Shown one piece after another: positions 1 to 64,000 of a stretch of DNA of 64,000 nucleotides. The notes under the pieces are model-generated. The model saw nothing but the letters and a program-made list of their open reading frames with translations. It ran no database searches and was not told the DNA's origin. The translations under genes were made by a program, and so were the position numbers. Where the stretch lies: assembly GCA_031374825.1 (NCBI GenBank), contig JANMGV010000004.1, positions 19,605 through 83,604 of the forward strand, read 5' to 3'. Within the stretch, counting starts at the first letter, position 1. The number at the start of each line of letters is the position of its first letter. This stretch comes from Pirellulaceae bacterium (lineage in GTDB: Bacteria > Planctomycetota > Planctomycetia > Pirellulales > Pirellulaceae).

Positions 1-986
1 CGACTATTCGCACTGTCGCCGGGTACAAAAATCGGGCCGTTGTCGCCTCCCTGCAAGGCTCGCTGTCGCATGCCGAGATTCACGCCGCCGTCTTCGTGAT
101 CGGCCGAATGACATTCATAACAGTGTTTGCGAAGAATTGGCTGGATGTCGTTCACGAAGTCCATGCGACCGGAATCCGCTGTAGGCAACATGGCGGCGTA
201 GTTCTCGCTTGCCAGCAACCCCGCTGCGAAATTCTGCTCAACATCGCCGCTCGTGAGGGCTCGGGCATAGATGGCCACGAGATGCAGATCACCAAGCCAC
301 GGGCGATCACCGGTCAATTCGTTCGCCACACAAAGTCGAAAATCGTCGCTCCAGTTATTGAATGCACCAGCCACCACTGCCGAAACAACCGGTTTGCCAT
401 CGACAAATATCTTCGCCGCACCATCCTCCGCGCGAGTGAAGACGAAGTGCGTCAATTTCGTCGAAACGGAAAAGTCGGCTGCGGACGTGGATGGCTGTCC
501 ATTGTTGTCTGTCGACGTTGTCCGCAGCCGAACGTCGAAGTGTCCCTTGTCCTGCCCCAGTGTAAAGTTTCGATTTGAAGGGTCGACCGACAAACTCACG
601 ATGCGAGCAGGCCCAGCTTGACTGGCTTCCAGCGGCTTTAGCCACGCTTCGATGGACAGTTCATTCGTTTGTTTCACTGCGTCCAGGATTTTGCGTGCTG
701 GTCCATCGGATGCAATGGAGACCGCCGATGTCACGACAAGCTTGCCTGAACGAATCGCGGCTCCCTGAGGTTTGTCAATTCGCAGGTTGAGCGGTTCACC
801 AACGCCTGACCGATCTGGAATCAGCCCGTTTTCCGCTTTGTCAAATGTATAGAGCACTTGCAGGCCGTCCGTCACGCGAGCTGGAGTGACCGACAAATCA
901 TCGGCGAGCGCGGCAGCGATTGTGACTAGCCAACAGGTCGCGAATAAGATGTTCGCGATCCCGACTCGATGCGATAACAACACCAT
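1..986 (-). CDS. LamG-like (concanavalin-type) plus PSCyt1 (Planctomycete cytochrome C) domain protein, 3' end beyond window
   Basis: I translated the minus strand by hand. A reading frame from ATG at 986 to position 1 has no stop; it is missing from the ORF track because it runs off the window edge. There is an N-terminal signal peptide (MVLLSHRVGIANILFATCWLVTIAAALA). The motif DRPWLGDLHLVAIYARALTSGDVEQNF is LamG-like. The motif DFVNDIQPILRKHCYECHSADHEDGGVNLG is PSCyt1-like. Confidence 0.6.
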   Translation of the reverse strand, partial: MVLLSHRVGIANILFATCWLVTIAAALADDLSVTPARVTDGLQVLYTFDKAENGLIPDRSGVGEPLNLRIDKPQGAAIRSGKLVVTSAVSIASDGPARKILDAVKQTNELSIEAWLKPLEASQAGPARIVSLSVDPSNRNFTLGQDKGHFDVRLRTTSTDNNGQPSTSAADFSVSTKLTHFVFTRAEDGAAKIFVDGKPVVSAVVAGAFNNWSDDFRLCVANELTGDRPWLGDLHLVAIYARALTSGDVEQNFAAGLLASENYAAMLPTADSGRMDFVNDIQPILRKHCYECHSADHEDGGVNLGMRQRALQGGDNGPIFVPGDSANS

Positions 987-1178
987 GAAAGCATTTCTTG
1001 TCGATGAATAGACCCTAGTCAATTACACGTCCAAAACACCATCAGACGCAAACACCATTGTAACAAGCATTTTATTGGCGAGTCACATTCGGAATTGGAC
1101 GTAAAAGTAGCTTGATTGCGGTTTTGGGCACGAGCCCGTGGACGTGCGCAGGTCAATGGCATTCATTGCCGGAAGTTC

Positions 1179-2624
1179 TCAAGAAAACAGTTCCTGGATG
1201 GGCTGGAAATCGACGTACTCAGTTCCCGAAGCGTTTTCAACGTAGTGGAATGCCCGGCCCGATGGCGTGGTAGTCACTTTGCGAGTCCAGTCGATTCCTA
1301 ACGCAGAATAAATTGTGCAAGCGACATCTTCCATGTACACCGGACGCGCGGCAGACCAACCAGGATCTACAATCGTTCCTCCGATTTCATCGGTCTTGCC
1401 AAGCACCGTGCCGCCTTGCACACCGCCCCCAACGAACATTCCTGAATGAGCGTGGATGTAATGTTCGCGTCCTTTTCGAGTCTCGCTAATGTTGCCCGGG
1501 GTTCGACCAAACTCGCCCATGCAAACAATGAACGTTTCGTCTAACAGCGTTTTTGTTACGTCGTGCTTGCTGGGCACTGCAGCCAAGTCGAGAACCAGCG
1601 ACGTGATGGCTTTGTCTAATTCGGCCATCAATACGGGATGGTTGCGAGTTCCCTTTTTATAAATGTCGCCATGATGATCCCATCCACTATGACTTACCAA
1701 AATGAAACGCGTTCCTGCGTCGGCACGGAACAGATTTCGAGAAAGCGCTAACGAGACGCCGATCGAATTTTGACCGTACTGCAATTTGTCATCTTCTGAA
1801 ATTGTGAACACATCAGGAACACGCGGGTCATTCATGATATTCCAAGCACCGCGATAGTATTCGTGGTAATCTGCAAAACTACGATCCAATCCAAGGCGGT
1901 TATGACGCAACGGTTCGTCAAGCTGTTGTAGCCTTTGCCAGCGACGCTCGAGAGTCGACACCATATCGCGGCGTGGTGCTAAGTCAGGAGGTCCCTTATC
2001 GATCGACAAGTTGAGCGGACCAAATTCTGCTGAGAGAAATCCGTTGTTGATCAGTCCCGCTTGGTTTCCCGCCATATTCATCGAAATATAGGCGGGCAGT
2101 GAATCCGTAGCACGACGTTGATTGGCCAATTCATGGCATACGACCGCGCCGATGGCAGGGACTTCTTTCGACAAAGCGGGATTCAGTGGATGACCAGTTT
2201 GAATATAGTATTGAGCGCGTCCATGAACAGCATCCCAAGCGGCCATCGACCGGACGACGGCGATTTTGTCGAGGATTTTTGGCAAAGTCTGAAATACACC
2301 TTGGGGAAGCATCAATCCATTACCGCATGGCTGGATGTCAAAGTCCTCGGGTGTCCAAGGACCTTGCTTGGCGTCCAAAGAATCCAACTGGCTCATGCCG
2401 CCTTCGAGATTCACGAACAAAACTTGGCGAGCCGTTGCGTGTGGCGTAACGTCTTGCGAAGCGATCGTCCGAGTGGTTCCAAGCCAAGGCAGTGAGCCTC
2501 CCATAACGCTTAATCCACCGAGTCTTAATAACTCGCGGCGTCGAAATGAAAACGGTGTGGGATTGGTTGGGCGATGCATTACAATCCTCAAAGTTATACG
2601 TGAATTATGTTCACTCCAAATCAT
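1179..2624 (-). CDS. DUF1501 family protein (sulfatase-like fold, Tat signal)
   Basis: The N-terminus carries a twin-arginine motif (SFRRRELLRLGG). Sequence is conserved across the length in the way typical of Planctomycete DUF1501 proteins. It sits directly downstream of a DUF1549/DUF1553 gene, which is the canonical pairing. Confidence 0.85.
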   Translation of the reverse strand: MIWSEHNSRITLRIVMHRPTNPTPFSFRRRELLRLGGLSVMGGSLPWLGTTRTIASQDVTPHATARQVLFVNLEGGMSQLDSLDAKQGPWTPEDFDIQPCGNGLMLPQGVFQTLPKILDKIAVVRSMAAWDAVHGRAQYYIQTGHPLNPALSKEVPAIGAVVCHELANQRRATDSLPAYISMNMAGNQAGLINNGFLSAEFGPLNLSIDKGPPDLAPRRDMVSTLERRWQRLQQLDEPLRHNRLGLDRSFADYHEYYRGAWNIMNDPRVPDVFTISEDDKLQYGQNSIGVSLALSRNLFRADAGTRFILVSHSGWDHHGDIYKKGTRNHPVLMAELDKAITSLVLDLAAVPSKHDVTKTLLDETFIVCMGEFGRTPGNISETRKGREHYIHAHSGMFVGGGVQGGTVLGKTDEIGGTIVDPGWSAARPVYMEDVACTIYSALGIDWTRKVTTTPSGRAFHYVENASGTEYVDFQPIQELFS

Positions 2625-2675
2625 CGTTGAATCGCCACTGGCAAACGAAACAGCGTAAGTCGAAGCGATGATTTA

Positions 2676-4613
2676 CTAGTAGTTGAAAATAAAGTCCAGC
2701 TTGTTCAACAGACTCCACTGCAAGTCTTCGATTCCTGTCTGACGATCTTCCTCAACCCACTTTCCGGCAATTTCAGTTTCCGCAGCAGTTGGCATGCGCG
2801 ATAGGGTTCGCAAGTACATCGCTTCGACTATTTCATTGGGCGTCAGTTTTGATTCCAGCATCTGTTGCGAGTAGCTGGCGTTTGTAGCTGAGACTCGTTT
2901 TGTAACGAATTTGCTGTTCATCATCATCATCGCTTGCAGGATCGAACCACTCTGGCCGGGATTTGCCCATTCGCGATTCGACTGGCCAAAAGTTCGTAGT
3001 AGCTGCTTGGATTCACCATCATTAACATTCTCCGGCGTTGCAGCTTGAGTCCAATATCGGATTGGTGAGAGCGGGGTACCGTACAGCAAGTGTTTGTGCT
3101 GGTAATCGGGAAAAACACCCGTTGCCTCGACGATCGCGTCATGCAACTGTTCGGAGTTCAACATGTGTGGATAATGACGAGCGAAGTACGGGGTGTACTC
3201 AACTTCCCAGTCGGAATTAAAGTGGGATGAAAGTTGATAAGCACTCGACTGGGTAATTAATCGCATCAACGATTTTAGGCTAAACTGATTATCGGCAAAA
3301 TGTCTGGCTACTGCGTCAAGCAACTTGATGTTGGTTGGCTGAACGGTCCAGGGCGTCGGTGGTGGATTGGCTGGGTCCTGACGTGCAAGATCAAAACCAT
3401 CGATGGGCTCCACGATTCCTAGACCAAAAAATTCTTTCCAAAACAAGTTCGCAGTGGCTCGAGCAAATTGCGGGTGCTCAGTGAGCATTTTGGCAAACTG
3501 CGGACGCAGCGGTTTACTTGGGTCAGCTTTTTGACCAGTTAAGATAAACGTCGGGACCACGGGAGAACCGGACCTTTGCAATCGAACCGAACTAGCCGCG
3601 TTCGAATCGTATCCGGTGCCGTCTTCGGAGATCGTAAAACGATCTTGATAAGGAACAATGCGGACGCGAGTATTTCCGAAAAATGCCGCCATGGCCCAAA
3701 GGTCTTCACGCTTTTTGCGAGACAGTCCCAGGTCGACTTTCTCCAGAAAGCCAGCTCCGCCATGACAAGAAATACACTGAAAGTTTAGCCCCAAGAAAAA
3801 CTTAGAGGATTGGATGACAATTTCGTCCGCAGTATCTTCGTACCGATCCGAGTACATCGAATCTGCTGGGATATGCCATCGAACGAGAAAAGCAGAGGGA
3901 GCCGCGTCGGGCATCCAAGCCGAATTCGGCGCCGTTGCAGTCAGTAATTCAGTTACCATTAAGTTGTATGGCTTGTCGTCGCGCAAAGATCGACGAATCC
4001 ATGCATCAAAATTTTCCGTCGTAGCGTTGCCAATTCGATTCGCACAATTGCGAAAAAGATCTCCATACCAATACGCCCAACGATCAACCCAAGCATCCGA
4101 TGCTAGGAGTTGATCGATGACTTGCTCTCGTTTATCCAGCGCCGAATTTTGCACGAACTGTTGAACCTGCTCGGGGGTCGGTATTCTGCCGGTTAGATCG
4201 AGGTACACGCGGCGTAGAAAAGTGTAGTCGTCCGCTAGAGCTGCGTGAGGAATATTGTTTTGTTTCATCGCTTCAAACAAGTGTTCGTCGATGAGATTGC
4301 GTCGCACGATATAATTTGTATCGTTCGGATCGTTCACCAGATTTGTCGGCACCGGCAATCGATCCGTGACGGATTCGGTAATCTCGCCGACGATCGCATC
4401 AGTCCGTGATCGCGACAATTTGTCCGGTGCGTGTTCGGCGTCGTCGGGCAAGTTTTTCCGGGGCGATTGACCACTCGCTGCTGGCTCTTGCGAAACAGCA
4501 CTTAGCGCGAAAATGCACGTGACGAGTGTGCAAACTCCCCACGCGTAACGAATTGACTGGCGTGAAAGCAAATTTGCAAAACAGTTTGTTGGCGTCAGAC
4601 CTTTACGAATCAT
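2676..4613 (-). CDS. DUF1549/DUF1553 (PSCyt2 + PSD1) domain protein
   Basis: The ORF is 645 aa with a signal peptide. A CxxCH-like motif (FQCISCHGG) is typical of PSCyt2. The C-terminal region is PSD1-like. It overlaps the upstream NHL gene by 4 bp. Confidence 0.85.
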   Translation of the reverse strand: MIRKGLTPTNCFANLLSRQSIRYAWGVCTLVTCIFALSAVSQEPAASGQSPRKNLPDDAEHAPDKLSRSRTDAIVGEITESVTDRLPVPTNLVNDPNDTNYIVRRNLIDEHLFEAMKQNNIPHAALADDYTFLRRVYLDLTGRIPTPEQVQQFVQNSALDKREQVIDQLLASDAWVDRWAYWYGDLFRNCANRIGNATTENFDAWIRRSLRDDKPYNLMVTELLTATAPNSAWMPDAAPSAFLVRWHIPADSMYSDRYEDTADEIVIQSSKFFLGLNFQCISCHGGAGFLEKVDLGLSRKKREDLWAMAAFFGNTRVRIVPYQDRFTISEDGTGYDSNAASSVRLQRSGSPVVPTFILTGQKADPSKPLRPQFAKMLTEHPQFARATANLFWKEFFGLGIVEPIDGFDLARQDPANPPPTPWTVQPTNIKLLDAVARHFADNQFSLKSLMRLITQSSAYQLSSHFNSDWEVEYTPYFARHYPHMLNSEQLHDAIVEATGVFPDYQHKHLLYGTPLSPIRYWTQAATPENVNDGESKQLLRTFGQSNREWANPGQSGSILQAMMMMNSKFVTKRVSATNASYSQQMLESKLTPNEIVEAMYLRTLSRMPTAAETEIAGKWVEEDRQTGIEDLQWSLLNKLDFIFNY

Positions 4614-5770
4614 TTTCCATCATCCGTGTTTGGCGAGGCGAGCTTTGGCAAAGTTTTAGCATTGCCGGAAACGAGTGTATGAATCTGCCCATTGGAATCG
4701 AGCAATCGTATGCTTCGATTACCTCGATCACAAAAATATAGTCCGCCCTGAGGAGCCAACGCAATCTTTGCAGGAACAAAAAGCTCTGAACTCTCCTTGC
4801 TTTCATCGGGCTTGCTTTCACCGGGCTTGCTTTCTTTAGCAGAAGCGGAGCCTGCTACCGTCATTATCGTTCCATGAACGACCGTCCGAAGTCGATTGTT
4901 TCCGCTGTCGGAAATGTAGAAGAAATTCGGCGACACCGGCAGGATATCCAGAGCAGAGAAAATTTTTGCCTTGGTCGCTCGGTCTCCATCGCCCGACAAG
5001 CCCGCGCCACCTTCGCCTGAACCTTCTCCAATGCCGCAAACGGTCTCAATAATTCCTTCTGCAGATACACGGCGTATTCGACTATTGCCGCCTTCGCTAA
5101 TAAAGAACGATTTCTCATCGGTCCCAAACGCAACGGCCATGGGTAAGCTCAATTGTGCCGAGGTTGCTGGTCCACCGTCGCCGGATAGCCCGGGCGTCGA
5201 ACCCGCCACCGTTGTGATGACTCCGTCGATCGCAATTCGCCGTACAATATGATTGTACGTGTCCGCTATGAGAATGTTGCCTTGGGAATCGACTGCGATC
5301 CCTTGCGGGTTATTCAGCCCCGCGAGGATAGCTGGGCCACCGTCGCCGCTGAGCTCCGATCGTCCATTTCCAGCGAGTGTCTTGACAATTCTTGTTGCGA
5401 GATCAACTTGCCGGATACGATGGTTGTTTGCGTCGGCAACAAGTACTGCATTTCGAGAGCGATCAAGCTTCATGTCATGGGGTGCATGAAACGCAGACTG
5501 CAGGACATCCGCTTCCTCCCCCCGAAAAATTGGTTCGCCAGTTCCTCCCCAAAGCTGCAATTCACCAGACTGTTTGCCGGACAACTCAACTCGAAAGAGG
5601 CGATGAAGTTGAATATCGCTAATCAATAAACTGCCATCGGGTAAGGCGACTATTCCATTAGGTGCCTGAAACCGTAAACCGTCGCTATCTCCTGCATTAG
5701 TTCGCAATGCGAAACCGAAACAAATGCAGTTTATGAGCAATGCGATCAAAAACAATTGCATCATGTACAC
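4610..5770 (-). CDS. NHL-repeat beta-propeller protein, secreted, with low-complexity SKPGESKPDESK tail
   Basis: There is a signal peptide. Motifs of the form NNRIRxV / NHIVRRI / GNSRIRRV recur about every 45 aa, which is the NHL repeat pattern. Confidence 0.75.
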   Translation of the reverse strand: MYMMQLFLIALLINCICFGFALRTNAGDSDGLRFQAPNGIVALPDGSLLISDIQLHRLFRVELSGKQSGELQLWGGTGEPIFRGEEADVLQSAFHAPHDMKLDRSRNAVLVADANNHRIRQVDLATRIVKTLAGNGRSELSGDGGPAILAGLNNPQGIAVDSQGNILIADTYNHIVRRIAIDGVITTVAGSTPGLSGDGGPATSAQLSLPMAVAFGTDEKSFFISEGGNSRIRRVSAEGIIETVCGIGEGSGEGGAGLSGDGDRATKAKIFSALDILPVSPNFFYISDSGNNRLRTVVHGTIMTVAGSASAKESKPGESKPDESKESSELFVPAKIALAPQGGLYFCDRGNRSIRLLDSNGQIHTLVSGNAKTLPKLASPNTDDGK

Positions 5771-5975
5771 GAAATATGGAGATGGGGAGGTGTAAACAGC
5801 CAGTCATCCAGTGTAAACGAATTCGAAAAGCAGCGCCCGCGAAAAATCATCGTTCGTGTGCATTGCTACTGATTAAAACAAATTCTGACTCGAAAGTTGG
5901 AATCCATTCATAGCCAACCATGACTAGCAATGCCCGCCGCACCTCAAGTGGAAAATCGTTTCAGGCGAATGCAAA

Positions 5976-8060
5976 TCAATTTTTCCTCGCGAATGAAAAG
6001 AGCATCGACCCCATGATTGCAAAGCAGAGGACACCCACCAATTGGTAACCGACGTGCGCGGCATTTTCTTGGGCAACCCCGAACAGTTGCACGATGCCAG
6101 CCGTTGCACTGCCGATCGGGCCTTCGAGACTTAGCTTTTTCAAGGAATTCGTTACACCTTCGTTGACGGATAACAAAGCGATAACGACACCTGCCAATGC
6201 CCCGCCTGCCACAAGTCCCGTTGCGAAAAGACTGCCTTTACTAAGTTCCTCGTCTGCCGAACCGTGATCGCCTGCGGCTGGTTTTCCCTTGGCTCGCAAG
6301 TAATCAACAACTCCTCGAATTACTCCACCAATCCAAATCGGCAAAGTTGTTGCAAGAGGCAAATACAGCCCCACAGCAAACGAGAGCGCCTTGATTCCAC
6401 ATAATTCCATCGTCACGGCGATGAAGCAACCAGCCAAAACGAATTGCCAATCCAAGTTGAACGACAACAATCCCTTGATCAATGTCGCCATCAAAGTGGC
6501 TTGCGGCGCATTGTACTTTTCACCAATCGCGTGCTTGATTCCATTGGCGAGCATATCGGGAGTCGGCGTATCGAGATACTTGACTGTAAATCCGATAACC
6601 AAAGATGAAACCATGACCCCGATGAACAATGCCAGTTGCTGATACTTGGGCGTCGCGCCGACTAGATATCCCGTCTTAAGGTCTTGGCTCGTCGCACCAG
6701 CATTCGCCGCCGCGATGCAGACCATGCTTCCCACAACAAGAGCCATTGGCTCGTAAGCTGTTCCTGTCCAACCGATCCCAATAAACACAAGTGACGTGCC
6801 CATGATGGTCGCGATTGTCATCCCGGATATTGGACTATTGGATGAACCGATGATGCCCACAATTCGACTTGCAACGGTAACGAAGAAGAATCCAAAGACA
6901 ATCACCAAGAGTCCGATCATAAGCTTGTTTAACACCGAATCCCCTGGAATGCCTGGGAGAATCCCCATCAAGCCTATCAATCCAAGACTACCGAGCACGA
7001 CAACGAGAATAGAAAGATCGCTTTCTGTTCTCGAGCGGTTCTTTTCAGCGCCGCCTCGCAGCGATCGGAATGCTTCGATGAACGAAGAAACAATGGTTGG
7101 CATGGTCTTGAGAAGCGTGATGAAACCTGCCGCAGCAACTGCGCCTGCACCGATTTGACGAATGTAAGCCCGATAGATCGCTTCGGCAGAGTCTGCAAAC
7201 TGTTTTGTATTCTCATCCCAACCAAATTTGCTTGGCAATAATCCTAGCTTAACGAGTTGTGCTGCGATGACTTCTTGAGGAACGAGTGTTGCGAGCAACG
7301 GCGTCAAGCAAAACGCTGCGAGGATTCCGCCAGCAACGAGAATTCCGGAAATCTTTGGGCCAATGATGTACCCAACGCCCAAATACTCCGGAGTGATCTC
7401 GCCAGCGACGGACGCCGATGGCAAGTACTTGTTGCCGAGACTTGTGACATAGCGAGGTGTTTCGCTGATGACATGGATGACTTTTTGAAGCAAGGCGTAA
7501 ACGATGGCGACGCCCAATCCATAAAACGCTGTCTTGGCAAAGCTCCCGCCCTTTTCGCCAGCAATGAGAACCTGGGCGCAAGCTGTTCCTTCGGGATACG
7601 GCAACGAACCATGTTCATTCACAATCAACGGCTTGCGCAGCGGAATCATCATCAACGTGCCAAGGATTCCACCAAAGGTAGCGATCATCATGATCGTCCC
7701 TACTTCGAAATATCCGCTTCCGACGCCATCGCTTAAAAAGATAAATGCGGGGAGCGTGAACACAACTCCTGCAGCGACACTTTCGCCAGCCGACCCGCAA
7801 GTCTGAATGATATTATTTTCGAGAATCGTCGTTCGGAGTAATCGCTTGCCTATCGAGATCGCCAATACCGCAATAGGAATCGAAGCCGAGACGGTCAGAC
7901 CCGCTTTCAAAGCCAAATAAACGGTTGACGCGCCGAACAAGACGCCGAAGATCGAACCAAGAATAATCGCCTTGAGCGTGAACTCGGCTACCGAATTGTC
8001 GCTGGGCGACACATAAGGCTGTACTGCAGGAATTTCTGGCGCTTCTGAGTTCTTTGCCAT
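5976..8060 (-). CDS. OPT-family oligopeptide transporter
   Basis: This is a polytopic membrane protein of about 700 aa with OPT-superfamily character. The likely start is the internal Met (MAKNSEAPE...) at 8060 rather than the ORF-track start at 8144. Confidence 0.8.
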   Translation of the reverse strand: MAKNSEAPEIPAVQPYVSPSDNSVAEFTLKAIILGSIFGVLFGASTVYLALKAGLTVSASIPIAVLAISIGKRLLRTTILENNIIQTCGSAGESVAAGVVFTLPAFIFLSDGVGSGYFEVGTIMMIATFGGILGTLMMIPLRKPLIVNEHGSLPYPEGTACAQVLIAGEKGGSFAKTAFYGLGVAIVYALLQKVIHVISETPRYVTSLGNKYLPSASVAGEITPEYLGVGYIIGPKISGILVAGGILAAFCLTPLLATLVPQEVIAAQLVKLGLLPSKFGWDENTKQFADSAEAIYRAYIRQIGAGAVAAAGFITLLKTMPTIVSSFIEAFRSLRGGAEKNRSRTESDLSILVVVLGSLGLIGLMGILPGIPGDSVLNKLMIGLLVIVFGFFFVTVASRIVGIIGSSNSPISGMTIATIMGTSLVFIGIGWTGTAYEPMALVVGSMVCIAAANAGATSQDLKTGYLVGATPKYQQLALFIGVMVSSLVIGFTVKYLDTPTPDMLANGIKHAIGEKYNAPQATLMATLIKGLLSFNLDWQFVLAGCFIAVTMELCGIKALSFAVGLYLPLATTLPIWIGGVIRGVVDYLRAKGKPAAGDHGSADEELSKGSLFATGLVAGGALAGVVIALLSVNEGVTNSLKKLSLEGPIGSATAGIVQLFGVAQENAAHVGYQLVGVLCFAIMGSMLFSFARKN

Positions 8061-8445
8061 GGAGCATACTCGCTGAATTCGATAACAAATAATTTGGTGC
8101 GGATACAAGTCCAAGATTGTCAGGGTAATTGCGAGATTTCGCAACTACGAGGAGTGGCAGAATTGGGCTTCTTGGATGATTTTACGAATTGGTAAGCTAG
8201 ACCGAGTTCCACCACCCGATAAAGGAATCGGTAAGGTATCGAAATTTCCTTTACTTTCTTGTACCTCTAGCGGTTATCGAAAGCGGAACGGTCTAAACTG
8301 TCGATTAGGAAATCGTTGATCGCTGCGTGATTGCACTTTTTTCACGTGGCTTTGCGAGGGCCGAAGATCCGATGAATGAATGCTCCTACCCGATCAACAT
8401 GATTTCCGCATTGACTAGAAATTTGCGTCAATCTCCTCTTATCCA

Positions 8446-8886
8446 TTGGCCAAAATCATGATCTACAAACTTACTCTTCTCGAACCAGTCGAAGGCATTA
8501 AGACGCAACGATGGACATTTTCCCCGCCAGCGGTGCTTGGACGCGAGCCCGGTTCAGCAATTTGTATCGATCATGAGTCGATCAGCCGAAAACACTGTCA
8601 GTTCACGACCAACAGCGATGAAGCTTTGGTGATCAAGGATTTGGAGTCGCGTAACGGGACGTACGTTGATGACGTTCGAGTCCATCATGGGACGCTCATG
8701 CCTGGCCAGATTATTCAAATCGGTGCGTTGCGTCTCCAAATCGCTTTTTCATCGGAAGAGGAAATTGTTCGCCGTCCAGTAATGAAACCCCAGGGCAGCG
8801 TCACCGAAACCCGTCCGATGCCGAAAGTTCAACCGCCACCACCCGCTCCCCCGGAAAAGCCCTGGTGGAAGCGGTTGTTCGAATAG
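8446..8886 (+). CDS. FHA domain protein with Pro-rich C-terminus
   Basis: GREPGSAICIDHESISRKHCQF...LESRNGTYVDD matches the FHA core. Confidence 0.75.
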   Translation: MAKIMIYKLTLLEPVEGIKTQRWTFSPPAVLGREPGSAICIDHESISRKHCQFTTNSDEALVIKDLESRNGTYVDDVRVHHGTLMPGQIIQIGALRLQIAFSSEEEIVRRPVMKPQGSVTETRPMPKVQPPPPAPPEKPWWKRLFE

Positions 8887-8938
8887 TTTGACAATAAATA
8901 AACGCTCTCTATTGCCAAGAATTCCGGAGCTTCATCGA

Positions 8939-9874
8939 ATGCGTCTCGTCATCGTTGGAGGGTTGTCTTTAGTTTTCATCATCGTGGCAGAATGTAGCCG
9001 TGGCGACGATCCCATCGTGATCCAGGTTTGGCCAAACCAACCGCCTGATGAGGCAGCCCCGGTAGGCGAAGAGCGCTGGCGTATGTCGCCGGGCTTGGAC
9101 AAAAAACAAGTAGAAGTAACAGAACCTACGCGGATGCTGACCAACGTCAGTAACCCAACGATTACCGTATATCGACCCGACAAAAGCAAAGACAACGGTA
9201 CAGCTTTTATCATTTGCCCCGGCGGCGGTTATTGGGATTTGTATTGGCAACTCGAAGGAGAAGAAGTTGCAAAATGGGTCAACTCGCTGGGAGCGACGGG
9301 CATCATCCTCAAGTACCGTGTTCCGCGTCGACCGGATGATGTGCAAGGCGAACCGGCGCGTCGGCCACTTCAGGACGCACAACGCGCCGTGAGCTTGGTG
9401 CGCAGTCGCAGCAAAGAACTTGGGGTCGATCCCGAGCGGATTGGCATGATCGGGTTCTCTGCTGGCGGGCATTTGGCCATTGCTACAGCGACAAGCTTTG
9501 ACAAGCGAAGCTATCCTGCTGTGGACGATATCGATCGGATTAGTTGCCGACCGAACTTTGCAATTTTGGCTTATTCTGGCTATCTCAAGGCTCAAGAAAA
9601 AGATGAATTGGCAGCGGGATTGGAGATACCGCCGACCACACCGCCCGTTTTTCTCGTCCATGGAAGCGACGATATTATCAGCGACCCGGCTCACAGTGTC
9701 GTCATGTATTTGGCTCTCAAGCGAGCAGGAATCCCAGCCGAATTACACATTTACGCGGCGACGGCTCATGACTTTGGCGTGCGTGCTGCCGATCATCCTT
9801 ACGCAGGCTGGACCGAAGTTTGTGCGTGGTGGCTGAAACATCAAGGAATGCTGAATTCGAAACGTCCCGAATGA
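8939..9874 (+). CDS. alpha/beta-hydrolase (esterase/lipase-type), signal-anchored
   Basis: A GFSAGGH nucleophile elbow (GxSxG) is present, together with downstream HGSDD and AHDF motifs typical of the fold. I chose the ATG at 8939 (MRLVIVGG... signal peptide) over the TTG at 8888. The gene abuts the FHA gene. Confidence 0.75.
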   Translation: MRLVIVGGLSLVFIIVAECSRGDDPIVIQVWPNQPPDEAAPVGEERWRMSPGLDKKQVEVTEPTRMLTNVSNPTITVYRPDKSKDNGTAFIICPGGGYWDLYWQLEGEEVAKWVNSLGATGIILKYRVPRRPDDVQGEPARRPLQDAQRAVSLVRSRSKELGVDPERIGMIGFSAGGHLAIATATSFDKRSYPAVDDIDRISCRPNFAILAYSGYLKAQEKDELAAGLEIPPTTPPVFLVHGSDDIISDPAHSVVMYLALKRAGIPAELHIYAATAHDFGVRAADHPYAGWTEVCAWWLKHQGMLNSKRPE

Positions 9875-9899
9875 CTGGAGATCGAAAAAGTAAGCCGTC

Positions 9900-12308
9900 T
9901 CAGGGAGTTGGTGCCTTGAGCTGTTGCTCTATATCGCGCAAAGACTGACTTACAGGAATCGCTTTGAGGCCTTTTCGGATCGTGTCCAACGCACTTGGCA
10001 GATCACCTAGCTTTTCCTGCAATAGTGCCAAAGCGACGTAGTAATCCTCAACGCTTGAGTCGATTGCCAAAGCTCGCGACAGTGATTTCGCGCTCTCCTG
10101 CAAATCCCCGGCGAGATATTGCGCCAGCCCAAGTCGATATTGCAAGTGCGCATTCGAAGGCAGTAGTTGCGCATCGCGTGCCAGTAGCGGCAATTCCTCG
10201 GCACGCAGTGTCTTGGCTCGGTCGCGTAAAGTCTGTGCAAGTACTTTCGCGTTTCGAACGGTGCTGACGTCGGCATTGGCATTGGACTGGGTCTGTGTGT
10301 CATCGGCCAGTCGTTCAAGAAGTGCGGCAAGATTGGTTCTGGGGCCAACGGATCTTGGTTCGATGCGAATGGCATCTTCATAGTGCTGCACAGCAGCCTG
10401 AAATCGCTGATGTTGTTCGTCGAGTGCACCGAGGCTAACGTGGGCACCAGCCCGCTCTTGCATCGCTAATAGACTTTGCTCCAATTCACTTGATGCCGCT
10501 TGATAAGTTGCCGAGTGGATTTGACCGGCGAGCGCTGCACCGGTCTCTGCGATCCCGCGAGCGGCCTCGATGCGAACCGAACGAATGGGATCTTTGAGCA
10601 ACGGCTGTAGGAGCAAAGCCCGTTGGCCTGGGTTTCCAATTGCTGAAGTTGCCACAATCGCCGCCGCGCGCACCAAAGGACTTTCATCTTTGAAATTGCG
10701 AGGGGCCTCGACTGCTGCGCTTGCTGAATCAACGCTTAGCAGTTCGTACAAGGCGGTGGCTCGGGCAATAGCGGGTGCCGACTCGCCACGTTTGGCCAGC
10801 AGCGAGACCAATTGATCGCGCGCGTCGGGTGATTTCTGCCGAGCCGCTTGTAAGGCTTCGCCGAAATGCACATCGCGGCGACGTTTCTCGCCGTACCATT
10901 TTTCACAAGCAGCGTCGGCCCATGCATCGATTCGCCTTAATTCCAACTGAATTACCTCGTCACCTTTCTCGGCCGCTGCCATCCAATCAAGGTACTGTCT
11001 CAATCCTGAGCGATTGACTTCGGGTAATTTTTGGAGATCGATGTGACACGCCGTGCAGGCATTGGGCGTTCCATTCTTAACACTTAAATCGGGACGAGGT
11101 ATTCTGAGCGAGTGATCGTGGCGAGCGTCGACATCCATGTAAGTTGTGGGTGGCATGTGGCAATCGACACACGCGCTACCAGGCTTTCCTGGCGTGTGAA
11201 AATGATGTGCCACCGAATCGTATTTCGCCGCCGGATGCTGATGGCACGAAGTGCAAACTTGATTGCCATTTTGTTTGAGTCTCGCAGAATGGGGATCGTG
11301 GCAATCCGTACAGCGAATGCCTTTGTGATACATCTTGCTCTGAATAAATGAGCCGTGAATGTAGTCTTCGTCTTGAACTTGACCATCCGCAAAGTACACA
11401 TCGCGCACGAGCAAGCTATCGGTATAGAAATCATCGAACTTTCTTCCTGCATGGTAACCGTCTGCGACTAGTTGACGTCGACTGTGGCACGGAGCACATG
11501 CCTCGATTTGATTTTGAGCAGACGCTTTGAGCGGTGCTAAGCCGGTTCCATAATCCGTTTTCCATTTTCCAAAAGTCTGTTTGGCCAATCTTGTATGGAT
11601 ACTACCGGGACCGTGGCACGATTCGCAGCTAACATCGATTTCAGAAAAAGTCGTGTGGTACTTTGCGGTCGCGACGTCAAAACCTTTTGATAAATTGGTG
11701 CTGTGACACTCGGCGCACATCGTATTCCAGCGCTGAGCAACGCCTGTCCAATGAAGATCGTCGTCGGGAGCAAGTCGCTCATGCACATCAGGCGGATCGA
11801 GGTGAAACCACTTCTTGGCTTTGGTATCCCACGAAACGCGAAGCACTTGCACTTGCCCTACGCCCAACGAATCGGACTTGGCCGAGGGCTCCATTTCAAC
11901 CATGTACTGTTGAAGCGGCGTTACGCCGAAAACGTACTTGATTTCAAAGTCACGGATGGTGCCGTCGGGTCCTTCGGTATTGATCCAGTATTTACCGTCG
12001 CGGCGAAACATGCGGGATACAACTCCGTAATGCTCCAGTTTGGCGTCCGAGAAATCGCCAAGCACGCTCGACTCGCTGGCAATATCCATCGCCAAATCAT
12101 GATGAGATCCTTGGTAAAGCTCCGCTTCCTTCGCATGGCACTGAACGCAGGACTCGCGGCCGACATATTCTGCGACCAAGCCAGTTGGTATCTTTTCGCT
12201 TGCTCCATAAAACAACGCGATTCCAACAACCGGCAGAATGATTGCGATCAATCCAAAGAAAAGTACTCGATGAGAATTGGATTTAGTCATGAAGATCACG
12301 AGGAGCAT
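9900..12308 (-). CDS. membrane-anchored octaheme c-type cytochrome fused to C-terminal TPR/HEAT-like repeat domain
   Basis: The N-terminal ~450 aa contain eight CxxCH motifs: CVQCH, CAECH, CESCH, CAPCH, CTDCH, CTSCH, CVDCH, CTACH. There is an N-terminal TM helix. The C-terminal ~350 aa are Ala/Leu-rich helical repeats. Confidence 0.8.
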   Translation of the reverse strand: MLLVIFMTKSNSHRVLFFGLIAIILPVVGIALFYGASEKIPTGLVAEYVGRESCVQCHAKEAELYQGSHHDLAMDIASESSVLGDFSDAKLEHYGVVSRMFRRDGKYWINTEGPDGTIRDFEIKYVFGVTPLQQYMVEMEPSAKSDSLGVGQVQVLRVSWDTKAKKWFHLDPPDVHERLAPDDDLHWTGVAQRWNTMCAECHSTNLSKGFDVATAKYHTTFSEIDVSCESCHGPGSIHTRLAKQTFGKWKTDYGTGLAPLKASAQNQIEACAPCHSRRQLVADGYHAGRKFDDFYTDSLLVRDVYFADGQVQDEDYIHGSFIQSKMYHKGIRCTDCHDPHSARLKQNGNQVCTSCHQHPAAKYDSVAHHFHTPGKPGSACVDCHMPPTTYMDVDARHDHSLRIPRPDLSVKNGTPNACTACHIDLQKLPEVNRSGLRQYLDWMAAAEKGDEVIQLELRRIDAWADAACEKWYGEKRRRDVHFGEALQAARQKSPDARDQLVSLLAKRGESAPAIARATALYELLSVDSASAAVEAPRNFKDESPLVRAAAIVATSAIGNPGQRALLLQPLLKDPIRSVRIEAARGIAETGAALAGQIHSATYQAASSELEQSLLAMQERAGAHVSLGALDEQHQRFQAAVQHYEDAIRIEPRSVGPRTNLAALLERLADDTQTQSNANADVSTVRNAKVLAQTLRDRAKTLRAEELPLLARDAQLLPSNAHLQYRLGLAQYLAGDLQESAKSLSRALAIDSSVEDYYVALALLQEKLGDLPSALDTIRKGLKAIPVSQSLRDIEQQLKAPTP

Positions 12309-12500
12309 ATAGTTGAAGACAAGGCAATACCGGCATATCTGGATCTGTCGAACAGCAAACCGCCGACAGCAACTATATCCGGAATCACCGCACTCGATAA
12401 ACCCCAGTGTAACATTATAGCCCAGGGCACTATTAAGAAGCGTGCAGGTCTTTGCGAAGTGGCGACATGCCGCTGGATGTGACGCCTTGAGGTATACATC

Positions 12501-13319
12501 TCAAGCCGACTGGATCACGCGAATCACTCCGGCCCGAATCGAAGTTCTTTGTCCCATTTCATTTTGAACAAGCAACTCTCCTTGCTCGTTGATCCCTTGG
12601 CAAATTCCCCTTACGGTTATCCCGTTCGAATCGACTTCTACAAATTTATCTTGAAGATAGCATCGGCTTCGAAAGCTTGTCACCATATAGTTGTTGTCGG
12701 TCTGCCATCGCTCAATACTTTCCGCCAAACTCCGAACGCATAGCACAAGAACAGTGTCCAAATCTGGTCGTCTCGTCGTATGCAGATGCATGCTGGTTGC
12801 CCTTTCGCGGATGTCATCGGGAGCGGACGAGATATCCACTGCGACGTTGATGCCAATTCCAATCACCGAGTGGACCGATCTATTTTTCATCGTCGATTCG
12901 ACTAAGATACCGCAGATCTTTTTGCCTTGCACATAAACATCATTCGGCCACTTCAGCTCACTTGGAACCGACAAAATATTATCCAAAGCATTTGCAACGG
13001 CGATGGCCGTCACCAATGAAAGCTCTGGCAGTCGTTCGTGAGTTCGTTCTTTCATCTGACCGGAAGTAAGTATCGAGAACGTCAAAACACCCGAAGGAGA
13101 CCACCATCGATTTTGTCCACGACCTCTCCCTGCAGTCTGATTCTGTGCTACGACCAGGCGTGGCAAGTTTTGGTCGGGCTCAACATCGATGGAACGTTTC
13201 AGGAAATCGTTGGTAGAATCCAACGTGTCATGGAATTCGCAACGTGCAATCCAGCCGTCATCGCGAATTCGCTCAAACGCAGACGCAAACGTTTCGTACG
13301 GATAATGATCTGGATTCAC
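12501..13319 (-). CDS. birA: biotin--[acetyl-CoA-carboxylase] ligase
   Basis: GRGRGQNRWWSPSG is the BirA biotin-binding signature. Length is 272 aa. Confidence 0.8.
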   Translation of the reverse strand: MNPDHYPYETFASAFERIRDDGWIARCEFHDTLDSTNDFLKRSIDVEPDQNLPRLVVAQNQTAGRGRGQNRWWSPSGVLTFSILTSGQMKERTHERLPELSLVTAIAVANALDNILSVPSELKWPNDVYVQGKKICGILVESTMKNRSVHSVIGIGINVAVDISSAPDDIRERATSMHLHTTRRPDLDTVLVLCVRSLAESIERWQTDNNYMVTSFRSRCYLQDKFVEVDSNGITVRGICQGINEQGELLVQNEMGQRTSIRAGVIRVIQSA

Positions 13320-13325
13320 GATTCC

Positions 13326-15176
13326 CTAATTCTTACGTAGCTTGGGAATCGCTGCCTGTATCTTTTTCCAGCCATCCTTGGTGACCAACGTGTCATCGAG
13401 ATTAACGTAATCGAGTGCTTTCAAAGACTGCAGGGTGGGCAAGATATCGTCGTCGACTAGAGTACCCGTCAACCAAAGTGTGGCAAGTCGCGGGTGGCCG
13501 GCGATTTGCTTCAAGCCTTCGTTTGAAATTTTGCACATGGAAAGATCCAGTTCAACGATTGCCGACATTTTGGCAATTTCTCCCATCGCTTCGTCGGTAA
13601 TTTTTGTGCTTTCTACATTCAGTCTGCGCACGTTCCAAGGTTTGGACGCGTCGGCAAATAGCTGATTATCGATTTTGGTAAAGGATAAATCGAGCCAATC
13701 CAAGTCCCTGGCTGCTGTCGACCAATCGTCAAGATCCGATGTCGCCAGATCCATGCGAGACAAGACAATTTCTCGCCTAGCAGCATTCGCCCGTCGACCG
13801 TGAATTTGGTCCGGAGTTACTGTCAAAAACCGCTCGTACTCGGCTCGCAGTGTGTCTTCATCTACGACTTCAGGCAATAGTTTTTCATCAGGCGTTCCCG
13901 CGTATACCGAATCAATATAACTGGCCAAAGCCTCGCGTTTTGCGGGCGAAGAGTCCATCCAAAAATGGGTCAGCCCAGCGGCTTGGGAATAAAAGAATTT
14001 GATGTCGGATCGCGATCGCAGATGCTGTCCGACTTCTTGGCGTAGTTCGGACCAAGGTATCCAAAACTCGTCGTGAAGACGCCGGTAACGAGCAGCTTGA
14101 ACGCGAGGAGCATCCCATCCGCCGACTTCGACGACTTCGCAGCCGACACCGCCGAGGCTCGAAGCTGACTCTAAGTACATGGCGATTCCTTCTACAATCC
14201 AAATGTCAGATTGCGTATCGGCATCCAAAGCGACTTTGTTTTGTGCGAACTCTTGAAAAAACTGATGGACTAATTCGTGGCGCAACGTCGTTGAGCTGCG
14301 AGGATCGCCCCAATAGAAAAAAGAGCAGTGCATTGTCGGATGATAATAGCCGGTCGACACCTCGATGTTCGTTTCCGCGCTCTTGAGTGCTCGCAAGTAA
14401 TCGTCGCGATTCTTGAACAGCACAAGTTGAAATTTGGGAACGTTTCCCAATGGAACATCTTGACCAGCTATTCTTCCCACTAAATTCTCCGAAGAGCCCC
14501 AATAATTGAAGAACAGTTGCTGCCACAAACAGAAAGATTGTTCGCAGATATTAGCGACCTCGTGGGCAATTTTCGCGGGAGCTTGACTTGAAATGACAAA
14601 GTGTGGCGTTTGAATCTGGGCATATGAACCGGCGGGCCAACCCAGCGATTCCAGGGGCCGATCGATCTTGGCAGTGAGTTTCCGCAGTTTCATTCGGCTG
14701 CTGGGATTCTCAAGAATGCGATTTGCCTTGGCATGCTTGGGATCGAACCCGACTACGCGAAAGAGCGAGGCATAGGCTGACGGCCAATCACCAGCCTGTG
14801 CGAACTCCAACGCTCGCCGATATTCAAGTTCCGCTTGTTCTGTAAAAAGTTCTGGCAACTTACGACGAAGAGCCATAGAGGAATTCGCCAGTGTCTCGCT
14901 GCCTGGCACGAAAAATCGGTGTCGATCGCTGGGTGAATCGGCAAGCATCACTTGCAGCGAGTCAGCTTGTGATTCATTAATTCGACCGTCGGTCAAGGCC
15001 TCGGCCACGGCTTCCGAGAACGGCTCATCCGCAAAAACGTAGTTGGCATTCGACGAGGTACTCAGTAGAAACAACGTCAACACAACGCCCATGCAAAACT
15101 GGCAGAGGTGCTTTTTGGTAAAGTTCACGATGGCGATCCATTGAGCAACATGCATTGGAAATATTTCTTTAGTCAA
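13326..15176 (-). CDS. secreted HExxH zinc-metallopeptidase-like protein with C-terminal leucine-rich-repeat domain
   Basis: There is a signal peptide. The HELVHQF motif is an HExxH. The C-terminal ~150 aa are LxxLxLxxN-type repeats (LDLSFTKI..., LNVESTKI..., LDLSMCKI...). Confidence 0.55.
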   Translation of the reverse strand: MTKEIFPMHVAQWIAIVNFTKKHLCQFCMGVVLTLFLLSTSSNANYVFADEPFSEAVAEALTDGRINESQADSLQVMLADSPSDRHRFFVPGSETLANSSMALRRKLPELFTEQAELEYRRALEFAQAGDWPSAYASLFRVVGFDPKHAKANRILENPSSRMKLRKLTAKIDRPLESLGWPAGSYAQIQTPHFVISSQAPAKIAHEVANICEQSFCLWQQLFFNYWGSSENLVGRIAGQDVPLGNVPKFQLVLFKNRDDYLRALKSAETNIEVSTGYYHPTMHCSFFYWGDPRSSTTLRHELVHQFFQEFAQNKVALDADTQSDIWIVEGIAMYLESASSLGGVGCEVVEVGGWDAPRVQAARYRRLHDEFWIPWSELRQEVGQHLRSRSDIKFFYSQAAGLTHFWMDSSPAKREALASYIDSVYAGTPDEKLLPEVVDEDTLRAEYERFLTVTPDQIHGRRANAARREIVLSRMDLATSDLDDWSTAARDLDWLDLSFTKIDNQLFADASKPWNVRRLNVESTKITDEAMGEIAKMSAIVELDLSMCKISNEGLKQIAGHPRLATLWLTGTLVDDDILPTLQSLKALDYVNLDDTLVTKDGWKKIQAAIPKLRKN

Positions 15177-15216
15177 ATCTGCCTGTTCTCAACAACGAAC
15201 TGTTCCGGCATGCTGA

Positions 15217-16329
15217 TCAGTTGACGACGATCACATCACGTAACGGCTGCAGAATGTGCTCGATCATGTAGGAATCTAAAATCTCTTTTCCAATTAAAGC
15301 CAATCTCTCGAATTCAATATGAAATTTTTCGTTCGCGCCAAGACTCTCGGTCCGTCGGACGGCGAGAAATGCACTTAGCTGCTCCTCGGGAAACTCATTT
15401 TTCGCCGAGGGCAATTCCGTCACACGCGACTCGAAAGATATTCGACACTGTGTTCGCATTTCATCATCGAGCGCGAACATGATGCTCGGATCATAGCCGA
15501 TGCACTTGGCTCCGGGGATCGCGGACATGCCTTCGAAAGCTGGAGGAAAGCCGATCGCTTCGGCGATGAGCTGGCTTTGGTTGCCGCGATAGGTAAAGTC
15601 AAATCCCATGACGACACTCAGGTACTCGCAATCCAAGTGACTCAGCGAAAGTGCAAAGGGAACAATGCCCAGAACCTCTTTGTGAAGCTGGAATGCTTCG
15701 TCATAAGAGCTTGGATTGACCATTCCGCTCGATATGCGTTTAGCTTCGCAGCTTGCCCATCGATAGGTTCCGGATTCTTTGTCTTCGTCGAGAAATGTTT
15801 CACGATCCCGACAAGTAAAATTTCGCATTTCCGGAAAGCGTCGCTGTACCTGCTCGAAAAAATGCAATAACGCGTCACGTTGCTGCGGCAATTCCATCGC
15901 GGTTTGCAAATGCATGTTGACGTAAAAATCATCGGCGATGGAGCCATATTGATTCATCGGGCATCCTTTATCGATAAGATTCAGTTGGGTGTGACAGCAG
16001 CGAAAACATTGGCTCGCTGCGGTCGGATTGTTGTACCAAGTAGACCACACAGAATGGACTTGGTCGGCATCCTGTTCACTACACTGCCTATTATAGTAAA
16101 TCGCTCCAACAGTTTTGGCGGCTCGGCCAACCGACTTGGCGAAAACCGGAATAAAATAAAAATTCGCCCTACTCCCTTGCCCTGCAAGTTGTCTTATGCT
16201 GATTGGAATAATCGTCCGAAAGTCGGTTTCACGCGAACGCGGTTGGCATTGGAGCGATTTATTCCAAAGGCTCGAAGAATCCCATTTGTTGCGAATCCCC
16301 GATTTGTTGCGAATCCGTGAAACAGACAC
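15217..16329 (-). CDS. hypothetical protein (probable true start at internal Met near 15957)
   Basis: This is a long ORF. The C-terminal ~250 aa are protein-like. The N-terminal ~120 aa are compositionally odd. I recognise no domain. Confidence 0.4.
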   Translation of the reverse strand: MSVSRIRNKSGIRNKWDSSSLWNKSLQCQPRSRETDFRTIIPISIRQLAGQGSRANFYFIPVFAKSVGRAAKTVGAIYYNRQCSEQDADQVHSVWSTWYNNPTAASQCFRCCHTQLNLIDKGCPMNQYGSIADDFYVNMHLQTAMELPQQRDALLHFFEQVQRRFPEMRNFTCRDRETFLDEDKESGTYRWASCEAKRISSGMVNPSSYDEAFQLHKEVLGIVPFALSLSHLDCEYLSVVMGFDFTYRGNQSQLIAEAIGFPPAFEGMSAIPGAKCIGYDPSIMFALDDEMRTQCRISFESRVTELPSAKNEFPEEQLSAFLAVRRTESLGANEKFHIEFERLALIGKEILDSYMIEHILQPLRDVIVVN

Positions 16330-16413
16330 TTAGCATTTGACTCTTTTTCACTATGATTGCCGACGTCTCCCTAAACGCTTACGTAAAAGTTATCTAGCCG
16401 AAAGACCAGCACT

Positions 16414-16956
16414 ATGAGCCTTCTCCAATCTAAATTGCAGTCCGGCACCTCGAATTGTTCGTGGCAATCCAATCATCCGAGCCCCCTTGGTTGGATTGTA
16501 GCCACTTGGAATAGCGGCAAATTAGTTCGGCTAACGATTGAAGAAAAACGGAAGAAACCCGGAAGAGACGAAGATGCCGCTGGCGAAACCGACGCCAAGT
16601 TAGTTCGCCAGTTAAGTGAACACTTGGAGAACTTTTTTGCTGGCAGCAAGCGAACGTTTCCATGGAAACATTTTGACCTCGAAGGCCGAACGGATTTTCA
16701 ATTGGCTGTTCTGCAATGTTGTTATGAAATCCCAATCGGTGAGACGATGAGCTACGGACAAGTTGCGTCGGCTGTCGGCAGACCGGGTGCAGCTCGAGCG
16801 GTAGGAACTGTCATGGCACAAAACACAATTCCTTTGTTGATCCCTTGCCACCGCGTTGTCGCGAGCGGCGGAGGAATCGGAGGTTACTCAGCGCGAGGCG
16901 GAGTAAGTGTCAAAGAATGGTTGCTTGCTCGCGAATCCGGCGCAGTCGCTTGGTGA
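16414..16956 (+). CDS. ogt: methylated-DNA--protein-cysteine methyltransferase
   Basis: The PCHRVV active-site motif and the MSYGQVA...GTVMAQN helix-turn-helix region are present. Confidence 0.8.
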   Translation: MSLLQSKLQSGTSNCSWQSNHPSPLGWIVATWNSGKLVRLTIEEKRKKPGRDEDAAGETDAKLVRQLSEHLENFFAGSKRTFPWKHFDLEGRTDFQLAVLQCCYEIPIGETMSYGQVASAVGRPGAARAVGTVMAQNTIPLLIPCHRVVASGGGIGGYSARGGVSVKEWLLARESGAVAW

Positions 16957-16985
16957 GAGATTTCAGGAAAAAATGCGCAAGGAGT

Positions 16986-18026
16986 TTACTCTTTGCCGTA
17001 TTTGACGAAATCGTTTGTAAAGCAACTCATCGGGTCAATCGGCTTGCCCTCGAGTAGTTTTAGGTTGGATAACTGAGAGTGAAGCTCCTTCCAGCGAGCG
17101 TCGGACATTTTCCCGAAGTCTTGAGCAGCCGCTCCTTCTGGAATGCACAACACTCGTAACTTTTCCGCGCCATACGCCAATGATTCAGCGGTCATTCCGT
17201 CCGGATTTTGTTTGAGAATGTAGGCGTTCGTTTCCTTAGGATCATCGAGATATTTTTTCCATCCACGAAGCGATGCGTCCGTTACTCGCCGGACGATGTC
17301 TGCATTTGCAGCGATGTACTCATCGGTCGCCAGCAACAGACTAGCGTACGGGTTGTATCCGATATCGGACATCATCAAGTTGCGGACCTGAACGCCTTGC
17401 TGCTCGGCCATTAACGGTTCGCTAAACACATAACCTTGCTGAGCGAATCCTGGCCCCGAAACCAACTGAGCGACGGTCCCGTTGTAAGGAACAATCTGAA
17501 CGCTTGGGTCAAGCAAATTCTTGCTTTTGAGAAAAGGAACATACGGGCGAGATGGATCGATCTGAAGCGTGACGTTTTTCAACTGCTCAAATTTCTCGAT
17601 TCCTGAGTCTGTTCGCACCATGATACATCGTGGTCCGATTTGCATCGGTGCCATGAGAGCTTTCAAGTTCAAATCCTGGGCGCGGGCCATGAGAACGTCA
17701 TCTGCATTTCCAACGCCAAATTGTGCACGTCCCAAAGTTAACTCGGGGCCAACAACGACGCCTTTCGCACCGGGAACGATTTCAACTTCGACGCCTGATT
17801 GCTGGTAATAACCATGAACCAAAGCCGCGTAGAAACCGCCATGCTCCGCCTCTGGATACCAGTTGAGTATCAGCTTGACCTTGGTGGGAACTCCACTCTT
17901 TTTGCCACCTGAACTGGCTAACGAATCCGTCGTGCCGGATGATACGACCGTCTTCGTTTCTTTGGGCGTGCAGCCATTCAGAAAAGCCAAACATAACGTG
18001 AAGATCAACAGGCAAGGACGATTCAT
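16986..18026 (-). CDS. ABC transporter substrate-binding protein, NMT1/SsuA/TauA family (lipoprotein)
   Basis: The N-terminus is a lipobox-type signal (LAFLNGC). NWYPEAEHGGFY is an NMT1-like motif. It is the last gene in an ATPase-permease-SBP operon. Confidence 0.8.
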   Translation of the reverse strand: MNRPCLLIFTLCLAFLNGCTPKETKTVVSSGTTDSLASSGGKKSGVPTKVKLILNWYPEAEHGGFYAALVHGYYQQSGVEVEIVPGAKGVVVGPELTLGRAQFGVGNADDVLMARAQDLNLKALMAPMQIGPRCIMVRTDSGIEKFEQLKNVTLQIDPSRPYVPFLKSKNLLDPSVQIVPYNGTVAQLVSGPGFAQQGYVFSEPLMAEQQGVQVRNLMMSDIGYNPYASLLLATDEYIAANADIVRRVTDASLRGWKKYLDDPKETNAYILKQNPDGMTAESLAYGAEKLRVLCIPEGAAAQDFGKMSDARWKELHSQLSNLKLLEGKPIDPMSCFTNDFVKYGKE

Positions 18027-18030
18027 ATTC

Positions 18031-18828
18031 TTAAGGTTCCGATTCAAAATTTGTTCCAACAGTCCAGCGTCGCAGTGCGGTGCGACTAAACAGGTTCACG
18101 CCGACAAAGAATGCGACACCGATTATTGTACTGACTAGTACAGCGGCAATAAGAGCTGACGTCAAATTTCTAGCTTGCCATTTGGTCATGATTGTGCCAA
18201 GTCCCTCGTAGGTGCCTCCGCTGCCGACGAACAATTCGCCGATTATCGCCCCAACCACCGCCAATCCACATGAAATTCGCATCCCAATTACAAGATGCGG
18301 AATTGCTGCCGGTATTCGCAGCTTGACGAGAGTTTGCCAACGACTGGCGGAGTAGAGAGTAAAAAGGTCCCGCAGATTCTTGTCAATCGAAATCAATCCG
18401 GCGGTGACGTTCGCGATGATCGGAAAAACGCTAATAATCACGGTCACTAAGACAATCGTCCTAAAATTGTATCCAGACCAAATGATCAACAAGGGTGCAA
18501 TCGCAACAATCGGAACGGTTTGCAAAAAAATCACGTACGGATAAAGCGCCGTACGAATCCGAGCTGACTGGCTAAATAGAATTGCGATCAATGTTCCAAC
18601 AAGGACGCTAGTCACAAATCCCACAAGTGCGGCGAGACTGGTTATCCACGCCCCGCGGAATAGAACTTCACGTCGTTCCCAACCTGACTGCAAAACGGCG
18701 ATCGGCGATGGTAGGACGATCGGATGAATCTTGAAAGCGATGACTACAATTTGCCAGATTGCAACGACTCCGAGGAACACCACAGCGGGCATCCAAGCAT
18801 TACGAAGGAATTGAAGGATGGATTTCAT
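18031..18828 (-). CDS. ABC transporter permease (SsuC/TauC/NitT type)
   Basis: The binding-protein-dependent transport signature region is present (...AAIPHLVIGMRISCGLAVVGAIIGELF). I set the start at the internal Met (MKSILQF) because it gives the canonical ATGA overlap with the upstream ATPase gene. The ORF-track N-terminal extension lies antisense over the ATPase gene. Confidence 0.8.
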   Translation of the reverse strand: MKSILQFLRNAWMPAVVFLGVVAIWQIVVIAFKIHPIVLPSPIAVLQSGWERREVLFRGAWITSLAALVGFVTSVLVGTLIAILFSQSARIRTALYPYVIFLQTVPIVAIAPLLIIWSGYNFRTIVLVTVIISVFPIIANVTAGLISIDKNLRDLFTLYSASRWQTLVKLRIPAAIPHLVIGMRISCGLAVVGAIIGELFVGSGGTYEGLGTIMTKWQARNLTSALIAAVLVSTIIGVAFFVGVNLFSRTALRRWTVGTNFESEP

Positions 18829-19625
18829 GGATTTTGACTCTGGGTTGGCTCGCTTGCAAAACGCGACGCGATTTGAGCGCATAGTTTCATGAAAGTCGGA
18901 TCGGATCGAAGCTCCGGCTGCCTCGGGTGCTCGAATGGTACGTCGATCCACTCTCGAATCTTTCCATTCATCAACAAGGCGATTCGATGTGAGAGGAATA
19001 CGGACTCGGCAATATTGTGCGTCACGAACAGGATCGTTCGTTTTCGTTTGGCCCACAGATCCAGCAACAATTCGTTCAGTTTGCTTCGCAGCATGTCATC
19101 CAACGCGGCAAATGGCTCGTCCAGAAGTAACAAACTAGGATCCGTCACTAAGGCACGAGCTATCGAAGCTCGCATTTTCATTCCTCCGGAAAGTTCTGAC
19201 GGTCGCTTTTTATGGTGAGCGGAGGCTAATCCAACGGTTGTCAAAATCTCTGAAGCACGCTGCCTGGAAACAGTCCTTGAAGTGTGTCTTTTCAGCTCCA
19301 AAGGCAATAAAACATTCTCGCGAATCGATCGCCACGGCAGTAAAGTTGGATCCTGAAAGACAAACGAAATATCTGATTGGGCGCCTTGGGGAGCGACACC
19401 TCCAATACGAATTTCCCCGCGAGTCGCGTCTTGTAACCCCGCGACACAACGCAACAAAGTACTCTTGCCGCAGCCGCTTGGCCCCAGCAAAGTAACAATC
19501 GTGCCCGATTGCACGTGCATATCGAGTTCATCAAGCACGATGCCATGCTTTGGAAACGAGACCGTCAACTGCGAGCAATCGACGTTTGGGGCTGGAGAGT
19601 TATTTTGCGACTCGCTTAGAATCAT
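18825..19625 (-). CDS. ABC transporter ATP-binding protein
   Basis: Walker A (GPSGCGKST), ABC signature (LSGGMKMR) and Walker B (LLLLDEP) are all present. Confidence 0.85.
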   Translation of the reverse strand: MILSESQNNSPAPNVDCSQLTVSFPKHGIVLDELDMHVQSGTIVTLLGPSGCGKSTLLRCVAGLQDATRGEIRIGGVAPQGAQSDISFVFQDPTLLPWRSIRENVLLPLELKRHTSRTVSRQRASEILTTVGLASAHHKKRPSELSGGMKMRASIARALVTDPSLLLLDEPFAALDDMLRSKLNELLLDLWAKRKRTILFVTHNIAESVFLSHRIALLMNGKIREWIDVPFEHPRQPELRSDPTFMKLCAQIASRFASEPTQSQNP

Positions 19626-19804
19626 CGTTTTCTAATCTATTTCACGATAAAAACTTGAACGAAAAACGGACGTCTGCGGCCGGAACAATTCAAAACTAAA
19701 CACTGCCGAGATGCTCCTCGGTCATAGTATACGGAGGCTGGCGAGCGAAGCCGTTCCTTGGTCGACAAAGCCTTGCAATTTTCTAACAAATGTTCCAATT
19801 GCGT

Positions 19805-20737
19805 TTATACTTCCAGCAATTCCACTTCGAGGCGTGCAGGGATCAGCGAAATGGTTAGTTGCCTAAGGCGATCTTCCGGGCGAGCCAAAATTTCGCCATC
19901 CACGTGAACCGTCAAATCCCAATCCGTTTCGATCTCGATTGTACGACATTGGCCAATCCCAATATCACGATGATTCCGCGGCGTACCGAATAGAGCGATC
20001 CGAGGCAATAATGCCAACGCCCGAAATCGTCCAATGTTGCGCGCGTGAACGTAGTCAAACAAACCATCGTTCATCTGGGCGTCGGGAGCCAACAGAAAAC
20101 TCCCTTCGCGTTTACCGCTCATGACACTGAACAGCAAAGTCTTGTGAGCGACGATTTGATCATCCAACTTGATACGCATCACTTGGGGATTGCTCTTTTT
20201 CAGTGCCCGTATCGTGGCGAGCGTGTAAAGCAAGATTCCTTGCAGATTTGCGATCTTGCGAGACTCAACGGTAACCCGTCCACTTAGACCCGTACCTAGG
20301 CTTTCAATGAAATACTCGGGCTCATGCCCCTCGCGTGTCACTTGCCCGACATCGACATTGAGGCGCCTCGGCGAGTTCGTACTGAGTGTTCCGTTGGAAT
20401 CATGCTCAGAAGTCTTGTTTCGAAGTATCGACCAAGCAAAATCGTTGGCAGAGCCGATCGGTACAACTGCCATGCGTGCATCGGGATTACCGGACTCGAG
20501 AATGCCGCACGCAACTTCGTGAACTGTTCCATCACCACCAGCAGCGGCAATTAGGCGACGACCTGCTGAGGCAGCACTTAGAGCTAACTGGCGTGCGTGT
20601 CCTGGGGCGTTGGTGTGATGAACCTCGATCGTGGATGCATGACGCTCCAAGAACGATTCGACTCGTTTGCGAGCGCGACTTCGACCAGCGTGCGGGTTGA
20701 GGATGAGAAACGTTTTTTCCTCAGAGGTCGAAGTCAT
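19805..20737 (-). CDS. diacylglycerol-kinase-family lipid kinase (YegS/DagK-like)
   Basis: The DAGK catalytic motif GGDGTVHEV is present. Length is 310 aa. Confidence 0.8.
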   Translation of the reverse strand: MTSTSEEKTFLILNPHAGRSRARKRVESFLERHASTIEVHHTNAPGHARQLALSAASAGRRLIAAAGGDGTVHEVACGILESGNPDARMAVVPIGSANDFAWSILRNKTSEHDSNGTLSTNSPRRLNVDVGQVTREGHEPEYFIESLGTGLSGRVTVESRKIANLQGILLYTLATIRALKKSNPQVMRIKLDDQIVAHKTLLFSVMSGKREGSFLLAPDAQMNDGLFDYVHARNIGRFRALALLPRIALFGTPRNHRDIGIGQCRTIEIETDWDLTVHVDGEILARPEDRLRQLTISLIPARLEVELLEV

Positions 20738-20754
20738 GAAACCGTTTTGCTTTG

Positions 20755-22140
20755 CTACAAGGACTTGATTGCCTTAACAATATCCAAGACAGCTTGTTGT
20801 CCGTCTGCGTAGTACATGAGCGTATTCGGTAACGCAAACAGTGGATTAGGGATACCAGCGAAACCAGGACTCAAGCTGCGTTTGATCACAATAACCGTTC
20901 GACATTTATCCACTTCGATGATCGGCATTCCCGCGATCGGGCTCTTGGGATCTGTTTTTGCCAACGGGTTCACGACGTCGTTTGCGCCGATCACGATTGC
21001 AACGTCGACTGTGTCCAAGGTCGGATTGATATCATCCATTTCCTTGAGCTTGTCATAGGAAATGTCCGCCTCGGCGAGCAACACATTCATGTGCCCAGGC
21101 ATACGCCCCGCGACAGGATGGATCGCGTACTCGACATTCGTCCCCTTGGATTCGAGCAATTTGCTCAAGTCGCGTACGGCATGCTGAGCTTGAGCGACCG
21201 CCATACCATATCCTGGAACGATGACCACGCGTTGCGCACCATCCAGAATCATCGCAATATCATCTGCACTCGTGCTTCGCACGTTCGCGTAGATTTCATC
21301 GGTCGGAATATTAGTCCCAGTTGCTCCAACGCCAAACAGAACATTGATCAAAGAACGATTCATTGCTTTGCACATGATCTGCGTAAGAATAACTCCAGAC
21401 GCACCAACAAGCGAACCGGCAATTATGAGAGCGTTGTTGTCCAGAACGAACCCCGTCGCCGAACAAGCGAGTCCGGAATAAGAGTTCATCAGAGAGATAA
21501 CGACGGGCATGTCCGCACCGCCAATGGGGTTCACCAAGAACACGCCCAGAGCAGACGAAACAAGAACGATCATTATGTAGCAGAATGATCGCAAGATCAT
21601 GTTTTCAGTCACGACCAAAGGATAGATAAGGATCAATGCAGTCGCCAACAATCCGGCATTGATCCAAATCTGGTGTTTCAAGCTGTAGGGTTTTTTAAAC
21701 TGTTTCCATTCTTCCAATTTGGCGTAGGCAATCAAGCTTCCCCAAAAAGTTACAGCGCCGATCAGACCAGAAAGCCCCACGGCGATCAAGCTGTCCGTGG
21801 CGTGCCCTGGATTTTGCAGCAAGTCGCTTAAAGCAACCAGAGTGGAAGCTCCACCGCCTAAACCATTAAGTAAACCAACTAACTGGGGCATTGCCGTCAT
21901 TTTCACTTTGATCGACATGTAGGCACCAATAACGGTCCCTGCCACAACGCCGATCAGAATAAAAATGTATCCATAAATATTCGGATCGAACAAAGTAACG
22001 ACGATTGCCATCGCCATCCCAAGCCCAGCAATGAGATTTCCTTTGACCGCGCTTCGCGGGTGCGACATGAGCTTGAGGCCGACGATGAACAACACCGAAG
22101 CCACCAAATAGAAAAACGATATGAGGGCTAGTGAATCCAT
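20755..22140 (-). CDS. pntB: NAD(P) transhydrogenase subunit beta
   Basis: There is an N-terminal multi-TM domain followed by a C-terminal NADP(H)-binding domain. Conservation across the full length is typical of PntB. Confidence 0.9.
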   Translation of the reverse strand: MDSLALISFFYLVASVLFIVGLKLMSHPRSAVKGNLIAGLGMAMAIVVTLFDPNIYGYIFILIGVVAGTVIGAYMSIKVKMTAMPQLVGLLNGLGGGASTLVALSDLLQNPGHATDSLIAVGLSGLIGAVTFWGSLIAYAKLEEWKQFKKPYSLKHQIWINAGLLATALILIYPLVVTENMILRSFCYIMIVLVSSALGVFLVNPIGGADMPVVISLMNSYSGLACSATGFVLDNNALIIAGSLVGASGVILTQIMCKAMNRSLINVLFGVGATGTNIPTDEIYANVRSTSADDIAMILDGAQRVVIVPGYGMAVAQAQHAVRDLSKLLESKGTNVEYAIHPVAGRMPGHMNVLLAEADISYDKLKEMDDINPTLDTVDVAIVIGANDVVNPLAKTDPKSPIAGMPIIEVDKCRTVIVIKRSLSPGFAGIPNPLFALPNTLMYYADGQQAVLDIVKAIKSL

Positions 22141-22196
22141 AAAATTGAACTTAGCTTTCTTTCTTGTTTTCTAGATCGATGCTTGAACGAGTGCGT

Positions 22197-22724
22197 TTAA
22201 CGCTTCTTAAACATCTTGAGCATTCGATGCGTCACCATGAAGCCACCGGCAGCATTAATCATCGCAAAGACAACCGCGATCATTCCTAAAAATGCCGCTA
22301 GGCCACCCGACCTATTACCTGCCGCAATCAGGGAACCAACGATCGTGATACCACTTATCGCATTGGAACCGCTCATTAACGGTGTATGCAGCGTGGGTGG
22401 TACTTTGGCAATCACTTCAAATCCAACAAAAACGGATAGTGCAAAAATCGTAAGGCTAAATACCAACGTCCGTAGTCGATTACTTATTGCATGCGGCAAT
22501 TCCTGCCCGTTTGTCTTTTCTATGCTGACCGGATGTGGCGGTGAGGACTCAACAGTCTTGGCGTCGGCAGCTTTTGCTTCGGCGGGGTTTTCCGTTGTCG
22601 CGTCCTGGAATGCGTAGACCGGAATCGATTGATTCACGATCGCGAAAAAGAAACACATGCTCGCAACTGCCTGAGCCATTGAAACGAAGCATCTGTGTTT
22701 TACAAGACTTGGAAAATTTCTCAT
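22197..22724 (-). CDS. pntAB: NAD(P) transhydrogenase subunit alpha part 2 (membrane domain), with N-terminal extension
   Basis: The C-terminal ~100 aa match the PntA dII membrane helices. The N-terminal ~70 aa extension is signal-peptide-like, and the true start is uncertain. Confidence 0.7.
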   Translation of the reverse strand: MRNFPSLVKHRCFVSMAQAVASMCFFFAIVNQSIPVYAFQDATTENPAEAKAADAKTVESSPPHPVSIEKTNGQELPHAISNRLRTLVFSLTIFALSVFVGFEVIAKVPPTLHTPLMSGSNAISGITIVGSLIAAGNRSGGLAAFLGMIAVVFAMINAAGGFMVTHRMLKMFKKR

Positions 22725-22797
22725 GAATTAAACTCTCAGATCAACGGGGCAATATTTACAAACCTAGCCATGACATTTTCGTGCTTTGGATCAATTG

Positions 22798-23997
22798 CTA
22801 GGTCGAAGCTGCGGTAGGTTGAACAGGCGAGGCGACAGGTTCAAGCGGTGTCAGTCCCAACTTGGTACGGATTCGTCCGTTGGTTACTTGACCAGCCTGC
22901 GTCACCATCGTGTCGCGGACGATTTCATCTTGAAGATCGAGAATTAACTCGCCTTTTTTGACCATATTCAAAAGGAATTTTGTCACGTTGTTGCCAAACA
23001 TTTGGCTGGCATGATAAGGTGCGTCGGCAAATATATTGGTGGGTCCCAAAATCGTCACGCCGTTTTCAATCACGCGTTCGTTTGCTTTGGTCAATTCGCA
23101 ATTTCCGCCTCGTTCTGCCGCCAAGTCGATGATTACCGAACCGTTTTGCATTCGGCGGACGGCATCAGCGGTAACGAGTAAAGGTGACTTGACTCCCGGG
23201 ATCGCTGCGGTCGTGATGACGACATCACTCTGAGCCACTTGGCTGGCCATTAACTCACGCTGTTTGCGATAGAACTCTTCGTCCATTGCTTTTGCATATC
23301 CGCCCTTGTCTTCTGCGTTTCCGCTCTCCAAAGGCATCTCAACAAATTTTCCACCAAGGCTTTCGACTTGTTCGCGGCATGCAGGGCGAACGTCGTAAGC
23401 TGAAACGACCGCTCCGAGTTTTCGGGCCGTCGCAATTGCCTGCAGACCGGCAACACCCACACCAATAATAAAAACGCGAGCAGCCGTTAATGTCCCAGCA
23501 GCCGTCATCATCATTGGGAAGAGTTTTGGCAGTTCCATTGCACCCATCAACACGGCTCGATAGCCAGCAATGGTTGCCTGCGATGACAGGATATCCATGC
23601 TTTGCGCGCGGGTGATTCGTGGAATCAATTCCAGAGCAAAAAGTGTCGCGCCGCTTTCAGCAAAATCGGCAATCGCTTGGCTTTCGCCCAATGGGTCACA
23701 AGCTCCGATAACAATGTGGTGATTGCGAAGATATTTTCGGTCAGCCATTGTCGTGGGACCGTTTGCCCCCGCCGCGCGAACTTGCAGAATAATATTGGCA
23801 TCGAAAGCAGCCGCACGATCCGCAACAATTCGAGCACCTTTATCGGCGTAATCTTGATCCAAATACCCAGCGGATCGACCCGCGTTCGATTGAACTTGGA
23901 CCTCTAAACCAGCTTTGATGAGAGCTGGCACGCAGCTTGGAACCAGTGCCACGCGCCGTTCACCGGCCATTTCCTCTTTGACTACAGAAACTTTCAT
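22798..23997 (-). CDS. pntAA: NAD(P) transhydrogenase subunit alpha part 1 (AlaDH/PNT domain)
   Basis: The start MKVSVVKEE... is typical. An AlaDH/PNT Rossmann motif is present (GVGVAGLQA). Confidence 0.9.
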   Translation of the reverse strand: MKVSVVKEEMAGERRVALVPSCVPALIKAGLEVQVQSNAGRSAGYLDQDYADKGARIVADRAAAFDANIILQVRAAGANGPTTMADRKYLRNHHIVIGACDPLGESQAIADFAESGATLFALELIPRITRAQSMDILSSQATIAGYRAVLMGAMELPKLFPMMMTAAGTLTAARVFIIGVGVAGLQAIATARKLGAVVSAYDVRPACREQVESLGGKFVEMPLESGNAEDKGGYAKAMDEEFYRKQRELMASQVAQSDVVITTAAIPGVKSPLLVTADAVRRMQNGSVIIDLAAERGGNCELTKANERVIENGVTILGPTNIFADAPYHASQMFGNNVTKFLLNMVKKGELILDLQDEIVRDTMVTQAGQVTNGRIRTKLGLTPLEPVASPVQPTAAST

Positions 23998-24422
23998 TCG
24001 CTACCTTTCGGCGACTCGATGCTAAAACAAAGTTAATTGAAGTCGTTGATTCACTTGCGAGGACTAAAGAATACCGACCATCCCCTACAACCGCAACACG
24101 CCGCGCAAGGGCGTTGCAAAAGTCGCGCTTCATTAATAGTACTTGGAAAACCAATCCCACGAAACTCGCGCCTTTTCTTTGAATTCGGCTGGATAAACGT
24201 AGGTCGCAAATCTGCAAAATCCCTCGTAAAAATGCGAATTTGGATTCCACTGGTTTTGACATATGCAACTGTTTTAAAGGCTAAAAAGTGCAGCTAACTG
24301 GACCAGAGTGTTTATTCATGAAAGCAGAAAGCGATCAGCTAGTTTATTAGTATTTGAAGCTTGTTTAAACTGATGGATCGAAATAAGCACAAACCAGTTT
24401 GCATACAAATTCGTCGCTAAGG

Positions 24423-24713
24423 TCACTTCGCCACACGTTCCAAAGCAACCCAAAACGCACGTATCACAGCCGTATAGGTGAGCATCACGAATAAGTCGAG
24501 CGCAACCAGAATGCCGTTTGACACCCCCAAGGAGACTCCCGTCGTTGCAGTCGCCCAGGACACAACAATTCGAGCAACATAGTGAACGGCTAAAAACAAT
24601 CCTAGGATGACGAATGGTAGGCTCGCCAACCTGCCCGATGCGACGCCGATTGCTCGAGACCGTCTATAAAATTCCCTCGTCGCAATCAACGCAACAATCA
24701 ATAGAAACAGCAT
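24423..24713 (-). CDS. small 3-TM membrane protein, hypothetical
   Basis: The ORF is hydrophobic. I recognise no family. Confidence 0.35.
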   Translation of the reverse strand: MLFLLIVALIATREFYRRSRAIGVASGRLASLPFVILGLFLAVHYVARIVVSWATATTGVSLGVSNGILVALDLFVMLTYTAVIRAFWVALERVAK

Positions 24714-25074
24714 TCGACGCCTTCACAATTAGATTGAAACCATGAGTAGGTCATACCCTCGTAGAACGGGTTTCAACCCGTTACCCCCGCCTTCCTTGCA
24801 TCTTCAACCTCAGTTCTAACCAATAAACGCTCACAAGAAAAATTTGCTGGTTGCAAATCTACAAAAAAACAGGCTGATGCATTAAGCAATTAATCGATGA
24901 TCTTAAGATGATCGGGTTTCAAATCATGAATAGCTGACCAAACTGCGCAGCCCAAAACTCTTCCGCCATATGAGTTCAACGGCGTCTGGGCAAGATCACC
25001 ATTGTATTTTGAGTTTGCAAGGCAGCTTCTTTTGAAACATTGGGTTCAGGCCAAGTTTCTGACTGGATCCGGTT

Positions 25075-25995
25075 TTATCGAACGCCCGCGTCAGGGCGTT
25101 TTTTCAGTTTCTTCAAAGTGTTGATCAAATGCTGAAAGTCGACTCGATAAATATTATAGGCGGGCTTGTGTGGGATAATACCAGTGAATTCAAACCAACT
25201 CATTTCTGCCAAGACACCGGGTTTCGATTCAAAATCGATATCCACCAAGAAACGTATTGATTCAGCAGTTATGCCCGAAACGTCCGGGGCTCGGGTGATT
25301 ACCGCCAGCGACTCTTCGTTGGCAAAAGGATCTGAGCTGTCCCCTACAGGATCGAGACTTTGCGCAGATTCACTGCCGAACGGATTAGTACTATCTACTG
25401 CAAGATCAGATGAAGCATCGATTGCCGCAAATGGATCATCTGAAGGTGGGCCAGCGGCTGTGCCGTGATCGACGGATAGGGCTAAACGTCTCGCTTTGAT
25501 TTCATCCAGCACATCCTTCAAGTCTTTATCCAAAACTAGCCAGTTCTTCGGCCATTCTTGAGTGCGCGAATAAAATCGCTCGACAGCGTTGGCGACAATC
25601 GCGGCTGCGTCGTTATGAAGCTCAGCTTGAGCATTGCCTTGAACCGGCGACATGATTAGAGAACGGACAATCGGAACGAGCAACAAAGTAACAACGATGC
25701 AGGCTACTAGGCTCCCAAAGGCAGTCTTACGGAACCCTCGAAAATAGAACCAAGCAATAGTCCCTACGGCAGTAAAAAGCGTTAGTGCAACTGCACACAG
25801 CAGTATCAACTGGTTTTGTATCCCAGCCTCGGAGAAGGGAATAGTACGATCATCAACAGTTGCGTTAACCCATGACCAATAGCGAGCAAACAGTGCTAAT
25901 GGAATCGCATTGATCACCATTACGATTAACAAGTGCCGCACTCCGAAGATTGGTCGTCTCGTGCCTGTTAGAGCTTGGATTTCATTCATGTCCAA
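25075..25995 (-). CDS. hypothetical multi-TM membrane protein with acidic Ser/Asp-rich central region
   Basis: This is an ORF with four predicted TM helices. I recognise no domain. Confidence 0.5.
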   Translation of the reverse strand: MDMNEIQALTGTRRPIFGVRHLLIVMVINAIPLALFARYWSWVNATVDDRTIPFSEAGIQNQLILLCAVALTLFTAVGTIAWFYFRGFRKTAFGSLVACIVVTLLLVPIVRSLIMSPVQGNAQAELHNDAAAIVANAVERFYSRTQEWPKNWLVLDKDLKDVLDEIKARRLALSVDHGTAAGPPSDDPFAAIDASSDLAVDSTNPFGSESAQSLDPVGDSSDPFANEESLAVITRAPDVSGITAESIRFLVDIDFESKPGVLAEMSWFEFTGIIPHKPAYNIYRVDFQHLINTLKKLKKRPDAGVR

Positions 25996-26200
25996 ATAAT
26001 TTCAAGAAAGTCACCCACTTGGTTTAATTCTGCAATGAAAGTAACCGAGAAAAATCAGCTGAGCCAGCGATCATGTTGAAATAGTCAACAGTCGTGGCTC
26101 GAATTCAAAATCCCTTCCACATCGAACACCAACCCGATTTCGATGCCACGAGCAATACTAACTCGTTTTAGCCCCAAACTTTTCGTACCAAAGTCGACGG

Positions 26201-26713
26201 TTAATCTTCGATCACAATGCATCTTTCAATGACCGTTATCATTGCGGAAGCCGTTTCGGATAGCTCCATACATCGGTCATGCTCGAATGCCAATACCCGA
26301 TATCCATTTTGCATTTCCTCGAACACGATGGTGTCTGATTGCAATTTCATCATAAGCTCTTCAGAACTAATTTGCCGAACGGCCTCCAAGAAATGAGCCT
26401 TTCGCAGCGGTGCGGGCAAAGCCGCTGTTTGTTCCTGTGAAAGCCTTCCAGAAAAGTTGCTCGCAATCCCAAAAACGCGTGGCGGGAGATTCGCATTTAC
26501 TGGGAATTGCTCCATCGTATCAACGGTCACGGAGGAATCGACAGTCGGCTTTGCTTTGGCCTTGGCATTTCCCTTCTTGGCCATCGGGATAGCATGATTA
26601 TTCAGTTGATGCGATAGGATTTGATTTTGCTTTGGAGGCGTTTGTTCAACGCAACCCGACAAGCACAATACTGAAACGATCATCAATCTTTTATTCATTT
26701 TTAGGAGTGTCAT
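26201..26713 (-). CDS. hypothetical lipoprotein
   Basis: A signal peptide with a lipobox (LCLSGC) is present. Confidence 0.5.
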   Translation of the reverse strand: MTLLKMNKRLMIVSVLCLSGCVEQTPPKQNQILSHQLNNHAIPMAKKGNAKAKAKPTVDSSVTVDTMEQFPVNANLPPRVFGIASNFSGRLSQEQTAALPAPLRKAHFLEAVRQISSEELMMKLQSDTIVFEEMQNGYRVLAFEHDRCMELSETASAMITVIERCIVIED

Positions 26714-27081
26714 TTCACTTAGTTTTGATTCAAGTTCATGAAACGTTGAGATTCACCCGCTATGTACTTTGTTACCCAGGACCCTACGGCAAGGATTACA
26801 ATCCACGGTTGAAGCCTTTCCCAAGTCTTACCCAATTCTTAAGACTTTGTCATGCCAACGTGCCTACTTGATATCACGACGTTTCCCGAGAGACCAGCAT
26901 GAACCGTGTGCTCGACCAACTTAATCCGTCATGCACATGTATCTACGGTAGAAATTCATCAGAGGATTTCAAGTCTCGCGAGGAAATAAACATATAGTTG
27001 TAAAACGCTCAATACTCTCTACACTTGGACTTAGAAAAAGTAGCCAATTCTGTCTCGAAGCCCTCCAATCTAAACGGAGCT

Positions 27082-27585
27082 CTAGCCTCCAGACCAGCCG
27101 TACATCATTTCCCTGCCACAAATCGGGCAAAGGACGCTGCCTTCGCTCAGCATTGCAATCAAGCAAAAATCGCAGCTAAGAGAATAGGCACCAGGGCCGA
27201 CCTTTTTTTCTTGGTTTGGTTCACTTGGGAAAGTAACCTCCAGCAACATGGCCTCTGTTCGAAAGACTTCGTAACGAGCTTCCGGTTCCAACGCATAAGG
27301 ACACATTTTTGCCGCCCATACACGACCCGTTGTGGATTCCGCGAGTTCGCGGTTACGCTGTGCCTGAGCAGCTACCTCAGCCCATTCATCCGGCTTACTC
27401 AACAGCGGCCAATCGTCCTCCGGAAACCACTTTCGCCGGAAAGCAACCAGCTGGTTCTTATTCGAAACGCATCGGCGTTCCGACTCGAACCTCTTAAAGT
27501 CATCCATAAACGCGGGGCGAACATCTTGTACTCCCTGTTCACAATCTCGACCTCCGAATTTCGCCTCGCCGACGATTTTTCTCAA
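27082..27585 (-). CDS. hypothetical protein with C-terminal CxxC...CPICG zinc-ribbon-like motif
   Basis: The composition is more protein-like than the overlapping plus-strand ORF. Confidence 0.35.
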   Translation of the reverse strand: MRKIVGEAKFGGRDCEQGVQDVRPAFMDDFKRFESERRCVSNKNQLVAFRRKWFPEDDWPLLSKPDEWAEVAAQAQRNRELAESTTGRVWAAKMCPYALEPEARYEVFRTEAMLLEVTFPSEPNQEKKVGPGAYSLSCDFCLIAMLSEGSVLCPICGREMMYGWSGG

Positions 27586-27722
27586 TACAGATCATGGAGC
27601 CTGCCCCACAAGCGTTTCATTTTACGAATCTAGTTTTAAACGCTTTCAATCTGTGCGGAAAAGCACCGTCGATGAAAGCACCGACCGCAAAGCCATTTAT
27701 AATTGCGGTTCGCGGGAACACG

Positions 27723-28148
27723 TCATGGGTTAAACTTCTTTAGTCGCTTGACTGAGGCTTGCATCAAGGCCTTCAACACTTTCTTGTCGACGTCGGCCAA
27801 TGTCTTGATGTACAAGCAGCCCGCACCTAGTTTGTGCTTGCCAAGCTTTTCGAGAAGATCCGCGTGCTCCTCGAAGCCTCCCATTAGATACAGCGTCAAG
27901 TTCTGTTTGCGGGGTGAGAAGCCAGTCAGCATCCAATCGCCTTCGCGTCCGCTCTTACCTTTGTAATGGTAACTTCCGAAGCCAACGATGCTCGCCCCCC
28001 ACATCTTTGGATCCTCTTTCGTGACTTGCTTCATCATCTTCAGGACTTCAAAACAATCCTTTTGCGTTTGCTCATCCTCAACGCTTTCGATGAATGCCGT
28101 CACACTTGCAGTATTCACCTTCGTTTTTAGTTCTACTTTCTTAGCCAT
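27723..28148 (-). CDS. DUF1801 (YdhG-like) domain protein
   Basis: The sequence and length (141 aa) are characteristic of DUF1801: MAKKVELKTKVNTASVTAFIESVEDE...LYLMGGFEEHADLLEKLGKHKLGAGCLYIK. Confidence 0.75.
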   Translation of the reverse strand: MAKKVELKTKVNTASVTAFIESVEDEQTQKDCFEVLKMMKQVTKEDPKMWGASIVGFGSYHYKGKSGREGDWMLTGFSPRKQNLTLYLMGGFEEHADLLEKLGKHKLGAGCLYIKTLADVDKKVLKALMQASVKRLKKFNP

Positions 28149-28785
28149 CGTTCCTCAGCATCCTGGATTAATTAAGGTTTTCAATTCAGAAGACTTGCGA
28201 ATCTCGTTATTCAGTAGACCACAAATTGCAAAAACAAGAGGTGCTGATAGCGATCGAAAACGGCAACTACTCGAGATTTTTTCACTCCAATTTTATTCTG
28301 CTCGCGTCCGAGTTTGCGTTAACCGATTCCAGACGAGGGCCCATCAAACCCAACGCGACTTGTCGACCATATTCGTTTTAATCAAAACTATGTACGGACG
28401 GAATAATGCTTGGCGAAAAGTCGATCGCCTTAGGCAGTTCTTCAATCTATTTGAATGCTGCGGCCGGGAGGACCGGTCAACGGCAACTGATGTGACATGC
28501 CGGATGTGCTTCAAAGCACTCAGTCGATTGGCAGCATTGAACGTGAAATCAATAATTGCCTCAAAACTGGTTTCTCCAAGAATTTATACTGTGACCTGCG
28601 AGCGCGCTGACGAATGGAATTTGGTCGGACGCGCACAACGCTTTGGAAGCATGCGGCGATTCAAAATTAATTTTTTTTTTTGTAAACGCATTCTTGACTT
28701 GGGATTGCTGCAGATTGATGCGGAGGACGTCTCAATTAACTTGGCCGGCTAACCGAATATTTCGGGAGTTCGCCTAAGAGTGAGT

Positions 28786-30468
28786 TTATGATTTCGAATC
28801 CACTTTCTTAAGCCATTCGATCGCGGCGGGGATGCCTTGTTTGATCATTGGATCGTAGTGATCGCCTGAGGGCACTTCGACGAATTCAACGGCGGGATTG
28901 TTCTTTTTGACGGCCGCAGCAAAGCGTTTTGTCTCCTCGATTGATACGACAGAATCATCTTTGGCTTGAAAAAGAAAGAGAGGTTTGCTCAACGTATTAG
29001 CCAACCGTATCGGCGAATTTTTGCGATCGAATTCAACATACCCAGGCAGTGCCGCACTAATGCCAGGAACGGTCTTGAAGTCCGCATGGAACGCTTCGGG
29101 GTCTGTGCATGGCGCATAAGCAATGCAACCAGCTAATCCCGGAATATGGATCGCGGCGAGGAGGGATACCGTACCGGCAGAGCTATGTCCCGCGGTATAA
29201 ACGCGGTTCAAATTAATTTCCGGCATTTCGCTTTTGATAAAGCGCCACACATTGGAAATATTTGCTCTTCCAGCCTCTGCTTGCTTGAACGCCAAGTATG
29301 ATCTCTGTAACACAATCGTCGATACATTGTCTTGATCAAGGTTTCCGTCAAGCGAATATTGAATCACAGCATAGCCAGCTTGAGCATACGGTAACGTCTC
29401 ATCGTGATAGTCGTCCCCATCCAAACTTGATCCAACTAAAAGGTTTGTTCCTGCCGGGGCAACGAGTATGCAGCCAAGCGAACCCGCGCTGTGATTGTCG
29501 CCTTTGGGCAAGTAAACATTCATTTGGGTATTTTCGCCGGGAGCAATTCCCACGCTTCTCGTACCTCCAAATCGAACACCACCAGCAAGCGTCTTTCTAA
29601 AGTCGGGCCGCTTTGGGATCATTCCCACGGGTGCACCTGGACCGATGTCGCCACCGGGAATACTGGAAGCAGCCATTGGCAATGTACCCGGTCCAATCTG
29701 GTTGCCATTGGATGCCAGCTCACCGTTCGGATCGAATGCTGTGGGCGATCGCATTCGAGAGTTTTCAGAGTCGGAACGCAACTGCATTAAAAATACGACG
29801 CCGATCACCGACCCCAGGAGAACAAGTCCGCCGATCGTCGAGATCGCGATGATCACGACAGTTCGGATTCCTCGCTTCTTCGGAGCCGCAACTGGGAAGT
29901 TTGCCCCGGGAGCGATCGGCCCCGCTGCATACCCGAAAAGATTTGAGGCACCTGCGGGATTGAGCGCATCAAAGGGCGAACCCGTTTGCAGCGACCCTGC
30001 CCACGGGTCGGGTTGCGACGCGGAGATTTGGCCAATACCGAAGGGATCTGACTCGAGTGGTTGCAAACTGGGAATTGTTGGTTGAGCCGAAGGTCGTTGG
30101 CTGGCCGCCGGACGAACAATTTTTGCTGTCGCGGGTTGCGAAGTCTGCGCAACTGGCTTCGCTGTAGGAGTCTTCGAAGCTTGTGACGCTGACCCTGGAA
30201 CGTTGCTTGCCTTCGTCGAAACGGGCTTTGCCGCAGGCGTACGAGTTGCCGATGCATGTTCAGCGGGCGGACGGGGCTTCTGGGGCGAAGCGTTTGATGA
30301 CGAAGTCGAAGGTCCCACTGGCGTTGATGATCGTGCTGATTCAACTTGCCCCGGAACAGGGATCAACTCCGAACAATTTTTGCATCGAACGTATTTACCA
30401 ACCGCCGTATCGGGAGCTTGGTATTTTTTCCCACATGCACAAGTAACCGGGATGGGCATGGCATTCAC
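28786..30468 (-). CDS. membrane-anchored S9/dienelactone-type alpha/beta-hydrolase with N-terminal zinc ribbon and Pro/Ser/Ala-rich linker
   Basis: The N-terminus has a zinc ribbon (CACGKK...CKNCSE). About 150 aa of low complexity follow, then a TM helix. The C-terminal hydrolase has a GHSSAGT nucleophile elbow. Confidence 0.75.
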   Translation of the reverse strand: MNAMPIPVTCACGKKYQAPDTAVGKYVRCKNCSELIPVPGQVESARSSTPVGPSTSSSNASPQKPRPPAEHASATRTPAAKPVSTKASNVPGSASQASKTPTAKPVAQTSQPATAKIVRPAASQRPSAQPTIPSLQPLESDPFGIGQISASQPDPWAGSLQTGSPFDALNPAGASNLFGYAAGPIAPGANFPVAAPKKRGIRTVVIIAISTIGGLVLLGSVIGVVFLMQLRSDSENSRMRSPTAFDPNGELASNGNQIGPGTLPMAASSIPGGDIGPGAPVGMIPKRPDFRKTLAGGVRFGGTRSVGIAPGENTQMNVYLPKGDNHSAGSLGCILVAPAGTNLLVGSSLDGDDYHDETLPYAQAGYAVIQYSLDGNLDQDNVSTIVLQRSYLAFKQAEAGRANISNVWRFIKSEMPEINLNRVYTAGHSSAGTVSLLAAIHIPGLAGCIAYAPCTDPEAFHADFKTVPGISAALPGYVEFDRKNSPIRLANTLSKPLFLFQAKDDSVVSIEETKRFAAAVKKNNPAVEFVEVPSGDHYDPMIKQGIPAAIEWLKKVDSKS

Positions 30469-30605
30469 TCACTCATCACCACAAGGAAACAGACATTCAC
30501 ATGCCAACAATATACACAGCACTCCACCCCGAAAACAACCTTTCGAAATTTCCCCGCTGACAAACGCAGATTTTGTTTTCTTCGAGTGAAACGTCGGCGT
30601 GCTTT

Positions 30606-31175
30606 TCAACTTGATTTGGATTGCAAGTTTGCTATCGCGCCTTCTAATTCGATCTTAACTCCTGCGTCTAACAAGGAAGCGCAAAACTCGCCAACGAGCA
30701 TGCGATAATCCGGACACAATTTGTCTAGGTGCTTGAGGACTTCACGTTCAGTGTCCGAGAGGGGAAGCCGAATGGCTGGAGGGGCATGATTTCCGTGTTG
30801 GTCCAAAAAGCTGTCGCTCACTCCCATCCAAGCGATCTTGGCATGCTCACGCAACCAGGCATAAACAAGAATGTCAGGAGGATCAGCATCTCCTATGAAG
30901 ATAATTGTTGAGGAGGAGTCTTGTATTAACGGCATGTCTCTCATGTCGGGCAGTCCGTAACGCCCGATAACCGCGAGAGGTTGCAGAACGTGTAGCAACA
31001 ATTTTATTCGCGGCAAGCAACCGGGTTTGGTCATATACAAAATCGACTTCGCTGTGTTGAAATCCCCACTCCGTGTGGACAGGTGTTCTTCAGGCATTCT
31101 TGCAAAGTCGCCGTCATCGTGCGATTGAAACCACGCCTCAATCGCGTTGATTCGGTCTTGAGAAGAGGTTTTCAT
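30606..31175 (-). CDS. hypothetical protein
   Basis: This ORF is co-directional with the flanking cluster. I recognise no domain. Confidence 0.45.
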   Translation of the reverse strand: MKTSSQDRINAIEAWFQSHDDGDFARMPEEHLSTRSGDFNTAKSILYMTKPGCLPRIKLLLHVLQPLAVIGRYGLPDMRDMPLIQDSSSTIIFIGDADPPDILVYAWLREHAKIAWMGVSDSFLDQHGNHAPPAIRLPLSDTEREVLKHLDKLCPDYRMLVGEFCASLLDAGVKIELEGAIANLQSKSS

Positions 31176-31346
31176 AGTCGCCTCCTAGCAACCGACTGCT
31201 TTTGGGCATCGAACGCGGGTAGCATGCTCCTCACCACGGATTCCGATGCTCTGCGGCAAGCGGTTGTTCACTACATCTTTGCCTCATTGTGGCTTTGCAA
31301 AAAAGCTCAGGTATGGTGGCCGTTTGACGCTTGCTTCGTAGCGCCA

Positions 31347-32654
31347 TTAATTTGCGTCGACTCCGGAGAGTTGCATTTCTACTTGGTCAGCTTGCCAAGC
31401 GATTGAGGAGATGCTGCGGCTAAGTTCGAGCGCGTCCGTTGTGTCGGCCAACATGTTCGTTCGTAATACGACTTGCTCGCCGTCACCTTGGCGGCGAAGT
31501 GCAAAAGCGCCGTGGACAAGCTGGTCGTTGTAGCGCAGCAAAGTCGTTGCGCTCGATGCATTCATTGGACCACAAACAGACCAAACGGATACTTTGGCGT
31601 TGCCGTCGTTGTCTTTCTGATTGAACTCAACATTGACGCGTTGTCGTCGTGTAGCTCCAAGTGCAACAACAATTACCAAATGGTCATTGTCTTGCGATTC
31701 GATCGACCAACCAGATTGTTTTATGAGATCTTCGACGATCGCCCTCGGGTTGCTTGACGAAGGTAACGCTTTCAACTCGGAAAAATCGAGCCCGGCCTGT
31801 CCACCGCCCGCAGCTTGGCTGGCCTTTTGTCCGATCGCGTTCATCGCCGAAGCGATCATGCCCGGAACCATCATTCCCATGCCAATACCAGCAGCAGAGC
31901 CACCAGCATCGCCAAGTTTTTCCATGCCCTTCGCAGCTTGATAGACCGTAAAGGATCGCAAATCGCCGACCACCGACATGCTGCTACGAGCATCGATGGC
32001 TTTTTGGACTTCTTCCGGTGGCGATATGTTGGAAATCAGGAACTGGTTAAGCTCTAAACCGAACTTTGCAAATTCTGTAGACAATTTGACGCGAGCGGCA
32101 GCGCTCAATTCGTCAAATCTCGCCGGCAGATCGAGCAAGCTGATTCCGGACGTCGCCAGCAAATCCGTGATTGCAGCGACGATGATATCCTTCAAGTAGC
32201 TGCTGACTTCCTCAGTCGTATATTTACCTTGGGTGCCAATCAACGTGTTGATTAACAATTCCGAGTCGACGACACGAAAAGCGAACTTGCCGTAACCGCG
32301 CAATCGCACGATTCCAAAATCTTTGTCGCGCAGCGTAAACGGTTGGCGAGTTCCCCAGCGTTCATCTGCGAAAAGATGTTTACCGATAAAGTACACGCAG
32401 GCTTGGAAAGGCGATTTTTCCCAAGGTGACGTGAGGATTCGCGTGATGATGGGGACGTTTGCGGTGGTCAGTGTGTATCGACCCGGTCCAAATCGGTCCA
32501 TGGCGCGGCCATCTCGAAAGAAGACAGCTTCTTGGTTTTGCTGGACGATCAGTTGCGCGCCGTACTGAATAGCCGCTGTTCCAGACTCTGGAACACGTGC
32601 AACGATGGCTTGATTGGAATTGTCTACAAAGTCGATAACTTCAAGTCGAAACAC
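31347..32654 (-). CDS. SPFH/band-7-like COG4260-family protein with C-terminal YbjN-like domain
   Basis: The N-terminus MFRLEVIDFVDNSNQAIVARVPESG...GAQLIVQQNQEAVFFRDGRAMDRFGPGRYTLTT matches the COG4260 (putative virion core protein-like, SPFH fold) signature. It is followed by a Gly/Ala-rich linker and a C-terminal alpha/beta domain. Confidence 0.65.
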   Translation of the reverse strand: MFRLEVIDFVDNSNQAIVARVPESGTAAIQYGAQLIVQQNQEAVFFRDGRAMDRFGPGRYTLTTANVPIITRILTSPWEKSPFQACVYFIGKHLFADERWGTRQPFTLRDKDFGIVRLRGYGKFAFRVVDSELLINTLIGTQGKYTTEEVSSYLKDIIVAAITDLLATSGISLLDLPARFDELSAAARVKLSTEFAKFGLELNQFLISNISPPEEVQKAIDARSSMSVVGDLRSFTVYQAAKGMEKLGDAGGSAAGIGMGMMVPGMIASAMNAIGQKASQAAGGGQAGLDFSELKALPSSSNPRAIVEDLIKQSGWSIESQDNDHLVIVVALGATRRQRVNVEFNQKDNDGNAKVSVWSVCGPMNASSATTLLRYNDQLVHGAFALRRQGDGEQVVLRTNMLADTTDALELSRSISSIAWQADQVEMQLSGVDAN

Positions 32655-32714
32655 CGTGACACCCTTTAACGAAAATTCAATTCACCGTAGGTACAGTTTT
32701 AGCAAACCGACTGA

Positions 32715-33200
32715 TCATTCGCGATCTTGCAAGGTCGCTTGACGGCGACTGAAGCGATCAGACAGTAATGTGACCATTTCCTCTGCCAGATTCCAGTCGA
32801 TATCGGCCGCTGCATCTTTTGGCGCCACAGCTTGTTGCAGTCGATCGACGACGCCGATTAGGTTTTCATCCATGTCGGCGATTTCTTTGAGCAGAGATTC
32901 GTCGACTTGTCGTTCGTCGAACCACGAAGCGTATCCTTCGACCGCAGCTCGCAATCGATTCTGTTGCAATTCAATTTTGTGACGCAACTTTTCGCTTTTG
33001 GCGACAGCATCCAAGTTGCCTTGCTCGACGAGTGGCAGCGTCTTCTTCTCAAGACTTACTTTGCATTCTTGTAATCGTCGCGCCAAAAACTCTCTGGTCA
33101 ATCGATCGTCTTCGCGACGTTTTTCTTTTTTTGCGTATCCGCCGAAACCAGGAATATACTTGGTCAAACTTTCGAGCGCGTTGGATTTCTCTTTGGACAT
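32715..33200 (-). CDS. hypothetical coiled-coil protein
   Basis: The ORF is Lys/Glu-rich and helical. It sits directly downstream of the FAAL-ACP-AOS gene. Confidence 0.45.
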   Translation of the reverse strand: MSKEKSNALESLTKYIPGFGGYAKKEKRREDDRLTREFLARRLQECKVSLEKKTLPLVEQGNLDAVAKSEKLRHKIELQQNRLRAAVEGYASWFDERQVDESLLKEIADMDENLIGVVDRLQQAVAPKDAAADIDWNLAEEMVTLLSDRFSRRQATLQDRE

Positions 33201-33218
33201 GAATCATGCAGTCTTGCG

Positions 33219-36200
33219 TTAAGAACGAGAAGCAGCAACGGCCGGGGATGACGCGATGCTGGGAGCTTGCGGGTATCGAAAAAGTTCTGGTGCTATCTTT
33301 TTCAAATACTCCGCAGTCTTTTCTACCACGAACATGATCTGCTCTTTGGAATGCGTGCAGTTGATAAAGAATCGCAATCGCGCGGCCGATTCCTCGACTG
33401 CGGGATACAGAATCGGCAATACGTTTACACCTGCTTTGTAGAGCATGTGCGACAACTGGAGAGCATGCATCGAGTTGCCGATAATGATCGGAACTACAGG
33501 CGTGTCGTGGCTGTGTCCAGTGTTCAGTCCACGTTTTCTCGCTTCGGAGAGAAACAGTGCCGACATCTCTCGCAATCGTTCAACACGCTCGGGTTGACGC
33601 GACAGCACTTCTACGGACTTGAGGGCGGCAGCAGTGTTTGGTGGGGACAGTCCGACGCTGAACACAAATCCTGGTGCGGTGTATTTGAGGTACTCGACCA
33701 AGCTCTTGCTGCCAGCGATGTATCCACCGCAGGAGCCAAACGACTTGCTCAGCGTACCCATCCATACGTCGACCTCGCGCGGATCGACGCCGAAGTGTTC
33801 GCCAATTCCTCGACCCGTTTTGCCCATCGTTCCGATGGAGTGGGCTTCGTCGACCATCAACCAGCATTTGTGCTTTTTCTTGACTTCGATGAATTTCGGT
33901 AGATCCGGATAATCCCCGTCCATGCTATAGACGCCTTCGACAATCACCAGCACGCGGCGATGCTTGCGACGGAGTTGGGTAAGGGCTTCGTCCAACGCTT
34001 GCCAATCATTGTGCGGGAAAGGTCGCCGGCGAGCGCCGCTCAGAATCGCACCTTGCACAATGCTGTTATGCGAGAGAGCATCGTGCAATATCAAGTCGCC
34101 AGGACCAACCATATGGCCTATGACCGTTTCATTCGTGGAATGTCCACCGACCAAGACCACGGAGTCCTCTGCCCCAACCCAGTTCGCAAGCGCGATTTCC
34201 AACTTGCGATGGATGTCCTTTTCGCCCGCGACGAGTCGCGAAGCGGAAACGCTGGTCCCGTATTTCTTGACGGCATTCACGACAGCATCGGAAACTTCTT
34301 GATCTCCGCTCATGCCCAAGTAGTTGTAGCTGGCAAAGCTGATCATTTCGCGACCATCGATCATCGTCGTGTCGCGCGTGATACCTTGATGGGCGGAGAA
34401 ATAAGGATTCGGCAGGCCGCTCAACTCAAACTGCACCATCGTTTGTTTAAGGCGACGGTACTCAGGTAGTTTGTCGAATTCATAATCTTCTGGACCGATC
34501 GTTCGTTCAAGCTCTTCGGTCGTACCCAAATCCAAAGCTGCGGAAGTTTGCATTCGGTCTTTGCCGAAGTGGGTTTCGAGCGCTTCGGCGACTTCACGAA
34601 CGGTCTCAATTTCTTGCAAGACTTCTTCGGGGAACCGTCCTCCAAAGGCACTTTCCAACATGTGCGAGATCTGCAAGCGTTCCAAACTATCGAGTCCCAA
34701 GTCCAGCACGATGTTGGTGTCGAGTTCAAGCGACTTGGCCCGCTCTTGTGCGACAGTCTTGATGGCTTTCTTGACAAGCTCGACGATTTGCGGATTAGGG
34801 TCTTTCGATTTCTTTCCGATTTTTGGCGTATAGCGTCCCGAGCCCCCGCTGCCATCGAATACTGCGGCAGCAATCATCGGGGCTTGTTCGTAGAGCCCTT
34901 CTTGCCAGCTTTCCCATTTGGCAACGATCTTGAGATTGCCGTCTAAATAGTCGCGCAAGCAAGCGTGCCTCTGGATTTTTCCGCTTGAGGTTTTTGGCAA
35001 TGAGCCGAAGCGAACCAAGTAGACTGCATCCGGAGGAAGTTCGTGGACTTGGGTAACGCTGCGACGAATCGTATGAATGACAGGCTCCCAATCGTCCTCC
35101 AAGCTTCGTTGAACTTCGACGGCAATGATCAGTTTTTCACGACCTGTTGTCGCGTCGGCAAAAGCGGCTGCGGCACAAGACGGAATCGATTCGTGACACT
35201 CTTCGACCGTTTGCTCGATGTCTTGCGGATAGCGATTAACGCCACGAACGATAATCAGATCCTTGACACGCCCTGCGATGAACAATTGACCTTTGTCGAA
35301 AAATCCTAAGTCGCCTGTACGCAGGAACGGCCCTCGTCCGTCACTCAACCTACCTCCGAACGTCGATTGCGTTTCTTCTGCTTTTTCCCAATAGCCGAGG
35401 CCCACGCTAGGGCTTTGTACCCAAATTTCGCCGATTCGTCCTTCGGGCAGATCTTGATAAGTATCCAGATCGACGATGCAAATGGTCTCGCCGGGCAATA
35501 CCGTGCCGCAGCCAACGAGCTGCCGGACATGATCGCTGTCTTCGGTGGCTGGCGCAACGACACGACCATCAAGCTGTCGTGAATCAAAGGTTTCGACAAC
35601 TGGCAATTCACGAGCAGGACCACCGGTAACGATCAACGTTGTTTCAGCCATACCATAACACGGAAAATGAGCTTTGTGGGTAAATCCAACGCAACCAAAT
35701 TTTTCGGAGAATTGAGCGAGCGTCGAGGCGCGGACGGGTTCGGCACCGTTGAACGCAACTTCCCAACTAGAAAGGTCGAGACCTTGCATCTCTTCGTCGG
35801 TAACTTTATCGACACACAATTGATAGGCAAAGTTGGGTCCGCCCGTCGTGGTGACTCGGTATTTTGAAATCATGCGAAGCCAGCGAACGGGCTTTTGCAA
35901 AAACGACATCGGACTCATCAAGACCGTGGAGCGACCAAGATATAGCGGATTCAAAATACCGCCGATCAAGCCCATGTCGTGATAAGCTGGCAACCAACTG
36001 GCGCCTTTGACTTGGCGATGGTGACCGAATGCAACCGTAATAAGTTCGGCGTTTCGAATCAGATTTGCGTGACTGAGCATCACGCCTTTCGGTCTTCCTG
36101 TCGAACCCGACGTGTATTGCAATACCGCTAAGTGACTGGGGTCAATCGCTACAGGATTGAATTGGGATGCTTGTTGTTTGTCGGTACTGTCAGTTGTGAT

Positions 36201-36647
36201 CAGTTGCATTTTGCCGACGCGCAATTGCTCTTCTTCGCTTTCGATGAGCTGGCGGCTGTTGTCCACGGACAAAATAAAGGTAGCTTGGCAGTCGGCTGCA
36301 ATTCCGGCGATGCGGGAACCGCGTTTATTACGTCGTGGTGGGAAAGCAGGAACGGCAATGCAACCGGCGTACAAGCACCCGAAAAAACCGACTACGAATT
36401 CTAGGCCGGGGGGGAACATCAAAATCCCGCGATCACCCGGTTCGGCAAATCGTTGAATTTCAGCCGCTACGGCTCGTGCGCGCAAATCTAGCTCGGCGTA
36501 GGTCAGCTTTTCTTCTGATCCTTCGTCGCCATCAGTAAAATAGAGGGCCACATCATTGGGAATGTGTTTCACCCAATACCGGATTACATCAACCAAACCC
36601 GTGCGAGGTGGGTCGTACGGAGCCATGTATCGCGTTAAATCAAGCAC
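33219..36647 (-). CDS. tri-domain fusion: fatty acyl-AMP ligase (FAAL) - acyl carrier protein - alpha-oxoamine synthase (8-amino-7-oxononanoate synthase / serine palmitoyltransferase family, PLP-dependent)
   Basis: The N-terminal ~580 aa are FAAL-like (LTYAELDLRARAVAAEIQ..., GDRGILMFPPGLEFVVGFFGCLYAGCIAVP, TSGSTGRPKGV). The ACP domain has a phosphopantetheine attachment site (LGLDSLERLQISHMLE). The C-terminal ~400 aa are AOS-like (SFASYNYLGMSGD, HSIGTMGKTGRG). The PLP-lysine motif is GTLSKSFGSCGGY. Confidence 0.9.
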   Translation of the reverse strand: MLDLTRYMAPYDPPRTGLVDVIRYWVKHIPNDVALYFTDGDEGSEEKLTYAELDLRARAVAAEIQRFAEPGDRGILMFPPGLEFVVGFFGCLYAGCIAVPAFPPRRNKRGSRIAGIAADCQATFILSVDNSRQLIESEEEQLRVGKMQLITTDSTDKQQASQFNPVAIDPSHLAVLQYTSGSTGRPKGVMLSHANLIRNAELITVAFGHHRQVKGASWLPAYHDMGLIGGILNPLYLGRSTVLMSPMSFLQKPVRWLRMISKYRVTTTGGPNFAYQLCVDKVTDEEMQGLDLSSWEVAFNGAEPVRASTLAQFSEKFGCVGFTHKAHFPCYGMAETTLIVTGGPARELPVVETFDSRQLDGRVVAPATEDSDHVRQLVGCGTVLPGETICIVDLDTYQDLPEGRIGEIWVQSPSVGLGYWEKAEETQSTFGGRLSDGRGPFLRTGDLGFFDKGQLFIAGRVKDLIIVRGVNRYPQDIEQTVEECHESIPSCAAAAFADATTGREKLIIAVEVQRSLEDDWEPVIHTIRRSVTQVHELPPDAVYLVRFGSLPKTSSGKIQRHACLRDYLDGNLKIVAKWESWQEGLYEQAPMIAAAVFDGSGGSGRYTPKIGKKSKDPNPQIVELVKKAIKTVAQERAKSLELDTNIVLDLGLDSLERLQISHMLESAFGGRFPEEVLQEIETVREVAEALETHFGKDRMQTSAALDLGTTEELERTIGPEDYEFDKLPEYRRLKQTMVQFELSGLPNPYFSAHQGITRDTTMIDGREMISFASYNYLGMSGDQEVSDAVVNAVKKYGTSVSASRLVAGEKDIHRKLEIALANWVGAEDSVVLVGGHSTNETVIGHMVGPGDLILHDALSHNSIVQGAILSGARRRPFPHNDWQALDEALTQLRRKHRRVLVIVEGVYSMDGDYPDLPKFIEVKKKHKCWLMVDEAHSIGTMGKTGRGIGEHFGVDPREVDVWMGTLSKSFGSCGGYIAGSKSLVEYLKYTAPGFVFSVGLSPPNTAAALKSVEVLSRQPERVERLREMSALFLSEARKRGLNTGHSHDTPVVPIIIGNSMHALQLSHMLYKAGVNVLPILYPAVEESAARLRFFINCTHSKEQIMFVVEKTAEYLKKIAPELFRYPQAPSIASSPAVAASRS

Positions 36648-36885
36648 AAATTCCCTCGCGCTTTCGACGAATAAAAACCAAAATCACATTGTTGGCTTTG
36701 GGTCGGAAAGTTAATTGTTTGAAACTTAACAGAATTGGCTAATTCGAAAAGGTAAATTTCAAGGTTCGACCGAAACGTTCCAGATGCAAACCGCAACTAA
36801 GCCGACTTGTCGACTTAGATTCTCCAAAAACAACCTAAATTAGCGTAATCTTTGCGATCCAGTTCATGCAAGCCGATCAGTCGGG

Positions 36886-37647
36886 CTAATTTCCCTTGAA
36901 AAGGTCGGTATTCTGCACCTTTTCTTCCATGCCTTCACTGTCTTGTTTTTCGTCAGAACGTGGCTTGACCATCTTGCTAATAGTCGAAAACCAACCTTGT
37001 TTCTGCTTTCTTAATCTTCCACGGCGATTTGTTTGCCAAATCTGCCTATTTTCGACGTCCAAAGCGGTCAGCCAGCCTCCTCCAAAACAATACGTATCAA
37101 TGCAAACTAAATGACCGTAATCGGCGATTTTACCCCACAACTGTGGAGTATGACCACAAAACGCCGTTTTGTCATTGATGTGCGGGCCGGGTGGAGAAGG
37201 TCCAAGATGCTCCCAGTACAAGATTTCGGCTGGCAGTTCGGATAGCGGGGTTATTGGGTCGTAATTCGCATGAACAAAGAAATATTTGTCCATCTCGTAG
37301 TACGGCAAACATGTCCTAAAAAAATCGATATGCGACTGTGGGATAAGATCAATTCCGCCGTAACTGTATAAAGTTTCTTGACCGCCAATTGACTTCCAAG
37401 TTTCCAGATCGCAGGCTTGGTCAAGGCAAGCCAGCAAGACGATTTCGTGATTGCCCAGCAAGAATACGCAACGACATTGGGATCGCAATTCAATCAGAGT
37501 CTCGATCACGGCTTTCGATTCCGGCCCACGATCGACGTAGTCCCCTAAGAAGATAAGTTGGTCTTCTTGCTGTGGCGCAACGTGTTTGAGCAGAGCATTC
37601 AATGCCACACTACAACCATGAATGTCACCGATAGCAATAGTTCGCAA
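36886..37647 (-). CDS. metallophosphoesterase (PPP-family Ser/Thr phosphatase / ApaH-like)
   Basis: The calcineurin-like phosphoesterase motifs GDIHG, GDYVDRG and GNHE are present. Confidence 0.8.
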   Translation of the reverse strand: MRTIAIGDIHGCSVALNALLKHVAPQQEDQLIFLGDYVDRGPESKAVIETLIELRSQCRCVFLLGNHEIVLLACLDQACDLETWKSIGGQETLYSYGGIDLIPQSHIDFFRTCLPYYEMDKYFFVHANYDPITPLSELPAEILYWEHLGPSPPGPHINDKTAFCGHTPQLWGKIADYGHLVCIDTYCFGGGWLTALDVENRQIWQTNRRGRLRKQKQGWFSTISKMVKPRSDEKQDSEGMEEKVQNTDLFKGN

Positions 37648-37659
37648 AGGAGTAGACCG

Positions 37660-38211
37660 CTAATTGCAGTTGGGGTTGTTCGGAATACTGTGGCGTGGAA
37701 CACCTTGGGAGATAATGTCGCGGCCAACTTTGTTCATCAATACTTGCCAAATCTCGTTGCAGGGTCCAAAAAGTTCATCGGCAGTGATCTCGGCAACTAA
37801 CCAACCTCCGGCCGCCAGTTCATCATCCAATTGCCCGGGCCCCCAACCGGAATAGCCAGCGAACACTCGTACTCTCACATTAGGTTCTTTGGCGAGTTGC
37901 ACGAGATGCGATTCGCTTGAACTGAGATATACTCCGTGTATGCAAGGTATGTCTCCGAGCGGTTCGTTGTCGTGTAGAGCCAATATCGGACCCTCGACTG
38001 GTCCGCCTTGATATATCAGCAACTCTTGCGTGCAATCGATATGGCAAAGCTCCTCGAGAATCGGATTCAATTTCTGATCGGTTGGTCGGTTGATCAGCAC
38101 TCCAAAGGCTTCTGATTCGTCATGCCGCACGATAAAGACGACCGAACGAAAAAAATTTGGGTCTTCCAAATGGGGCGACGCAATCAAGCACTTGCCTTCT
38201 ATGCTGTTCAT
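37660..38211 (-). CDS. YqgE/AlgH family protein (UPF0301)
   Basis: CLIASPHLEDPNFFRSVVFIVRHDESEAFGVLINRP is a typical YqgE/AlgH N-terminus. Confidence 0.8.
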   Translation of the reverse strand: MNSIEGKCLIASPHLEDPNFFRSVVFIVRHDESEAFGVLINRPTDQKLNPILEELCHIDCTQELLIYQGGPVEGPILALHDNEPLGDIPCIHGVYLSSSESHLVQLAKEPNVRVRVFAGYSGWGPGQLDDELAAGGWLVAEITADELFGPCNEIWQVLMNKVGRDIISQGVPRHSIPNNPNCN

Positions 38212-38282
38212 GATTGATCGCGCTTTTGCTAAAGCGTTTCAAGGTTCGTTGAAATTCAAAACCGTCACCTACTGGATGCGAC

Positions 38283-39293
38283 TCAATGGCTGGGGCGATA
38301 CGTTTCTCGCCATTCACATCCTGCCCACGACCATCCTACTCCGAAGCCAACGAGCATGGAAAGCTGCTCAGGGCGAATTTCCTTGGACTGCCGCATTTCG
38401 CTGATCAAGATTGGCAGGGTGCTCGAAACAGTATTGCCGCAATGTTTTAATCGGATGGGCATCTTGGCGGTATCGATTCCAATCGCTTCGCGAAGCTGTA
38501 CCAGCATCTTGGCAGTGGCTTGATGCATGAGAAGATGATCGTAATCATCCAATTTGCGATCGGTGGCCGACAAGACTTGACCAATAAGTTTTGGAACAGC
38601 ATCGACCGTGAAGTTAATGAGACTAGGTCCGTCCATGTATAGACGACTGGACCAGCGTTTGCGATGCCGTGGTCGGATTGCGTCTTCTTGGGCGCGTGAC
38701 CCACCGTCCGCAACTATCAGAGTATCAGCGCCACTACCATCCGTCCCGAAACGAAATCCCGTTAAGCTTTTCTCGTCCGATGCGGAAACTAAAGTGGCGG
38801 CGGCCGCATCGCCAAATATTGTCCTTAACGACCGATCGTCGGGCGAAATATATTTTGAGTAGGTTTCACTGGTCAGGAAGAGGATATTTCGCGCTTGCCC
38901 GCTCTGAATCAAACCTTCACAAAGCGACAATCCGTAGATGTATCCAGAGCACCCAAGATTGAAGTCGAGTGCACCCGCACGCGTTGGAATTCCTAATCGA
39001 TCTTGAATCAAGCAGGCCGTGGTCGGCAATGGATAGTCAGGCGTCTGGGTACACAGCAAAATAAAATCGATGTCGCTGGGAAGGATGCCGTTTACTGAAA
39101 ATAATTTCCTCGCTGCCGCGACCGCCAGATCGGAGGCCGTTTCGCGAGGTGCCGCAATGTAACGAGAAGCGATTCCCGTTTTCTGCTCGATCAGCGGCAA
39201 ATCCCAATCAGGAAATTCGCCTTGAAGCGATTCATTCGTTTCGCACCGCTCGGGAAAGTGAACGGCTATGGGTCCAATATTGGCAAACGGCAC
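38283..39293 (-). CDS. 3-oxoacyl-ACP synthase III (FabH)-like condensing enzyme
   Basis: The KAS III fold is present. Catalytic Cys (LGCSGYIYGL), His (LMHQAT) and Asn (HCGNTVSS) are all in place. Length is 336 aa. Confidence 0.8.
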   Translation of the reverse strand: MPFANIGPIAVHFPERCETNESLQGEFPDWDLPLIEQKTGIASRYIAAPRETASDLAVAAARKLFSVNGILPSDIDFILLCTQTPDYPLPTTACLIQDRLGIPTRAGALDFNLGCSGYIYGLSLCEGLIQSGQARNILFLTSETYSKYISPDDRSLRTIFGDAAAATLVSASDEKSLTGFRFGTDGSGADTLIVADGGSRAQEDAIRPRHRKRWSSRLYMDGPSLINFTVDAVPKLIGQVLSATDRKLDDYDHLLMHQATAKMLVQLREAIGIDTAKMPIRLKHCGNTVSSTLPILISEMRQSKEIRPEQLSMLVGFGVGWSWAGCEWRETYRPSH

Positions 39294-39654
39294 AGACGGA
39301 TATCCAGTTTTGGGCTATTTCAAATCGCAGGGCGTTGCGTGGGCATTCCGGAGTGAAGCTCAATGTCCGCAACAAACGCACAATACAATAGTCATTTGAC
39401 CGTGCTGCGCAAAGCCAATGCCCGCACATTCTTCACGCCATTTCTGAGTCCGCAGGCTTCCGAATTCATTCTGAGTTCCCCAAGAAAACCCAGGAAATGC
39501 CATGATACGGATAGTCGAATTCGTAGCATCCCTAAACCTTCGATTTCCAACTCTTTACACTTTCAGGGCAGGAACGTTGTTTGTTTCATGACCGAGACCG
39601 CTTCACTTTTCTCGTTTTGCCCTTACGCTTGAACAATTACATTGGCCAGAGATA

Positions 39655-41121
39655 TTGGGAGATAAAGGAATGCCTCATTCGTTTGTGATTTTTGGCGCGT
39701 CAGGCGACTTGACTAGTAGGAAACTGATTCCCGCGCTTTATCGACTTTTCCTTAGGAGAAAACTGCCCAAGGACTCGCGAATTATTGGTGTTGCTCGAAG
39801 TCCCTTTACGTCGGAGACGTGGCGCGCGGAACTGAGCAAGTCCGCTCAGGAATTCATAAAAAAGAATTTAGAACCCGAATCCTGGAACAAATTTCTGGAA
39901 TTGGTCCACTATCAACCAGGTGATGTTTCTGAACCCAGTGACTTTGAGCGACTTGGCGATTTTCTCCGGCAATTAGAAGGCAATCAGCCGAGCAATCGCA
40001 TCTACTATCTCTCGACAATGCCACAGTTGTATGCCCAAGCCGCCGAGCAATTGGGACACGCGGGTTTGGCCGACGAAACCCTTGGCGTGCGACGTCTGGT
40101 CATTGAAAAACCGTTTGGTACCGACTTGAGTTCGGCAAAGGCGCTCAACGAGTCGATCCATCGTGTTTTCGACGAAGATCAAATTTATCGCATCGATCAC
40201 TATCTCGGCAAAGAGACCGTACAGAACATTTTGGTGCTGCGATTCGGAAATAGCATTTTTGAACCTTTGTGGAATCGCAACTACATCGATCATGTTCAAA
40301 TCACGGTTGCCGAAGAAGTCCGCGTTGGCCGACGTGCGGCTTATTATGACAAAACAGGTGTTTTACGCGACATGTTCCAAAACCATCTTTTGCAGTTGCT
40401 CATGATCACCGCGATGGAAGCGCCTGCGAAATTTAGCGCAACTCTCGTTCGCGACGAAAAAGTCAAAGTGCTCCAGGCAATTCGGGACCTTGGGACTGCG
40501 GACCTTCTAAAATGTGGTCTTCGCGGTCAATACCAAGGCTATCGTGACGAAGAGGGAGTGCCCCAAGATAGTCCGACGGAGACGTTTGCGGCGCTAAAAT
40601 TATTTATCGACAACTGGAGATGGAAAGGTGTTCCATTCTATTTGCGTAGTGGTAAAGCTATGAGTTGTAGAACCACGCAGATCGTCATTCAGTTCCGCGA
40701 ACCCCCGCATATTTTGTTTGAAGGAAAAGACTCCTATTGCCCTGAAGCGAATAGGCTTGTGATCCAAATACAACCAGCCGAAGGCATCCAATTGCATTTC
40801 CAGTCCAAGGTGCCGAATGAAGAAATGCGAATGCGTTTGAGTGAGCTGGATTTTCGATTCGATCATAGCACGGGAGAGATTCCGGATGCTTACGAAAGAT
40901 TGCTTTTGGATGCAATCAACGGCGATGCGAGTTTGTTCGCAAGAAGCGACGAAGTCGAAACCGCTTGGACGATCATCGATCCGTTCATAGAAGCTTGGCG
41001 TAGCACCGAGGCACCAAGTCTGTTTTCGTACGAAGCAGGCGGTTGGGGGCCCCTCGAATCAACCAACTGGATGCAAGATGACACGCGAATTTGGTTTGAC
41101 GTTTGTCCGGTGATTCGCTAG
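39655..41121 (+). CDS. zwf: glucose-6-phosphate 1-dehydrogenase
   Basis: The NADP-binding motif IFGASGDLTSRKLIPALY is present, as is the active-site motif RIDHYLGKE. The start may instead be the ATG at 39670. Confidence 0.9.
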   Translation: MGDKGMPHSFVIFGASGDLTSRKLIPALYRLFLRRKLPKDSRIIGVARSPFTSETWRAELSKSAQEFIKKNLEPESWNKFLELVHYQPGDVSEPSDFERLGDFLRQLEGNQPSNRIYYLSTMPQLYAQAAEQLGHAGLADETLGVRRLVIEKPFGTDLSSAKALNESIHRVFDEDQIYRIDHYLGKETVQNILVLRFGNSIFEPLWNRNYIDHVQITVAEEVRVGRRAAYYDKTGVLRDMFQNHLLQLLMITAMEAPAKFSATLVRDEKVKVLQAIRDLGTADLLKCGLRGQYQGYRDEEGVPQDSPTETFAALKLFIDNWRWKGVPFYLRSGKAMSCRTTQIVIQFREPPHILFEGKDSYCPEANRLVIQIQPAEGIQLHFQSKVPNEEMRMRLSELDFRFDHSTGEIPDAYERLLLDAINGDASLFARSDEVETAWTIIDPFIEAWRSTEAPSLFSYEAGGWGPLESTNWMQDDTRIWFDVCPVIR

Positions 41122-41217
41122 CAGCATTCGGCAACTCTCAATAAGGAATTGTCCCGAATGAACTTCCCGAATAATGAAACTTGATCGTAATGTCGATCCA
41201 GGGCACCGAGTTGCACG

Positions 41218-41280
41218 TCATTCCCGCGCAGGCGGGAATCCAGGGTCAATTGCGCTGGATTCCCGCCTGCGCGGGAATGA
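41218..41280. repeat. perfect nested palindrome (two 23-bp arms, each itself a hairpin TTCCCGCgcagGCGGGAA) between convergent genes
   Basis: cattcccgcgcaggcgggaatcc ...16 nt... ggattcccgcctgcgcgggaatg. The ORF-track translation here (IPAQAGIQG...IPACAGMT) is the hallmark spurious reading of this repeat type. Confidence 0.7.
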
Positions 41281-41352
41281 CACCGATGCTCCAAACACGG
41301 AAAATATTTCGGGACTGTTCCCTGCCAATTTTACCCCAGCTACCCCTACGTA

Positions 41353-41979
41353 CTATTGACGCAAAGGGCCATAAAGATGTTCTGTCGCGACCGTTCCGCC
41401 GCATTCAAGCCAACCATCGGTAATCGCCTCACGCCACCAATCGGGCAATTTCGTCGTTCCTGCATGGCGGTGGAAGTGTCCGTGTGGACAAGAGATCGCG
41501 AAGGTACGTCCAGCCCGATGGAAAGACACGCGAATCGCGGAATTACACCAAGGGCAACGCCAATTGTCAACAACCGACCGATCACAGCCAATTCCGATAT
41601 CTGCACAAAGTCTCGCGACCAATTTGAAGTTCCGATTGTCTCGACGTTTTGTCTCGATCGTCTCAACGGTTTCACGCAGATTCTCGAATCTGTTCGATTC
41701 GGGAGTGAATCGGACCGTTGCCTCGTAGCGATCTTTGCGGATCGAGAAACGGCGCAAGACATGCACCACCACGTCAAAATCGTTCTTTACGAGGCTCAAC
41801 GGCCCCATGAATCGTTCTTCGTTGTATCGAGATGAAACCACGCCACGTCCCGATGATGTGTGGTATTCAGGATGACACGCGATCGAACTGGTGACGTGGT
41901 GTTCGATGGCGCGCAACCAGTCCGTCGTCGCAATTTCGACGTGGTATCTTGTGACGAATTGTGGCTTCAAAGTCACCAT
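41353..41979 (-). CDS. hypothetical protein with C-terminal CPWCN...CPHGHFH zinc-ribbon (start set at internal Met)
   Basis: The ORF-track N-terminal 48 aa are translation of the IS110 left-end sequence and are shared with ORF 46387..46776. The likely real start is MVTLKPQF at 41979. Confidence 0.4.
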   Translation of the reverse strand: MVTLKPQFVTRYHVEIATTDWLRAIEHHVTSSIACHPEYHTSSGRGVVSSRYNEERFMGPLSLVKNDFDVVVHVLRRFSIRKDRYEATVRFTPESNRFENLRETVETIETKRRDNRNFKLVARLCADIGIGCDRSVVDNWRCPWCNSAIRVSFHRAGRTFAISCPHGHFHRHAGTTKLPDWWREAITDGWLECGGTVATEHLYGPLRQ

Positions 41980-41989
41980 GTCATTAGCG

Positions 41990-42400
41990 ACAGAAAGAAT
42001 CCATGAAAGTCCTGGGTTTGAGGTGGGAGCCATTTGAATATAATCTGGCGACTCGGACCCGTGATCAAGACAGTGTGACCTGTCAGTCACAAAATTTCCA
42101 ACCCCAAACCCAAAGGACAACAACTATGAAGATTCTCGCACTCGACCTCAGCAAATTCAATACGATGTGTTGCTTTTATTGATTCGAAAACTCGGAAACA
42201 TACCTTCCTGAACGCTGCAACCGACCGAAATTAAGTGGAGACCGTGTTCAAAAAACACCAAATCGACTTGGTCGCCATAGAAGCTTGTGGACCTTCGGGC
42301 TGGATCAACGACTTGGCCATCGTTTGTGCCCACAAAACCATCGTGGTGCTCGACCGTACAGCGTGCGCTTGCAACTTGCAAATTCAACGATTCAAGGGAT
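41990..42400 (+). mobile_element. truncated, frameshifted IS110-family element (left end plus first ~90 codons of transposase)
   Basis: About 130 bp are near-identical to 46553-46698. Then MKILALDL(S/G)K(F/L)NTMCCF... reads the IS110 transposase N-terminus with a 1-bp insertion and an in-frame TAA. The downstream frame reads ...ACGPSGWINDLA, then homology ends around 42400. Confidence 0.6.
42127..42400 (+). pseudogene. IS110-family transposase N-terminal fragment (pseudogene)
   Basis: See the mobile element above. The frameshift and truncation are visible by comparison with the copy at 46699. Confidence 0.55.
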
Positions 42401-42704
42401 GTTGACAGCCAATCGGCACGTCGCCAAAAGTAGATGTCAGCAGCAACGAAGAACATCTTTCCCGTCGAATCCGTGTTCCCAAGCAGATCCAATAAGTCGC
42501 GCAACTCCCTGGTCGAAGGGAGCAATGCGTTCGAATACCCTCGAGACCGAGCCCGAAAAGAGATAGCAGCTTGCTTGAACCTTGGATTAGATATCTGGCT
42601 AGTCTTCTCTGACGCCAGCTACCCCGCACTAGATCGCCTCTCTCCCTCGAGGCTCTCCCACTCCGCTCACCGCAGAATCTAGTCCTTTAAATGTTCGTCC
42701 AGAA

Positions 42705-43895
42705 TTAGTTTGGTACGATTGTATGAAGTTCGTCAATCGGTGGCTCAATGTCCGTAAATGTAGCATTCGGTACGATGGCTAGGAACCAGAAGCCACCAAG
42801 AATTGACGCAGTCAATGACGCCAGTAGCACAGATATTTGAGATATGTTTATAAGTTCTTGGTCTTCAAATGCCAACGTCGATATAAAAATCGACATCGTA
42901 AATCCGATGCCTGCCAAAATACCAGCACCAACCAAATGCGATCGGCGTAACGCGTCAGGGAGTCGTCCAAATCGAAGGAATATCGCCAACAAGCAAAAGG
43001 AGATAATGCCGAGCGGTTTCCCGACGACGAGTCCCAAGTAAATCCCGAGTGAATTGGGCTGGAGGAGTTTCCAATACCAATCGCCGTGAAGAGGAATGCA
43101 GGTATTTACAATTGCGAAAATTGGTAAAATCCCAAGAGCGACCGGATAGTGCAGTCGATGCTGTAGCCGATGAGAAATGCAATCCTCTTGTCGCTTGGAA
43201 AATGGAATGGCGAACGCAAGTAGTACGCCACCAATGGTTGCGTGAACACCCGATTGAAGAAAACACCACCACATTGCAATTCCACCGATTACGTATGGCC
43301 AAAGAAGTTGTACGCGCAGGCGATTTAAGCAGCCAAGAAATGCCAAGACGCCGAGCGCACCAAAAAGATAAGTTAGCGCAACGTCTTTGGTGTAGAAAAG
43401 GGCAATGATGACGATTGCCCCCAGATCATCCGCGATAGCCAATGCGGTGAGAAATATCTTTAGGGAGTAAGGTACCTTACTCCCAAACAAAGCGAGAACA
43501 CCCAGCGAGAAAGCAATATCGGTTGCCGTTGGAATGCCAGCACCACGTATTGTCGTCGTTCCAAGATTCAATAGGATGTGAATGAAAGCGGGTACGACCA
43601 TTCCGCCAATCGCGGCAATGACTGGCAAGGCGGCGTTCTTCCACGACGAAAGTTCGCCCTCGTAGATCTCACGTTCTAGTTCCAAGCCGATCATCAGGAA
43701 GAAGATGACCATCAAGCCATCGTTCACCCATTTTTCGATTGGCATACCAAGGAATGGCATATGGAAAAAATGCTGGAGTGTTTCGCCAAACAACGTGTTC
43801 GCTAGCAACAGCGAAACGGCGGTCGCGAACATCAGGACGAATGCACCGGATCGCTCGCTCGATACAAATTCCTTGAAAAGCTTCGTACTCAGCAT
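42705..43895 (-). CDS. nhaA: Na+/H+ antiporter NhaA
   Basis: The N-terminus is MLSTKLFKEFVSSERSGAFVLMFATAVSLLLAN. The ORF is 396 aa with 11-12 TM helices, a typical NhaA topology. Confidence 0.85.
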   Translation of the reverse strand: MLSTKLFKEFVSSERSGAFVLMFATAVSLLLANTLFGETLQHFFHMPFLGMPIEKWVNDGLMVIFFLMIGLELEREIYEGELSSWKNAALPVIAAIGGMVVPAFIHILLNLGTTTIRGAGIPTATDIAFSLGVLALFGSKVPYSLKIFLTALAIADDLGAIVIIALFYTKDVALTYLFGALGVLAFLGCLNRLRVQLLWPYVIGGIAMWWCFLQSGVHATIGGVLLAFAIPFSKRQEDCISHRLQHRLHYPVALGILPIFAIVNTCIPLHGDWYWKLLQPNSLGIYLGLVVGKPLGIISFCLLAIFLRFGRLPDALRRSHLVGAGILAGIGFTMSIFISTLAFEDQELINISQISVLLASLTASILGGFWFLAIVPNATFTDIEPPIDELHTIVPN

Positions 43896-43907
43896 CGACT
43901 ACTCCAT

Positions 43908-44337
43908 TGGACGAACGTAAAACATATTGCAATCTATGCGTCGAGGGAGGTGAGTGTTTGGCCCCGTTGGTACGCTTTTGATCCCCGGCGTATAGATTGG
44001 GCGTTGAACTGAGCCGACGGAGCGGGACGATTGATCGTTACAAGTGGCTTGGGAACGCCGATTGTGCTGCGATCGCTCAACGGAACATTAGTGTATCAAT
44101 CTGCATGCGAGTTGGCAAGTTTTTGCGACTTCGAGTCTTTTCGCCGGCGCGGGCGTTTACTTTGGAAGCGTTTGTGCTGGCTGACTTTTCAGATGCCGCA
44201 TCTAAAATCGGCTAAGCGCTCCCATCGCCGACAATCAACACAACGCATCGCCGCGAGACTAAAAGATGTCTTCGCCAGCGCGCGCCCAACATCCAACGCC
44301 CCTCCAGAAACCAAGCGCAGTCGGCTTAGTTCAACGA
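43908..44337. repeat. intergenic repeat family, copy A (abuts nhaA start codon)
   Basis: About 430 bp align to 45433-45853 and, for the first ~250 bp and last ~75 bp, to 48312-48840. The ORF-track peptides MGVELSRRSG... at three loci are the same DNA read in one frame. Confidence 0.8.
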
Positions 44338-44546
44338 CTGCCGTAACCGGGCACGCGCGAGTAGGCAACCATTTGAAAAACGCCCGATCGCGTGCTCGGG
44401 CGTATGGCTTGGATCGACACTTCGGTATGAGCACCTCTTGGTCTCCATCGATTAGGCACGTTGTAGAGTATCGCTGGGATGGGATCGTCAGCCTCGTCGT
44501 TCGTAGATGTGCTCTTCGTTATCGTGACTGTCGTGCGCTTCCGCGA

Positions 44547-44774
44547 TCATCGCATGGCGATGACGATGCCAATCGCTGCAGCAGTTACGGCCGCCACAAA
44601 CGCGACCAGAATCGCACCACTACCAATCCGCCGTCGACAAAACACCGCCATCAGAACGAGTGACGCGACCGACATGCCGAGCATTGCATATGCGTTGCCC
44701 GTTGCCGTGCCGATCAAAAGTACGATTACTGCGATCGCTCCGAGTAAGTCATCATTGCGGGAGTCTGTTGGCAT
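44547..44774 (-). CDS. small 2-TM membrane protein, hypothetical
   Basis: A hydrophobic 75-aa ORF downstream of the 4-TM gene. Confidence 0.35.
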   Translation of the reverse strand: MPTDSRNDDLLGAIAVIVLLIGTATGNAYAMLGMSVASLVLMAVFCRRRIGSGAILVAFVAAVTAAAIGIVIAMR

Positions 44775-44878
44775 TTTGTTTTCCGTTCCCCGGTCGGTTG
44801 CCGAATGTCAGAATTCAGCCAGTGCGAGCTGTAGACTCAACGCAAGTCAAAACGCCTGATCGAGCAATGGTTTGCAAT

Positions 44879-45403
44879 TCATTGTTCGTCGCTTTTTGAT
44901 GGATTGTGTTTTGGATTTGATCTCCACGTCATGACGGCAATAACCATCATCGCTACCCCACCAAGGACGTACTCGTACTGATGCGCCATAGCGACAGCGA
45001 CGAGCCGACGGTCAGACTCAAAGGTCGCGCGCCGCTGTTCGATTGGAATGATGCTTGATATTGCCATTACAGTCAGCAGAATCGCAATCATGCTCATCCA
45101 CAGTGTAACACAGGCAATCGTCGTCCATTTCAGGATTCGGATTGCCTCCAGAGGCTGTTGACGTCGGTGATTGATTGACGCGACGATCGCGCCGGCGATT
45201 GCACCAAACCACCAAGATGCAGCGACACCCCACAACAACGCCAGAACCCACGGGTTCTCCGTCGGAAGAATCTTCGGGTGATGAACTGAAAAGTACTCCA
45301 CGGCGAAATTTGCGGTGACGAGATCAAGGCAAATCCCAAGAAGGCAAGCGAGGGCAGTCGATCCAAGTACAATTGTCAGGAAACGTCGCAACGCAGCATT
45401 CAT
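44879..45403 (-). CDS. hypothetical 4-TM membrane protein
   Basis: A 174-aa ORF. Repeat copy B ends ~30 bp upstream of its start codon. Confidence 0.5.
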   Translation of the reverse strand: MNAALRRFLTIVLGSTALACLLGICLDLVTANFAVEYFSVHHPKILPTENPWVLALLWGVAASWWFGAIAGAIVASINHRRQQPLEAIRILKWTTIACVTLWMSMIAILLTVMAISSIIPIEQRRATFESDRRLVAVAMAHQYEYVLGGVAMMVIAVMTWRSNPKHNPSKSDEQ

Positions 45404-45432
45404 TAGACGACCTCGTGACGAACTCCATTGAT

Positions 45433-45853
45433 TGACGAACGTATTGCAATCTATTCGTCAAGGGAGTTTGGTTGTTGGCCCCAAGTAGGTTTATGATCCC
45501 CGACGTATAGATTGGGCGTTGAACTGAGCCGACGGAGTGGTACGATCAATCGATGCAAGTGGCTTGCGAACGCCAAATGTGCTGCGACGGCTCTGCTGAG
45601 AGTCAGTGTATCAATCCGAATGCGCGTTGGCAAGTTTTTGCGAATCCGAGTCTATGGGTGGGCGCAGGTTTTGACTCTGGAAAAACTTGTGCTGGCTGAT
45701 TTTTCAGATGCCGCATCTAAAATCGGCTAAGCGCTCCCATCGCCGACAATCAACACAACGCATCGCCGCGAGACTAAAAGATGTCTTCGCCAGCGCGCGT
45801 CCAAAGTCCACTGCCCCTCCAGAAACCAAACACAGTCGGCTTAGTTCGACGAA
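45433..45853. repeat. intergenic repeat family, copy B
   Basis: See copy A. Copy B contains the same 13-bp perfect palindrome agatgccgcatct (45706-45718). Confidence 0.8.
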
Positions 45854-45858
45854 GGCGA

Positions 45859-46077
45859 TCACCCAGCAGCCGGAGGTGAAGCACCATCAGGCAAACCGAG
45901 GACCGGCGGCTTGGGGTCAGCGCGTTGTTCGGACCTCCACGGTCTACGCGGCATCGAAACGGTATTTGTTTCTCGCGATCGTGCATCCGCGACGATCCTG
46001 CTTAAGTCGTTGTCAAACCTTGCTGCGAGTTCTCGTTTAATTCGCAGAATCTCGTCGTTAATGGTGTCCATTGTCAA
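45859..46077 (-). CDS. small ORF overlapping PIN-like gene by 4 bp (possible TA partner), only N-terminal ~36 aa look protein-like
   Basis: The N-terminus reads MTMDTINDEILRIKRELAARFDNDLSRIVADARSRE. There is an ATGA overlap with the upstream gene. The C-terminal part runs into repeat B. Confidence 0.3.
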   Translation of the reverse strand: MTMDTINDEILRIKRELAARFDNDLSRIVADARSRETNTVSMPRRPWRSEQRADPKPPVLGLPDGASPPAAG

Positions 46078-46547
46078 TTCCCCAAGAGTTCATCTGGCGA
46101 ACAAATCAGCGGTGGCGTACAACCGAAGTCCTGGCAAATCTGCTCGATTACCAGTCTCGTTTCAGCGTTCGCGATGTGCGTGAAATTTAGCGTCAGCAAA
46201 TATTGTATCCCATTGATTGCTGCAAGGGATATGTGGAGTGCGTCCCGTGGTTCCGTCGCAGGAATCCCTTGACGCGACACCAGTTCGTATGCCAATGCCC
46301 TTGCATCGTCCGTGATGGCCAAGACGGATATTCCAGCAATTAAGGCCAGTCGATCGGCAGCCGCCGTGGAGTCCCCCGCAGAGCATTCATCGACCACGAT
46401 TTGCGAGACTGCGAGCTCGAATCGATCTCGCTTCGCCCACCATCGACGAGACTGAATTTGCCGAGCGGCGACAAGGATGTCCGTCTGGTCCCAAGCGGCG
46501 ATATGACCGATGACTATTGTTTCGATATAGACTGTCGGCTTGCTCAT
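46074..46547 (-). CDS. hypothetical protein, possibly PIN-like nuclease (toxin-like)
   Basis: A 157-aa acidic alpha/beta-type sequence. An IS110 copy lies ~5 bp upstream of its start codon. I could not confirm the domain by eye. Confidence 0.4.
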   Translation of the reverse strand: MSKPTVYIETIVIGHIAAWDQTDILVAARQIQSRRWWAKRDRFELAVSQIVVDECSAGDSTAAADRLALIAGISVLAITDDARALAYELVSRQGIPATEPRDALHISLAAINGIQYLLTLNFTHIANAETRLVIEQICQDFGCTPPLICSPDELLGN

Positions 46548-46698
46548 AGTCCCTTATGTCCGAAAGAACCCATATAAGTCCTGGGTTTGGGCTAGGAGCC
46601 CTTCGAATAAAATCTGGCGACTCGGACCCGTGATCAAGACAGTGTGACCTATCAGTCACATTCATTCCAACCCCAACCCCAAACCCAAAGGACATGTC

Positions 46699-47514
46699 TA
46701 TGAAAATTCTCGCACTCGACCTTGGCAAACTCAATACGATGTGCTGCTTTTTTGAATCGAAAACGCGTAAACACACCTTTCACAACGCTGCAACAGGCCG
46801 AAACTACCTGGAGACCGTGTTCAAAAAATACAAAATCGACATGGTCGCCACGGAAGCCGATTGAAGTGTGAATTCAGAATTGCGAAGTGTGAAACGTCGA
46901 AGTGTCACCAGGCGAGAGGCGTCAAACTTCAAACTTCAAACTTCAAACTTCAAACTTCAAACAAGGACAATGCCCTCAAACTTGCTCGCATGGCCTCCAT
47001 GAACGAACTCAAAGCCGTCCATATGCCCAGCGAAGAACATCGCGAGTTCCGGTCGCTGGTCAAGAACCGTAAAACACTCGACTACCGCATCAACAAGATG
47101 AAATGCACCATACGCGCTTGGTTCGGCAATCATGGCATCACGATTGACGCAGGCGATAAAGTTTGGCACACGGGACGCCAACTCATCGACTCCTTCCGCA
47201 AACCGTTTGTCGACTGCTCCGCAAACGAACTTTGGAAAGGCAAACTCGACATCGAACTAACCCAACTCGATGCACTCACCACACAACTTGACATCGTAGT
47301 CAAGAAACTCGAAGCCATCGGCAAGAAAGATCCACGCATCGCGCGAGTCCAAACGATCCCCGGCGTTGGACCACGAACCGCCGAAATCCTCGTTGCATGT
47401 ATCGACAATCCGCACCGCTTTGAGAACGGTCGCCAAGTATCCGCCTACTTTGGACTGATACCCCGCCAATACCAATCCGGTGAAACGGACCGCAACGGTC
47501 GCATCAAACTGTAA
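46699..47514 (+). pseudogene. IS110-family transposase, interrupted (internal ~40 codons replaced, frame broken)
   Basis: Compared with intact IS110 transposases, the DEDD-domain segment between ...DMVATEA and LKLA..MNELKAVHMPSEEHREFR is missing and replaced. Confidence 0.65.
46923..46955. repeat. (CAAACTT)n heptanucleotide microsatellite, ~4.7 units, inside the IS110 transposase pseudogene
   Basis: The sequence reads caaacttcaaacttcaaacttcaaacttcaaac. Confidence 0.9.
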
Positions 47515-47845
47515 ATTATTTTGATGCTTCGCCCTGGGAAGCCAATCCTCGCCGTCCTCCATTCAACGAGATCACAGGAGACTTTTTCGATCTACACAAC
47601 GACAGAGACCAGTAGCCGGACCATCAAAGAAAGCAGTAGACTGCTGTAACCGAATTTGACCGCATTGTCATTAAACCGTCAGAGTCTAACCGTGGCTGTT
47701 TTCCTCAAACCTCATTACTCAAGCCGCACACCTGTCCACCGACCCGTGCATGGATAACTGAGCAAACGCATCCTGCTAAAGCGCAGGACCATTAGAGCGA
47801 AAAGCGTTTACACCTTCTTCATCGGCGATAAGTCTTACCACTAGC

Positions 47846-48295
47846 CTATCTGTTTGGCTCGTATTGTGGAACAACATCGCTGTAAACGATAGTTCCTTCC
47901 ACGGGCCTACCATCTTCAAAGCTTCGCTGCTGCCTCGGTCCGAACCTCGCCACACGGAAGGCCACTTGCCAGGCACAATCCCTCGGTACAGAGACGGCCA
48001 ATGTACCGGACTGCCCCTTTGGGACTACCGTGCGTTGGATCGTGATCTCTTCTTCAGAGTTCTGCTTGTCGCGGTGCGTGACCAGTGTTGCAGACTCCCA
48101 CACAACGATGGGGGAATCCGCCTCATTATCAATCTCGAACACTGCGGTCAGCGTGGTATCATCCCGGAATTCCTTGAAGCGAAGGGGCAGGAGATTCGGC
48201 TGCAACTGCTTCGGGATCAATACGCCTTCGGTAAGGAGAACGATCACGAGAACGATTGCAAGGGCACCGATGCCTATTTTCGCTTTTGTGTTCAT
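47846..48295 (-). CDS. hypothetical exported protein (signal-anchor)
   Basis: I set the start at the internal Met (MNTKAKIGIGALAIVLVIVLL). The ORF-track start at 48325 would lie inside repeat copy C. Confidence 0.5.
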   Translation of the reverse strand: MNTKAKIGIGALAIVLVIVLLTEGVLIPKQLQPNLLPLRFKEFRDDTTLTAVFEIDNEADSPIVVWESATLVTHRDKQNSEEEITIQRTVVPKGQSGTLAVSVPRDCAWQVAFRVARFGPRQQRSFEDGRPVEGTIVYSDVVPQYEPNR

Positions 48296-48311
48296 GCTAA
48301 TGTTTCCGCCT

Positions 48312-48840
48312 AAAACGTATTGCAATCTATGCGTCGGGGAGGGGAGTTGTTGGCCCCTTTGGTACGTTTTTTGATCCGCGACGTATAGATTGGGCGTTGA
48401 ACTGAGCCGACGGAGCGGGATGATCGATTGTTACAAGTGGCTTGTGAACGCCGATTGTGCTGCGATGGCTCAACAGAGAGTCAGTGTATCAATCCGCACG
48501 CGAGTTGGCAAGTTTTTGCGAATTCGAGTCTGTGGGCGGGCGCGGGTTTTGACTCTGGAAACGTTTGTGCGGACTGAGAATTGTGCGGGCTGGCTTTTGC
48601 GGATGGCGCAGCGTTGAAACTCGTGGCCTGCGAAGCGTTTTCTGTTTGCCGTTCGGGCGGATGAAGTTGTCAGTGCGTGTGGGAACTTTCGATTGAATCG
48701 CGGAATGAACCCCGAACGTTCGGGGTAATGCCGGACATCTTCGAACGTCAGTTCATCGGGCATCTCAATGATGTCTTTGCTAGCGCGCGATCAAAGTCCA
48801 ATGCCCCTTCAAAAACAAGCGCGGTCGGCTTCTTCTAACG
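48312..48840. repeat. intergenic repeat family, copy C (diverged, with ~200-bp internal insertion containing palindrome aaccccgaacgttcggggt)
   Basis: It aligns to copies A and B over 48312-48560 and 48765-48840. It spans the gap between the FAD-oxidoreductase stop (48835) and a point ~19 bp upstream of the downstream gene start. Confidence 0.75.
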
Positions 48841-50037
48841 GTTGAAATCGAAAAGCTCTAAATCCGGCGATTCTCTGCCACTGATCAAATCGCAAATTAG
48901 GTCGGAAGCGATCGCACTAAACGTGATCCCGTTACCTCCAAAACCTAAAGCGAAATAGCAATGTGGATATTCACTGCTTTCGCCGATGTAAGCCAACCCA
49001 TCTTGTGTTTCGCCGAAAGTTCCTGCCCAAGCGAACTCAACTTCCCATTGAAACGTTGGCAAAAGTGCATTCACTTTCTTTCGGATACGTTCAATTCTTT
49101 TGGGAAGGCTGCGGTCGCGGCGGGGTGGGTCGCGAAAGTCAGCATCTTCGCCTCCAACTAGAAAACGGTTGTCGTCGGTGACTCGAAAATACAAATAAGG
49201 ATTCTTCGCTTCCCACAACATCCAGTCTTTGTTCCACGGATTCAAATCCGTCAAAGGTTGCGAAACACAAGCAAACGTACTTTTCAATTTGACAATGCGT
49301 TTTCGCAACATCGACTGAGCTTCGTAGCCTGTCGCGATGACTACGTGTTCAGCGTGAATCGTCGTATCTCTGTTGGTTTTCAAGCTCACTCCGGTGCTTG
49401 TCGGCTGGTATTCAACAATCTCTGTTCTGTCGAAAATCTCCGCCCCTCGCGATACGCTTCGAGCCAACAGACCATGTGCCATTAAATACGGATCCACTGA
49501 CGCCGCCTGGGTCGAAACGATTGCCGCCGACCCTTGAATTGAAAATTGTTCTTGAATTTCTTCCGCCGATAGAAGTTTCGCATTTAAACCAATTGATCTG
49601 CGGGCATCCGTTTCTTTGCGCAGCATCTCGGCGGATTTGCGATCAGACGCCAAATAGATCGACGTTCGACTTGCGAATCCGCAGTCGATGGGTAAATTCT
49701 CTGCCAGTTCCCGGAGCGTGTCAATTGATCGGTGAGAAAGCATATAAGCGCGACGAGCTTTCTCTTCGCCGATTTTATTAGCAAGTGTGACCAAGGGCAC
49801 ATCGATTTCATATTGCAATAGCGCGGTGCTCGCGGATGTACTTCCCAAGCAAACGTCTCGTCGGTCGATTATCACGACCCTGAATCCGTCGCGTGTCAAT
49901 CGATCTGCCATGATCGCACCGCTGATGCCAGCGCCAATCACCGCAACTTGACAGCTACAGTCGTCTGTCGACGGAGGGTATGAGTTAGTTAAGCCGTTTT
50001 TTACGAACCAAAAAGGATGATCAGAAGTAAGGTCCAA
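48835..50037 (-). CDS. FAD-dependent oxidoreductase (DAO/glycine-oxidase-like)
   Basis: VAVIGAGISGAIMADRL...VVIIDRR is a Rossmann FAD motif. Length is 400 aa. Confidence 0.85.
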   Translation of the reverse strand: MDLTSDHPFWFVKNGLTNSYPPSTDDCSCQVAVIGAGISGAIMADRLTRDGFRVVIIDRRDVCLGSTSASTALLQYEIDVPLVTLANKIGEEKARRAYMLSHRSIDTLRELAENLPIDCGFASRTSIYLASDRKSAEMLRKETDARRSIGLNAKLLSAEEIQEQFSIQGSAAIVSTQAASVDPYLMAHGLLARSVSRGAEIFDRTEIVEYQPTSTGVSLKTNRDTTIHAEHVVIATGYEAQSMLRKRIVKLKSTFACVSQPLTDLNPWNKDWMLWEAKNPYLYFRVTDDNRFLVGGEDADFRDPPRRDRSLPKRIERIRKKVNALLPTFQWEVEFAWAGTFGETQDGLAYIGESSEYPHCYFALGFGGNGITFSAIASDLICDLISGRESPDLELFDFNR

Positions 50038-50108
50038 TTTAATAGTTCCACAACAGGGTTCTCAATATGGAATGAACGCGCGCGTTCGAATTGCAAGCCA
50101 TTCAACGA

Positions 50109-50137
50109 AAAATGCGGTAGCGAAAACTACCGCATTT
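50109..50137 (-). terminator. intrinsic terminator downstream of lipoprotein gene
   Basis: aaatgcggtag-cgaaaa-ctaccgcattt. On the minus strand the hairpin is followed by TTTTTCGTT. Confidence 0.55.
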
Positions 50138-50178
50138 GATCACGAAGGACAGCGATTGGGCAGAAATCCCAGTAAAGA

Positions 50179-50556
50179 TTACTTGGGATTTTTCTCGATT
50201 TGATCAGCTGTCTTCTCGCCTTGCTTTTCGATCAGGTCGGCTTTGCGTTCGCCAGCATCTTCCAAAAGGTCGGCTTTGCGCTCACCGCTGTTTTCAATCG
50301 AATCGGCCTTGTTTTCGACTCCGGGCTTGGTCGAATTGCCCAGCAAGTCTTTGTTGGTCTGATTGCGGAGCGATTCGGCCGTCGCATTCGAGTTGTTACG
50401 AATCGAATCTGCAGTGGTTTGAGTTGTGTCGCGAACACGATCAGCTTGGAATTGCGTTTCGTCCCGTACCTTTTCGGCTTTCGGGTTGTACATGGTATCA
50501 CAGCCTACGCTGAGTCCTATGGTTGCTAAACACAGTGTTAAAAAAAATCGACGCAC
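50179..50556 (-). CDS. small lipoprotein with tandem ~11-aa KAD(L/S)IE-type repeats
   Basis: A signal peptide with lipobox LSVGC is present. The C-terminus reads KADSIENSGERKADLLEDAGERKADLIEKQGEKTADQIEK. Confidence 0.6.
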   Translation of the reverse strand: MRRFFLTLCLATIGLSVGCDTMYNPKAEKVRDETQFQADRVRDTTQTTADSIRNNSNATAESLRNQTNKDLLGNSTKPGVENKADSIENSGERKADLLEDAGERKADLIEKQGEKTADQIEKNPK

Positions 50557-50937
50557 AATAAAGTCTCCTAAGTTTTTCGAATTGAAAATGGTCCGGCGTT
50601 GGTACCCGAATAGTTGTTAAGCAACGTCTATGCCAATTCAATCAAAGTCACTGAATTGTTGCCGTTAAGAGCTAGATATCTAAAAAACTCGGGCTGGAGC
50701 AGAAATGACCGGCGACGATCGAATGGAAAATGTTCGATTTGAGAGCAAGCCGTCGCGTCACCGTTCAACGCCCCTTGTGCAGCACTCCGAAAACAAGTTA
50801 CTCAAATAGAATTAGGCTTTAATAGAGGCCGATTGGAAGAAATGGAATAAACCGAAATTGCGATTTGCGATTGGCGCGGTAATTGCGTTAGATCTTATCC
50901 ATACATTTGTCGAACTGTTTTTAATGGAGCCTTAACA

Positions 50938-51111
50938 TGATCGCTATCAGTCGAACCTCAGAAACAAAGAAGTCTGTTCCCATCAGCGTGAGTTGTGAAC
51001 GAATTCGTCGTAAATGGAGTGAGCAAGAAAAAGCTGCACGCCGGCAACGAGCTGTTGAGGCACAAAAGCAATTGCTGAATCTTCTCAGCAAGCAACTAAC
51101 TTGCGAATGCT
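50938..51111 (+). CDS. possible 57-aa small basic protein (below ORF-track cutoff)
   Basis: ATG...TAG gives MIAISRTSETKKSVPISVSCERIRRKWSEQEKAARRQRAVEAQKQLLNLLSKQLTCEC. It lies immediately upstream of the structured element. Confidence 0.25.
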
Positions 51112-51139
51112 AGTCTTCGAATTGAACACACCTTATACT

Positions 51140-51308
51140 CCGCGCGGTCAGATTTGAGGTTTTGTGAGCGGCGAGGCGCTAGCCGCCGGTGCTGACCGAA
51201 TGCACAACCTGTGGCTAGCGCCTTGCGGCTCACTCAACAACACGTCCCTCACTTCTGACCGCACGGCTTATAAATAGCCCAGAGATTCTCATCTGGGCTA
51301 TTTTCGTT
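51140..51308 (+). ncRNA. candidate structured small RNA (nested long hairpin plus intrinsic terminator)
   Basis: An outer stem (gcggtcaga 51144-51152 / tctgaccgc 51254-51262) encloses a 20-bp inner stem (gtgagcggcgaggcgctagc / gctagcgccttgcggctcac). A terminator hairpin follows: aaatagcccaga-gattctca-tctgggctattt, then TTTCGTTTC. Confidence 0.35.
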
Positions 51309-51555
51309 TCAAGGCTAAATAATCGCACTGTTTGGCCAAGCGATTGACGCCGATTCCAATCAAGCGACACGTTCAAGACGGTGCTGGGCGCTTGCAGTTT
51401 GCTCTGACGGCGCATGGATACGTTCCGAAGTTTCGCTCCATGTTCCGCTGATGCGACGGCGAATGACCCCAAGCCAGTCCACTGGAGCCCTATCAATTGG
51501 AGCCCTATTAATTCACTTGTCCGCGAAACTCGTTGCAGGCAATATTACTAAGTTC

Positions 51556-51600
51556 AAAAAAAACGCCTTTGAAGTGGAAACACTTCAAAGGCAAAAAAAA
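51556..51600. terminator. bidirectional intrinsic terminator (A8-hairpin-A8)
   Basis: aaaaaaaac gcctttgaagtg gaaa cacttcaaaggc aaaaaaaa. It lies directly downstream of the minus-strand gene ending at 51628. Confidence 0.65.
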
Positions 51601-51627
51601 CGTTCGATAGTGAGCGAAAAGATCCAA

Positions 51628-51849
51628 TCACCAGGGCCGCATTTTCCAGCCGAGAATGAACCCAATTGCGAATACCGATCCGAGCACGACGTTTGGACGC
51701 CGACCGCAATACTTCTTCACAGAACAGGCAACTTCACTAATCATCAGCGAGAAATCTTCTCGCAGATCATCAGCGTCGGGTTTTTCTGTTCGGTTATTGT
51801 TCGATTTTCTCATTGAATCGGTCGGACGGTTTTGAACTTGCATAGCCAT
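51628..51849 (-). CDS. small C-terminally membrane-anchored protein (stress-cluster member)
   Basis: A 73-aa ORF with a C-terminal TM helix. It is the last gene of the co-directional cluster. Confidence 0.45.
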   Translation of the reverse strand: MAMQVQNRPTDSMRKSNNNRTEKPDADDLREDFSLMISEVACSVKKYCGRRPNVVLGSVFAIGFILGWKMRPW

Positions 51850-51880
51850 GTATATCTCCTGATATCGTTTCGTTAATTAG

Positions 51881-52327
51881 TTATTTACCCATTTGATCGA
51901 TTGTTTGTCGAAACCACGCAAGGTTTTCGTTTGCCTCGCGTTGGCTTCTTTCAAACGATTTCGGAATACCTTTGATTTGAGACCATGCAACTGCTAGGAG
52001 GACGCCAGCAACGAGCAGAAAAACACCGCCTACGCAGAGTTGAGACAACCAAACGGGCATATCTGTTAGTTCTGCCAGCAGACTGGCTAATCCTAAACCA
52101 ACAAGAGGCAACGAACTTAGAATCAGCCCGAATGCAAAAACCGAAGCTCCCAAAAAGGGTTTGGCGTGTTGAGACGCAGCTTTCGCATCCGACTTAAACA
52201 GTCGCATTTGCAGGCTCGCCAAATCGATACTTGCCCCGAGAACGGAGCCAAAACTGGCTACCGTCCGTCGGATAGGACCGTCGTGCGTGCTGTTGTGGCC
52301 GATCACATCTTTCGTTTGAGAAACCAT
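51881..52327 (-). CDS. holin-like / DUF1469 (YqjE-like) membrane protein
   Basis: Two TM hairpins with flanking basic segments. It sits in an ElaB/YqjD-type neighbourhood. Confidence 0.5.
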   Translation of the reverse strand: MVSQTKDVIGHNSTHDGPIRRTVASFGSVLGASIDLASLQMRLFKSDAKAASQHAKPFLGASVFAFGLILSSLPLVGLGLASLLAELTDMPVWLSQLCVGGVFLLVAGVLLAVAWSQIKGIPKSFERSQREANENLAWFRQTIDQMGK

Positions 52328-52533
52328 CCTGCGATACCTCCAATGGCGATCGCTATGAGCAGCGAAGTACCTGTATGATCTCGAACGAAAGTCGCAATGG
52401 ATTCCTCGATTTTGCCAGCATCGAATTTCGAAGCAGGTAATTCATTGGAATTATCCGTGCGACTTGGCGCATTTCGCTTTTCAGGGGCGGATGCGGAAGG
52501 TGTTTGGCCGTTCCGTTCTCTTGACGCGATCAT
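52303..52533 (-). CDS. small protein with C-terminal TM anchor (DUF883-like tail)
   Basis: The C-terminus reads GTSLLIAIAIGGIAGWFLKRKM. Confidence 0.35.
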   Translation of the reverse strand: MIASRERNGQTPSASAPEKRNAPSRTDNSNELPASKFDAGKIEESIATFVRDHTGTSLLIAIAIGGIAGWFLKRKM

Positions 52534-52924
52534 CTGGTTGCTCCACTACATTGCGAATCTGATCTTTTACCAAATCGGTGACATAATTTTGTACCCAACG
52601 GCTTGCGTACGCCCAAGCGATCGCACGTAATTTGTTTGCAATTGGCTGATTGACAACTCGCTTAGCAGGCCTTGCAACTCCATTGTTGTTTTCCGGAACA
52701 ACGAAGTTAGGTGCCTTCTTTGAGACGCTCGTCCTCTTTGACGGTACAAGCATGTAACCCAACGCTGCTGCTGCGAACATGAAAGGTAGCGGCTTTGCAC
52801 GAACGTGTTCACGCCAATCAGTTAATCGAGTCATATCTTCACTCAATTCCTGCAAAGCGGTTGCACCGTGCAAACGAATCACTTTCATTTCGGTTATTAG
52901 TCGATCACTTTCATCGCCAACCAC
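52481..52924 (-). CDS. hypothetical membrane-associated protein
   Basis: An ORF within the co-directional cluster. The start is uncertain. Confidence 0.4.
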   Translation of the reverse strand: MVGDESDRLITEMKVIRLHGATALQELSEDMTRLTDWREHVRAKPLPFMFAAAALGYMLVPSKRTSVSKKAPNFVVPENNNGVARPAKRVVNQPIANKLRAIAWAYASRWVQNYVTDLVKDQIRNVVEQPDDRVKRTERPNTFRIRP

Positions 52925-52948
52925 AGCTTGGGTTCCTTAATGCAAAAA

Positions 52949-53377
52949 CTAGTTGCGGCGACCGAACAACGATGCGCCAGTAACCAAACCAGCGACGATA
53001 CCAATGCCAAAGGCGATTGCTACGTATTCCATAGGTCGTTGACGAACGGCTCGCTGAGCGACATCGTAACCTTCTTGCGAAGCTTGTTGCATGTATTCGT
53101 AGCCTTCACGCAGGCCTTCGCTTGCCTTGCCGGTGTATTCGCTGGCTACTTCGGCAACGCGATTCATTGCACTAGCGGCAGTTGACGAGCTGCTCTTCAA
53201 GAACTCTTCAATGTCTTCCCGAGCTTCCCCGGTTTTGCGTTGCAACAGGCCAACTAGCTGCTGAATGTTTCCGTTGACCGAAGCCAAGTCGTCGCCGGTA
53301 ATCTGCGAATATTTTTTCTTGACGGCGCCCACGATTTGGTTCCAGGAACCTTGAACTTCTTCTTTGGTTGTCATCAC
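52949..53377 (-). CDS. CsbD-like domain fused to DUF883/ElaB-like membrane-anchored protein
   Basis: The N-terminal WNQIVGAVKKKYSQITGDDL...LQRKTGEAREDIEEF region is CsbD-like. The C-terminal TM tail is AIAFGIGIVAGLVTGASLFGRR. Confidence 0.7.
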   Translation of the reverse strand: MMTTKEEVQGSWNQIVGAVKKKYSQITGDDLASVNGNIQQLVGLLQRKTGEAREDIEEFLKSSSSTAASAMNRVAEVASEYTGKASEGLREGYEYMQQASQEGYDVAQRAVRQRPMEYVAIAFGIGIVAGLVTGASLFGRRN

Positions 53378-53693
53378 TTAAAACTCCTAATCGAATCCTT
53401 TGCTTGCCATCGCACCACGCGAAGACTTTCGGAGGAGATGAAAAAGCAGATGCCGTGCCAAACGGATATAGAACGTCGGAATTGTAATTTTGTTAGAGAA
53501 GTGGGCTGAAAACTGGTGCGTCATCAAGCCGACTGGAAGCCCAGCGATCATAGATGACCAAAAGGAGGTGGAAACGAAGGTAAAGGCCCAATTCAAGTCG
53601 TTGGCGTGAGAATTGCTTAAGAACAGTGTTGATCGATTGAAAACGTGTTTTTTTAACGCCCTCGCCCTCATTTAATAAGCGACGGAACAGCGG

Positions 53694-55598
53694 ATGGTTA
53701 AGTCAAATACAGTTACCGTAATGCAAAGCTTTTTCGTAATTGCCACCAGTTGTCTGGTAGTTGCGATCTTGATTGTAGGAAAACCGATTTTAGCGCCGTT
53801 GGCGTTAAGTTTACTTTTTGCTTTCATCTTGAATCCTGTCGTTCGATTCTTCGAAAAACGAGGGCTGTCACGGACTGCTGCGGTAAGCATCGTTGCCACA
53901 GTTGTTTTTTCCGTAGTGTTCGGCCTGACCACCGCACTTGTTATTCAGTTGCAAAGCTTGGCGATAGAATTGCCTACGCACACCAAAGAGATCGAAGAAA
54001 AAATTACTTCCTTGCGAAGTAAAAGCAGCACTACCCTGAGCGGCGTTTGGAAGATGGTAGATCGGGTAACTTCCAATTTCAACGAAGCCCAGGCAGACGC
54101 CGATCAAGTGGCCGACAAGCCAGTCGTGGTCATTGCAGAAAATTCCAAGAGCCGCTGGTTGTCTTCGGTGCCAACTTTTGTCATTCTCGCATTAGGGCCC
54201 GTGGCAACGGGAGCGCTCGTTGCCGTTATGACCATTTTCATGTTGATTTCACGCGAAGATCTTCGGAATCGCATGTTGGCCATAATCGGACGAAGTAGGT
54301 TATCGCGAACGACGCGAATCCTCGACGACACTTCGACTAGATTAAGCAAGTACCTGCTGGGACTTGTTTCGGTGAATATGGGTTTTGCAGTCGCGTTCAC
54401 CGTGGTGCTGTTTCTTGTAGGCGTGCCCTATGCGGCGGTTTGGGGTTCTGTTTCCTTTTTCTTTCGCTTTGTTCCTTTGCTCGGAACTGCGGTTTCTATG
54501 TTGTTGCCGTTGATCGTCAGCATTGCGACTCTGCCAGGTTGGATACCGCCGCTGATTATTGTTGGATCTTATTTAGCACTCGAAGCGATTACGGGCAATT
54601 TCATCGAACCCTTTTTGTTCGGTCGGTCGGTGGGGATGAATCCATTTGCTCTTTTACTGGCGATCATGTTTTGGACTTGGGCGTGGGGGCCATTAGGATT
54701 GATGTTGGCGACGCCACTGAGCCTGGTCATTGTTACGCTGGGACGCCATTTGGCATGCTTTTCTGCGCTCGATCATTTGCTCGGCGATGCACGTCCATTA
54801 CCTCATCATGTGGTGTTTTTTCAGCGAATTTTGGCTGACGACACTTCCGAAGCCACATTACTTTTCCAAGAAATTGCCAAAGAACGTGGAGCTGCATTTG
54901 CAATGCAGGAGGTGATTTATAAAGGGTTACAGCATGCAGACCGCGAATTGCGAGCCAAGTCCATTCGTCGTGAAGATCATGCAAAGGTGCTCAAGATCGC
55001 CGATGGCATTATTTTGGATGCGGCTCAGTTGCTCTCCAAGTCGGCGGGCATAAACACAACCGAAGAATCGATTACAGTAAATAATGATGCTTCACAGAAC
55101 TCACTGGTGATTGTCGGGAGTGGTCGAGCAAGCATCGCGTTAGATGTAATTGTCCATTCGCATTCCGATCAAAAATGGCTGCGGTATCAACGACTCAACC
55201 AACGCATCGCCACGCGAATTGTAAATGACAAAATACCACTCGTGATCTTATCGGAAGTTCCTCAGAACGGTTTGGCTGAAATCGAAGTTTCGATTCGTTT
55301 GCTGCGTCGCCTAGGATACGACGGATGGATCGCGGTTGGTTATTGGAAATCGAGGGCACTTACTTTTGAACTTCGGCAACAACTCAAGCAAGCGGGGGCG
55401 GACTATGTAACCCACCGAATGCACTCGATGGAGCGAATTGTCGGACGCTTTTTGCAGCAACAAAAAGAAGAACCTGAATCGACTCTCAACCCACGCAACG
55501 ATTTACACCAAAATAATGAAGTAACTATGGCTCCATTATCTGTTGTGGAAAAATCGACGGAAGATAATTCGCACCAAACCATACTCGCGACAACATAA
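53694..55598 (+). CDS. AI-2E family transporter (PerM/UPF0118) with ~270-aa C-terminal cytoplasmic extension
   Basis: The N-terminal ~360 aa have eight TM helices with AI-2E-type conservation. The C-terminal soluble domain is unrecognised. Confidence 0.8.
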   Translation: MVKSNTVTVMQSFFVIATSCLVVAILIVGKPILAPLALSLLFAFILNPVVRFFEKRGLSRTAAVSIVATVVFSVVFGLTTALVIQLQSLAIELPTHTKEIEEKITSLRSKSSTTLSGVWKMVDRVTSNFNEAQADADQVADKPVVVIAENSKSRWLSSVPTFVILALGPVATGALVAVMTIFMLISREDLRNRMLAIIGRSRLSRTTRILDDTSTRLSKYLLGLVSVNMGFAVAFTVVLFLVGVPYAAVWGSVSFFFRFVPLLGTAVSMLLPLIVSIATLPGWIPPLIIVGSYLALEAITGNFIEPFLFGRSVGMNPFALLLAIMFWTWAWGPLGLMLATPLSLVIVTLGRHLACFSALDHLLGDARPLPHHVVFFQRILADDTSEATLLFQEIAKERGAAFAMQEVIYKGLQHADRELRAKSIRREDHAKVLKIADGIILDAAQLLSKSAGINTTEESITVNNDASQNSLVIVGSGRASIALDVIVHSHSDQKWLRYQRLNQRIATRIVNDKIPLVILSEVPQNGLAEIEVSIRLLRRLGYDGWIAVGYWKSRALTFELRQQLKQAGADYVTHRMHSMERIVGRFLQQQKEEPESTLNPRNDLHQNNEVTMAPLSVVEKSTEDNSHQTILATT

Positions 55599-55712
55599 TG
55601 GGAATTGAAAGTCACAAGTTGCTGACTACGAAATGCAATAAGACACCCTGAGGTTTCTTCGGGAAAGCTGGTCCTGTAATTTGTTATCTTCGCTTTCGAT
55701 CCGGTTAAGCTC

Positions 55713-58067
55713 ATGCATACTCGATCAAAAATAACCGAAGCTGAGTTGAACAACAACTTCGGAAGGCATTTTGTTCCTCCAATCGCAGCCCTCATTCTGC
55801 TGGGCATTCTTACTTTGCTAAGCTTGGAGAATATCCAGAGGAGTGAGTCAACGATTGCGCGCGCTCATCAGGCGAACGCTATTATCAAGGATTTGCAGCT
55901 TCATATACTCAATGCCGAAACAGGTCAGCGCGGTTATCTGCTGTCCGGTGAGCGAAGTTATCTACAGCCCTATCATTCCGCTCATGCATTGGTCGACAGC
56001 GAATTAATCAAGCTGAAAAATGTCGCTGAGATCCTGAACGTCGATATTGATTACACAACTTTTGACGAGTTGGCGCAGGAACGGTTTGGGCAATTGCGGC
56101 ATACGATTCAACTGCAGGAAGAAGGAAAGCGCGACGAAGTAGCTTCGTTTATCGCGAGCCATGTTGGTGAAAATACGATGAATAAGATTCGATCCGCAGC
56201 GGCGAAAATCGAGTCTCGTTTGGCAAACAAGATCAATGAAAGCGATCGCAGAGCGAGCGACGTTCATTTGGCGGCCTGGGTAACTGCAGCAGTAGCGATC
56301 CCGTTGGCTCTCTTTGCGGTGATTTGGTCGCTGGTGCGAGCGGATGCCGAATTGCAGAGGCGCAAACGTGGTGAAGAAATCATAAAACGACGTGCACAGC
56401 AACTAAAATCTATGGCGGACATCATTGCGCGAATTGTTGCCGCCAAAGACGTCGATTCCGTCATTGGGATTGCACTCAATGAATTTAGGCAATTAGTAGG
56501 TGCTCGTGAAGCTCTCGTGCAAATACATGAAAACGGGAAAGCTCGAATCGTTCGGGGTATTGTCGCAGCGGGGGATCAGCAGGCTTCGCAGGAATACTTG
56601 TCCTGCGTGTTTCAGTTGATTAATCACGTCTCGCGCGGCGAAGCGTCCTTTCACCGCCATCGATCCGAAATTGAAAATTCCCCCGATATCCTAGCCATGC
56701 CAGCGTGGTCCGTTTGTGGTGCCGCGATGGACGACGTATTATCCGCTCCCCTGCAAGATGAAGAAGGAAAAGAGTACGGGCGCATCGTGTTGTTGGGCAA
56801 ATACGATGATACGTTCGATGGAAACGACGTGATGATTGCAGCCCAGCTTGCATTCACCGTTTCGGTTGCTTTGCAAAACGCTCGCTTGACCGCTTTGGCT
56901 CACCGGGAAGCGGAGAGAAAAGATGAGTTTTTGGCTATGTTGGGACATGAACTGCGTAATCCGTTGGCAGGGATCTTAACCGGCAGCGAAACATTGCTGG
57001 CAACTGCGGAAGATCAGTCTGCAAGGCCGCTTTTCGAATCGATTCATCGACAATCAGAATTAATGAGCCATGTCGTCGACGACTTGCTCGATGTTTCTCG
57101 AATCGGCCAGGGCAAAGTCACCCTCAACAAGGCATTTCTCGATCTCAACGAGTTAATCGACCAACTCATAAAAGACCACAGCCTCTTGACTCCAAACCGG
57201 TCGATCAATTTGTCACTCCCCAAGAAACCGATAATTATTTTTGCAGATCGATTACGCATCACGCAAAGCATTACAAATCTTCTTCAAAACGCATTGAAGT
57301 TTTCCGAGCCAGACCAACCAGTCGACGTGACAGTTGCCATTCGTGCAGATGGTCCACAACGAGTAACGCTGTCTGTTACCGATTACGGCGTCGGTCTCCA
57401 ATCGAGGGAGATTGCCGAGATATTCCATCTTTTCCACCAATCCCGAGTGTCTATTGATCGTACCCATGGCGGTTTAGGTGTAGGCTTAACGGTGGCTCGT
57501 GGATTGATCGAAATGCACGATGGAAAAATCGAAGTTACCAGCGATGGTTTAGGGCATGGAGCTACGTTTACAATCACATTACCTTTTGTAGAAGACCGTT
57601 ACCAATACGGTCCCAGAAAATCTGGAGCCATGGACAACTCTATGTCGACTGCGAACCAAGATAGTGCCCGAAAACTAAGTCGGGTTTTGGTAATCGATGA
57701 TCGAATAGACGTGATTCTTCCTATTCGCATTCTTCTCAAAAAAGAAGGTCACCCATTCGAGGAAGCATATACGGGCCAAGAGGGTTTGGCCAAAGCTCGT
57801 GAGTTCAAGCCCGATTTCATCCTGTGTGATATAGGCTTGCCGGGCGAAATGAGCGGGTTCGACGTCGCACGTGCGATTCGCAAAGACGAACATTTGGCTG
57901 ATGTTTATCTAGTCGCGCTCACCGGTTACAGCCAACCGCTGGATCAGCGCCAGTCGTTGCAAGCAGGTTTCGATTATCATGTCGCAAAGCCCATCGAACT
58001 GAAGATGCTTCGTCAATTAGTGGAACAGCGACCAAAACTCTCACTCCCAAGTTATGTTCCAGAGTAG
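55713..58067 (+). CDS. hybrid sensor histidine kinase: CHASE3 - TM - GAF-like - HisKA - HATPase_c - receiver
   Basis: The CHASE3 motif ETGQRGYLLSGERSYLQPY is present. The H-box is LAMLGHELRNPLAGI. G1 and G2 boxes are TDYGVGL and GGLGVGL. The C-terminal REC domain has VLVIDDR...DFILCDIGLPG...KP. Confidence 0.85.
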   Translation: MHTRSKITEAELNNNFGRHFVPPIAALILLGILTLLSLENIQRSESTIARAHQANAIIKDLQLHILNAETGQRGYLLSGERSYLQPYHSAHALVDSELIKLKNVAEILNVDIDYTTFDELAQERFGQLRHTIQLQEEGKRDEVASFIASHVGENTMNKIRSAAAKIESRLANKINESDRRASDVHLAAWVTAAVAIPLALFAVIWSLVRADAELQRRKRGEEIIKRRAQQLKSMADIIARIVAAKDVDSVIGIALNEFRQLVGAREALVQIHENGKARIVRGIVAAGDQQASQEYLSCVFQLINHVSRGEASFHRHRSEIENSPDILAMPAWSVCGAAMDDVLSAPLQDEEGKEYGRIVLLGKYDDTFDGNDVMIAAQLAFTVSVALQNARLTALAHREAERKDEFLAMLGHELRNPLAGILTGSETLLATAEDQSARPLFESIHRQSELMSHVVDDLLDVSRIGQGKVTLNKAFLDLNELIDQLIKDHSLLTPNRSINLSLPKKPIIIFADRLRITQSITNLLQNALKFSEPDQPVDVTVAIRADGPQRVTLSVTDYGVGLQSREIAEIFHLFHQSRVSIDRTHGGLGVGLTVARGLIEMHDGKIEVTSDGLGHGATFTITLPFVEDRYQYGPRKSGAMDNSMSTANQDSARKLSRVLVIDDRIDVILPIRILLKKEGHPFEEAYTGQEGLAKAREFKPDFILCDIGLPGEMSGFDVARAIRKDEHLADVYLVALTGYSQPLDQRQSLQAGFDYHVAKPIELKMLRQLVEQRPKLSLPSYVPE

Positions 58068-58428
58068 AAGTTTGGTTTGCCGTAGTTCTAACTTTCAGTA
58101 GGTTGACGAACGCAACAATCGTTTCGTGCCCCCCCCGAAGCATGCCCCCAGCCCAGACGATGAGCTTGGTCTCGATCGTCGCAAAGAGAAACGTTCGCAA
58201 ACGCAATCGCCTTTCCTTGTTGTTACTCGTCTCAATCAACGTCATTCAGGAGCGGCAGAGTAAATCTATCATCACCTCGATTTACGAAACATTCAGCGCC
58301 GCTCTTATCTGGAAATCGGTCGCCAAGTAGTTCCCAATCACAGGGATTCGGTGGAGAATCCAACAGCGGCTGTAGGTTTTAAAATCCGTAAAGGATTTTC
58401 GCAGAATGGGAATGACATCGATCAATGC

Positions 58429-58470
58429 AAAAAAGAGTCCGCCAGTTTGCTAATCAAACCGACGGACTCT
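58429..58470 (-). terminator. intrinsic terminator downstream of glycine-zipper gene
   Basis: A gagtccgcc ... gacggactc stem is followed, on the minus strand, by TTTTTTGC. Confidence 0.5.
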
Positions 58471-58503
58471 TCGAGACGATTTATTTAGTGAGTGTGCCTA
58501 TAA

Positions 58504-59142
58504 TTACCTAGGCGACGTTGAGCACTCTGCCGTGCAACCACAACTGTAATCTCGTTCAAAACCGTCCTTTGTTACTTTCCAGGCTTGAGACCAGGGAAGT
58601 CTCGAGTCTTCTCCGCGAAAAGCTTCCCAGCCGACTGCTAATTCGGTCTCGATTTCATCCCACGATTTTCGGTTGAATTGTTTCTTAGCAAGCACGCCAT
58701 ACCGAAAGGCTACATCGTAGTCGGCGTATCCGAAGACTTCATGGTTTTCAACAGCGTAAACATCTCCGGCTTTAATTTCCGCGATTGCTTCATCAGCTTG
58801 AAAATTCGAAAGCTCGTCCAATACCATTTTTCCCGTCAACCCGCCGGTCAGTCCACCAAAGACCGAGCCAACGACGGCTCCGATTTGCCCAGCAATCGAA
58901 CCAGCCGCAGCGCCAGATACCGCACCGCCAATCAAAGTGCCGATCGCAACTCCGATTGGATGGAAATCTTCTGGCTGCTGTAAATGCTTTGAGTTGGTCT
59001 CGTCTAAATGTAAAACGGCTTGATCAACTCGCCAATCTTCTCCTGCGATATCACTTGCAGAGCATTGGATAGGATCGTCGCTTTCTACTTTTCCCATTGG
59101 AGTGCCACTCATTTTAGAAGACCTCCAACTCTCTGTTATCAC
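58504..59142 (-). CDS. glycine-zipper membrane protein, hypothetical
   Basis: GGAVSGAAAGSIAGQIGAVVGSVFGGLTGGLTG is a glycine-zipper TM motif. Confidence 0.5.
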   Translation of the reverse strand: MITESWRSSKMSGTPMGKVESDDPIQCSASDIAGEDWRVDQAVLHLDETNSKHLQQPEDFHPIGVAIGTLIGGAVSGAAAGSIAGQIGAVVGSVFGGLTGGLTGKMVLDELSNFQADEAIAEIKAGDVYAVENHEVFGYADYDVAFRYGVLAKKQFNRKSWDEIETELAVGWEAFRGEDSRLPWSQAWKVTKDGFERDYSCGCTAECSTSPR

Positions 59143-59200
59143 GTCGAATCAACGCATCGAGCTAAGAGGATTCTTTCGAATCCACTGGCAGCACCATGAT

Positions 59201-59374
59201 TTAGACAACATCTTTTCGACGGAAAGCGCCGGTAAAGAGGCTGATAACAAAAAGTACCAGGAAGAGGACGAACAGGATCTTCGCAATTTCAGCGGCGCCA
59301 GCGGCGATTCCACCAAATCCGAAAATAGCTGCAATCAATGCTAAAACAAAAAATGTAAGTGCCCAAGACAACAT
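59201..59374 (-). CDS. DUF1328 (UPF0391/YtjA-like) small membrane protein, 57 aa (below ORF-track cutoff)
   Basis: I translated it by hand: [57 protein letters not shown]. This is the characteristic DUF1328 sequence. Confidence 0.6.
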
Positions 59375-59760
59375 GATTCCGCTCCTAAAAAGTATTTTAG
59401 TGATTTTGAGAAAGATCGATTGATTACCGAACTAAATGACTTAACGCAAAGAACGTTCCATAAAAAATTGAAAGTCTTTTAAACACCAAAAAAGAGTTCT
59501 ATTCGGATGCTAAAAGTGAGAGGAAGTCGATAAATATTTTGAAACTGAACCGCCGTCGATCAGACGAATCAAGGATGTGGTCGATAATCGAGCAGTGCTT
59601 TTAGCGTTTGCCATTCCGCGATAAGCGGCGCGCTATTTGCGCCACCTTTGGGATAATGTTTTGATGAAATCGGATAATAGTGGCGTGATGGAATCGAATC
59701 TGCTCATCGTGTAAGATCTGATCCCCTGCCTCGAATCCCTGCCCGGAAAGACAAAACTGA

Positions 59761-60129
59761 ATGATGATAAAATTCGACTTTGCCGCCACTATGCACAACT
59801 TGAATAACGATCGAGAAATGATGAATGCAATCGCTGAAATCGTAATAGCCGATCTACCACCCTTGGTTTCCGATCTTCGCCAAGCATCCAAAGTGGGAGA
59901 CAAGAAGAAGATGCGACAGGCTGCTCATACTATCAAAGGATTAGCGGGGAATTTTCGCGCACAGCCACTCGTCGACTTGGCCGGGAAACTGGAAACGGAT
60001 ATCGAAACACTTTCTGAAAACAGCATTTTTTCGCTTGTAGACGAAGTTGATTTTATTACCAATGCGACCATTCAATCTCTAGGCGAAGAGCTAAAAATCG
60101 ATTCGAGCAATGCCCCAATCACTCCTTGA
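59761..60129 (+). CDS. stand-alone histidine phosphotransfer (Hpt) domain protein
   Basis: The AHTIKGLAGNF motif contains the phosphorylatable His of Hpt domains. Confidence 0.7.
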   Translation: MMIKFDFAATMHNLNNDREMMNAIAEIVIADLPPLVSDLRQASKVGDKKKMRQAAHTIKGLAGNFRAQPLVDLAGKLETDIETLSENSIFSLVDEVDFITNATIQSLGEELKIDSSNAPITP

Positions 60130-60306
60130 TTAGCTTCAAAATTGCCGACTCGCCCCGCTTTTCGAGTAAGCTATGGCATAGGAATTGCGAACGCTCTACG
60201 AATCACCAGTATTGGTGTCTAGCTGCCTGATTGGTTCTCGATCAAGCAGCATGGGCGGTCATCGATCAATTCGAGCCATTCTTGTTTTCGCAGGGGTTAA
60301 TAGAAC

Positions 60307-62145
60307 ATGGAACGTTATCAACTTGGAAGTTGGGTAGCAGTGGAAGGTGGTGTTCAGTTTCGCGTATGGGCACCCAATGCAGAACAAGTGTCCGTTGTTG
60401 GAGATTTCAATAAGTGGGACGGACAAAAGCATCCAATGCAACGAGATGACAAAGGATGTTGGTCTGTTCGGGTTCCCGAAGCTTCTGTCGGGCACGAGTA
60501 TCGTTACGAGATTAAACGTGGCGACAACCGGTTTACGCGAATTGATCCCTATGCTGTTGATGTAACGAACTCAGTTGGTAACGCGGTCGTGTGGGATCTT
60601 TCTTTCGACTGGGGCAGTAGTGACTTTCAAGTTCCTGCAAAGAACGATCTCGTTATCTACGAACTGCATGTAGGCACATTCAATGTCGCTCAGGATGGAA
60701 AGCCCGCGACGCTCGACGATTGTGCCAAGCGATTGGATTACTTACAAAGTCTCGGGATCAACGCCATTGAATTAATGCCCTGTGCTGAATTTGCTGGCGA
60801 CTATTCGTGGGGCTATAACCCCGCGCACCTTTTTGCAGTCGAGCGAGCTTATGGTGGCCCGATGGCGCTCAAGCGATTTGTTAAGGCTGCTCACGACCGT
60901 GGCATGGCTGTCATTCTCGATGTTGTTTACAACCATTTTGGACCCAGTGATTTATCTTTGTGGCAGTTTGACGGTTGGTCCGAAAACGGAAAAGGCGGAA
61001 TTTATTTTTACAACGATTGGCGAAGCAACACTCCTTGGGGTGAAACTCGACCTGACTACGGCCGATCAGAAGTTCGCGATTTTATTTTGAACAACGCAAG
61101 ATTTTGGCTAGAAGAGTTTCATGTAGATGGTCTGAGATTGGATATGACCTTGTACATTCGTCATGTGCGTGGCGATGGCGATCCTGGGGGAGAATTGCCC
61201 GAAGGATGGCAGTTGACGCAATCGATCAATGAAATGGTCCATCGAGATTTTCCAGGCTGCATTACGATTGCAGAAGATTTGCAGAATAACGATTGGCTAA
61301 CGAAAGGCGTCGCCGATGGTGGTGCGGGGTTTGATTTGCAATGGGACGCGAACTTCGTTCATCCTGTCCGTCGATGTGTCATTCCAATAGATGACGCTAC
61401 ACGATCGCTGGATGATATCAAACTTGCAATTTTCTCGAATTACAACGGCGATCCGCTTCAGCGAGTTGTATACAGTGAGTCGCACGATGAAGTTGCCAAC
61501 GGCAAAGCTCGCGTTCCGACGGAGATCGATCCGGATTCGCCTGAAAGTTATTATTCAAAAAAGCGTTCTACGCTTGCGGCAGCGCTTGCATTAACCGTGC
61601 CGGGCGTGCCTATGATTTTCCAGGGCCAAGAGCTTTTGGAGGATGAATGGTTTCGCGATACGGATCCTATCGAGTGGTCACGTCGCAACAATTTTTCAGG
61701 TATTCATAGGATGTATCGTGATTTGATACACCTTCGCAGAAACATGACGAACGAATCGAAGGGTCTAACTGGAACCGGTGTTCATCTAGTTTACGAAAGT
61801 TACGAATACGGCGTCCTTGCCTTCCATCGCTGGGGATCCGAGGGTGCAGTAGGTAACGTCATTGTATTGCTGAATATCAGTCACGAAACGCGCGAAGGTG
61901 TCGCCATTGCAATGCCTCACGCCGGCCGCTGGGATGTTCGATTTAATTCGGACTGGTCAGGTTACTCGAAGGATTTCGACGATATCGCCATGCGATCGGA
62001 AATTGAAATTGATGGCTCGAATCGAATTGGAAAATTTAGTTTGGCTCCCTACAGCATTCAGATCGCAGTCTATCGTGGGGAGCATAACGAAACGGAAACG
62101 TCGTCCGGAAATCAAGAATTACAGCCGGCGGCCTCTGGCAAGTAG
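60307..62145 (+). CDS. GH13 alpha-amylase-family enzyme with N-terminal CBM48, TreZ-like (malto-oligosyltrehalose trehalohydrolase) rather than GlgB/GlgX
   Basis: The N-terminal domain is CBM48 (FRVWAPNAEQVSVVGDFNKW). LVIYELHVGTF matches the TreZ signature; GlgX has YEAHVRGF and GlgB has YEMHLGSW. Other conserved regions are GINAIELMP, VILDVVYNHFGP, GLRLDMT and SHDE. Confidence 0.8.
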   Translation: MERYQLGSWVAVEGGVQFRVWAPNAEQVSVVGDFNKWDGQKHPMQRDDKGCWSVRVPEASVGHEYRYEIKRGDNRFTRIDPYAVDVTNSVGNAVVWDLSFDWGSSDFQVPAKNDLVIYELHVGTFNVAQDGKPATLDDCAKRLDYLQSLGINAIELMPCAEFAGDYSWGYNPAHLFAVERAYGGPMALKRFVKAAHDRGMAVILDVVYNHFGPSDLSLWQFDGWSENGKGGIYFYNDWRSNTPWGETRPDYGRSEVRDFILNNARFWLEEFHVDGLRLDMTLYIRHVRGDGDPGGELPEGWQLTQSINEMVHRDFPGCITIAEDLQNNDWLTKGVADGGAGFDLQWDANFVHPVRRCVIPIDDATRSLDDIKLAIFSNYNGDPLQRVVYSESHDEVANGKARVPTEIDPDSPESYYSKKRSTLAAALALTVPGVPMIFQGQELLEDEWFRDTDPIEWSRRNNFSGIHRMYRDLIHLRRNMTNESKGLTGTGVHLVYESYEYGVLAFHRWGSEGAVGNVIVLLNISHETREGVAIAMPHAGRWDVRFNSDWSGYSKDFDDIAMRSEIEIDGSNRIGKFSLAPYSIQIAVYRGEHNETETSSGNQELQPAASGK

Positions 62146-63170
62146 ATTCTAGCCCTGCTATCCGTGATCCCCATCGGACTCGTACGGCGACATAATTCGC
62201 CATCGAGTCCGATTTTTCTTATGGAAAGCTATTATGGAAGGCTAGTGTAAAGAAATCGATCCGCTCATCTGCTTCCATCGAACTCTCGTTCCGCGATCAA
62301 ACGGAATTTGAAGTCGGCGAAAACATTCAACCGTCGAGCCCGCTTGATCATTTGAGCAGTGCAATCTCCAGCGGGATTCTACTTTTTTTTCCGAGAAATA
62401 GCCAATTGGTCTCGTTCAATCTAGGTACAACCTTCGGCTTTCGACGGCAGATTTTTGGCATCAGACGAAGACACCTCTCGCTGCTCGCCCCCACCGATAG
62501 CATCGAACTCGTACTCGTACTCAGTGAAACGGTACTCGTACTCGTAGTCGCTGCATTTTCCAGCAGAAACCCCCGTACCGCCTGGACTGTGCGACAAATA
62601 GCAGTTTAAAAATTAGTTTTGATGCGACTCTTGTTCGCAATTGCTAGTGCGAGCATTCTGAAGCCTGAAAGGCTGTTACAACCTCTGCCGGTGGTGATAA
62701 CCACCGGTTGAGATCCAATGCTAAGAAAAAAGCCCGAAGGGCTGACACAACAATAGACCGCTCCGGAAACACTGCTCGAACTCGGAGTTGATGTGTCGGC
62801 CCTTCGGGCCTTTTCGCTTCAAATCAAGACACACCGGGGCCTTCGACCCCGGCAAAGGATTTGCCAGCCCTTCGGGCTTAAATCCATTCCTGACGGCGAT
62901 GTGTTCTAACTCAACTCAGAAGAAAAATCGACCATGTTCATTTTCTGAAATGCTCTCCAAACTGCTATTTATCGCACAACCCCCGTACCGGCTGCACTTT
63001 TGTACGTGTAAGAGAGTGTCGTCGATCCTCCCAGTTCACCAATCGCAACGACGTTGGTCAGCGAGAGATGTCCCGCTTAGCACCCTTGTAAGCCCACCCA
63101 GTCGAATCGGCCCGGCCAAACCTCACAGGCGATTTGTATTTGTTTGTCGAAGAAGACTCTAAGTCGGCGC

Positions 63171-63205
63171 ATAAAAAAACCTCCCGCAAATGAATGCGGG
63201 AGGTT
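63171..63205 (-). terminator. intrinsic terminator downstream of DUF892 gene
   Basis: aacctcccgca-aatgaa-tgcgggaggtt. On the minus strand the hairpin is followed by TTTTTTT. Confidence 0.7.
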
Positions 63206-63292
63206 CATCTTAGACCAAGCAATCATCTATTTCGAATGTGGACAGCATCCCACCGAAAGTGTGCACATTCATCACGAACGAAGGTGACTCTC

Positions 63293-63781
63293 TTAAACAT
63301 TCGCTGAAACGTTGATTTTTTGGCTAAGCTGTGTCAGTTTCTTATCTGCGTTTTCTTCCTCATTGATGGTTTCCTTAAGTTGGGCCAACGCGTTGTCGTA
63401 CTCCAACAATTTTGCCCATGTGCAAAGGGTGCCATAGGTTGCAATCTCATAATGCTCGACCTTTTGGGCACAAGCGATCAAGATGGCATCCATGACATGA
63501 GGTTCCATGTCCTCTTCCATGCAAGACGAAGCTTCCTTTAGGAGTCCTTCCATTGCTTCACACTTTTTAGCTCGGGGAGCTTTTCCGGTATCTTGGAAAG
63601 CCGCTTCGATTCGTTCCACTTGGTGCTGGGTCTCTTCCAAGTGCGATTCGAAAGCTTCGCGAAGCTTGTCGCTGGTCGCAGCCTTTGCCATTTTGGGCAG
63701 CGCTTTGAGCAATTGCATTTCAGCGTGGTAAATATCGCGAAGCTCGTCGTAAAAGAGGTCCTGTAAATTCTTAATCGCCAT
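63293..63781 (-). CDS. DUF892 (YciE/YciF-like) ferritin-like domain protein
   Basis: [35 protein letters not shown]...[11 protein letters not shown] is typical of DUF892 ferritin-like stress proteins. Confidence 0.75.
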
Positions 63782-64000
63782 ACTAAATCTCCCCGTTCTG
63801 ATCGGTTTTTGACTAACAAAGTAACAATGCGGTTGCTGGTATATCGTGAGTCGAGCGATATTATTTTCTTCGATTGGTTTGAGGCCGGTTGATGACCAAT
63901 AACAGCTCTTTCAAGCTGCGTTCAAATCCAATCGACTGTGATCGCCGATAGAAGTTTCGGTAGAAGCAACCGGCATGCCGAAAAAATTAAATCAATAAAA

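Follow-up and report, generated by a model that had tools for sequence, protein, structure and literature searches.

Gene content of the locus

The window, a 64,000-nucleotide stretch of a contig from a Pirellulaceae bacterium, contains eight open reading frames (ORFs) between positions 28786 and 39293, all on the minus strand and separated by gaps of 12-238 bp (Table 1). The original prediction had placed eight genes on one strand and assigned their domains; all of the ORFs were recovered and the domain labels agree with the Pfam assignments, and the DSL and GTLSKSFG motifs that it reported are present. The 1142-aa ORF is, as read from its sequence, a real and intact FAAL–ACP–alpha-oxoamine synthase (AOS) fusion, in which Pfam orders the domains as AMP-binding (residues 25-420), DIP2-like AMP C-domain (463-576), PP-binding (624-690), and Aminotran_1_2 (767-1107). 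Its start is supported by alignments with relatives, which begin at residue 1. The FabH-like ORF scored 243.6 bits against the 249-bit cut-off of NCBIfam PRK09352 and carries candidate Cys/His/Asn active-site motifs (GCSGY, HQAT, and GNT), picked out by eye without a reference FabH alignment. In the S9 hydrolase ORF, a CxxC...CxxC motif can be seen at the N-terminal end, as can a hydrophobic segment.

Table 1. Features of the locus, with positions numbered from the first letter of the window
Feature	Position	Strand	Basis or remark
FabH-like KAS III	38283..39293	-	Pfam ACP_syn_III + ACP_syn_III_C
YqgE/AlgH (DUF179)	37660..38211	-	Pfam E=9e-37
Metallophosphoesterase, ApaH-like N-terminus	36886..37647	-	Pfam Metallophos, NCBIfam
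FAAL–ACP–AOS fusion gene	33219..36647	-	1142 aa, GTG start; ORF + Pfam/NCBIfam domains
FAAL domain, residues 1-582	34902..36647	-	AMP-binding E=1e-71 + DIP2-like C-domain (Pfam)
Carrier (ACP/PP-binding) domain, residues 624-690	34578..34778	-	PP-binding E=3.7e-11 (Pfam)
DSL motif	34683..34691	-	Translation
Phosphopantetheine Ser654	34686..34688	-	Translation
AOS domain, residues 767-1107	33327..34349	-	Aminotran_1_2 E=5e-49 (Pfam)
GTLSKSFG motif	33735..33758	-	Translation
PLP lysine Lys968	33744..33746	-	Translation
161-aa helical-bundle protein	32715..33200	-	18 bp downstream of fusion gene; no Pfam family
SPFH (Band_7_1) protein, YbjN/CesT-like C-terminal region	31347..32654	-	Pfam E=1.6e-64
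189-aa ORF	30606..31175	-	No Pfam or NCBIfam match
Zn-ribbon, low-complexity, TM, S9-type alpha/beta hydrolase protein	28786..30468	-	Peptidase_S9 E=4.5e-7 (Pfam)
BPL/LplA-family ligase, unlinked	12501..13319

Loading, carrier, and condensing domains

The FAAL domain contains the ANL core motifs YTSGSTG (at 178) and SSGKIQR (at 554) and, at about residues 345-385, a FAAL-specific insertion of approximately 25 residues that E. coli FadD lacks and that is shared in the alignment with the olefin-synthase FAAL 7r7e. The latter is the top solved-structure match (538 bits), and the remaining top solved matches (3kxw, FadD32, FadD23, and FadD28) are all FAALs. By eye from the alignment, the domain is about 50% identical to a long-chain FAAL, a similarity that for FAALs gives no read-out of chain length (PMC12820801). 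In the carrier domain, all 121 close homologues retain Asp653 of the DSL motif, and across 66 distant homologues (33-51% identity) Asp653 and Ser654 each show a conservation of at least 90%.

Residue-by-residue alignment of the AOS domain to S. multivorum SPT (SmSPT), LCB2a, and SPTLC2 located the PLP residues His860, Asp933, His936, Lys968, and Arg1092, the roles of which are taken from PMC10196870, together with a SYNYLG motif that is identical to that of LCB2. His138, Asp210, His213, Thr241, and Lys244 of SmSPT correspond to His860, Asp933, His936, Thr965, and Lys968 of the fusion, and all five of the latter are invariant in the 121 close homologues; in the 66 sequences at 33-51% identity, conservation of His860, Asp933, Lys968, and Arg1092 is 90% or higher. 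Since the PLP lysine, the histidine, and the other catalytic residues are present and conserved, the domain is, to judge from these positions, not degenerate, which had been raised in the original prediction as grounds for abandoning it.

The condensing domain is nearest to the serine palmitoyltransferases. Bit scores were 254 for Arabidopsis LCB2a, which is the best solved relative, 231 for human SPTLC2, and 229 for S. multivorum SPT, followed by 222 for the Thermus AOS, 195 for E. coli Kbl, and about 162 for BioF, and eukaryotic LCB2 outscores Sphingomonas SPT (254 versus about 171 bits), making it the closer of the two. As a counterpoint, identity to the SPTs (37%, 36.5%, and 33%) is only a few points above that to Kbl and BioF (32%). 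In a neighbor-joining (NJ) tree with five reference sequences, which were without ALAS, CqsA, alphaproteobacterial SPT, and capnine synthase, the domain grouped with LCB2 apart from Kbl and BioF in 98% of bootstraps. Among the NCBIfam models, every curated equivalog cut-off lies above the score of the domain: 355/426 (score/cut-off) for bioF TIGR00858, the highest match, 312/640 for SPT-CFB, 292/460 for Kbl, 274/500 for SPT-beta, 201/670 for SPT-alpha, and 164/428 for the CqsA-type model. Because no curated family cut-off is reached, the amino-acid substrate is not fixed by family.

The rank of the bioF model raises the question of a biotin enzyme, in which a fused acid-activating domain and BioF would make 8-amino-7-oxononanoate from pimelate and alanine. 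This reading is highly improbable, although JGI names relatives "8-amino-7-oxononanoate synthase/acyl carrier protein" and the core-gene-like conservation of the gene would fit a vitamin pathway. The bioF cut-off exceeds the score, no reference is more distant than E. coli BioF (32%, 162 bits), which branches outside the clade, and activation falls to a FAAL with its insertion rather than to BioW; fatty acids are the substrates of all characterised FAALs (PMC12820801). Active BioW-BioF fusions do occur in nature: BioWF from Corynebacterium amycolatum and Desulfosporosinus orientis converts fatty acids and Ala, Ser, or Gly into aminoketones in vitro (PMC9544090). They likewise join an acid-activating enzyme to an AOS, but BioW does not belong to the ANL/FAAL type, its acyl-CoA intermediate is diffusible whereas the acyl group here would be tethered to a carrier, and BioWF has a biotin context and lacks a carrier domain. 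The fusion is not the characterised BioWF. Nor is it the BioF of a biotin operon that the original prediction had considered, as bioA, bioB, and bioD are absent from the vicinity in the window and in any relative. The window does contain a BPL/LplA-family ligase gene, unlinked to the fusion.

Distribution of the tri-domain family

The three-way fusion had been described as uncommon, which does not hold. More than 120 full-length homologues share 60-99% identity with it, and its length and layout recur in 65 distinct 50%-identity clusters from Planctomycetota, Cyanobacteria, and Chloroflexota. Milano et al. catalogued such proteins in 2013 as A-CP-PLP2 (AMP-binding, carrier, AOS), listing Blastopirellula marina A3ZWL3, Microscilla marina A1ZVW4, by which the family extends to Bacteroidota, and Synechococcus PCC 7002 B1XHP8, the AOS domain of which was modelled with S. 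multivorum SPT, 42% identical, as the template (PMC3870968). As compared by catalogue description, the domain order is the same as in the present fusion and one of the listed proteins is planctomycete; the fusion type is widespread, already catalogued, and not sighted here for the first time in a planctomycete. That work is a bioinformatic catalogue without substrate, product, or physiological role (PMC3870968), and no characterised member of the family was found. In Pirellulaceae, the fusion is conserved over its whole length at 60-80% identity in dozens of species, and its behaviour is that of a stand-alone gene passed on vertically.

Genomic context

The original prediction regarded the locus as a co-directional biosynthetic cluster; co-directionality stands, but conservation of the neighbourhood stops at the species boundary. 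An eight-gene lipid operon, with FabH as the source of its acyl chain and either the hydrolase or the phosphoesterase acting on its product, is very unlikely and is largely refuted by synteny analysis, despite the single strand, the short gaps, and the lipid-related character of both FabH and the fusion. Among 49 Pirellulales loci, where the genes around the fusion vary and are housekeeping ones, for instance rplM/rpsI, Rex, GlmS, and AccB, the FabH-like and phosphoesterase genes lie near it, with AlgH, in a single locus, L001, whose 99% identity marks it as the same species. Two observations would fit an operon, namely a DUF179/AlgH gene that precedes a fusion of 61% identity by 400 bp in L057, the only other locus with upstream AlgH, and a DLH/S9-like hydrolase 3' of the fusion in L058. 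However, the upstream genes already differ in the 78%-identical L002, the 189-aa ORF gave no tblastn match and the S9 hydrolase no match in any related locus, and a promoter/terminator scan yielded nothing exceeding the shuffled background. Furthermore, a dedicated KAS III would be unneeded because FAAL uses free fatty acids. Comparative genomics thus gives no partner role to the FabH-like enzyme, YqgE/AlgH, the phosphoesterase, the 189-aa ORF, or the S9 hydrolase. Next to the fusion, this window has no lipid-tailoring gene, whether a CerR-like reductase, a bCerS-like acyltransferase, or another type.

The co-directional neighbours probably lie outside the pathway of the fusion, with the 161-aa and SPFH genes, to which downstream recurrence is limited, as a possible exception. 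The 161-aa gene is the only neighbour recurring next to the fusion in distant relatives, directly downstream in L002, L048, and L068 and, again downstream, at a distance of a few hundred bases in L003, L044, and L049; the SPFH gene is found downstream in L002, L003, L044, and L049. The 161-aa family comprises only 31 homologues, a structure model (pLDDT 85) gave no fold match, and the family also occurs without the fusion gene, as in L069, where it pairs with an SPFH gene.

Next to more distant family members, classical SDR genes (L071 and L073) and a 3beta-HSD/epimerase-type reductase gene (L074, and also Pirellulales L068 and L048) adjoin the fusion, and L072 encodes a KS, an ACP, a FAAL-ACP, a DAGK-type lipid kinase, and a CdsA-like enzyme. 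These neighbours match the reductase, acylation, and phosphorylation steps of bacterial sphingolipid pathways (PMC11087976) and therefore support a long-chain-base lipid product.

Relation to known enzymes and proposed function

In the Caulobacter-type pathway, three separate proteins, an acyl-ACP synthetase, a dedicated ACP, and Spt, begin the synthesis, and bCerS and CerR act afterwards (PMC11087976). The fusion resembles this system in its putative ATP-driven loading of a fatty acid onto a carrier and PLP-dependent condensation with an amino acid to a 3-keto long-chain base, and in the extended-SDR (NDUFA9/epimerase-type) reductase genes beside some family members. In contrast, the three functions here are combined in a single protein, the window has no bCerS or CerR homologue near the gene, and the AOS domain is under the cut-offs of the alpha- and beta-proteobacterial SPT models. 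LCB2/SPTLC2 and S. multivorum SPT (PDB 7yjk, 6m4n, and 8guh/3a2b) are the best solved-structure matches, at only 33-37% identity; they take acyl-CoA and are stand-alone or form a membrane heterodimer complex, whereas the AOS domain of the fusion is joined to its own activating and carrier domains.

A third relationship is with assembly lines of the PKS/NRPS type that terminate in AOS, such as RedL, PigH, and SxtA. The RedL-type architecture FAAL-ACP-KS-AT-ACP-AOS was confirmed here for P0137. Such lines share FAAL loading, a carrier-tethered acyl group, and terminal release by AOS; their AOS domains are 45-58% identical to that of the fusion and interleave with the tri-domain proteins in the AOS tree. 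The fusion, lacking a KS-AT module, would be a minimal version that condenses the fatty acyl group directly. RedL-type AOS domains use glycine, which counts against a sphingoid base, and to our knowledge no sphingolipid has been reported from a cultured Pirellula. It is conceivable, although unlikely, that the same chemistry with glycine, alanine, or another amino acid gives a small lipidic secondary metabolite or signal instead of a membrane sphingoid base, the aminoketone leading to a pyrrole, pyrazine, amino-alcohol sulfate, or alpha-hydroxyketone-type autoinducer. The closest AOS domains also include those of P0125 (FAAL-ACAD-ACP-AOS), P0128 (FAAL-luciferase-like-ACP-AOS), and P0121 (FAAL-ACP-AOS-FAAL-ACP-Aminotran_3); the Okeania locus L073 (TetR, sulfotransferase, SDR, ACAD, and transporter) resembles a natural-product cluster, L071 carries PhyH and P450 beside its SDR, and most FAALs are found in secondary-metabolite clusters (PMC12820801). 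Against this, the AOS domain groups with LCB2-type SPTs and is far from the CqsA-type cut-off, and the Pirellulaceae gene is widely conserved amid ribosomal-protein and housekeeping genes without tailoring or export genes, a setting typical of core metabolism rather than of a mobile cluster.

The sphingoid-base reading is favoured, and the fusion is probably a self-contained enzyme that loads, carries, and condenses on one polypeptide to give a 3-ketosphinganine-like base; we infer its substrates, chain length, and product from the domains, catalytic residues, and family relationships described above. The FAAL domain would adenylate a free fatty acid, and the acyl group could then be moved to the phosphopantetheine arm on Ser654 of its own carrier domain, for which a phosphopantetheinyl transferase encoded elsewhere would be required. 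The AOS domain, presumably dimeric like its family, may form an external aldimine with an amino acid, most likely L-serine, although glycine or alanine could also serve. Decarboxylative Claisen condensation on the acyl-S-carrier thioester would release a 2-amino-3-keto long-chain, 3-ketosphinganine-like base, and a thioesterase would be unnecessary because the C–C bond formation itself frees the product. The later reduction and acylation steps would be encoded elsewhere in the genome. The coupling of an acyl group and an amino acid to an alpha-aminoketone with loss of CO2, as first proposed for this gene, is consistent with every sequence test run.

Domain Organization and Integrity of the Fusion Protein

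Based on a Pfam search, the fusion protein comprises an AMP-binding domain (residues 25-420), a DIP2-like AMP C-domain (463-576), a PP-binding domain (624-690), and an Aminotran_1_2 domain (767-1107). The N-terminal part possesses the ANL core (AMP-binding, E=1e-71) with the motifs YTSGSTG at 178, GDLG at 445, and SSGKIQR at 554, and, relative to E. coli FadD, it carries the FAAL-specific insertion of ~25 residues (about 345-385) that is common to the olefin-synthase FAAL 7r7e. The top solved-structure matches of this part are all FAALs, the best being the Synechococcus olefin-synthase FAAL 7r7e (538 bits), a Legionella FAAL, FadD32, FadD23, and FadD28. From the insertion and these solved relatives, the activating domain is assigned as a true fatty acyl-AMP ligase. 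Because a carrier domain is fused to the same protein, the acyl-AMP is predicted to be transferred to the carrier rather than to CoA, which is the likely route. The carrier domain (PP-binding, E=3.7e-11) bears a DSL motif at residues 653-655, of which Ser654 is the phosphopantetheine site. FAAL phylogeny does not track chain length according to the FAALPred study (PMC12820801), and reading the chain length from FAAL similarity was therefore dropped.

In the C-terminal α-oxoamine synthase (AOS) domain, the active-site residues were mapped on the structures of the serine palmitoyltransferase (SPT) of S. multivorum (SmSPT). The Schiff-base lysine (Lys968), the stacking histidine (His860), Asp933 for the pyridine nitrogen, His936 for O3', the further anchoring residue Thr965, and the conserved carboxylate-binding Arg1092 are all present. 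Across 121 homologues, Asp653, His860, Asp933, His936, Thr965, and Lys968 do not vary, and in 66 distant representatives (33-51% identical) the conservation of Asp653, Ser654, His860, Asp933, Lys968, and Arg1092 reaches at least 90%. The objection that the C-terminal domain might be degenerate falls because its catalytic residues, including the invariant lysine and histidine, are present and conserved. The original prediction of three functions on a single polypeptide is thus borne out, with the FAAL, carrier, and AOS parts each intact and the protein exactly as it was described.

Relationships of the Condensing Domain

The AOS domain was compared with characterized members of the superfamily, among which the plant and human LCB2 subunits scored highest.

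Similarity of reference enzymes to the AOS domain of the fusion protein
Reference	Score	Identity
LCB2a (Arabidopsis)	254 bits	36.5%
SPTLC2 (human)	231 bits	37%
S. multivorum SPT	229 bits	33%
Thermus AOS	222 bits	
E. coli Kbl	195 bits	32%
Sphingomonas SPT, cysteate acyltransferase	about 170 bits	
BioF, ALAS	about 162 bits	32% (E. coli BioF)

At residues 773-778, the SYNYLG motif has the LCB2 form. In a neighbor-joining (NJ) tree of 96 fused AOS domains and five references (LCB2a, SPTLC2, SmSPT, EcKbl, and EcBioF), the fused domains enclosed the proven SPTs and left Kbl and BioF outside. In a 54-sequence subset, the window domain and LCB2 formed a group without Kbl in 98% of bootstraps and without SmSPT in 97%; the grouping of the window domain with SmSPT excluding Kbl was recovered in 70% (NJ, five references). 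The domain is thereby placed with SPT (LCB2) and away from Kbl and BioF. The closest solved structures are the eukaryotic LCB2 subunits 7yjk_B and 6m4n_B, with no bacterial SPT above them, and these share with the window domain SYNYLG and a near-identical MGT(F/L)(T/S)KSFGSCGGYIAGSK stretch.

The curated SPT models NF047600, NF047599, and NF047603 did not reach their cut-offs (312 vs 640, 274 vs 500, and 201 vs 670 bits, respectively), and the Kbl model also remained below its threshold (292 vs 460 bits). In the SmSPT structures, the PLP phosphate and water molecules bind the serine hydroxy group, and no diagnostic side chain takes part (PMC10196870), so that no residue in the sequence would mark serine as the substrate. 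The domain is consequently labeled "SPT-like", since it groups with LCB2 yet misses the curated cut-offs and offers no serine-diagnostic residue. Serine is most likely the substrate on these relationships, with glycine or alanine as alternatives.

Other identities were considered. Assignment as BioF was down-weighted on the bioF model TIGR00858, which stayed below its cut-off (355 vs 426 bits), on E. coli BioF being the most distant reference, and on the lack of bioA, bioB, and bioD near the fusion gene in the window and in the loci of relatives; the gene is thus not a fused bioF-type gene of a biotin operon. The BioWF fusion (PMC9544090) is the nearest characterized fusion, but it differs in its activating fold, its use of CoA, and its role in biotin synthesis; identity with BioWF was discarded because the N-terminus is of the AMP-binding/FAAL type and Pfam gives no BioW match. 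A CqsA/LqsA-type autoinducer synthase was down-weighted on the score against NF005526, which is below the cut-off (164 vs 428 bits).

Distribution of the Tri-domain Family

The three-way fusion had been regarded as uncommon, which does not hold. When 5.8 billion proteins were searched, more than 120 full-length homologues (60-99% identity) with the same domain set were retrieved, the named ones belonging to Pirellula, Pirellulaceae, or Planctomycetales. An exhaustive search of 50%-identity representatives yielded 96 proteins with a window-type AOS domain among the best 150, of which 65 match the tri-domain proteins in length (1000-1300 aa) and have the AOS at the C-terminus and 28 are longer; named examples beyond planctomycetes are Okeania (Cyanobacteria) and an Anaerolineae bacterium (Chloroflexota). 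Proteins of the "A-CP-PLP2 (AOS)" type had already been recorded for Blastopirellula marina, Microscilla marina, and Synechococcus PCC 7002 in a 2013 survey (PMC3870968). Literature matches for the tri-domain were limited to this catalogue, the work on BioWF, and a metagenome survey of Spt-like genes, and no biochemically characterized FAAL-ACP-AOS member was found in full-text literature searches. The window gene therefore joins a family that is already catalogued but biochemically uncharacterized.

A Pfam scan of four of the longer relatives revealed assembly-line variants with the architectures FAAL-ACP-KS-AT-ACP-AOS, FAAL-ACAD-ACP-AOS, FAAL-luciferase-like-ACP-AOS, and FAAL-ACP-AOS-FAAL-ACP-Aminotran_3. 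The last of these is the double module of a 2624-aa metagenome protein (P0121), whose first AOS is 59% identical to that of the window and which would form an aminoketone before its class-III aminotransferase apparently acts on a second acyl chain.

Genomic Context

The fusion gene had been proposed to lie at the center of an eight-gene lipid-type biosynthetic cluster. The eight open reading frames are all present where they had been placed, on the minus strand, with intergenic gaps of 12-238 bp, the largest being upstream of the fusion gene. The surrounding window is an ordinary planctomycete chromosome with DUF1501, PSCyt2/PSD1, pntAB, G6PD, and NhaA genes, and its nearest public relative is a Pirellulaceae MAG with 99% identity.

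Features of the window with their coordinates
Feature	Position	Strand	Remarks
Lipid kinase	19805-20737	-	DAGK_cat + YegS_C
pntAB transhydrogenase genes	20755-23997		
Peptidase_S9 protein	28786-30468	-	N-terminal CxxC...CxxC, long low-complexity region, hydrophobic segment
189-aa protein	30606-31175	-	no family
SPFH protein	31347-32654	-	Band_7_1, YbjN/CesT-like C-terminus
161-aa protein	32715-33200	-	no Pfam family, weak LIMLP_15305 match
FAAL-ACP-AOS fusion	33219-36647	-	1142 aa
AOS domain of the fusion	33219-34349		
Codon of Lys968	33744-33746		Schiff-base lysine
Codon of Ser654	34686-34688		phosphopantetheine site
Metallophos protein	36886-37647	-	ApaH-like N-terminus
YqgE/AlgH	37660-38211	-	DUF179 (Pfam)
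FabH-like protein	38283-39293	-	336 aa, ACP_syn_III domains; 243.6 bits vs PRK09352 FabH cut-off of 249
217-aa ORF	46861-47514	+	C-terminal end matches Transposase_20 (IS110/IS116/IS902)

The FabH-like protein displays candidate Cys, His, and Asn motifs of the FabH kind. Each window neighbor was searched for in 49 Pirellulales loci, including two complete genomes, and all open reading frames of the loci were clustered to find the usual flanking genes. The neighborhood, with FabH, AlgH, and the phosphoesterase upstream of the fusion, is kept only in the 99%-identical locus L001, and the 189-aa protein and the S9 hydrolase had no match in any of the 49 loci. In the other relatives, the flanking genes are different: about 30 loci have rplM and rpsI upstream in divergent orientation, about 15 have a Rex-type repressor directly downstream, and GlmS, AccB, CutA, a PfkB kinase, or TrmB occur elsewhere, and more distant homologues (61-66% identity) again have unrelated neighbors. 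A scan for promoters and terminators across 28.5-39.7 kb gave counts at or below the shuffled expectation and was uninformative on operon structure. From these unconserved neighbors, with few recurrences across loci, the fusion is therefore a stand-alone gene in the window, with the 161-aa and SPFH genes at most loosely linked to it. The apparent cluster was created by co-directionality alone and is dissolved by comparative genomics. A DUF179/AlgH gene also lies co-directionally 400 bp upstream of a 61%-identical fusion (L057:7045-7599), so that this adjacency recurs weakly, in two lineages.

Of the loci examined, six share the 161-aa protein and/or SPFH with the window (L002, L003, L044, L048, L049, and L068). 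The 161-aa gene is found downstream of the fusion in L002 (fusion 78% identical), L068 (73%), L003, L044, and L049 (69%), and L048 (52%), at a distance of 300-900 bases and not directly adjoining the fusion in L003, L044, and L049; SPFH is downstream of the fusion in L002, L003, L044, and L049. The 161-aa family has 31 homologues, the few with a named taxon being from Pirellulales/Pirellulaceae, and its invariant residues are P17, RR28-29, DD31-32, G89-Y90, and W93. The predicted structure is a generic helical bundle (pLDDT 85), and a fold search of the PDB with this model gave no match at E<=0.001. Members of the family also occur without the fusion, namely with SPFH (L069), beside a KS and an ACP (L070), and alone (L067).

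The match of the 217-aa ORF covers only positions 3-57 of the 87 in the model, corresponding to the first two-thirds, and this ORF is probably a truncated or mis-started transposase.

Proposed Reaction and Implications

The substrates, chain length, and physiological role considered here are those that we infer from the observed domains, residues, and relationships. The FAAL part would adenylate a free fatty acid and place the acyl group on the phosphopantetheine arm of Ser654. The AOS part could then form the external aldimine of an amino acid, attack the tethered thioester, and release a 2-amino-3-ketoalkane upon decarboxylation; with serine and a long-chain acid as substrates, the product would resemble 3-ketosphinganine. 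The interpretation in the original prediction is thus partly supported: conversion of a fatty acid to an aminoketone is the most likely chemistry, and the flanking genes are not upheld as its partners.

A more far-reaching possibility, which we consider rather unlikely at present, is that the formation of sphingoid-type long-chain bases is a core part of membrane-lipid metabolism in Pirellulaceae, with one polypeptide acting on free fatty acids and with an AOS from a carrier-fused bacterial clade closer to LCB2 than any other prokaryotic relative. If a 3-ketosphinganine-like base were made, an abundant aquatic phylum would join the bacterial sphingolipid producers, with entry into the pathway through a new format, a compact CoA-independent single protein. 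This would bear on the origin of eukaryotic SPT and aid the reading of the "Spt-like" genes counted in metagenomes, for example in 138 Planctomycetota MAGs in a Black Sea study (PMC11334938). The recurrent pair of the 161-aa helical protein and the flotillin-like SPFH would then hint at a connection to lipid microdomains. The fusion would also be a ready-made biocatalyst for aminoketones from free fatty acids, as has been done with BioWF. What could raise its importance is its LCB2-like placement, together with a possible core role in Pirellulaceae, and the protein is well suited to study by enzyme assay and by lipidomics of a knockout.

Related Loci and Hints on the Product

Four distant tri-domain loci offer hints on the product. 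In an Anaerolineae MAG (L072; JAGRBZ010000249.1, 392-11845), an ABC transporter is encoded upstream of a fusion that shares 35% identity with the window protein and is the first of a series of co-directional genes. Behind this fusion come a KS, a small ACP, a second FAAL-ACP didomain, a lipid kinase of the DAGK_cat/YegS type, and a CdsA-like CTP_transf_1 protein. The locus has the appearance of a full route to a phosphorylated aminolipid with two chains, and the pair of the kinase and the CdsA-like protein suggests a phospholipid-type end product. In Okeania sp. (L073; JAAHGF010000028.1, 6927-18047), a divergent TetR gene precedes the tri-domain gene, which is followed by Sulfotransfer_3, classical SDR, ACAD, SBF transporter, and alpha/beta hydrolase genes, and a sulfated amino-alcohol lipid is a candidate product of the locus. 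A closer resemblance to natural-product clusters is seen in this locus and in L071, where a PhyH-type dioxygenase, a P450, and a classical SDR are the neighbors.

An extended SDR adjoins the tri-domain gene in three separate lineages: a 3beta-HSD/epimerase-type reductase lies 7 bp downstream in L074 (11271-12272), and 3beta-HSD/Epimerase/NmrA-type proteins are encoded divergently upstream in L068 (1225-2208) and L048 (7095-8084), two Pirellulales loci with fusions 73% and 52% identical, respectively. Bacterial CerR, a later enzyme of the Caulobacter-type sphingolipid route, is an NDUFA9-like extended SDR (PMC11087976). A ketoreductase beside an aminoketone synthase matches the requirement of a route from the 3-keto to the 3-hydroxy long-chain base; this adjacency, like that of the kinase and the CdsA-like protein, is a matter of co-localization and not proof. 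In the 64-kb window, no homologue of the extended SDR, of bCerS, or of CerR was found, and, barring a distant YegS-type kinase, no partner genes of the L071-L074 type. This lipid kinase, encoded about 12.5 kb away from the fusion and next to the pntAB transhydrogenase genes, shares 27% identity with its counterpart in L072.

What the first reader, a model, noticed from the sequence alone, without database searches (positions are those of the whole stretch)
41990..47620. Two degraded IS110-family copies, each inserted within ~10 bp upstream of a gene start, with the fuller copy interrupted by a (CAAACTT)n microsatellite segment
The ~130-bp left end and the transposase start MKILALDL(G/S)K(L/F)NTMCCF occur twice, at 41990-42400 and 46553-47514.

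Copy 1 is truncated after about 90 codons. It carries a 1-bp insertion and an in-frame TAA.

Copy 2 has the full C-terminal Transposase_20 region. About 40 codons of its DEDD domain are replaced by ~115 bp of unrelated sequence containing caaactt x4.7, and the reading frame is broken.

Both copies end 5-12 bp before the start codon of a minus-strand gene (41979 and 46547) and lie antisense to it. IS110-family elements are known for site-specific insertion and for forming promoters. This placement suggests insertion into a recurring target sequence near gene starts. The ORF-track N-terminal extensions of 41353..42123 and 46387..46776 are artefacts of reading through these IS ends.
Basis: partly seen in the sequence, partly recalled or inferred. 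Interest (0 to 1): 0.55.

Follow-up and report, generated by a model that had tools for sequence, protein, structure and literature searches.

The report
Dead attC-targeting IS1111 copies in cassette array
These are two decayed copies of an RNA-guided IS1111-type insertion sequence that homes to the boundary of integron-style (attC-like) recombination sites in a Pirellula-type planctomycete gene-cassette array, which is why each sits about 14 bases in front of the next gene; a known kind of element in a new host group, and the copies here are dead.

Summary
The repeat is real. Two copies of the left end and transposase N-terminus of an IS110/IS1111-family element lie at 41994-~42350 and 46563-47815.

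- Copy 1 keeps about 75 codons.
- Copy 2 lacks codons ~54-93, which are replaced by ~105 bp containing (TCAAACT)x5.9.
- Copy 2 also lacks the last ~160 codons, most of the 3' non-coding region and the right end.
- Neither copy can move.

Intact relatives (~2.1-2.3 kb, Pirellulaceae) have IS1111-type subterminal inverted repeats and a long 3' non-coding region.

The closeness to gene starts has a specific cause. In 45 of 53 distinct metagenomic right-end junctions, and in 8 of 11 genomic ones, the element abuts a ~90-nt covarying imperfect palindrome. It does so in one register and one orientation.

That palindrome forms arrays at about 500-650 bp spacing between small same-strand genes. It has AAC/GTT end boxes. 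As a family it matches the published Planctomycetes attC profile on the gene strand only.

The insertion point is the site boundary that faces the next gene. No integron integrase was found, so calling these sites attC is an inference.

The (CAAACTT)n variant recurs at other loci in other assemblies, so it is a lineage and not a local accident. I found no evidence that the element forms a promoter.

The parts
41980..41993 (.). Left flank of copy 1. These 14 nt lie between the start codon of gene 41353-41979 and the IS left end. I read them as the distal half of the split site box (GCGACAG|AA).
   Evidence: Left flanks of relatives end in (G)nCG, the same as the bases that precede the AAC box of uninterrupted sites.
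41994..42126 (+). Copy 1, left end: 7-nt terminal extension AAAGAAT, subterminal inverted repeat CCATGAAAGTCCTGGGTT, and the 5' non-coding region.
   Evidence: Alignment to intact relatives, end definition, blastn 41993-42356 against 14 loci.
42127..42350 (+). Copy 1, transposase N-terminal pseudogene. It covers about aa 1-75 of the DEDD/RuvC-like domain, with a 1-bp insertion at ~42179 and an in-frame TAA at 42232-42234. Homology ends at ~42344-42356.
42351..42704 (.). About 350 bp of unassigned sequence between the truncated copy 1 and the stop codon of the NhaA gene. A possible remnant of a site end box (ATGTTCGTC, ~42690-42698) lies 7 nt from that stop codon. The rest of the IS and the body of the site are missing.
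   Evidence: No blastn match to any locus, no Pfam hit on its ORFs, no covariance-model hit. The box remnant was read by eye and is weak evidence.
41353..41979 (-). Gene of 208 aa, function unknown, directly downstream of copy 1 and antisense to it. The listed longer ORF 41353-42123 is an artefact of reading into the IS end.
   Evidence: no family hit. The upstream part of the long ORF is IS left-end sequence.
46548..46562 (.). Left flank of copy 2. These 15 nt lie between the PIN gene start codon and the IS left end (…TTATGTCCG|AA).
46563..46699 (+). Copy 2, left end and 5' non-coding region.
46700..46858 (+). Copy 2, transposase codons 1-53.
46859..46964 (+). Replacement segment standing in for codons ~54-93. 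It has ~63 nt of unassigned sequence, then (TCAAACT)x5.9 at 46922-46962. The segment is lineage-specific and not unique to this locus.
   Evidence: Tandem Repeats Finder, protein alignment. L005 has the same segment with ~20 repeat units. L006 has ~5 units and a different left junction. A hairpin reading was rejected.
46965..47506 (+). Copy 2, transposase codons ~94-273. This covers the end of the DEDD domain, the coiled-coil region and the first two thirds of Transposase_20 including the QSG motif. The ORF stops at GRIKL*.
   Evidence: Pfam hit at profile positions 3-57 of 87, alignment A2, blastn.
47507..47642 (.). 136 nt with no detectable similarity to relatives. This is the deletion or rearrangement junction.
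   Evidence: no match.
47643..47815 (+). Copy 2, fragment of the element's 3' non-coding region. It includes the first two thirds of the conserved structured core (CCGTGCATGGATAACTGAG…GCGTTTACACCT), the candidate seekRNA/bridge-RNA region. It is cut before CGAATAGTCGC… and lacks the right end.
46074..46547 (-). PIN-domain gene of 157 aa directly downstream of copy 2, followed by the small ORF 45859-46077. It is a toxin-antitoxin-like cassette.
   Evidence: Pfam PIN, E 8e-7.
44803..44896 (+). Uninterrupted attC-type site: the palindrome, with its folding strand on +. It lies between the stop of gene 44879-45403 and the start of gene 44547-44774. It shows what the IS target looks like when empty.
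   Evidence: Covariance model R1, 83.9 bits; alignments.
44332..44424 (+). attC-type site abutting the right end of repeat R1.
   Evidence: Model R1, 68.2 bits.
45847..45939 (+). attC-type site abutting the right end of repeat R2. It overlaps the 3' end of ORF 45859-46077.
   Evidence: Model R1, 58.6 bits. It scores 6.5 bits on the published Planctomycetes attC profile in minus orientation.

Best explanation
Both features are dead remnants of an IS1111-type member of the IS110 superfamily, which uses an RNA-guided DEDD transposase.

**How an intact element is built and moves**
- An intact element is ~2.1-2.3 kb.
- It has a 7-nt left extension and a 3-nt right extension outside subterminal inverted repeats.
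- It encodes a ~430-445-aa transposase.
- It has a ~620-890-nt 3' non-coding region with a conserved structured core. By analogy with studied IS1111 elements, this core would give the guide (seek/bridge) RNA.
- The lineage inserts site-specifically and in one orientation into a ~90-nt imperfect-palindrome site. These sites separate small same-strand genes in long arrays in Pirellulaceae genomes.
- The insertion point is at the AAC box on the strand that carries the transposase gene. This corresponds to G|TT of the R' box on the gene strand. It is the site boundary that faces the next gene, and the transposase runs antisense to the array genes.
- In these arrays the boundary lies only ~12-40 nt before the next start codon. 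Every insertion therefore lands right in front of a gene.

**Shown versus inferred**
- Shown: the element family, its ends, the junction register and orientation, the array architecture, and the covarying structure of the site.
- Shown only at family level: the orientation-specific similarity to the published Planctomycetes attC profile.
- Inferred: that the sites are functional integron attC sites. No integrase was found, so the window region would be a cluster of attC sites without integrase.
- Inferred: that the 3' core is the guide RNA.
- Inferred: the order of decay, given below.

**Decay after insertion**
- Each copy lost its right part together with the body of the site.
- Deletions toward the right remove only IS and site DNA. 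Deletions toward the left would destroy the adjacent gene. This would explain why only left ends survive.
- Copy 2 descends from an already defective lineage that carries the (CAAACTT)n replacement. That lineage must have been mobilised in trans, because the same replacement sits at different loci in other assemblies.
For: **Family**
- Pfam, NCBIfam and homologue searches place it in the IS110 family.
- Solved relatives are the ISCro4 and IS621 transposases.

**Ends**
- Three identical copies in Pirellulaceae SH449 define AAAGAATCC… to …GGACTTCATAGTC.
- The subterminal inverted repeats and the 7/3-nt extensions fit the IS1111 rule described in PMC11187229.
- The long non-coding region lies downstream of the transposase gene.

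**Target**
- An RNAalifold fold of 15 sites gives a 15-bp stem, with 11 pairs showing compensatory change.
- On 38 sites, 94.2% of cells are paired against 62.7% in shuffles. The covariation score is 0.721 against 0.183, and 0.03-0.10 when partners are slid.
- In 14 genomic loci, 37 of 38 sites are on the IS strand. In three 21-kb loci the count is 49 of 49. In 61 metagenome loci it is 161 of 161.
- The right end abuts the site in one register at 8 of 11 genomic junctions. The same holds at 51 of 59 metagenomic junctions, which is 45 of 53 distinct flanks.

**Array architecture**
- Modal site spacing is 500-650 bp.
- 26 of 48 sites have a gene start within 60 nt on one side. 28 of 48 have a stop within 60 nt on the other.
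- Cassette-type gene content is present: toxin-antitoxin genes, SUKH, 23S_rRNA_IVP and many genes with no Pfam family.

**attC likeness**
- The end boxes are …AAC and GTT….
- Two bulged bases 8 nt (9 alignment columns) apart always lie on the arm next to the upstream gene's stop codon.
- A conserved G-T pair is possible only on the + (bottom) strand.
- I rebuilt the published Planctomycetes attC profile HMM (PMC8352920 supplement) and scored 65 sites. On the gene strand, 34 of 65 reach 5 bits or more. On the opposite strand 0 of 65 do, and among shuffled sequences 0 of 195 do.
- Integrons are reported in Planctomycetes.

**Gene-start proximity elsewhere**
- 27 of 30 distinct left-end junctions have an antisense ORF start within 200 nt, median 22 nt.

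**Variant lineage**
- Searches show the replacement segment at other loci.
Against: - No integron integrase was found in the window. Only ten ORFs of 300-400 aa were scanned, and other ORFs were not.
- None was found in the 21-kb loci either. The only tyrosine recombinase seen is Xer-like, sits next to an IS91, and scores 127.6 bits against a 265-bit cut-off for integron integrase.
- The window's own three sites score poorly one by one on the published attC profile: 6.5 bits, 1.3 bits and no report.
- A window-wide nhmmer search and a rigid end-block score were not above chance.
- Only the sequence filter of the published model could be run, not its structure part.
- The central part of the site is more conserved in sequence than is usual for attC.
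- In the window itself the right ends and site bodies of both copies are gone. Their original insertion into such sites is inferred from relatives and from the short left flanks.
- Eight of 53 metagenomic junctions and 3 of 11 genomic junctions show no detectable site.
- The exact strand-exchange position cannot be read from sequence. Boundaries defined by identity put IS bases AAA and GTC where the empty site has AAC.
Confidence: 0.75

Rival explanations
1. The ~90-nt palindromes are not integron attC sites. They are a REP-like or terminator-like intergenic repeat family of Pirellulaceae, and the IS is a REP-targeting IS1111 element like ISPa11. Everything else stays the same: site-specific, orientation-specific insertion that happens to lie before gene starts.
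For: - No integrase was found.
- The central sequence is conserved across genera.
- The window's own sites score weakly on the published attC profile.
- IS1111 members that target REP sequences are documented (PMC11187229).
Against: - The arrays contain tens of sites, all in one orientation, at cassette-like spacing, each separating single small unrelated genes.
- The sites have AAC/GTT end boxes, asymmetric bulges on the arm next to the stop codon, and a G-T pair specific to one strand.
- The family shows a strand-specific match to the Planctomycetes attC profile: 34 of 65 against 0 of 65 and 0 of 195.
Confidence: 0.2
2. The element recognises a sequence feature of gene starts themselves, in the 5' UTR or start region. 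It is kept there because its left end supplies an outward promoter for the downstream gene.
For: - Left ends lie 14-15 nt from start codons here, and a median of 22 nt elsewhere.
- Both window copies retain the left end while the rest has decayed.
- An outward promoter has been suggested for IS1111-attC elements (PMC3001079).
Against: - The conserved part of the target lies on the other side of the element. It is the right flank, which is the body of the site. The left flanks share only about 4 nt.
- In SH449 the left ends are not next to antisense gene starts.
- No promoter-like site was found on the minus strand in either left end.
- For the known IS1111-attC elements the proposed promoter was either not tested or tested negative.
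- Survival of left ends is explained more simply by selection against deletions that run into the gene.
Confidence: 0.08
3. Chance. Two unrelated decayed IS copies happen to lie in short intergenic spacers, because insertions inside genes are purged.
For: With only two copies in the window, the coincidence taken alone would be only moderately unlikely.
Against: The same junction register and orientation recur in 45 of 53 distinct independent junctions, and all 161 sites share the IS's strand.
Confidence: 0.02

Closest known systems
IS1111-attC group (ISPa21, ISPst6, ISKpn4, ISPa25) of the IS1111 family
   Same: - DEDD plus Transposase_20 transposase.
- Subterminal inverted repeats with short asymmetric extensions.
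- Long non-coding region downstream of the transposase gene.
- Site-specific and orientation-specific insertion into attC-type sites of cassette arrays.
- Transposase antisense to the cassette genes (PMC3001079; PMC11187229).
   Different: - The host is Planctomycetota (Pirellulaceae), not Proteobacteria.
- The transposase is ~90-100 aa longer, with a basic C-terminal tail.
- The 3' non-coding region is ~620-890 nt.
- The known group is described as inserting near the 5' end of attC. This lineage sits at the opposite end, at or within 2 nt of the G|TT boundary that faces the next cassette.
- Relatedness to the IS1111-attC transposases was not tested here.
ISEc11 / ISPa11 and seekRNA-guided IS1111 elements; IS621 / ISCro4 bridge-RNA recombinases
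   Same: - Same protein family. PDB hits are 9t56 (ISCro4) at E 1e-19 and 8wt6 (IS621) at E 4e-18, over the C-terminal domain.
- NCBIfam names the family 'IS110 family RNA-guided transposase'.
- A conserved structured core lies in the non-coding region.
   Different: - The guide RNA here is only inferred. No RNA data are available, no Rfam family matched, and covariation is limited (6 pairs among 6 sequences).
- IS621-type elements carry the RNA upstream of the gene and lack subterminal repeats.
Integron cassette arrays without a nearby integrase (CALIN) and sedentary chromosomal integrons
   Same: - Arrays of single small ORFs, each followed by a ~90-nt imperfect palindrome with AAC/GTT boxes and asymmetric bulges.
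- Toxin-antitoxin cassettes are present.
- IS elements inside such arrays are common (PMC4889954).
   Different: - No IntI or attI was identified.
- The match to the published Planctomycetes attC model was shown only with its sequence filter and only at family level.
- Some units carry a ~420-510-bp repeated leader.

Membership tests
IS110 superfamily (DEDD transposase elements) | Transposase with an N-terminal DEDD/RuvC-like domain (PF01548) and a C-terminal Transposase_20 domain (PF02371). | tested here: met
   - Copy 2 hits PF02371 at E 9e-17, partial (profile 3-57 of 87). PF01548 appears only as a weak trace.
- Intact relatives at 64-77% identity carry both domains.
- NCBIfam NF033542 scores 236 bits against a cut-off of 140 on relative P0054.
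- The copy 1 fragment has no Pfam hit of its own, but is 72% identical to an intact relative (P0001) where the two align (A2).
IS1111 family (as separated from IS110 by Siddiquee et al. 2024) | Subterminal inverted repeats of ~11-13 bp, with terminal extensions of 7 (or 6) bp on the left and 3 bp on the right. | tested here: met
   - Left end: AAAGAAT + CCATGTAAGTCCTGGGTT.
- Right end: AACCCAGGACTT-CATAG + GTC.
- Ends were defined from three identical copies.
- The rule comes from PMC11187229.
- The window copies keep only the left repeat.
IS1111 family | The longer non-coding region lies downstream of the transposase gene and yields the seekRNA. | tested here: inconclusive
   - A downstream non-coding region of ~620-890 nt, with a conserved core, is present in intact relatives.
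- A consensus fold exists, but covariation is limited.
- No RNA evidence is available.
- A ~135-nt upstream non-coding region also exists.
IS1111 family | Site-specific and orientation-specific insertion without target duplication. | tested here: met
   - One register was seen in 45 of 53 distinct metagenomic junctions and in 8 of 11 genomic junctions.
- One orientation was seen in 161 of 161 sites.
- No direct repeat flanks the three identical copies.
IS1111-attC subgroup | The transposase falls in the monophyletic IS1111-attC clade. | not tested
IS1111-attC subgroup | Insertion near the 5' end of attC, antisense to the cassettes. | tested here: not met
   The antisense orientation is met. 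The position is the opposite end of the site, the one facing the next gene (compared with the description in PMC3001079). The element therefore works like an IS1111-attC element, but I do not file it as a member of that subgroup.
Integron attC site | Imperfect palindrome of ~57-141 nt with terminal boxes RYYYAAC … GTTRRRY that pair. | tested here: met
   - Length is ~90 nt.
- The AAC box is present at 29/37, 28/37 and 36/37 for its three positions. The GTT box is present at 37/37, 31/37 and 34/37.
- The boxes are mutually complementary (GACGAAC / GTTCGTC).
- The positions outside AAC/GTT fit the R/Y consensus only loosely.
Integron attC site | Conserved folded structure with extrahelical bases on one arm, which gives strand selectivity. 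| tested here: met
   - The stem is 15 bp and 94% paired, and 12 pairs show compensatory change.
- Two bulged bases 8 nt (9 alignment columns) apart are always on the arm next to the upstream stop codon.
- A conserved G-T pair is possible only on the bottom strand.
- The identity of the bulged bases differs from what I recall as canonical.
Integron attC site | Recognised by an attC covariance model (IntegronFinder or the taxon-specific model). | tested here: inconclusive
   - Only the HMM filter of the published Planctomycetes model could be rebuilt and run.
- The family-level result is clear and strand-specific: 34 of 65 against 0 of 65 and 0 of 195.
- The window's three sites scored 6.5 bits, 1.3 bits and no report.
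- Window-wide scans were not significant.
Integron (complete) | An IntI integrase and an attI site at the head of the array. | tested here: not met
   - None was found among ten window ORFs of 300-400 aa. Other window ORFs were not scanned.
- None was found in 64 kb of related loci.
- The window region can at most be an integrase-less cluster of such sites.
- Whole genomes could not be searched.

The most novel reading that the evidence does not exclude
Pirellulaceae carry an IS1111 lineage whose guide RNA has been tuned to the exact crossover point (G|TT of R') of their chromosomal integron attC sites. It would then act as a dedicated parasite of cassette arrays, with three effects. It splits the recombination site. 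It fuses neighbouring cassettes into units that cannot be excised. It leaves left-end stubs that now serve as the only 5' leaders, and possibly promoters, of the downstream cassette genes. The repeated ~420-510-bp leaders next to other sites would be a second element exploiting the same boundary.
Probability: 0.12. Interest if true: 0.6.

Novelty: new member of a known kind. Interest (0 to 1): 0.38.

Why it matters
**For annotation**
- The two remnants, and the ORFs called across them, should be marked as IS pseudogenes. One 171-aa product identical to part of copy 2 is already in public protein sets (P0113).
- Bases 41-49 kb should be recognised as a cassette-array-like island between housekeeping genes.

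**For biology**
- The result extends the attC-homing lifestyle of RNA-guided IS1111 elements to Planctomycetota.
- It points to a different docking point, the cassette boundary itself.
- The roughly 60 distinct natural right-end junctions collected here form a ready data set for working out which part of the 3' non-coding RNA reads the target.
- An insertion at this point should block cassette excision and cut the downstream cassette off from upstream transcription. Such elements may therefore shape which cassettes stay fixed and expressed.

None of this overturns current understanding.

Tried and rejected
- **Rfam.** An E-value-mode scan of 41-49 kb found nothing in the IS ends or in the palindromes. 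The only hits were chance microRNA-like matches to a perfect hairpin at 41211-41291.
- **Hairpin reading of the (CAAACTT)n segment.** I tested whether degenerate GAAGTGT units pair with the CAAACTT units. DNA folds are no better than shuffles, with z of -0.6 and +0.8. Rejected.
- **Outward promoter in the left ends.** No consensus match was found on the minus strand. The scan covers sigma-70-type sites only, and planctomycete promoters may differ.
- **Integron integrase.**
  - Ten window ORFs of 300-400 aa are housekeeping enzymes or have no Pfam hit.
  - The split recombinase in L017 is Xer-like and IS91-associated.
  - Extending three loci to 21 kb did not reach an array head.
- **Published attC profile on the window.**
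  - A window-wide nhmmer search gave only E 0.59 at one site.
  - A rigid three-block score of the model ends was within the null.
  - The informative test was the family-level, strand-controlled comparison.
- **The 350 bp between copy 1 and NhaA, and the 136 nt at 47507-47642.** No similarity to any fetched locus and no Pfam hit.
- **The window's own assembly.**
  - An exact look-up of P0113 returned nothing.
  - The genome scan did not return the window's own genome.
- **Tetu & Holmes 2008.** This primary description of IS1111-attC is not held in the library. Its content is cited only through PMC3001079.

Full report
**1. The observation**

The window holds two direct-repeat copies of the same sequence.
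- The repeat finder reports 41993-42114 / 46562-46683 at 88% identity, 42098-42177 / 46672-46751 at 79%, and 42175-42284 / 46748-46857 at 84%.
- A pairwise alignment shows similarity starting just after the start codons of two minus-strand genes and ending at ~42290 / ~46860.
- Both copies open an ORF with MKILALDL(S/G)K(F/L)NTMCCF.
- Copy 2 has a perfect heptamer array, 5.9 units of TCAAACT at 46922-46962.

**2. What the element is**

- The long ORF of copy 2 hits Pfam Transposase_20 at E 9e-17. The match covers only profile positions 3-57 of 87. There is just a trace of the DEDD domain.
- A search with the reconstructed protein found 2249 homologues.
  - The best 120 are 64-77% identical.
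  - Most are 430-445 aa and carry PF01548 plus PF02371.
  - Where named, they are 'IS110 family transposase' from Pirellula/Pirellulaceae.
- Alignment to six intact relatives shows the state of each copy.
  - Copy 1 keeps residues 1-~75.
  - Copy 2 keeps residues 1-53, lacks ~54-93, keeps ~94-273, and lacks the last ~160 residues.
- The claim that copy 2 has the full C-terminal region is therefore wrong.

**3. Element ends**

- Three identical copies in Pirellulaceae SH449 (L011-L013) differ from each other exactly outside AAAGAATCCATGTAAGTCC… and …GGACTTCATAGTC.
- All other relatives lose similarity at the same left point.
- The ends carry subterminal inverted repeats, (C)CATGTAAGTCCTGGGTT and AACCCAGGACTT-CATAG, with 7 nt outside on the left and 3 nt on the right. 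This is the rule given for the IS1111 family by Siddiquee et al. (PMC11187229).
- As in that family, the long non-coding region (~620-890 nt) lies downstream of the transposase gene. It has a strongly conserved core with a plausible fold.
- In the window the left ends are at 41994 and 46563, which is 14 and 15 nt from the start codons at 41979 and 46547.
Bases 47643-47815 match the 3' non-coding region of relatives and stop in the middle of the conserved core.
- No right end or right inverted repeat exists anywhere in the window. Both copies are immobile.

**4. The microsatellite segment**

- Locus L005 comes from a different Pirellula assembly and has different flanks. It carries the same ~63-nt unassigned stretch and the same junctions as copy 2, but with ~20 heptamer units.
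- L006 has ~5 units, the same right junction and a different left junction.
- The unit TCAAACT also occurs in the coding sequence 20 nt downstream (…GCACTCAAACTTGC…). The array may have grown from that motif; this is inference.
- The replacement thus marks a defective lineage that spread to several loci. Its spread was presumably mobilised in trans. It is not an accident at this locus.
- A hairpin reading of the segment was tested and rejected.
- Other internally deleted derivatives exist. L007, for example, is 670 bp with both ends.

**5. Why the copies sit in front of genes**

The right flanks of intact copies are similar to each other. A blastn of the window region against the fetched loci linked these flanks to window 44802-44890.

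Alignment showed a ~90-nt imperfect palindrome.
- Its consensus fold has a 15-bp stem, with compensatory changes in 11 pairs among 15 copies.
- On 38 copies, 94% of cells pair against 63% in shuffles. The covariation score is 0.72 against 0.18 in shuffles and 0.03-0.10 when partners are slid. That alignment was fitted to the model, which favours the structure somewhat.

A covariance model built from 15 copies found sites as follows.
- Three sites in the window, at 44803-44896, 44332-44424 and 45847-45939, all on the + strand. All three were among the model's 15 training copies, so they match by construction. The search's own finding is that the window holds no further site.
- 38 sites in 14 genomic loci, 37 of them on the strand of the IS.
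- 49 of 49 on the IS strand in three 21-kb loci.
- 161 of 161 on the IS strand in 61 metagenome contigs that were fetched only by an exact match to the IS right end.

The right end of the IS abuts the site in one fixed register.
- This holds at 8 of 11 genomic junctions.
- It holds at 51 of 59 metagenomic junctions with enough flank, which is 45 of 53 distinct flanks.

The sites form arrays.
- Modal spacing is 500-650 bp.
- Small genes lie on the opposite strand. A stop codon lies within 60 nt of one end of the site in 28 of 48 cases. A start codon lies within 60 nt of the other end in 26 of 48 cases, often at 12-31 nt.
- The IS always occupies the end that faces the next gene's start.
- Among 30 distinct left-end junctions, 27 have an antisense ORF of 50 aa or more starting within 200 nt. 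The median distance is 22 nt.

It follows from the position of the target, not from recognition of gene starts.

**6. What the site is**

Its features are those of an integron attC site.
- Length is about 90 nt.
- The terminal boxes end in AAC and begin with GTT, and they are mutually complementary.
- A spacer of about five nt follows, then a stem.
- Two bulged bases 8 nt (9 alignment columns) apart are always on the arm next to the upstream gene's stop codon.
- A conserved G-T pair is possible only on the strand opposite the genes. For attC, I recall this as the strand that folds and recombines (my own knowledge).

The gene content also fits sedentary chromosomal integron arrays. It includes PIN, ParE and antitoxin genes, SUKH, 23S_rRNA_IVP, and mostly genes without a family. 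Integrons and taxon-specific attC models are reported for Planctomycetes.

I rebuilt the HMM filter of the published 'Planctomycetes' attC covariance model from the paper's supplement.
- Of 65 uninterrupted sites, 34 score 5 bits or more and 21 score 10 bits or more in the gene-strand orientation.
- On the opposite strand, 0 of 65 reach 5 bits. Among shuffled versions, 0 of 195 do.

The limits of this test are as follows.
- The window's own three sites score 6.5 bits, 1.3 bits and no report.
- Window-wide scans were not significant.
- The structural part of the model could not be run.
- No integron integrase was found in the window or in 64 kb of related loci.

I therefore treat 'attC-type site in an integrase-less cassette cluster' as the best reading, at about two in three. 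'REP-like repeat' is the main rival. The site-specific targeting holds under either reading.

**7. Insertion point**

- With ends defined by identity, the IS stands where the empty site has AAC. The left junction reads …(G)nCG|AAAG… and the right junction reads …AGTC|G….
- An equally valid parse assigns AA to the left flank and C to the right flank. The element then sits exactly at AA|C on its own strand, which is G|TT on the gene strand. I recall this as the canonical attC crossover point (my own knowledge).
- One relative (L010) reads GACGAACG|AATCC, which agrees with this parse.
- Sequence alone cannot fix the strand-exchange position.
- Known IS1111-attC elements are also antisense to the cassettes. 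They are described as lying near the 5' end of attC (PMC3001079). This lineage uses the other end.

**8. Map of the island**

Read along the minus strand, the region contains in order:
- the DAO-type oxidoreductase gene (50037-48835);
- repeat R3;
- gene 48325-47846;
- the copy 2 remnant (47815-46563);
- the PIN gene 46547-46074 and ORF 46077-45859;
- a site (45939-45847);
- repeat R2;
- gene 45403-44879;
- a site (44896-44803);
- gene 44774-44547;
- a site (44424-44332);
- repeat R1;
- NhaA (43895-42705);
- ~350 nt of unassigned sequence;
- the copy 1 remnant (42350-41994);
- gene 41979-41353;
- a perfect hairpin;
- zwf, on the other strand.

At both IS remnants the right end and the body of the upstream site are missing. 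Rightward deletions cost nothing, while leftward ones would hit the adjacent gene. That would explain why only left ends survive; this is inference.

**9. Function and mechanism**

- Shown: the family, the ends, target register and orientation, array context, decay state, and the variant lineage.
- Inferred from the family (PMC11187229): excision as a circle, and a guide RNA from the 3' non-coding region that pairs with both target strands.
  - The conserved core contains AAUAGUCGCY, a copy of the right-junction sequence CATAGTC|GCY.
  - This is a lead only.
- Inferred consequences: the split site can no longer serve as a cassette boundary, and the downstream genes are separated from upstream transcription. 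No promoter-like motif was found in the stubs.

**10. Verdict**

This is an ordinary class of object, dead IS copies, with an informative context. It is a new member of the known kind 'IS1111-family elements that home to attC-type sites'. It occurs in a new phylum and uses the opposite end of the site. Interest is moderate.

Noticed in passing
window 43921-44337, 45438-45850, 48314-~48830: There are three copies of a ~420-510-bp repeat, 67-86% identical.
- Each lies between an attC-type site (or the edge of the array) and the start of the next minus-strand gene.
- Two carry both 16-nt inverted repeats, GTTGAACTGAGCCGAC and GTCGGCTTAGTTCAAC; in the third only the first arm was found.
- Two carry a conserved sigma-70-like TTGCCA-17-TACACT on the gene strand.
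- Homologues lie next to arrays in L005, L006, L007 and L009.
- It could be a promoter-bearing cassette leader, an ORF-less cassette or a MITE (miniature inverted-repeat element). I did not resolve which.
   Followed up: partly
window 44803-44896, 44332-44424, 45847-45939: Three intact attC-type palindromes are the only ones in the 64-kb window, and all are on the + strand. Together with the small same-strand genes, they mark 41-49 kb as a cassette-array-like island. The island sits between zwf and a DAO-type oxidoreductase gene.
   Followed up: yes
window 41214-41283: A perfect inverted repeat with ~25-nt arms (ATTCCCGCGCAGGCGGGAATCCAG…) lies between the convergent zwf gene and gene 41353-41979. 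It gave only chance-level microRNA hits in Rfam. It is not detected as an attC-type site (7.3 bits, E 5).
   Followed up: no
L003 3864-8322 (Pirellulaceae SH467): This IS copy has a second transposase gene (488 aa, DDE_5/DDE_Tnp_1) nested in its 3' non-coding region. It also has two identical right-end sequences 469 bp apart. No palindrome is present at its junction.
   Followed up: partly
L007 1188-1859: A 670-bp internally deleted derivative of the IS. It has both ends intact and abuts a palindrome in the usual register, so it is a MITE-like non-autonomous form.
   Followed up: partly
L017 7426-8706 and 14967-17067: The same kind of array also hosts a group II intron-type reverse transcriptase gene. 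It also hosts an IS91-type transposase preceded by a split Xer-like tyrosine recombinase. That recombinase scores 127.6 bits on the integron-integrase model against a cut-off of 265.
   Followed up: partly
alignment A10, columns 22 and 107 (e.g. within window 44803-44896): One stem position of the palindrome is a conserved G-T pair in 33 of 38 copies. It can form only on the strand opposite the genes, which suggests that this strand is the one that folds.
   Followed up: no
3' non-coding core of intact relatives (e.g. L001 ~5020-5045); lost from window copy 2 after 47815: The conserved core contains CTCGAATAGTCGCY. This repeats the right-junction sequence CATAGTC|GCY and includes CGAA, the bases left of the insertion point. 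It is a candidate guide segment.
   Followed up: no
window 46997-47514: A public protein set holds a 171-aa product (P0113, NCBI, on a 188,631-bp contig) that is 100% identical to part of the copy 2 ORF. The fragment has therefore been annotated as a gene.
   Followed up: no

Follow-up and report, generated by a model that had tools for sequence, protein, structure and literature searches.

The 64-kb window, by which we mean the whole stretch of DNA analysed, contains three co-oriented copies (A, B and C) of a non-coding repeat, as stated in the original prediction, and their limits could be refined (Table 1). The core 28-mer of the repeat is found three times in the window against zero expected. 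Identity among the three copies is 84–87%, suggesting that they are old. The genes located after the copies encode membrane or exported proteins, and their start codons, at 43895 (ATG of nhaA), 45403 and 48295, are placed 18–34 nt past the right-end GTT. The ORFs beginning MGVELSRRSG had been dismissed as non-coding because of frameshifts between the copies; in the window they are of 72, 72 and 75 aa and align without gaps, and the repeat is considered non-coding because, in 45 relatives, this frame carries frameshifts and is closed by a stop after 15 to 130 codons.

Table 1. Repeat copies, attC-like sites, gene cassettes and promoter-like sites of the locus, in window coordinates.
Feature	Position	Strand	Details
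Copy A, internally deleted element	43921..44335	-	Limits refined, right-end GTT counted in; left end GTTGAACTAAGCCGAC from 44335; right end ...GCAATATGTT finishing at 43921, then nhaA
Copy B, internally deleted element	45438..45850	-	Deletion breakpoint identical to A; left end GTCGAACTAAGCCGAC from 45850; right end ...GCAATACGTT finishing at 45438, then 174-aa 4-TM gene cassette
Copy C, different deletion derivative	48314..48839	-	Left end degenerate (GTTAGAAGAAGCCGAC), overlapping stop codon of FAD oxidoreductase gene (TAG, 48837-48835)
Right-end module of A	43921..44018	-	GTCGGCTCAGTTCAAC, GCC, imperfect 17-bp hairpin, CAATAT, GTT
Right-end modules of B and C	45438-45533, 48314-48411	-	
Outward sigma-70-like site of A	44090..44118	-	TTGCCA-N17-TACACT with TG extension; aimed through right end at next gene
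Equivalent outward sites of B and C	45605-45633, 48483-48511	-	
attC-like site closing 75-aa ORF cassette	44329..44424	-	79.5 bits; GTT of R' is the start of copy A
attC-like site closing 174-aa gene cassette	44800..44896	-	34.4 bits; R'' GACGAAC exactly complementary to GTTCGTC after copy B
attC-like site closing PIN-toxin/small-ORF cassette	45844..45939	-	66.3 bits; R' position is the start of copy B
Pair of gene cassettes separating copies B and A	44547..45403	-	174-aa 4-TM protein, 44879-45403; 75-aa ORF, 44547-44774
PIN-domain toxin gene and small downstream ORF	45859..46547	-	Toxin gene, 46074-46547; small ORF ends within attC-like site

A core 20-mer of the repeat was located at 17 genome loci and 15 metagenome loci of Pirellulaceae and other Planctomycetota, with at least 15 copies in a single MAG. 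At two of these loci (L005 and L012) the repeat lies within 5 nt of the stop codon of an IS91-family transposase gene, whose product matches NF033538 with 269 bits (cut-off 125) and has Y2_Tnp and Zn_Tnp_IS91 domains, and a tyrosine recombinase gene is present ahead of the transposase gene. The same recombinase-transposase-motif order is present in 10 metagenome contigs with a protein identity of only ~50%. Full-length relatives from other Pirellulaceae and from metagenome contigs have both ends in common with the window repeats, and relics of the recombinase 5'-region remain between the two ends at L001, L004, L010 and L015. The window repeats are homologous to these full-length elements encoding a recombinase and an IS91-type transposase, and represent non-autonomous copies of a mobile element that have undergone internal deletion. 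When intact, the element is composed of the left end (GTTGAACTAAGCCGAC...), an Xer/IntI-like tyrosine recombinase, an IS91-family (HUH, two-tyrosine) transposase, ~370 nt and the right end, the latter consisting of GTCGGCTCAGTTCAAC, GCC, a long hairpin, CAATAC and GTT.

One deletion breakpoint is common to A, B and locus L014, and another is seen in C. The shared breakpoint suggests that A and B spread as a miniature element; copy C is an independent deletion. It retains ~190 nt of the DNA that in L005 and L012 immediately follows the stop codon of the transposase, and what had been described as a ~200-bp insertion in C is this parental sequence, deleted in A and B.

Similarity between copies ends exactly at ...GCAATACGTT in 32 junctions. 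The inverted pair noticed earlier at the proximal end is real and corresponds to a hairpin covarying in 31 relatives, where 87.6% of positions are paired as compared to 26–39% in shifted controls, and compensatory changes are seen in 11 of 18 pairs (equally good shuffles, 0/500). Stem sequence is free to vary, whereas GTTCAACGCC and GCAATACGTT in the flanks are invariant, which is the pattern expected from a DNA recombination site. In the full-length relatives this hairpin is the sub-terminal palindrome which ends the IS91-type element right after the transposase gene. The left-end motif was found in eight more copies, including the distant L011, L020 and L022; the left end contains no sub-terminal palindrome of its own. 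The element begins with GTTGAAC, and a GTTCAAC box complementary to these first seven bases precedes its own hairpin; therefore, a circular form would rebuild one long attC-like stem. Since the hairpin of intact copies is devoid of bulged bases and its box spacing is unlike that of the resident sites, it is not a canonical attC. On the strand presumed to be nicked, the tetranucleotide beside the right end is 5'-DAAC, while tested members of the IS91 family use GTTC or CTTG (PMC13181058).

The DNA in front of most left ends belongs to a second family, of ~96-nt attC-like hairpin sites dividing small co-oriented genes. These sites are alignable, with R and L boxes, invariant bulged bases and a variable loop. 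Our model of the family, R1, matches three window sites and 46 sites of related loci, all of them gene-oriented and spaced by 0.3–1.2 kb. Pairing is observed at 89% of positions (29–41% in shifted controls), with 247 compensatory cells and none of 500 shuffles equally good. In 12 of 21 cassettes the 7-mer after one site is the exact reverse complement of the R'' box of the following site. On average, 3.33 of the 4 variable positions of these end boxes match, compared with 2.07 when the partners are shuffled (0/20,000 as high) and 1.73 for boxes within one site. The family thus displays the signature of cassettes and has exact junctions with the element, as 11 of the 13 left ends meet the attC-like match exactly at GTT.

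The attC-like hairpins also recur between genes at places free of the element. Locus L035 has a homologue of the site before copy A with no element after it, and in L040 and L042 a site with its GTT lies directly ahead of a homologous 174-aa gene, the element being absent. The module of two cassettes (174-aa and 75-aa) recurs in L035 and L036 with identical boundaries. No integron integrase could be identified in the 64-kb window or beside any array read. The locus is a small integron-type cassette array lacking a nearby integrase, which fits the definition of a CALIN (PMC4889954). Copies had been said to adjoin the stop codon of the preceding gene; this holds for C, whereas in front of A and B a 96-nt attC-like site intervenes. 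Copy C heads the array of the window, beside a housekeeping-type gene, and R1 has no match in the window upstream of copy C, after nhaA or after the exported-protein gene.

The hexamers of an outward promoter-like site are conserved. Nearly every copy has the pattern TTGCCA-N17/18-TA[C/A/G]ACT, usually with the TG extension, 80–120 nt upstream of the inner repeat, and it is also present in full-length elements where spacer and flanks are unrelated. The 17-bp hairpin is located between this site and the gene. At 27 of 32 junctions, an ORF in the same orientation and no shorter than 50 aa begins within 80 nt, mostly at 7–55 nt, as compared to 58% of random positions under an identical test. The presence of the site in all copies suggests that each copy transcribes a promoterless downstream cassette, although its activity as a promoter is judged from a match to the consensus.

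Taken together, we consider it probable that the repeats are gutted copies of an IS91-type element residing at the recombination sites of an integron-like array, with a promoter-like sequence facing the next gene. Such an element, itself cassette-shaped, would insert at the GTT of an attC-like site, precisely at its crossover point, and the neighbouring cassettes would retain their own matching end boxes. From ~100 nt inside the right end of every copy, the conserved promoter-like site would then be likely to drive the downstream cassette. The element is presumably mobile, and candidates for the enzyme moving it are the HUH transposase, which would act on single-stranded 'xAAC|G plus hairpin' DNA, the recombinase encoded by the element and an integron integrase of the host. 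Two options proposed originally, a MITE-like element with an outward promoter and a cassette-array-like organisation, are each half right and combine here: a non-autonomous element with a promoter-like site is present, and the locus is a cassette array.

By analogy, ISCR1 and the group IIC-attC introns are the closest known systems. As in ISCR1 and the IS91/ISCR elements generally, the parent element encodes an IS91-family HUH transposase and has a conserved 'common region' which stops at a precise point downstream of that gene, beyond which varied co-oriented genes are present. Further points in common are the outward promoters in the oriIS region (PMC6218425), the lack of a target duplication, a short conserved target beside the oriIS end and a sub-terminal palindrome there (PMC13181058). 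In contrast to ISCR, the parent here has an additional Xer/IntI-like tyrosine recombinase, insertion occurs at an attC-like crossover and neither in the 3'-conserved segment nor at a bare GTTC/CTTG, the flanking bases on the strand presumed to be nicked are DAAC, the left end is complementary to the right-end box and all copies in the window are miniature ones lacking the transposase. Group IIC-attC introns and IS1111-attC elements likewise occupy a fixed attC position in cassette arrays in a single orientation, and outward promoters able to express the downstream cassette are reported for the introns (PMC3001079). However, those rely on a retro-homing ribozyme or on a DEDD transposase with guide RNA, in place of the HUH transposase and tyrosine recombinase seen here, and the present element mimics a cassette with an attC-like end of its own.

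The array itself resembles sedentary chromosomal integrons (such as the Vibrio cholerae repeats) and CALINs in its homogeneous 96-nt family with R and L boxes, bulges and variable loop, in the position of the sites at the 3' end of small co-oriented ORFs, toxin-antitoxin cassettes included, and in its chimeric end boxes. The 415–526-bp repeats, on the other hand, are not attC-like sites but are inserted beside them, and no integrase was seen at the arrays. On the Acidiphilium cryptum plasmid pACRY02 (NC_009468) a 'tyrosine-type recombinase/integrase' and an 'IS91 family transposase' are annotated in the same order with a gap of a few bases, and a left-end-like motif (GTTACTTGAGCCGAC) is present upstream of the recombinase gene. 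Transposase identity is only ~35%, and a matching right end was not found in the 600 nt read.

A different arrangement of the same parts seems unlikely to us, namely that the element is an integron platform with an atypical integron integrase, the right-end hairpin being an attI-like capture site and the IS91 transposase only mobilising the platform, comparable to ISCR1 beside class 1 integrons; on this view, the copies of the window would represent platforms in decay or array heads. At L005 the recombinase, transposase and right end are indeed followed by at least four cassettes each closed by an attC-like site, and the place of copy C at the head of the window array is in keeping with this. 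The recombinase is Xer/IntI-like, with XerA and IntI4 as nearest solved relatives and integron-integrase models among its best NCBIfam matches. However, it stays under both curated integron-integrase cut-offs (TIGR02249, 189 versus 265), and its match to IntI4 is split in two, which would fit the absence of the IntI-specific insert. The attC-like site ahead of 11 of 13 left ends argues for an element inside arrays, and the complementarity between the left end of the element and its right-end box is that of a cassette. The same gene pair is moreover carried by the Acidiphilium plasmid, whose genus falls in a class reported to be free of integrons (PMC4889954).

It is very doubtful that the repeats represent a plain IS91-type MITE using any short GTT/AAC target, with the position in front of genes due to selection or tolerance and the neighbouring hairpins being ordinary terminators. 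The IS91 family does use a tetranucleotide target without duplication (PMC13181058), the inner part of several flanking hairpins resembles an intrinsic terminator (GC stem followed by a T run), and single-sequence folding energies of the flanks are mostly unremarkable (z-scores of +0.5 to -1.2). This explanation is nevertheless largely refuted by the flanking hairpins forming one alignable, heavily covarying family with invariant bulges, by their occurrence between genes without the element, by an end-box complementarity that is specific to cassettes and not expected of terminators, and by the single fixed insertion position in 11 of 13 cases. Copies randomly scattered in large numbers had been named as a sign of a plain MITE; they are many, but their position at the GTT crossover is non-random.

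A shared cis-regulatory leader, either a structured 5' UTR RNA or a regulator-binding module with paired operator half-sites co-regulating ion-transport and envelope genes, could account for the conserved promoter-like site and hairpin ahead of each gene and for the membrane or exported products in the window, yet it is highly improbable and is contradicted by an Rfam search of the repeat matching no family, by the unrelated functions of the genes behind the module in other genomes (PIN and ParE toxins, an esterase, a transglutaminase, an ankyrin protein), by the module being the terminus of a transposase-encoding element and by its freely varying stem between invariant DNA motifs. The 13-bp palindrome, put forward earlier as a regulator site, is perfect in A and B only, and five related copies do not preserve it.

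The three repeats lie upstream of nhaA (copy A), of a gene for a four-TM protein of 174 amino acids (copy B) and of a gene for an exported protein of 149 amino acids (copy C). Repeat finding and alignment confirmed that they are co-oriented copies of one sequence, a core 28-mer of which occurs three times in the window as compared to 0 expected occurrences. Copies A, B and C are only 84–87% identical to each other and are therefore old. The original prediction regarded the repeat as non-coding and its copies as differing by frameshifts. An ORF of the 72-aa type on the + strand is in fact free of frameshifts in the window copies (72, 72 and 75 codons), so that the second part of the claim falls, while the first part stands: in 45 related copies the same ORF ends after 15–130 codons and shifts its frame. 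Since its relatives keep neither length nor frame, this ORF was rejected as a gene. A shared leader RNA is not supported, as no Rfam family matches: Rfam 15 gave 0 matches over the window at gathering score, and with E-values up to 5 the sole match is a chance match of 17.9 bits outside the repeats. The 13-bp palindrome of copies A and B, suggested to be a regulator site or operator, was rejected as such since five related copies do not conserve it.

An exact 20-mer of the core recurs in genomes of Pirellulaceae and other Planctomycetota (17 stretches) and in metagenomes (15 contigs), and many contigs carry several co-oriented copies, 0.7–3 kb apart. In two of the related loci (designated by L numbers), namely L005 and L012, a full-length parent element is present and the repeat begins 5 nt past the stop codon of an IS91-family transposase. 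The transposase ORF of L005 reaches 269 bits with NF033538 (cut-off 125); it contains the domains PF04986 and PF14319 (Y2_Tnp and Zn_Tnp_IS91), and the motifs HPHIHALV and YLTRY are readable in the translation. The zinc-binding N-terminus and Y2 HUH domain typical of IS91 transposases are found in the parent only, and no transposase is encoded by copies A, B and C. A tyrosine recombinase gene is located directly upstream of the transposase gene in L005 and L012, and the order of recombinase, transposase, ~350 nt and conserved motif recurs in ten metagenome contigs at a protein identity of only ~50%. The recombinase scores 189 on TIGR02249 (cut-off 265) and 137.5 on NF011946 (cut-off 435), and IntI4 aligns to it in two separate stretches. 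A recombinase and IS91-transposase pair is also annotated on an Acidiphilium plasmid; a matching right (gene-proximal) end was sought in 600 nt of this relative and not found. A second, distantly related pair in L006 (2195–4080, +; ~26–27% identity) is opposite in orientation to the repeat copy on that contig and speaks for several lineages of such elements within a single genome.

In L011, L020 and L022 the left-end (gene-distal) motif GTTGAACTAAGCCGAC precedes the recombinase gene, and copies A and B have it as their distal end. Both ends of the window copies are common to L005, L011, L012 and L004, and in L001, L004, L010 and L015 remnants of the recombinase gene (5' part) lie between both ends. 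One internal deletion breakpoint is common to A, B and L014, while the breakpoint of C is different. The segment of copy C described earlier as an insertion is actually retained parental sequence, corresponding to ~190 nt that closely follow the stop codon of the transposase gene in L005 and L012. As expected of MITE-like deletion derivatives, parental ends are kept, the interior is deleted, a transposase is lacking and several copies have the same breakpoint. Judged from these sequence comparisons, the repeat consists of both ends of a mobile element which encodes a transposase. The C-specific segment also contains a perfect 16-bp palindrome, ccccgaacgttcgggg, at 48710–48725, which is located just outside the part of C aligning to L005 and L012 and within the stretch aligning to L001.

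The right end reads in the gene direction, in every copy, GTCGGCTCAGTTCAAC, GCC, a hairpin, CAATAC and GTT, and similarity between copies ends to the base after this GTT in 32 junctions. The stem of the hairpin is 18–30 bp long, lies 6 nt from the end and is perfect (contiguous pairs) in full-length or intact copies; its sequence varies freely while pairing persists. In this hairpin 87.6% of positions are paired (26–39% in shifted controls), and the compensatory changes to be expected of the stem proposed near the proximal end were found in 11 of 18 pairs, with none of 500 shuffles as good. The sub-terminal imperfect palindrome characteristic of the oriIS end of IS91 elements is thus present. 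The left end GTTGAACTAAGCCGAC has no hairpin of its own, the adjoining one being part of the resident attC-like site described below. No duplication other than GTT is seen at exact junctions. The right-end GTT is followed by A, C or T at all 32 junctions and never by G, and the junction on the presumed nicked strand is 5'-DAAC, as compared to GTTC/CTTG of the tested IS91 members (PMC13181058). The 16 bases before the right-end hairpin are the inverted complement of the first 16 bases of the element, an inverted repeat of 16–17 bp which is terminal at the left and internal at the right, ~95 nt from the right end; the terminal inverted repeats with target-site duplication of a classical MITE are not found. 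Because of this complementarity, joined ends would make one long stem with GTT in the middle, and the junction of a circular form would read ...GATTGCAATAC-GTTGAACTAAGCCGAC.

Some right ends deviate from this form. Short forms without the hairpin are present in L009 (~2560), L014 (~794), L015 (~5943) and L016 (~1917), where CAATCTATACGTT runs straight into the flank; they look like a deletion between two ACGT words or the use of a secondary cleavage site. In L023 (~950–975) the last 12 nt of the right end are tandemly duplicated (TTGCAATACGTT twice), and in L025 (70–164) an attC-like site without its first box directly adjoins a right end and is followed by another left end.

The ~95 nt upstream of every left end can be aligned between unrelated contexts. 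We first considered the hairpin in this region as part of the element (a terIS palindrome) and rejected this, since it occurs without the element in L035 and directly before a homologous gene in L040 and L042. A search for homologues of the 174-aa gene settled the boundary between element and array. In L035 and L036 (90% identity) this two-gene module recurs, bounded upstream by the same right-end junction and downstream by the same hairpin, with no element after it, and in L040 (83%) and L042 (75%) the homologue is directly preceded by hairpin and GTT, which represents the empty site for copy B. The 174-aa protein belongs to a family with 130 matches at E ≤ 1e-5 across Planctomycetota, with identities from 100% to 48% among the 120 matches listed and a different neighbourhood in each context read; exact-protein look-ups for NhaA and for the 174-aa protein returned no match.

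Hairpins of this family consist of a 7-nt box ending in AAC, 3 unpaired nucleotides, an arm of 21 nt in which two bases bulge out (one of them always A), a loop of ~35 nt, an 18-nt partner arm, 4 unpaired nucleotides and a 7-nt box starting with GTT. These 96-nt sites have the R''/R' boxes, spacers, extrahelical bases and variable loop of attC sites and a length within 57–141 nt; they were assigned to this class by their layout, by strong covariation and by R1, a covariance model built from 16 of the hairpins. R1 matches 3 sites in the window and 46 in related loci, all gene-oriented and spaced 0.3–1.2 kb apart. Folding of single sequences was uninformative for these hairpins. Across the family 89% of positions are paired as compared to 29–41% in shifted controls, and 247 compensatory cells were counted (0 of 500 shuffles as good).

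The decisive test was provided by the end boxes. In 12 of 21 cassettes, the 7 bases after one site exactly match, at all four variable positions, the reverse complement of box R'' (the first box) of the next site, including non-consensus pairs such as GTTCTCA with TGAGAAC and GTTATGT with ACATAAC. On average 3.33 of 4 variable positions match, as compared to 2.07 when partners are shuffled (none of 20,000 shuffles attained the observed value) and just 1.73 of 4 for the two boxes of the same site. Recombination between attC sites at G|TT yields such complementarity (PMC4889954), which therefore argues for an integron-type cassette array. The reading of these hairpins as plain terminators was rejected on account of the family alignment, the covariation and the end-box complementarity. 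Cassette contents (PIN and ParE toxins, small unknown proteins and secreted enzymes) fit such an array, and integrons are documented in Planctomycetes (PMC4889954; PMC3108266). The earlier suggestion of a cassette-array organisation is therefore borne out.

Features of the repeat locus in the window and order of the array
Feature	Position	Strand	Remark
Copy A	43921-44335	-	limits including terminal GTT
Copy B	45438-45850	-	limits including terminal GTT
Copy C	48314-48839	-	limits including terminal GTT
NhaA gene start codon (PF06965)	43895	-	after copy A
174-aa protein start codon, without Pfam match	45403	-	after copy B
149-aa protein start codon	48295	-	after copy C
attC-like site	45939-45844	-	model R1
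attC-like site	44896-44800	-	model R1
attC-like site	44424-44329	-	model R1
Array position 1: FAD oxidoreductase gene			gene order
Array position 2: copy C			gene order
Array position 3: exported-protein gene, IS110 debris, PIN cassette, then attC-like site			gene order
Array position 4: copy B			gene order
Array position 5: 174-aa cassette (gene at 44879-45403), then attC-like site		-	gene order
Array position 6: 75-aa cassette, then attC-like site			gene order
Array position 7: copy A			gene order
Array position 8: nhaA			gene order

The window contains no tyrosine recombinase or integron integrase, and the IntI gene with attI that heads an integron array is not found in it; tblastn with an approximate IntI1 query matched only the recombinase of the element in L011, L005 and L006 and nothing in the window. 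Because the window lacks an integrase, the locus is at most a CALIN (cluster of attC sites lacking integrase). Neither an attC-like site nor a complementary R'' 7-mer follows nhaA or the exported-protein gene. Two fragmented IS110-family copies (PF02371 match) are located at 41993–42284 and 46562–47514 (+), the second broken by a (TCAAACT)n tandem run at ~46922–46960, and the same IS110 lies near arrays in L001, L009 and L010. It may be another attC-associated IS, and the loss of an attC-like site from the exported-protein cassette may be due to it.

The element is inserted into this array with precision. Eleven of 13 left ends start exactly at the GTT of an attC-like site; upstream of copy C model R1 finds none. 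The cassette behind the element retains its own matching box, as in L005 (GTTACGG with CCGTAAC) and in window copy B (GTTCGTC with GACGAAC), and the same rule holds in L010, L012, L013 and L019. The element itself starts with GTTGAAC, and GTTCAAC precedes its own hairpin, the two being complementary in the manner of a cassette. From the GTT boundaries and this complementarity, the element would formally be one more cassette. Its terminal hairpin has no bulged bases, has spacers of 3 and 6 nt and is not matched by R1. Compared with IS91/ISCR elements, attC-targeting elements and CALIN arrays, the element and its locus are a variant of these known kinds; the twist would be a transposon imitating a gene cassette. 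Searches of the accessible literature turned up no account of IS91-type elements at attC sites or of cassette repeats in Planctomycetota.

An outward-facing sigma-70-like site, TTGCCA-N17/18-TA[C/A/G]ACT, usually with a TG extension, is located 80–120 nt upstream of the inner repeat. Almost all copies conserve its hexamers, even full-length elements with unrelated spacer and flanks. Together with the shared ends and deleted interior, these conserved hexamers bear out the proposal of a MITE-like element whose promoter-like site faces outward. A co-oriented ORF of at least 50 aa begins no more than 80 nt from 27 of 32 junctions, usually within 7–55 nt, a test that is weak alone as the permissive null is 58%. 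We infer that the copies could supply transcription to promoterless cassettes, by analogy with ISCR1, which provides transcription to downstream genes (PMC6218425), and with group IIC-attC introns, which do so in attC sites (PMC3001079).

IS91-type rolling-circle transposition and attC hairpin recombination both act on single-stranded DNA. On the strand complementary to the genes, the right end and a resident site both read xAAC|G, 4–5 nt and a long hairpin; given this shared form, an HUH transposase could mistake attC sites for its own origin. Integration of the circle at G|TT might just as well be the work of the Xer/IntI-like recombinase or of a host IntI. Rather tentatively, and with more doubt than confidence, we propose an undescribed class of attC-site-specific elements with an HUH transposase, an Xer/IntI-like recombinase, joined ends that mimic attC, cassette-like entry and miniature forms acting as portable promoters. 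In such a class the IS91-type HUH transposase would make single-stranded circles, the folded joined ends would let the element enter integron arrays as a self-encoded 'cassette', and miniature descendants would switch on silent cassettes deep within Planctomycetota arrays.

Cassettes distant from the integron promoter are generally considered silent. A promoter-carrying mobile pseudo-cassette that lands precisely before cassettes would let arrays express their distal genes, which to our knowledge has so far been proposed for an inserted element mainly in the case of group IIC-attC introns. The proposed element would also join the two single-strand systems and give the so far unexplained tyrosine recombinase in one subgroup of IS91 a testable role. 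In Pirellulaceae genomes the ~96-nt attC-like sites and the repeats are liable to be misannotated as 'intergenic repeats' or small ORFs; model R1 picks out the sites cleanly.

Further inverted repeats are present in the window. A perfect one of 27 nt with an 11-nt loop (GTCATTCCCGCGCAGGCGGGAATCCAG and its complement; 41217–41281) lies just past the glucose-6-phosphate dehydrogenase gene and may be a terminator or belong to another repeat family, and the intergenic stretch 51133–51273 contains two imperfect inverted repeats (27 and 32 nt), which are nested.
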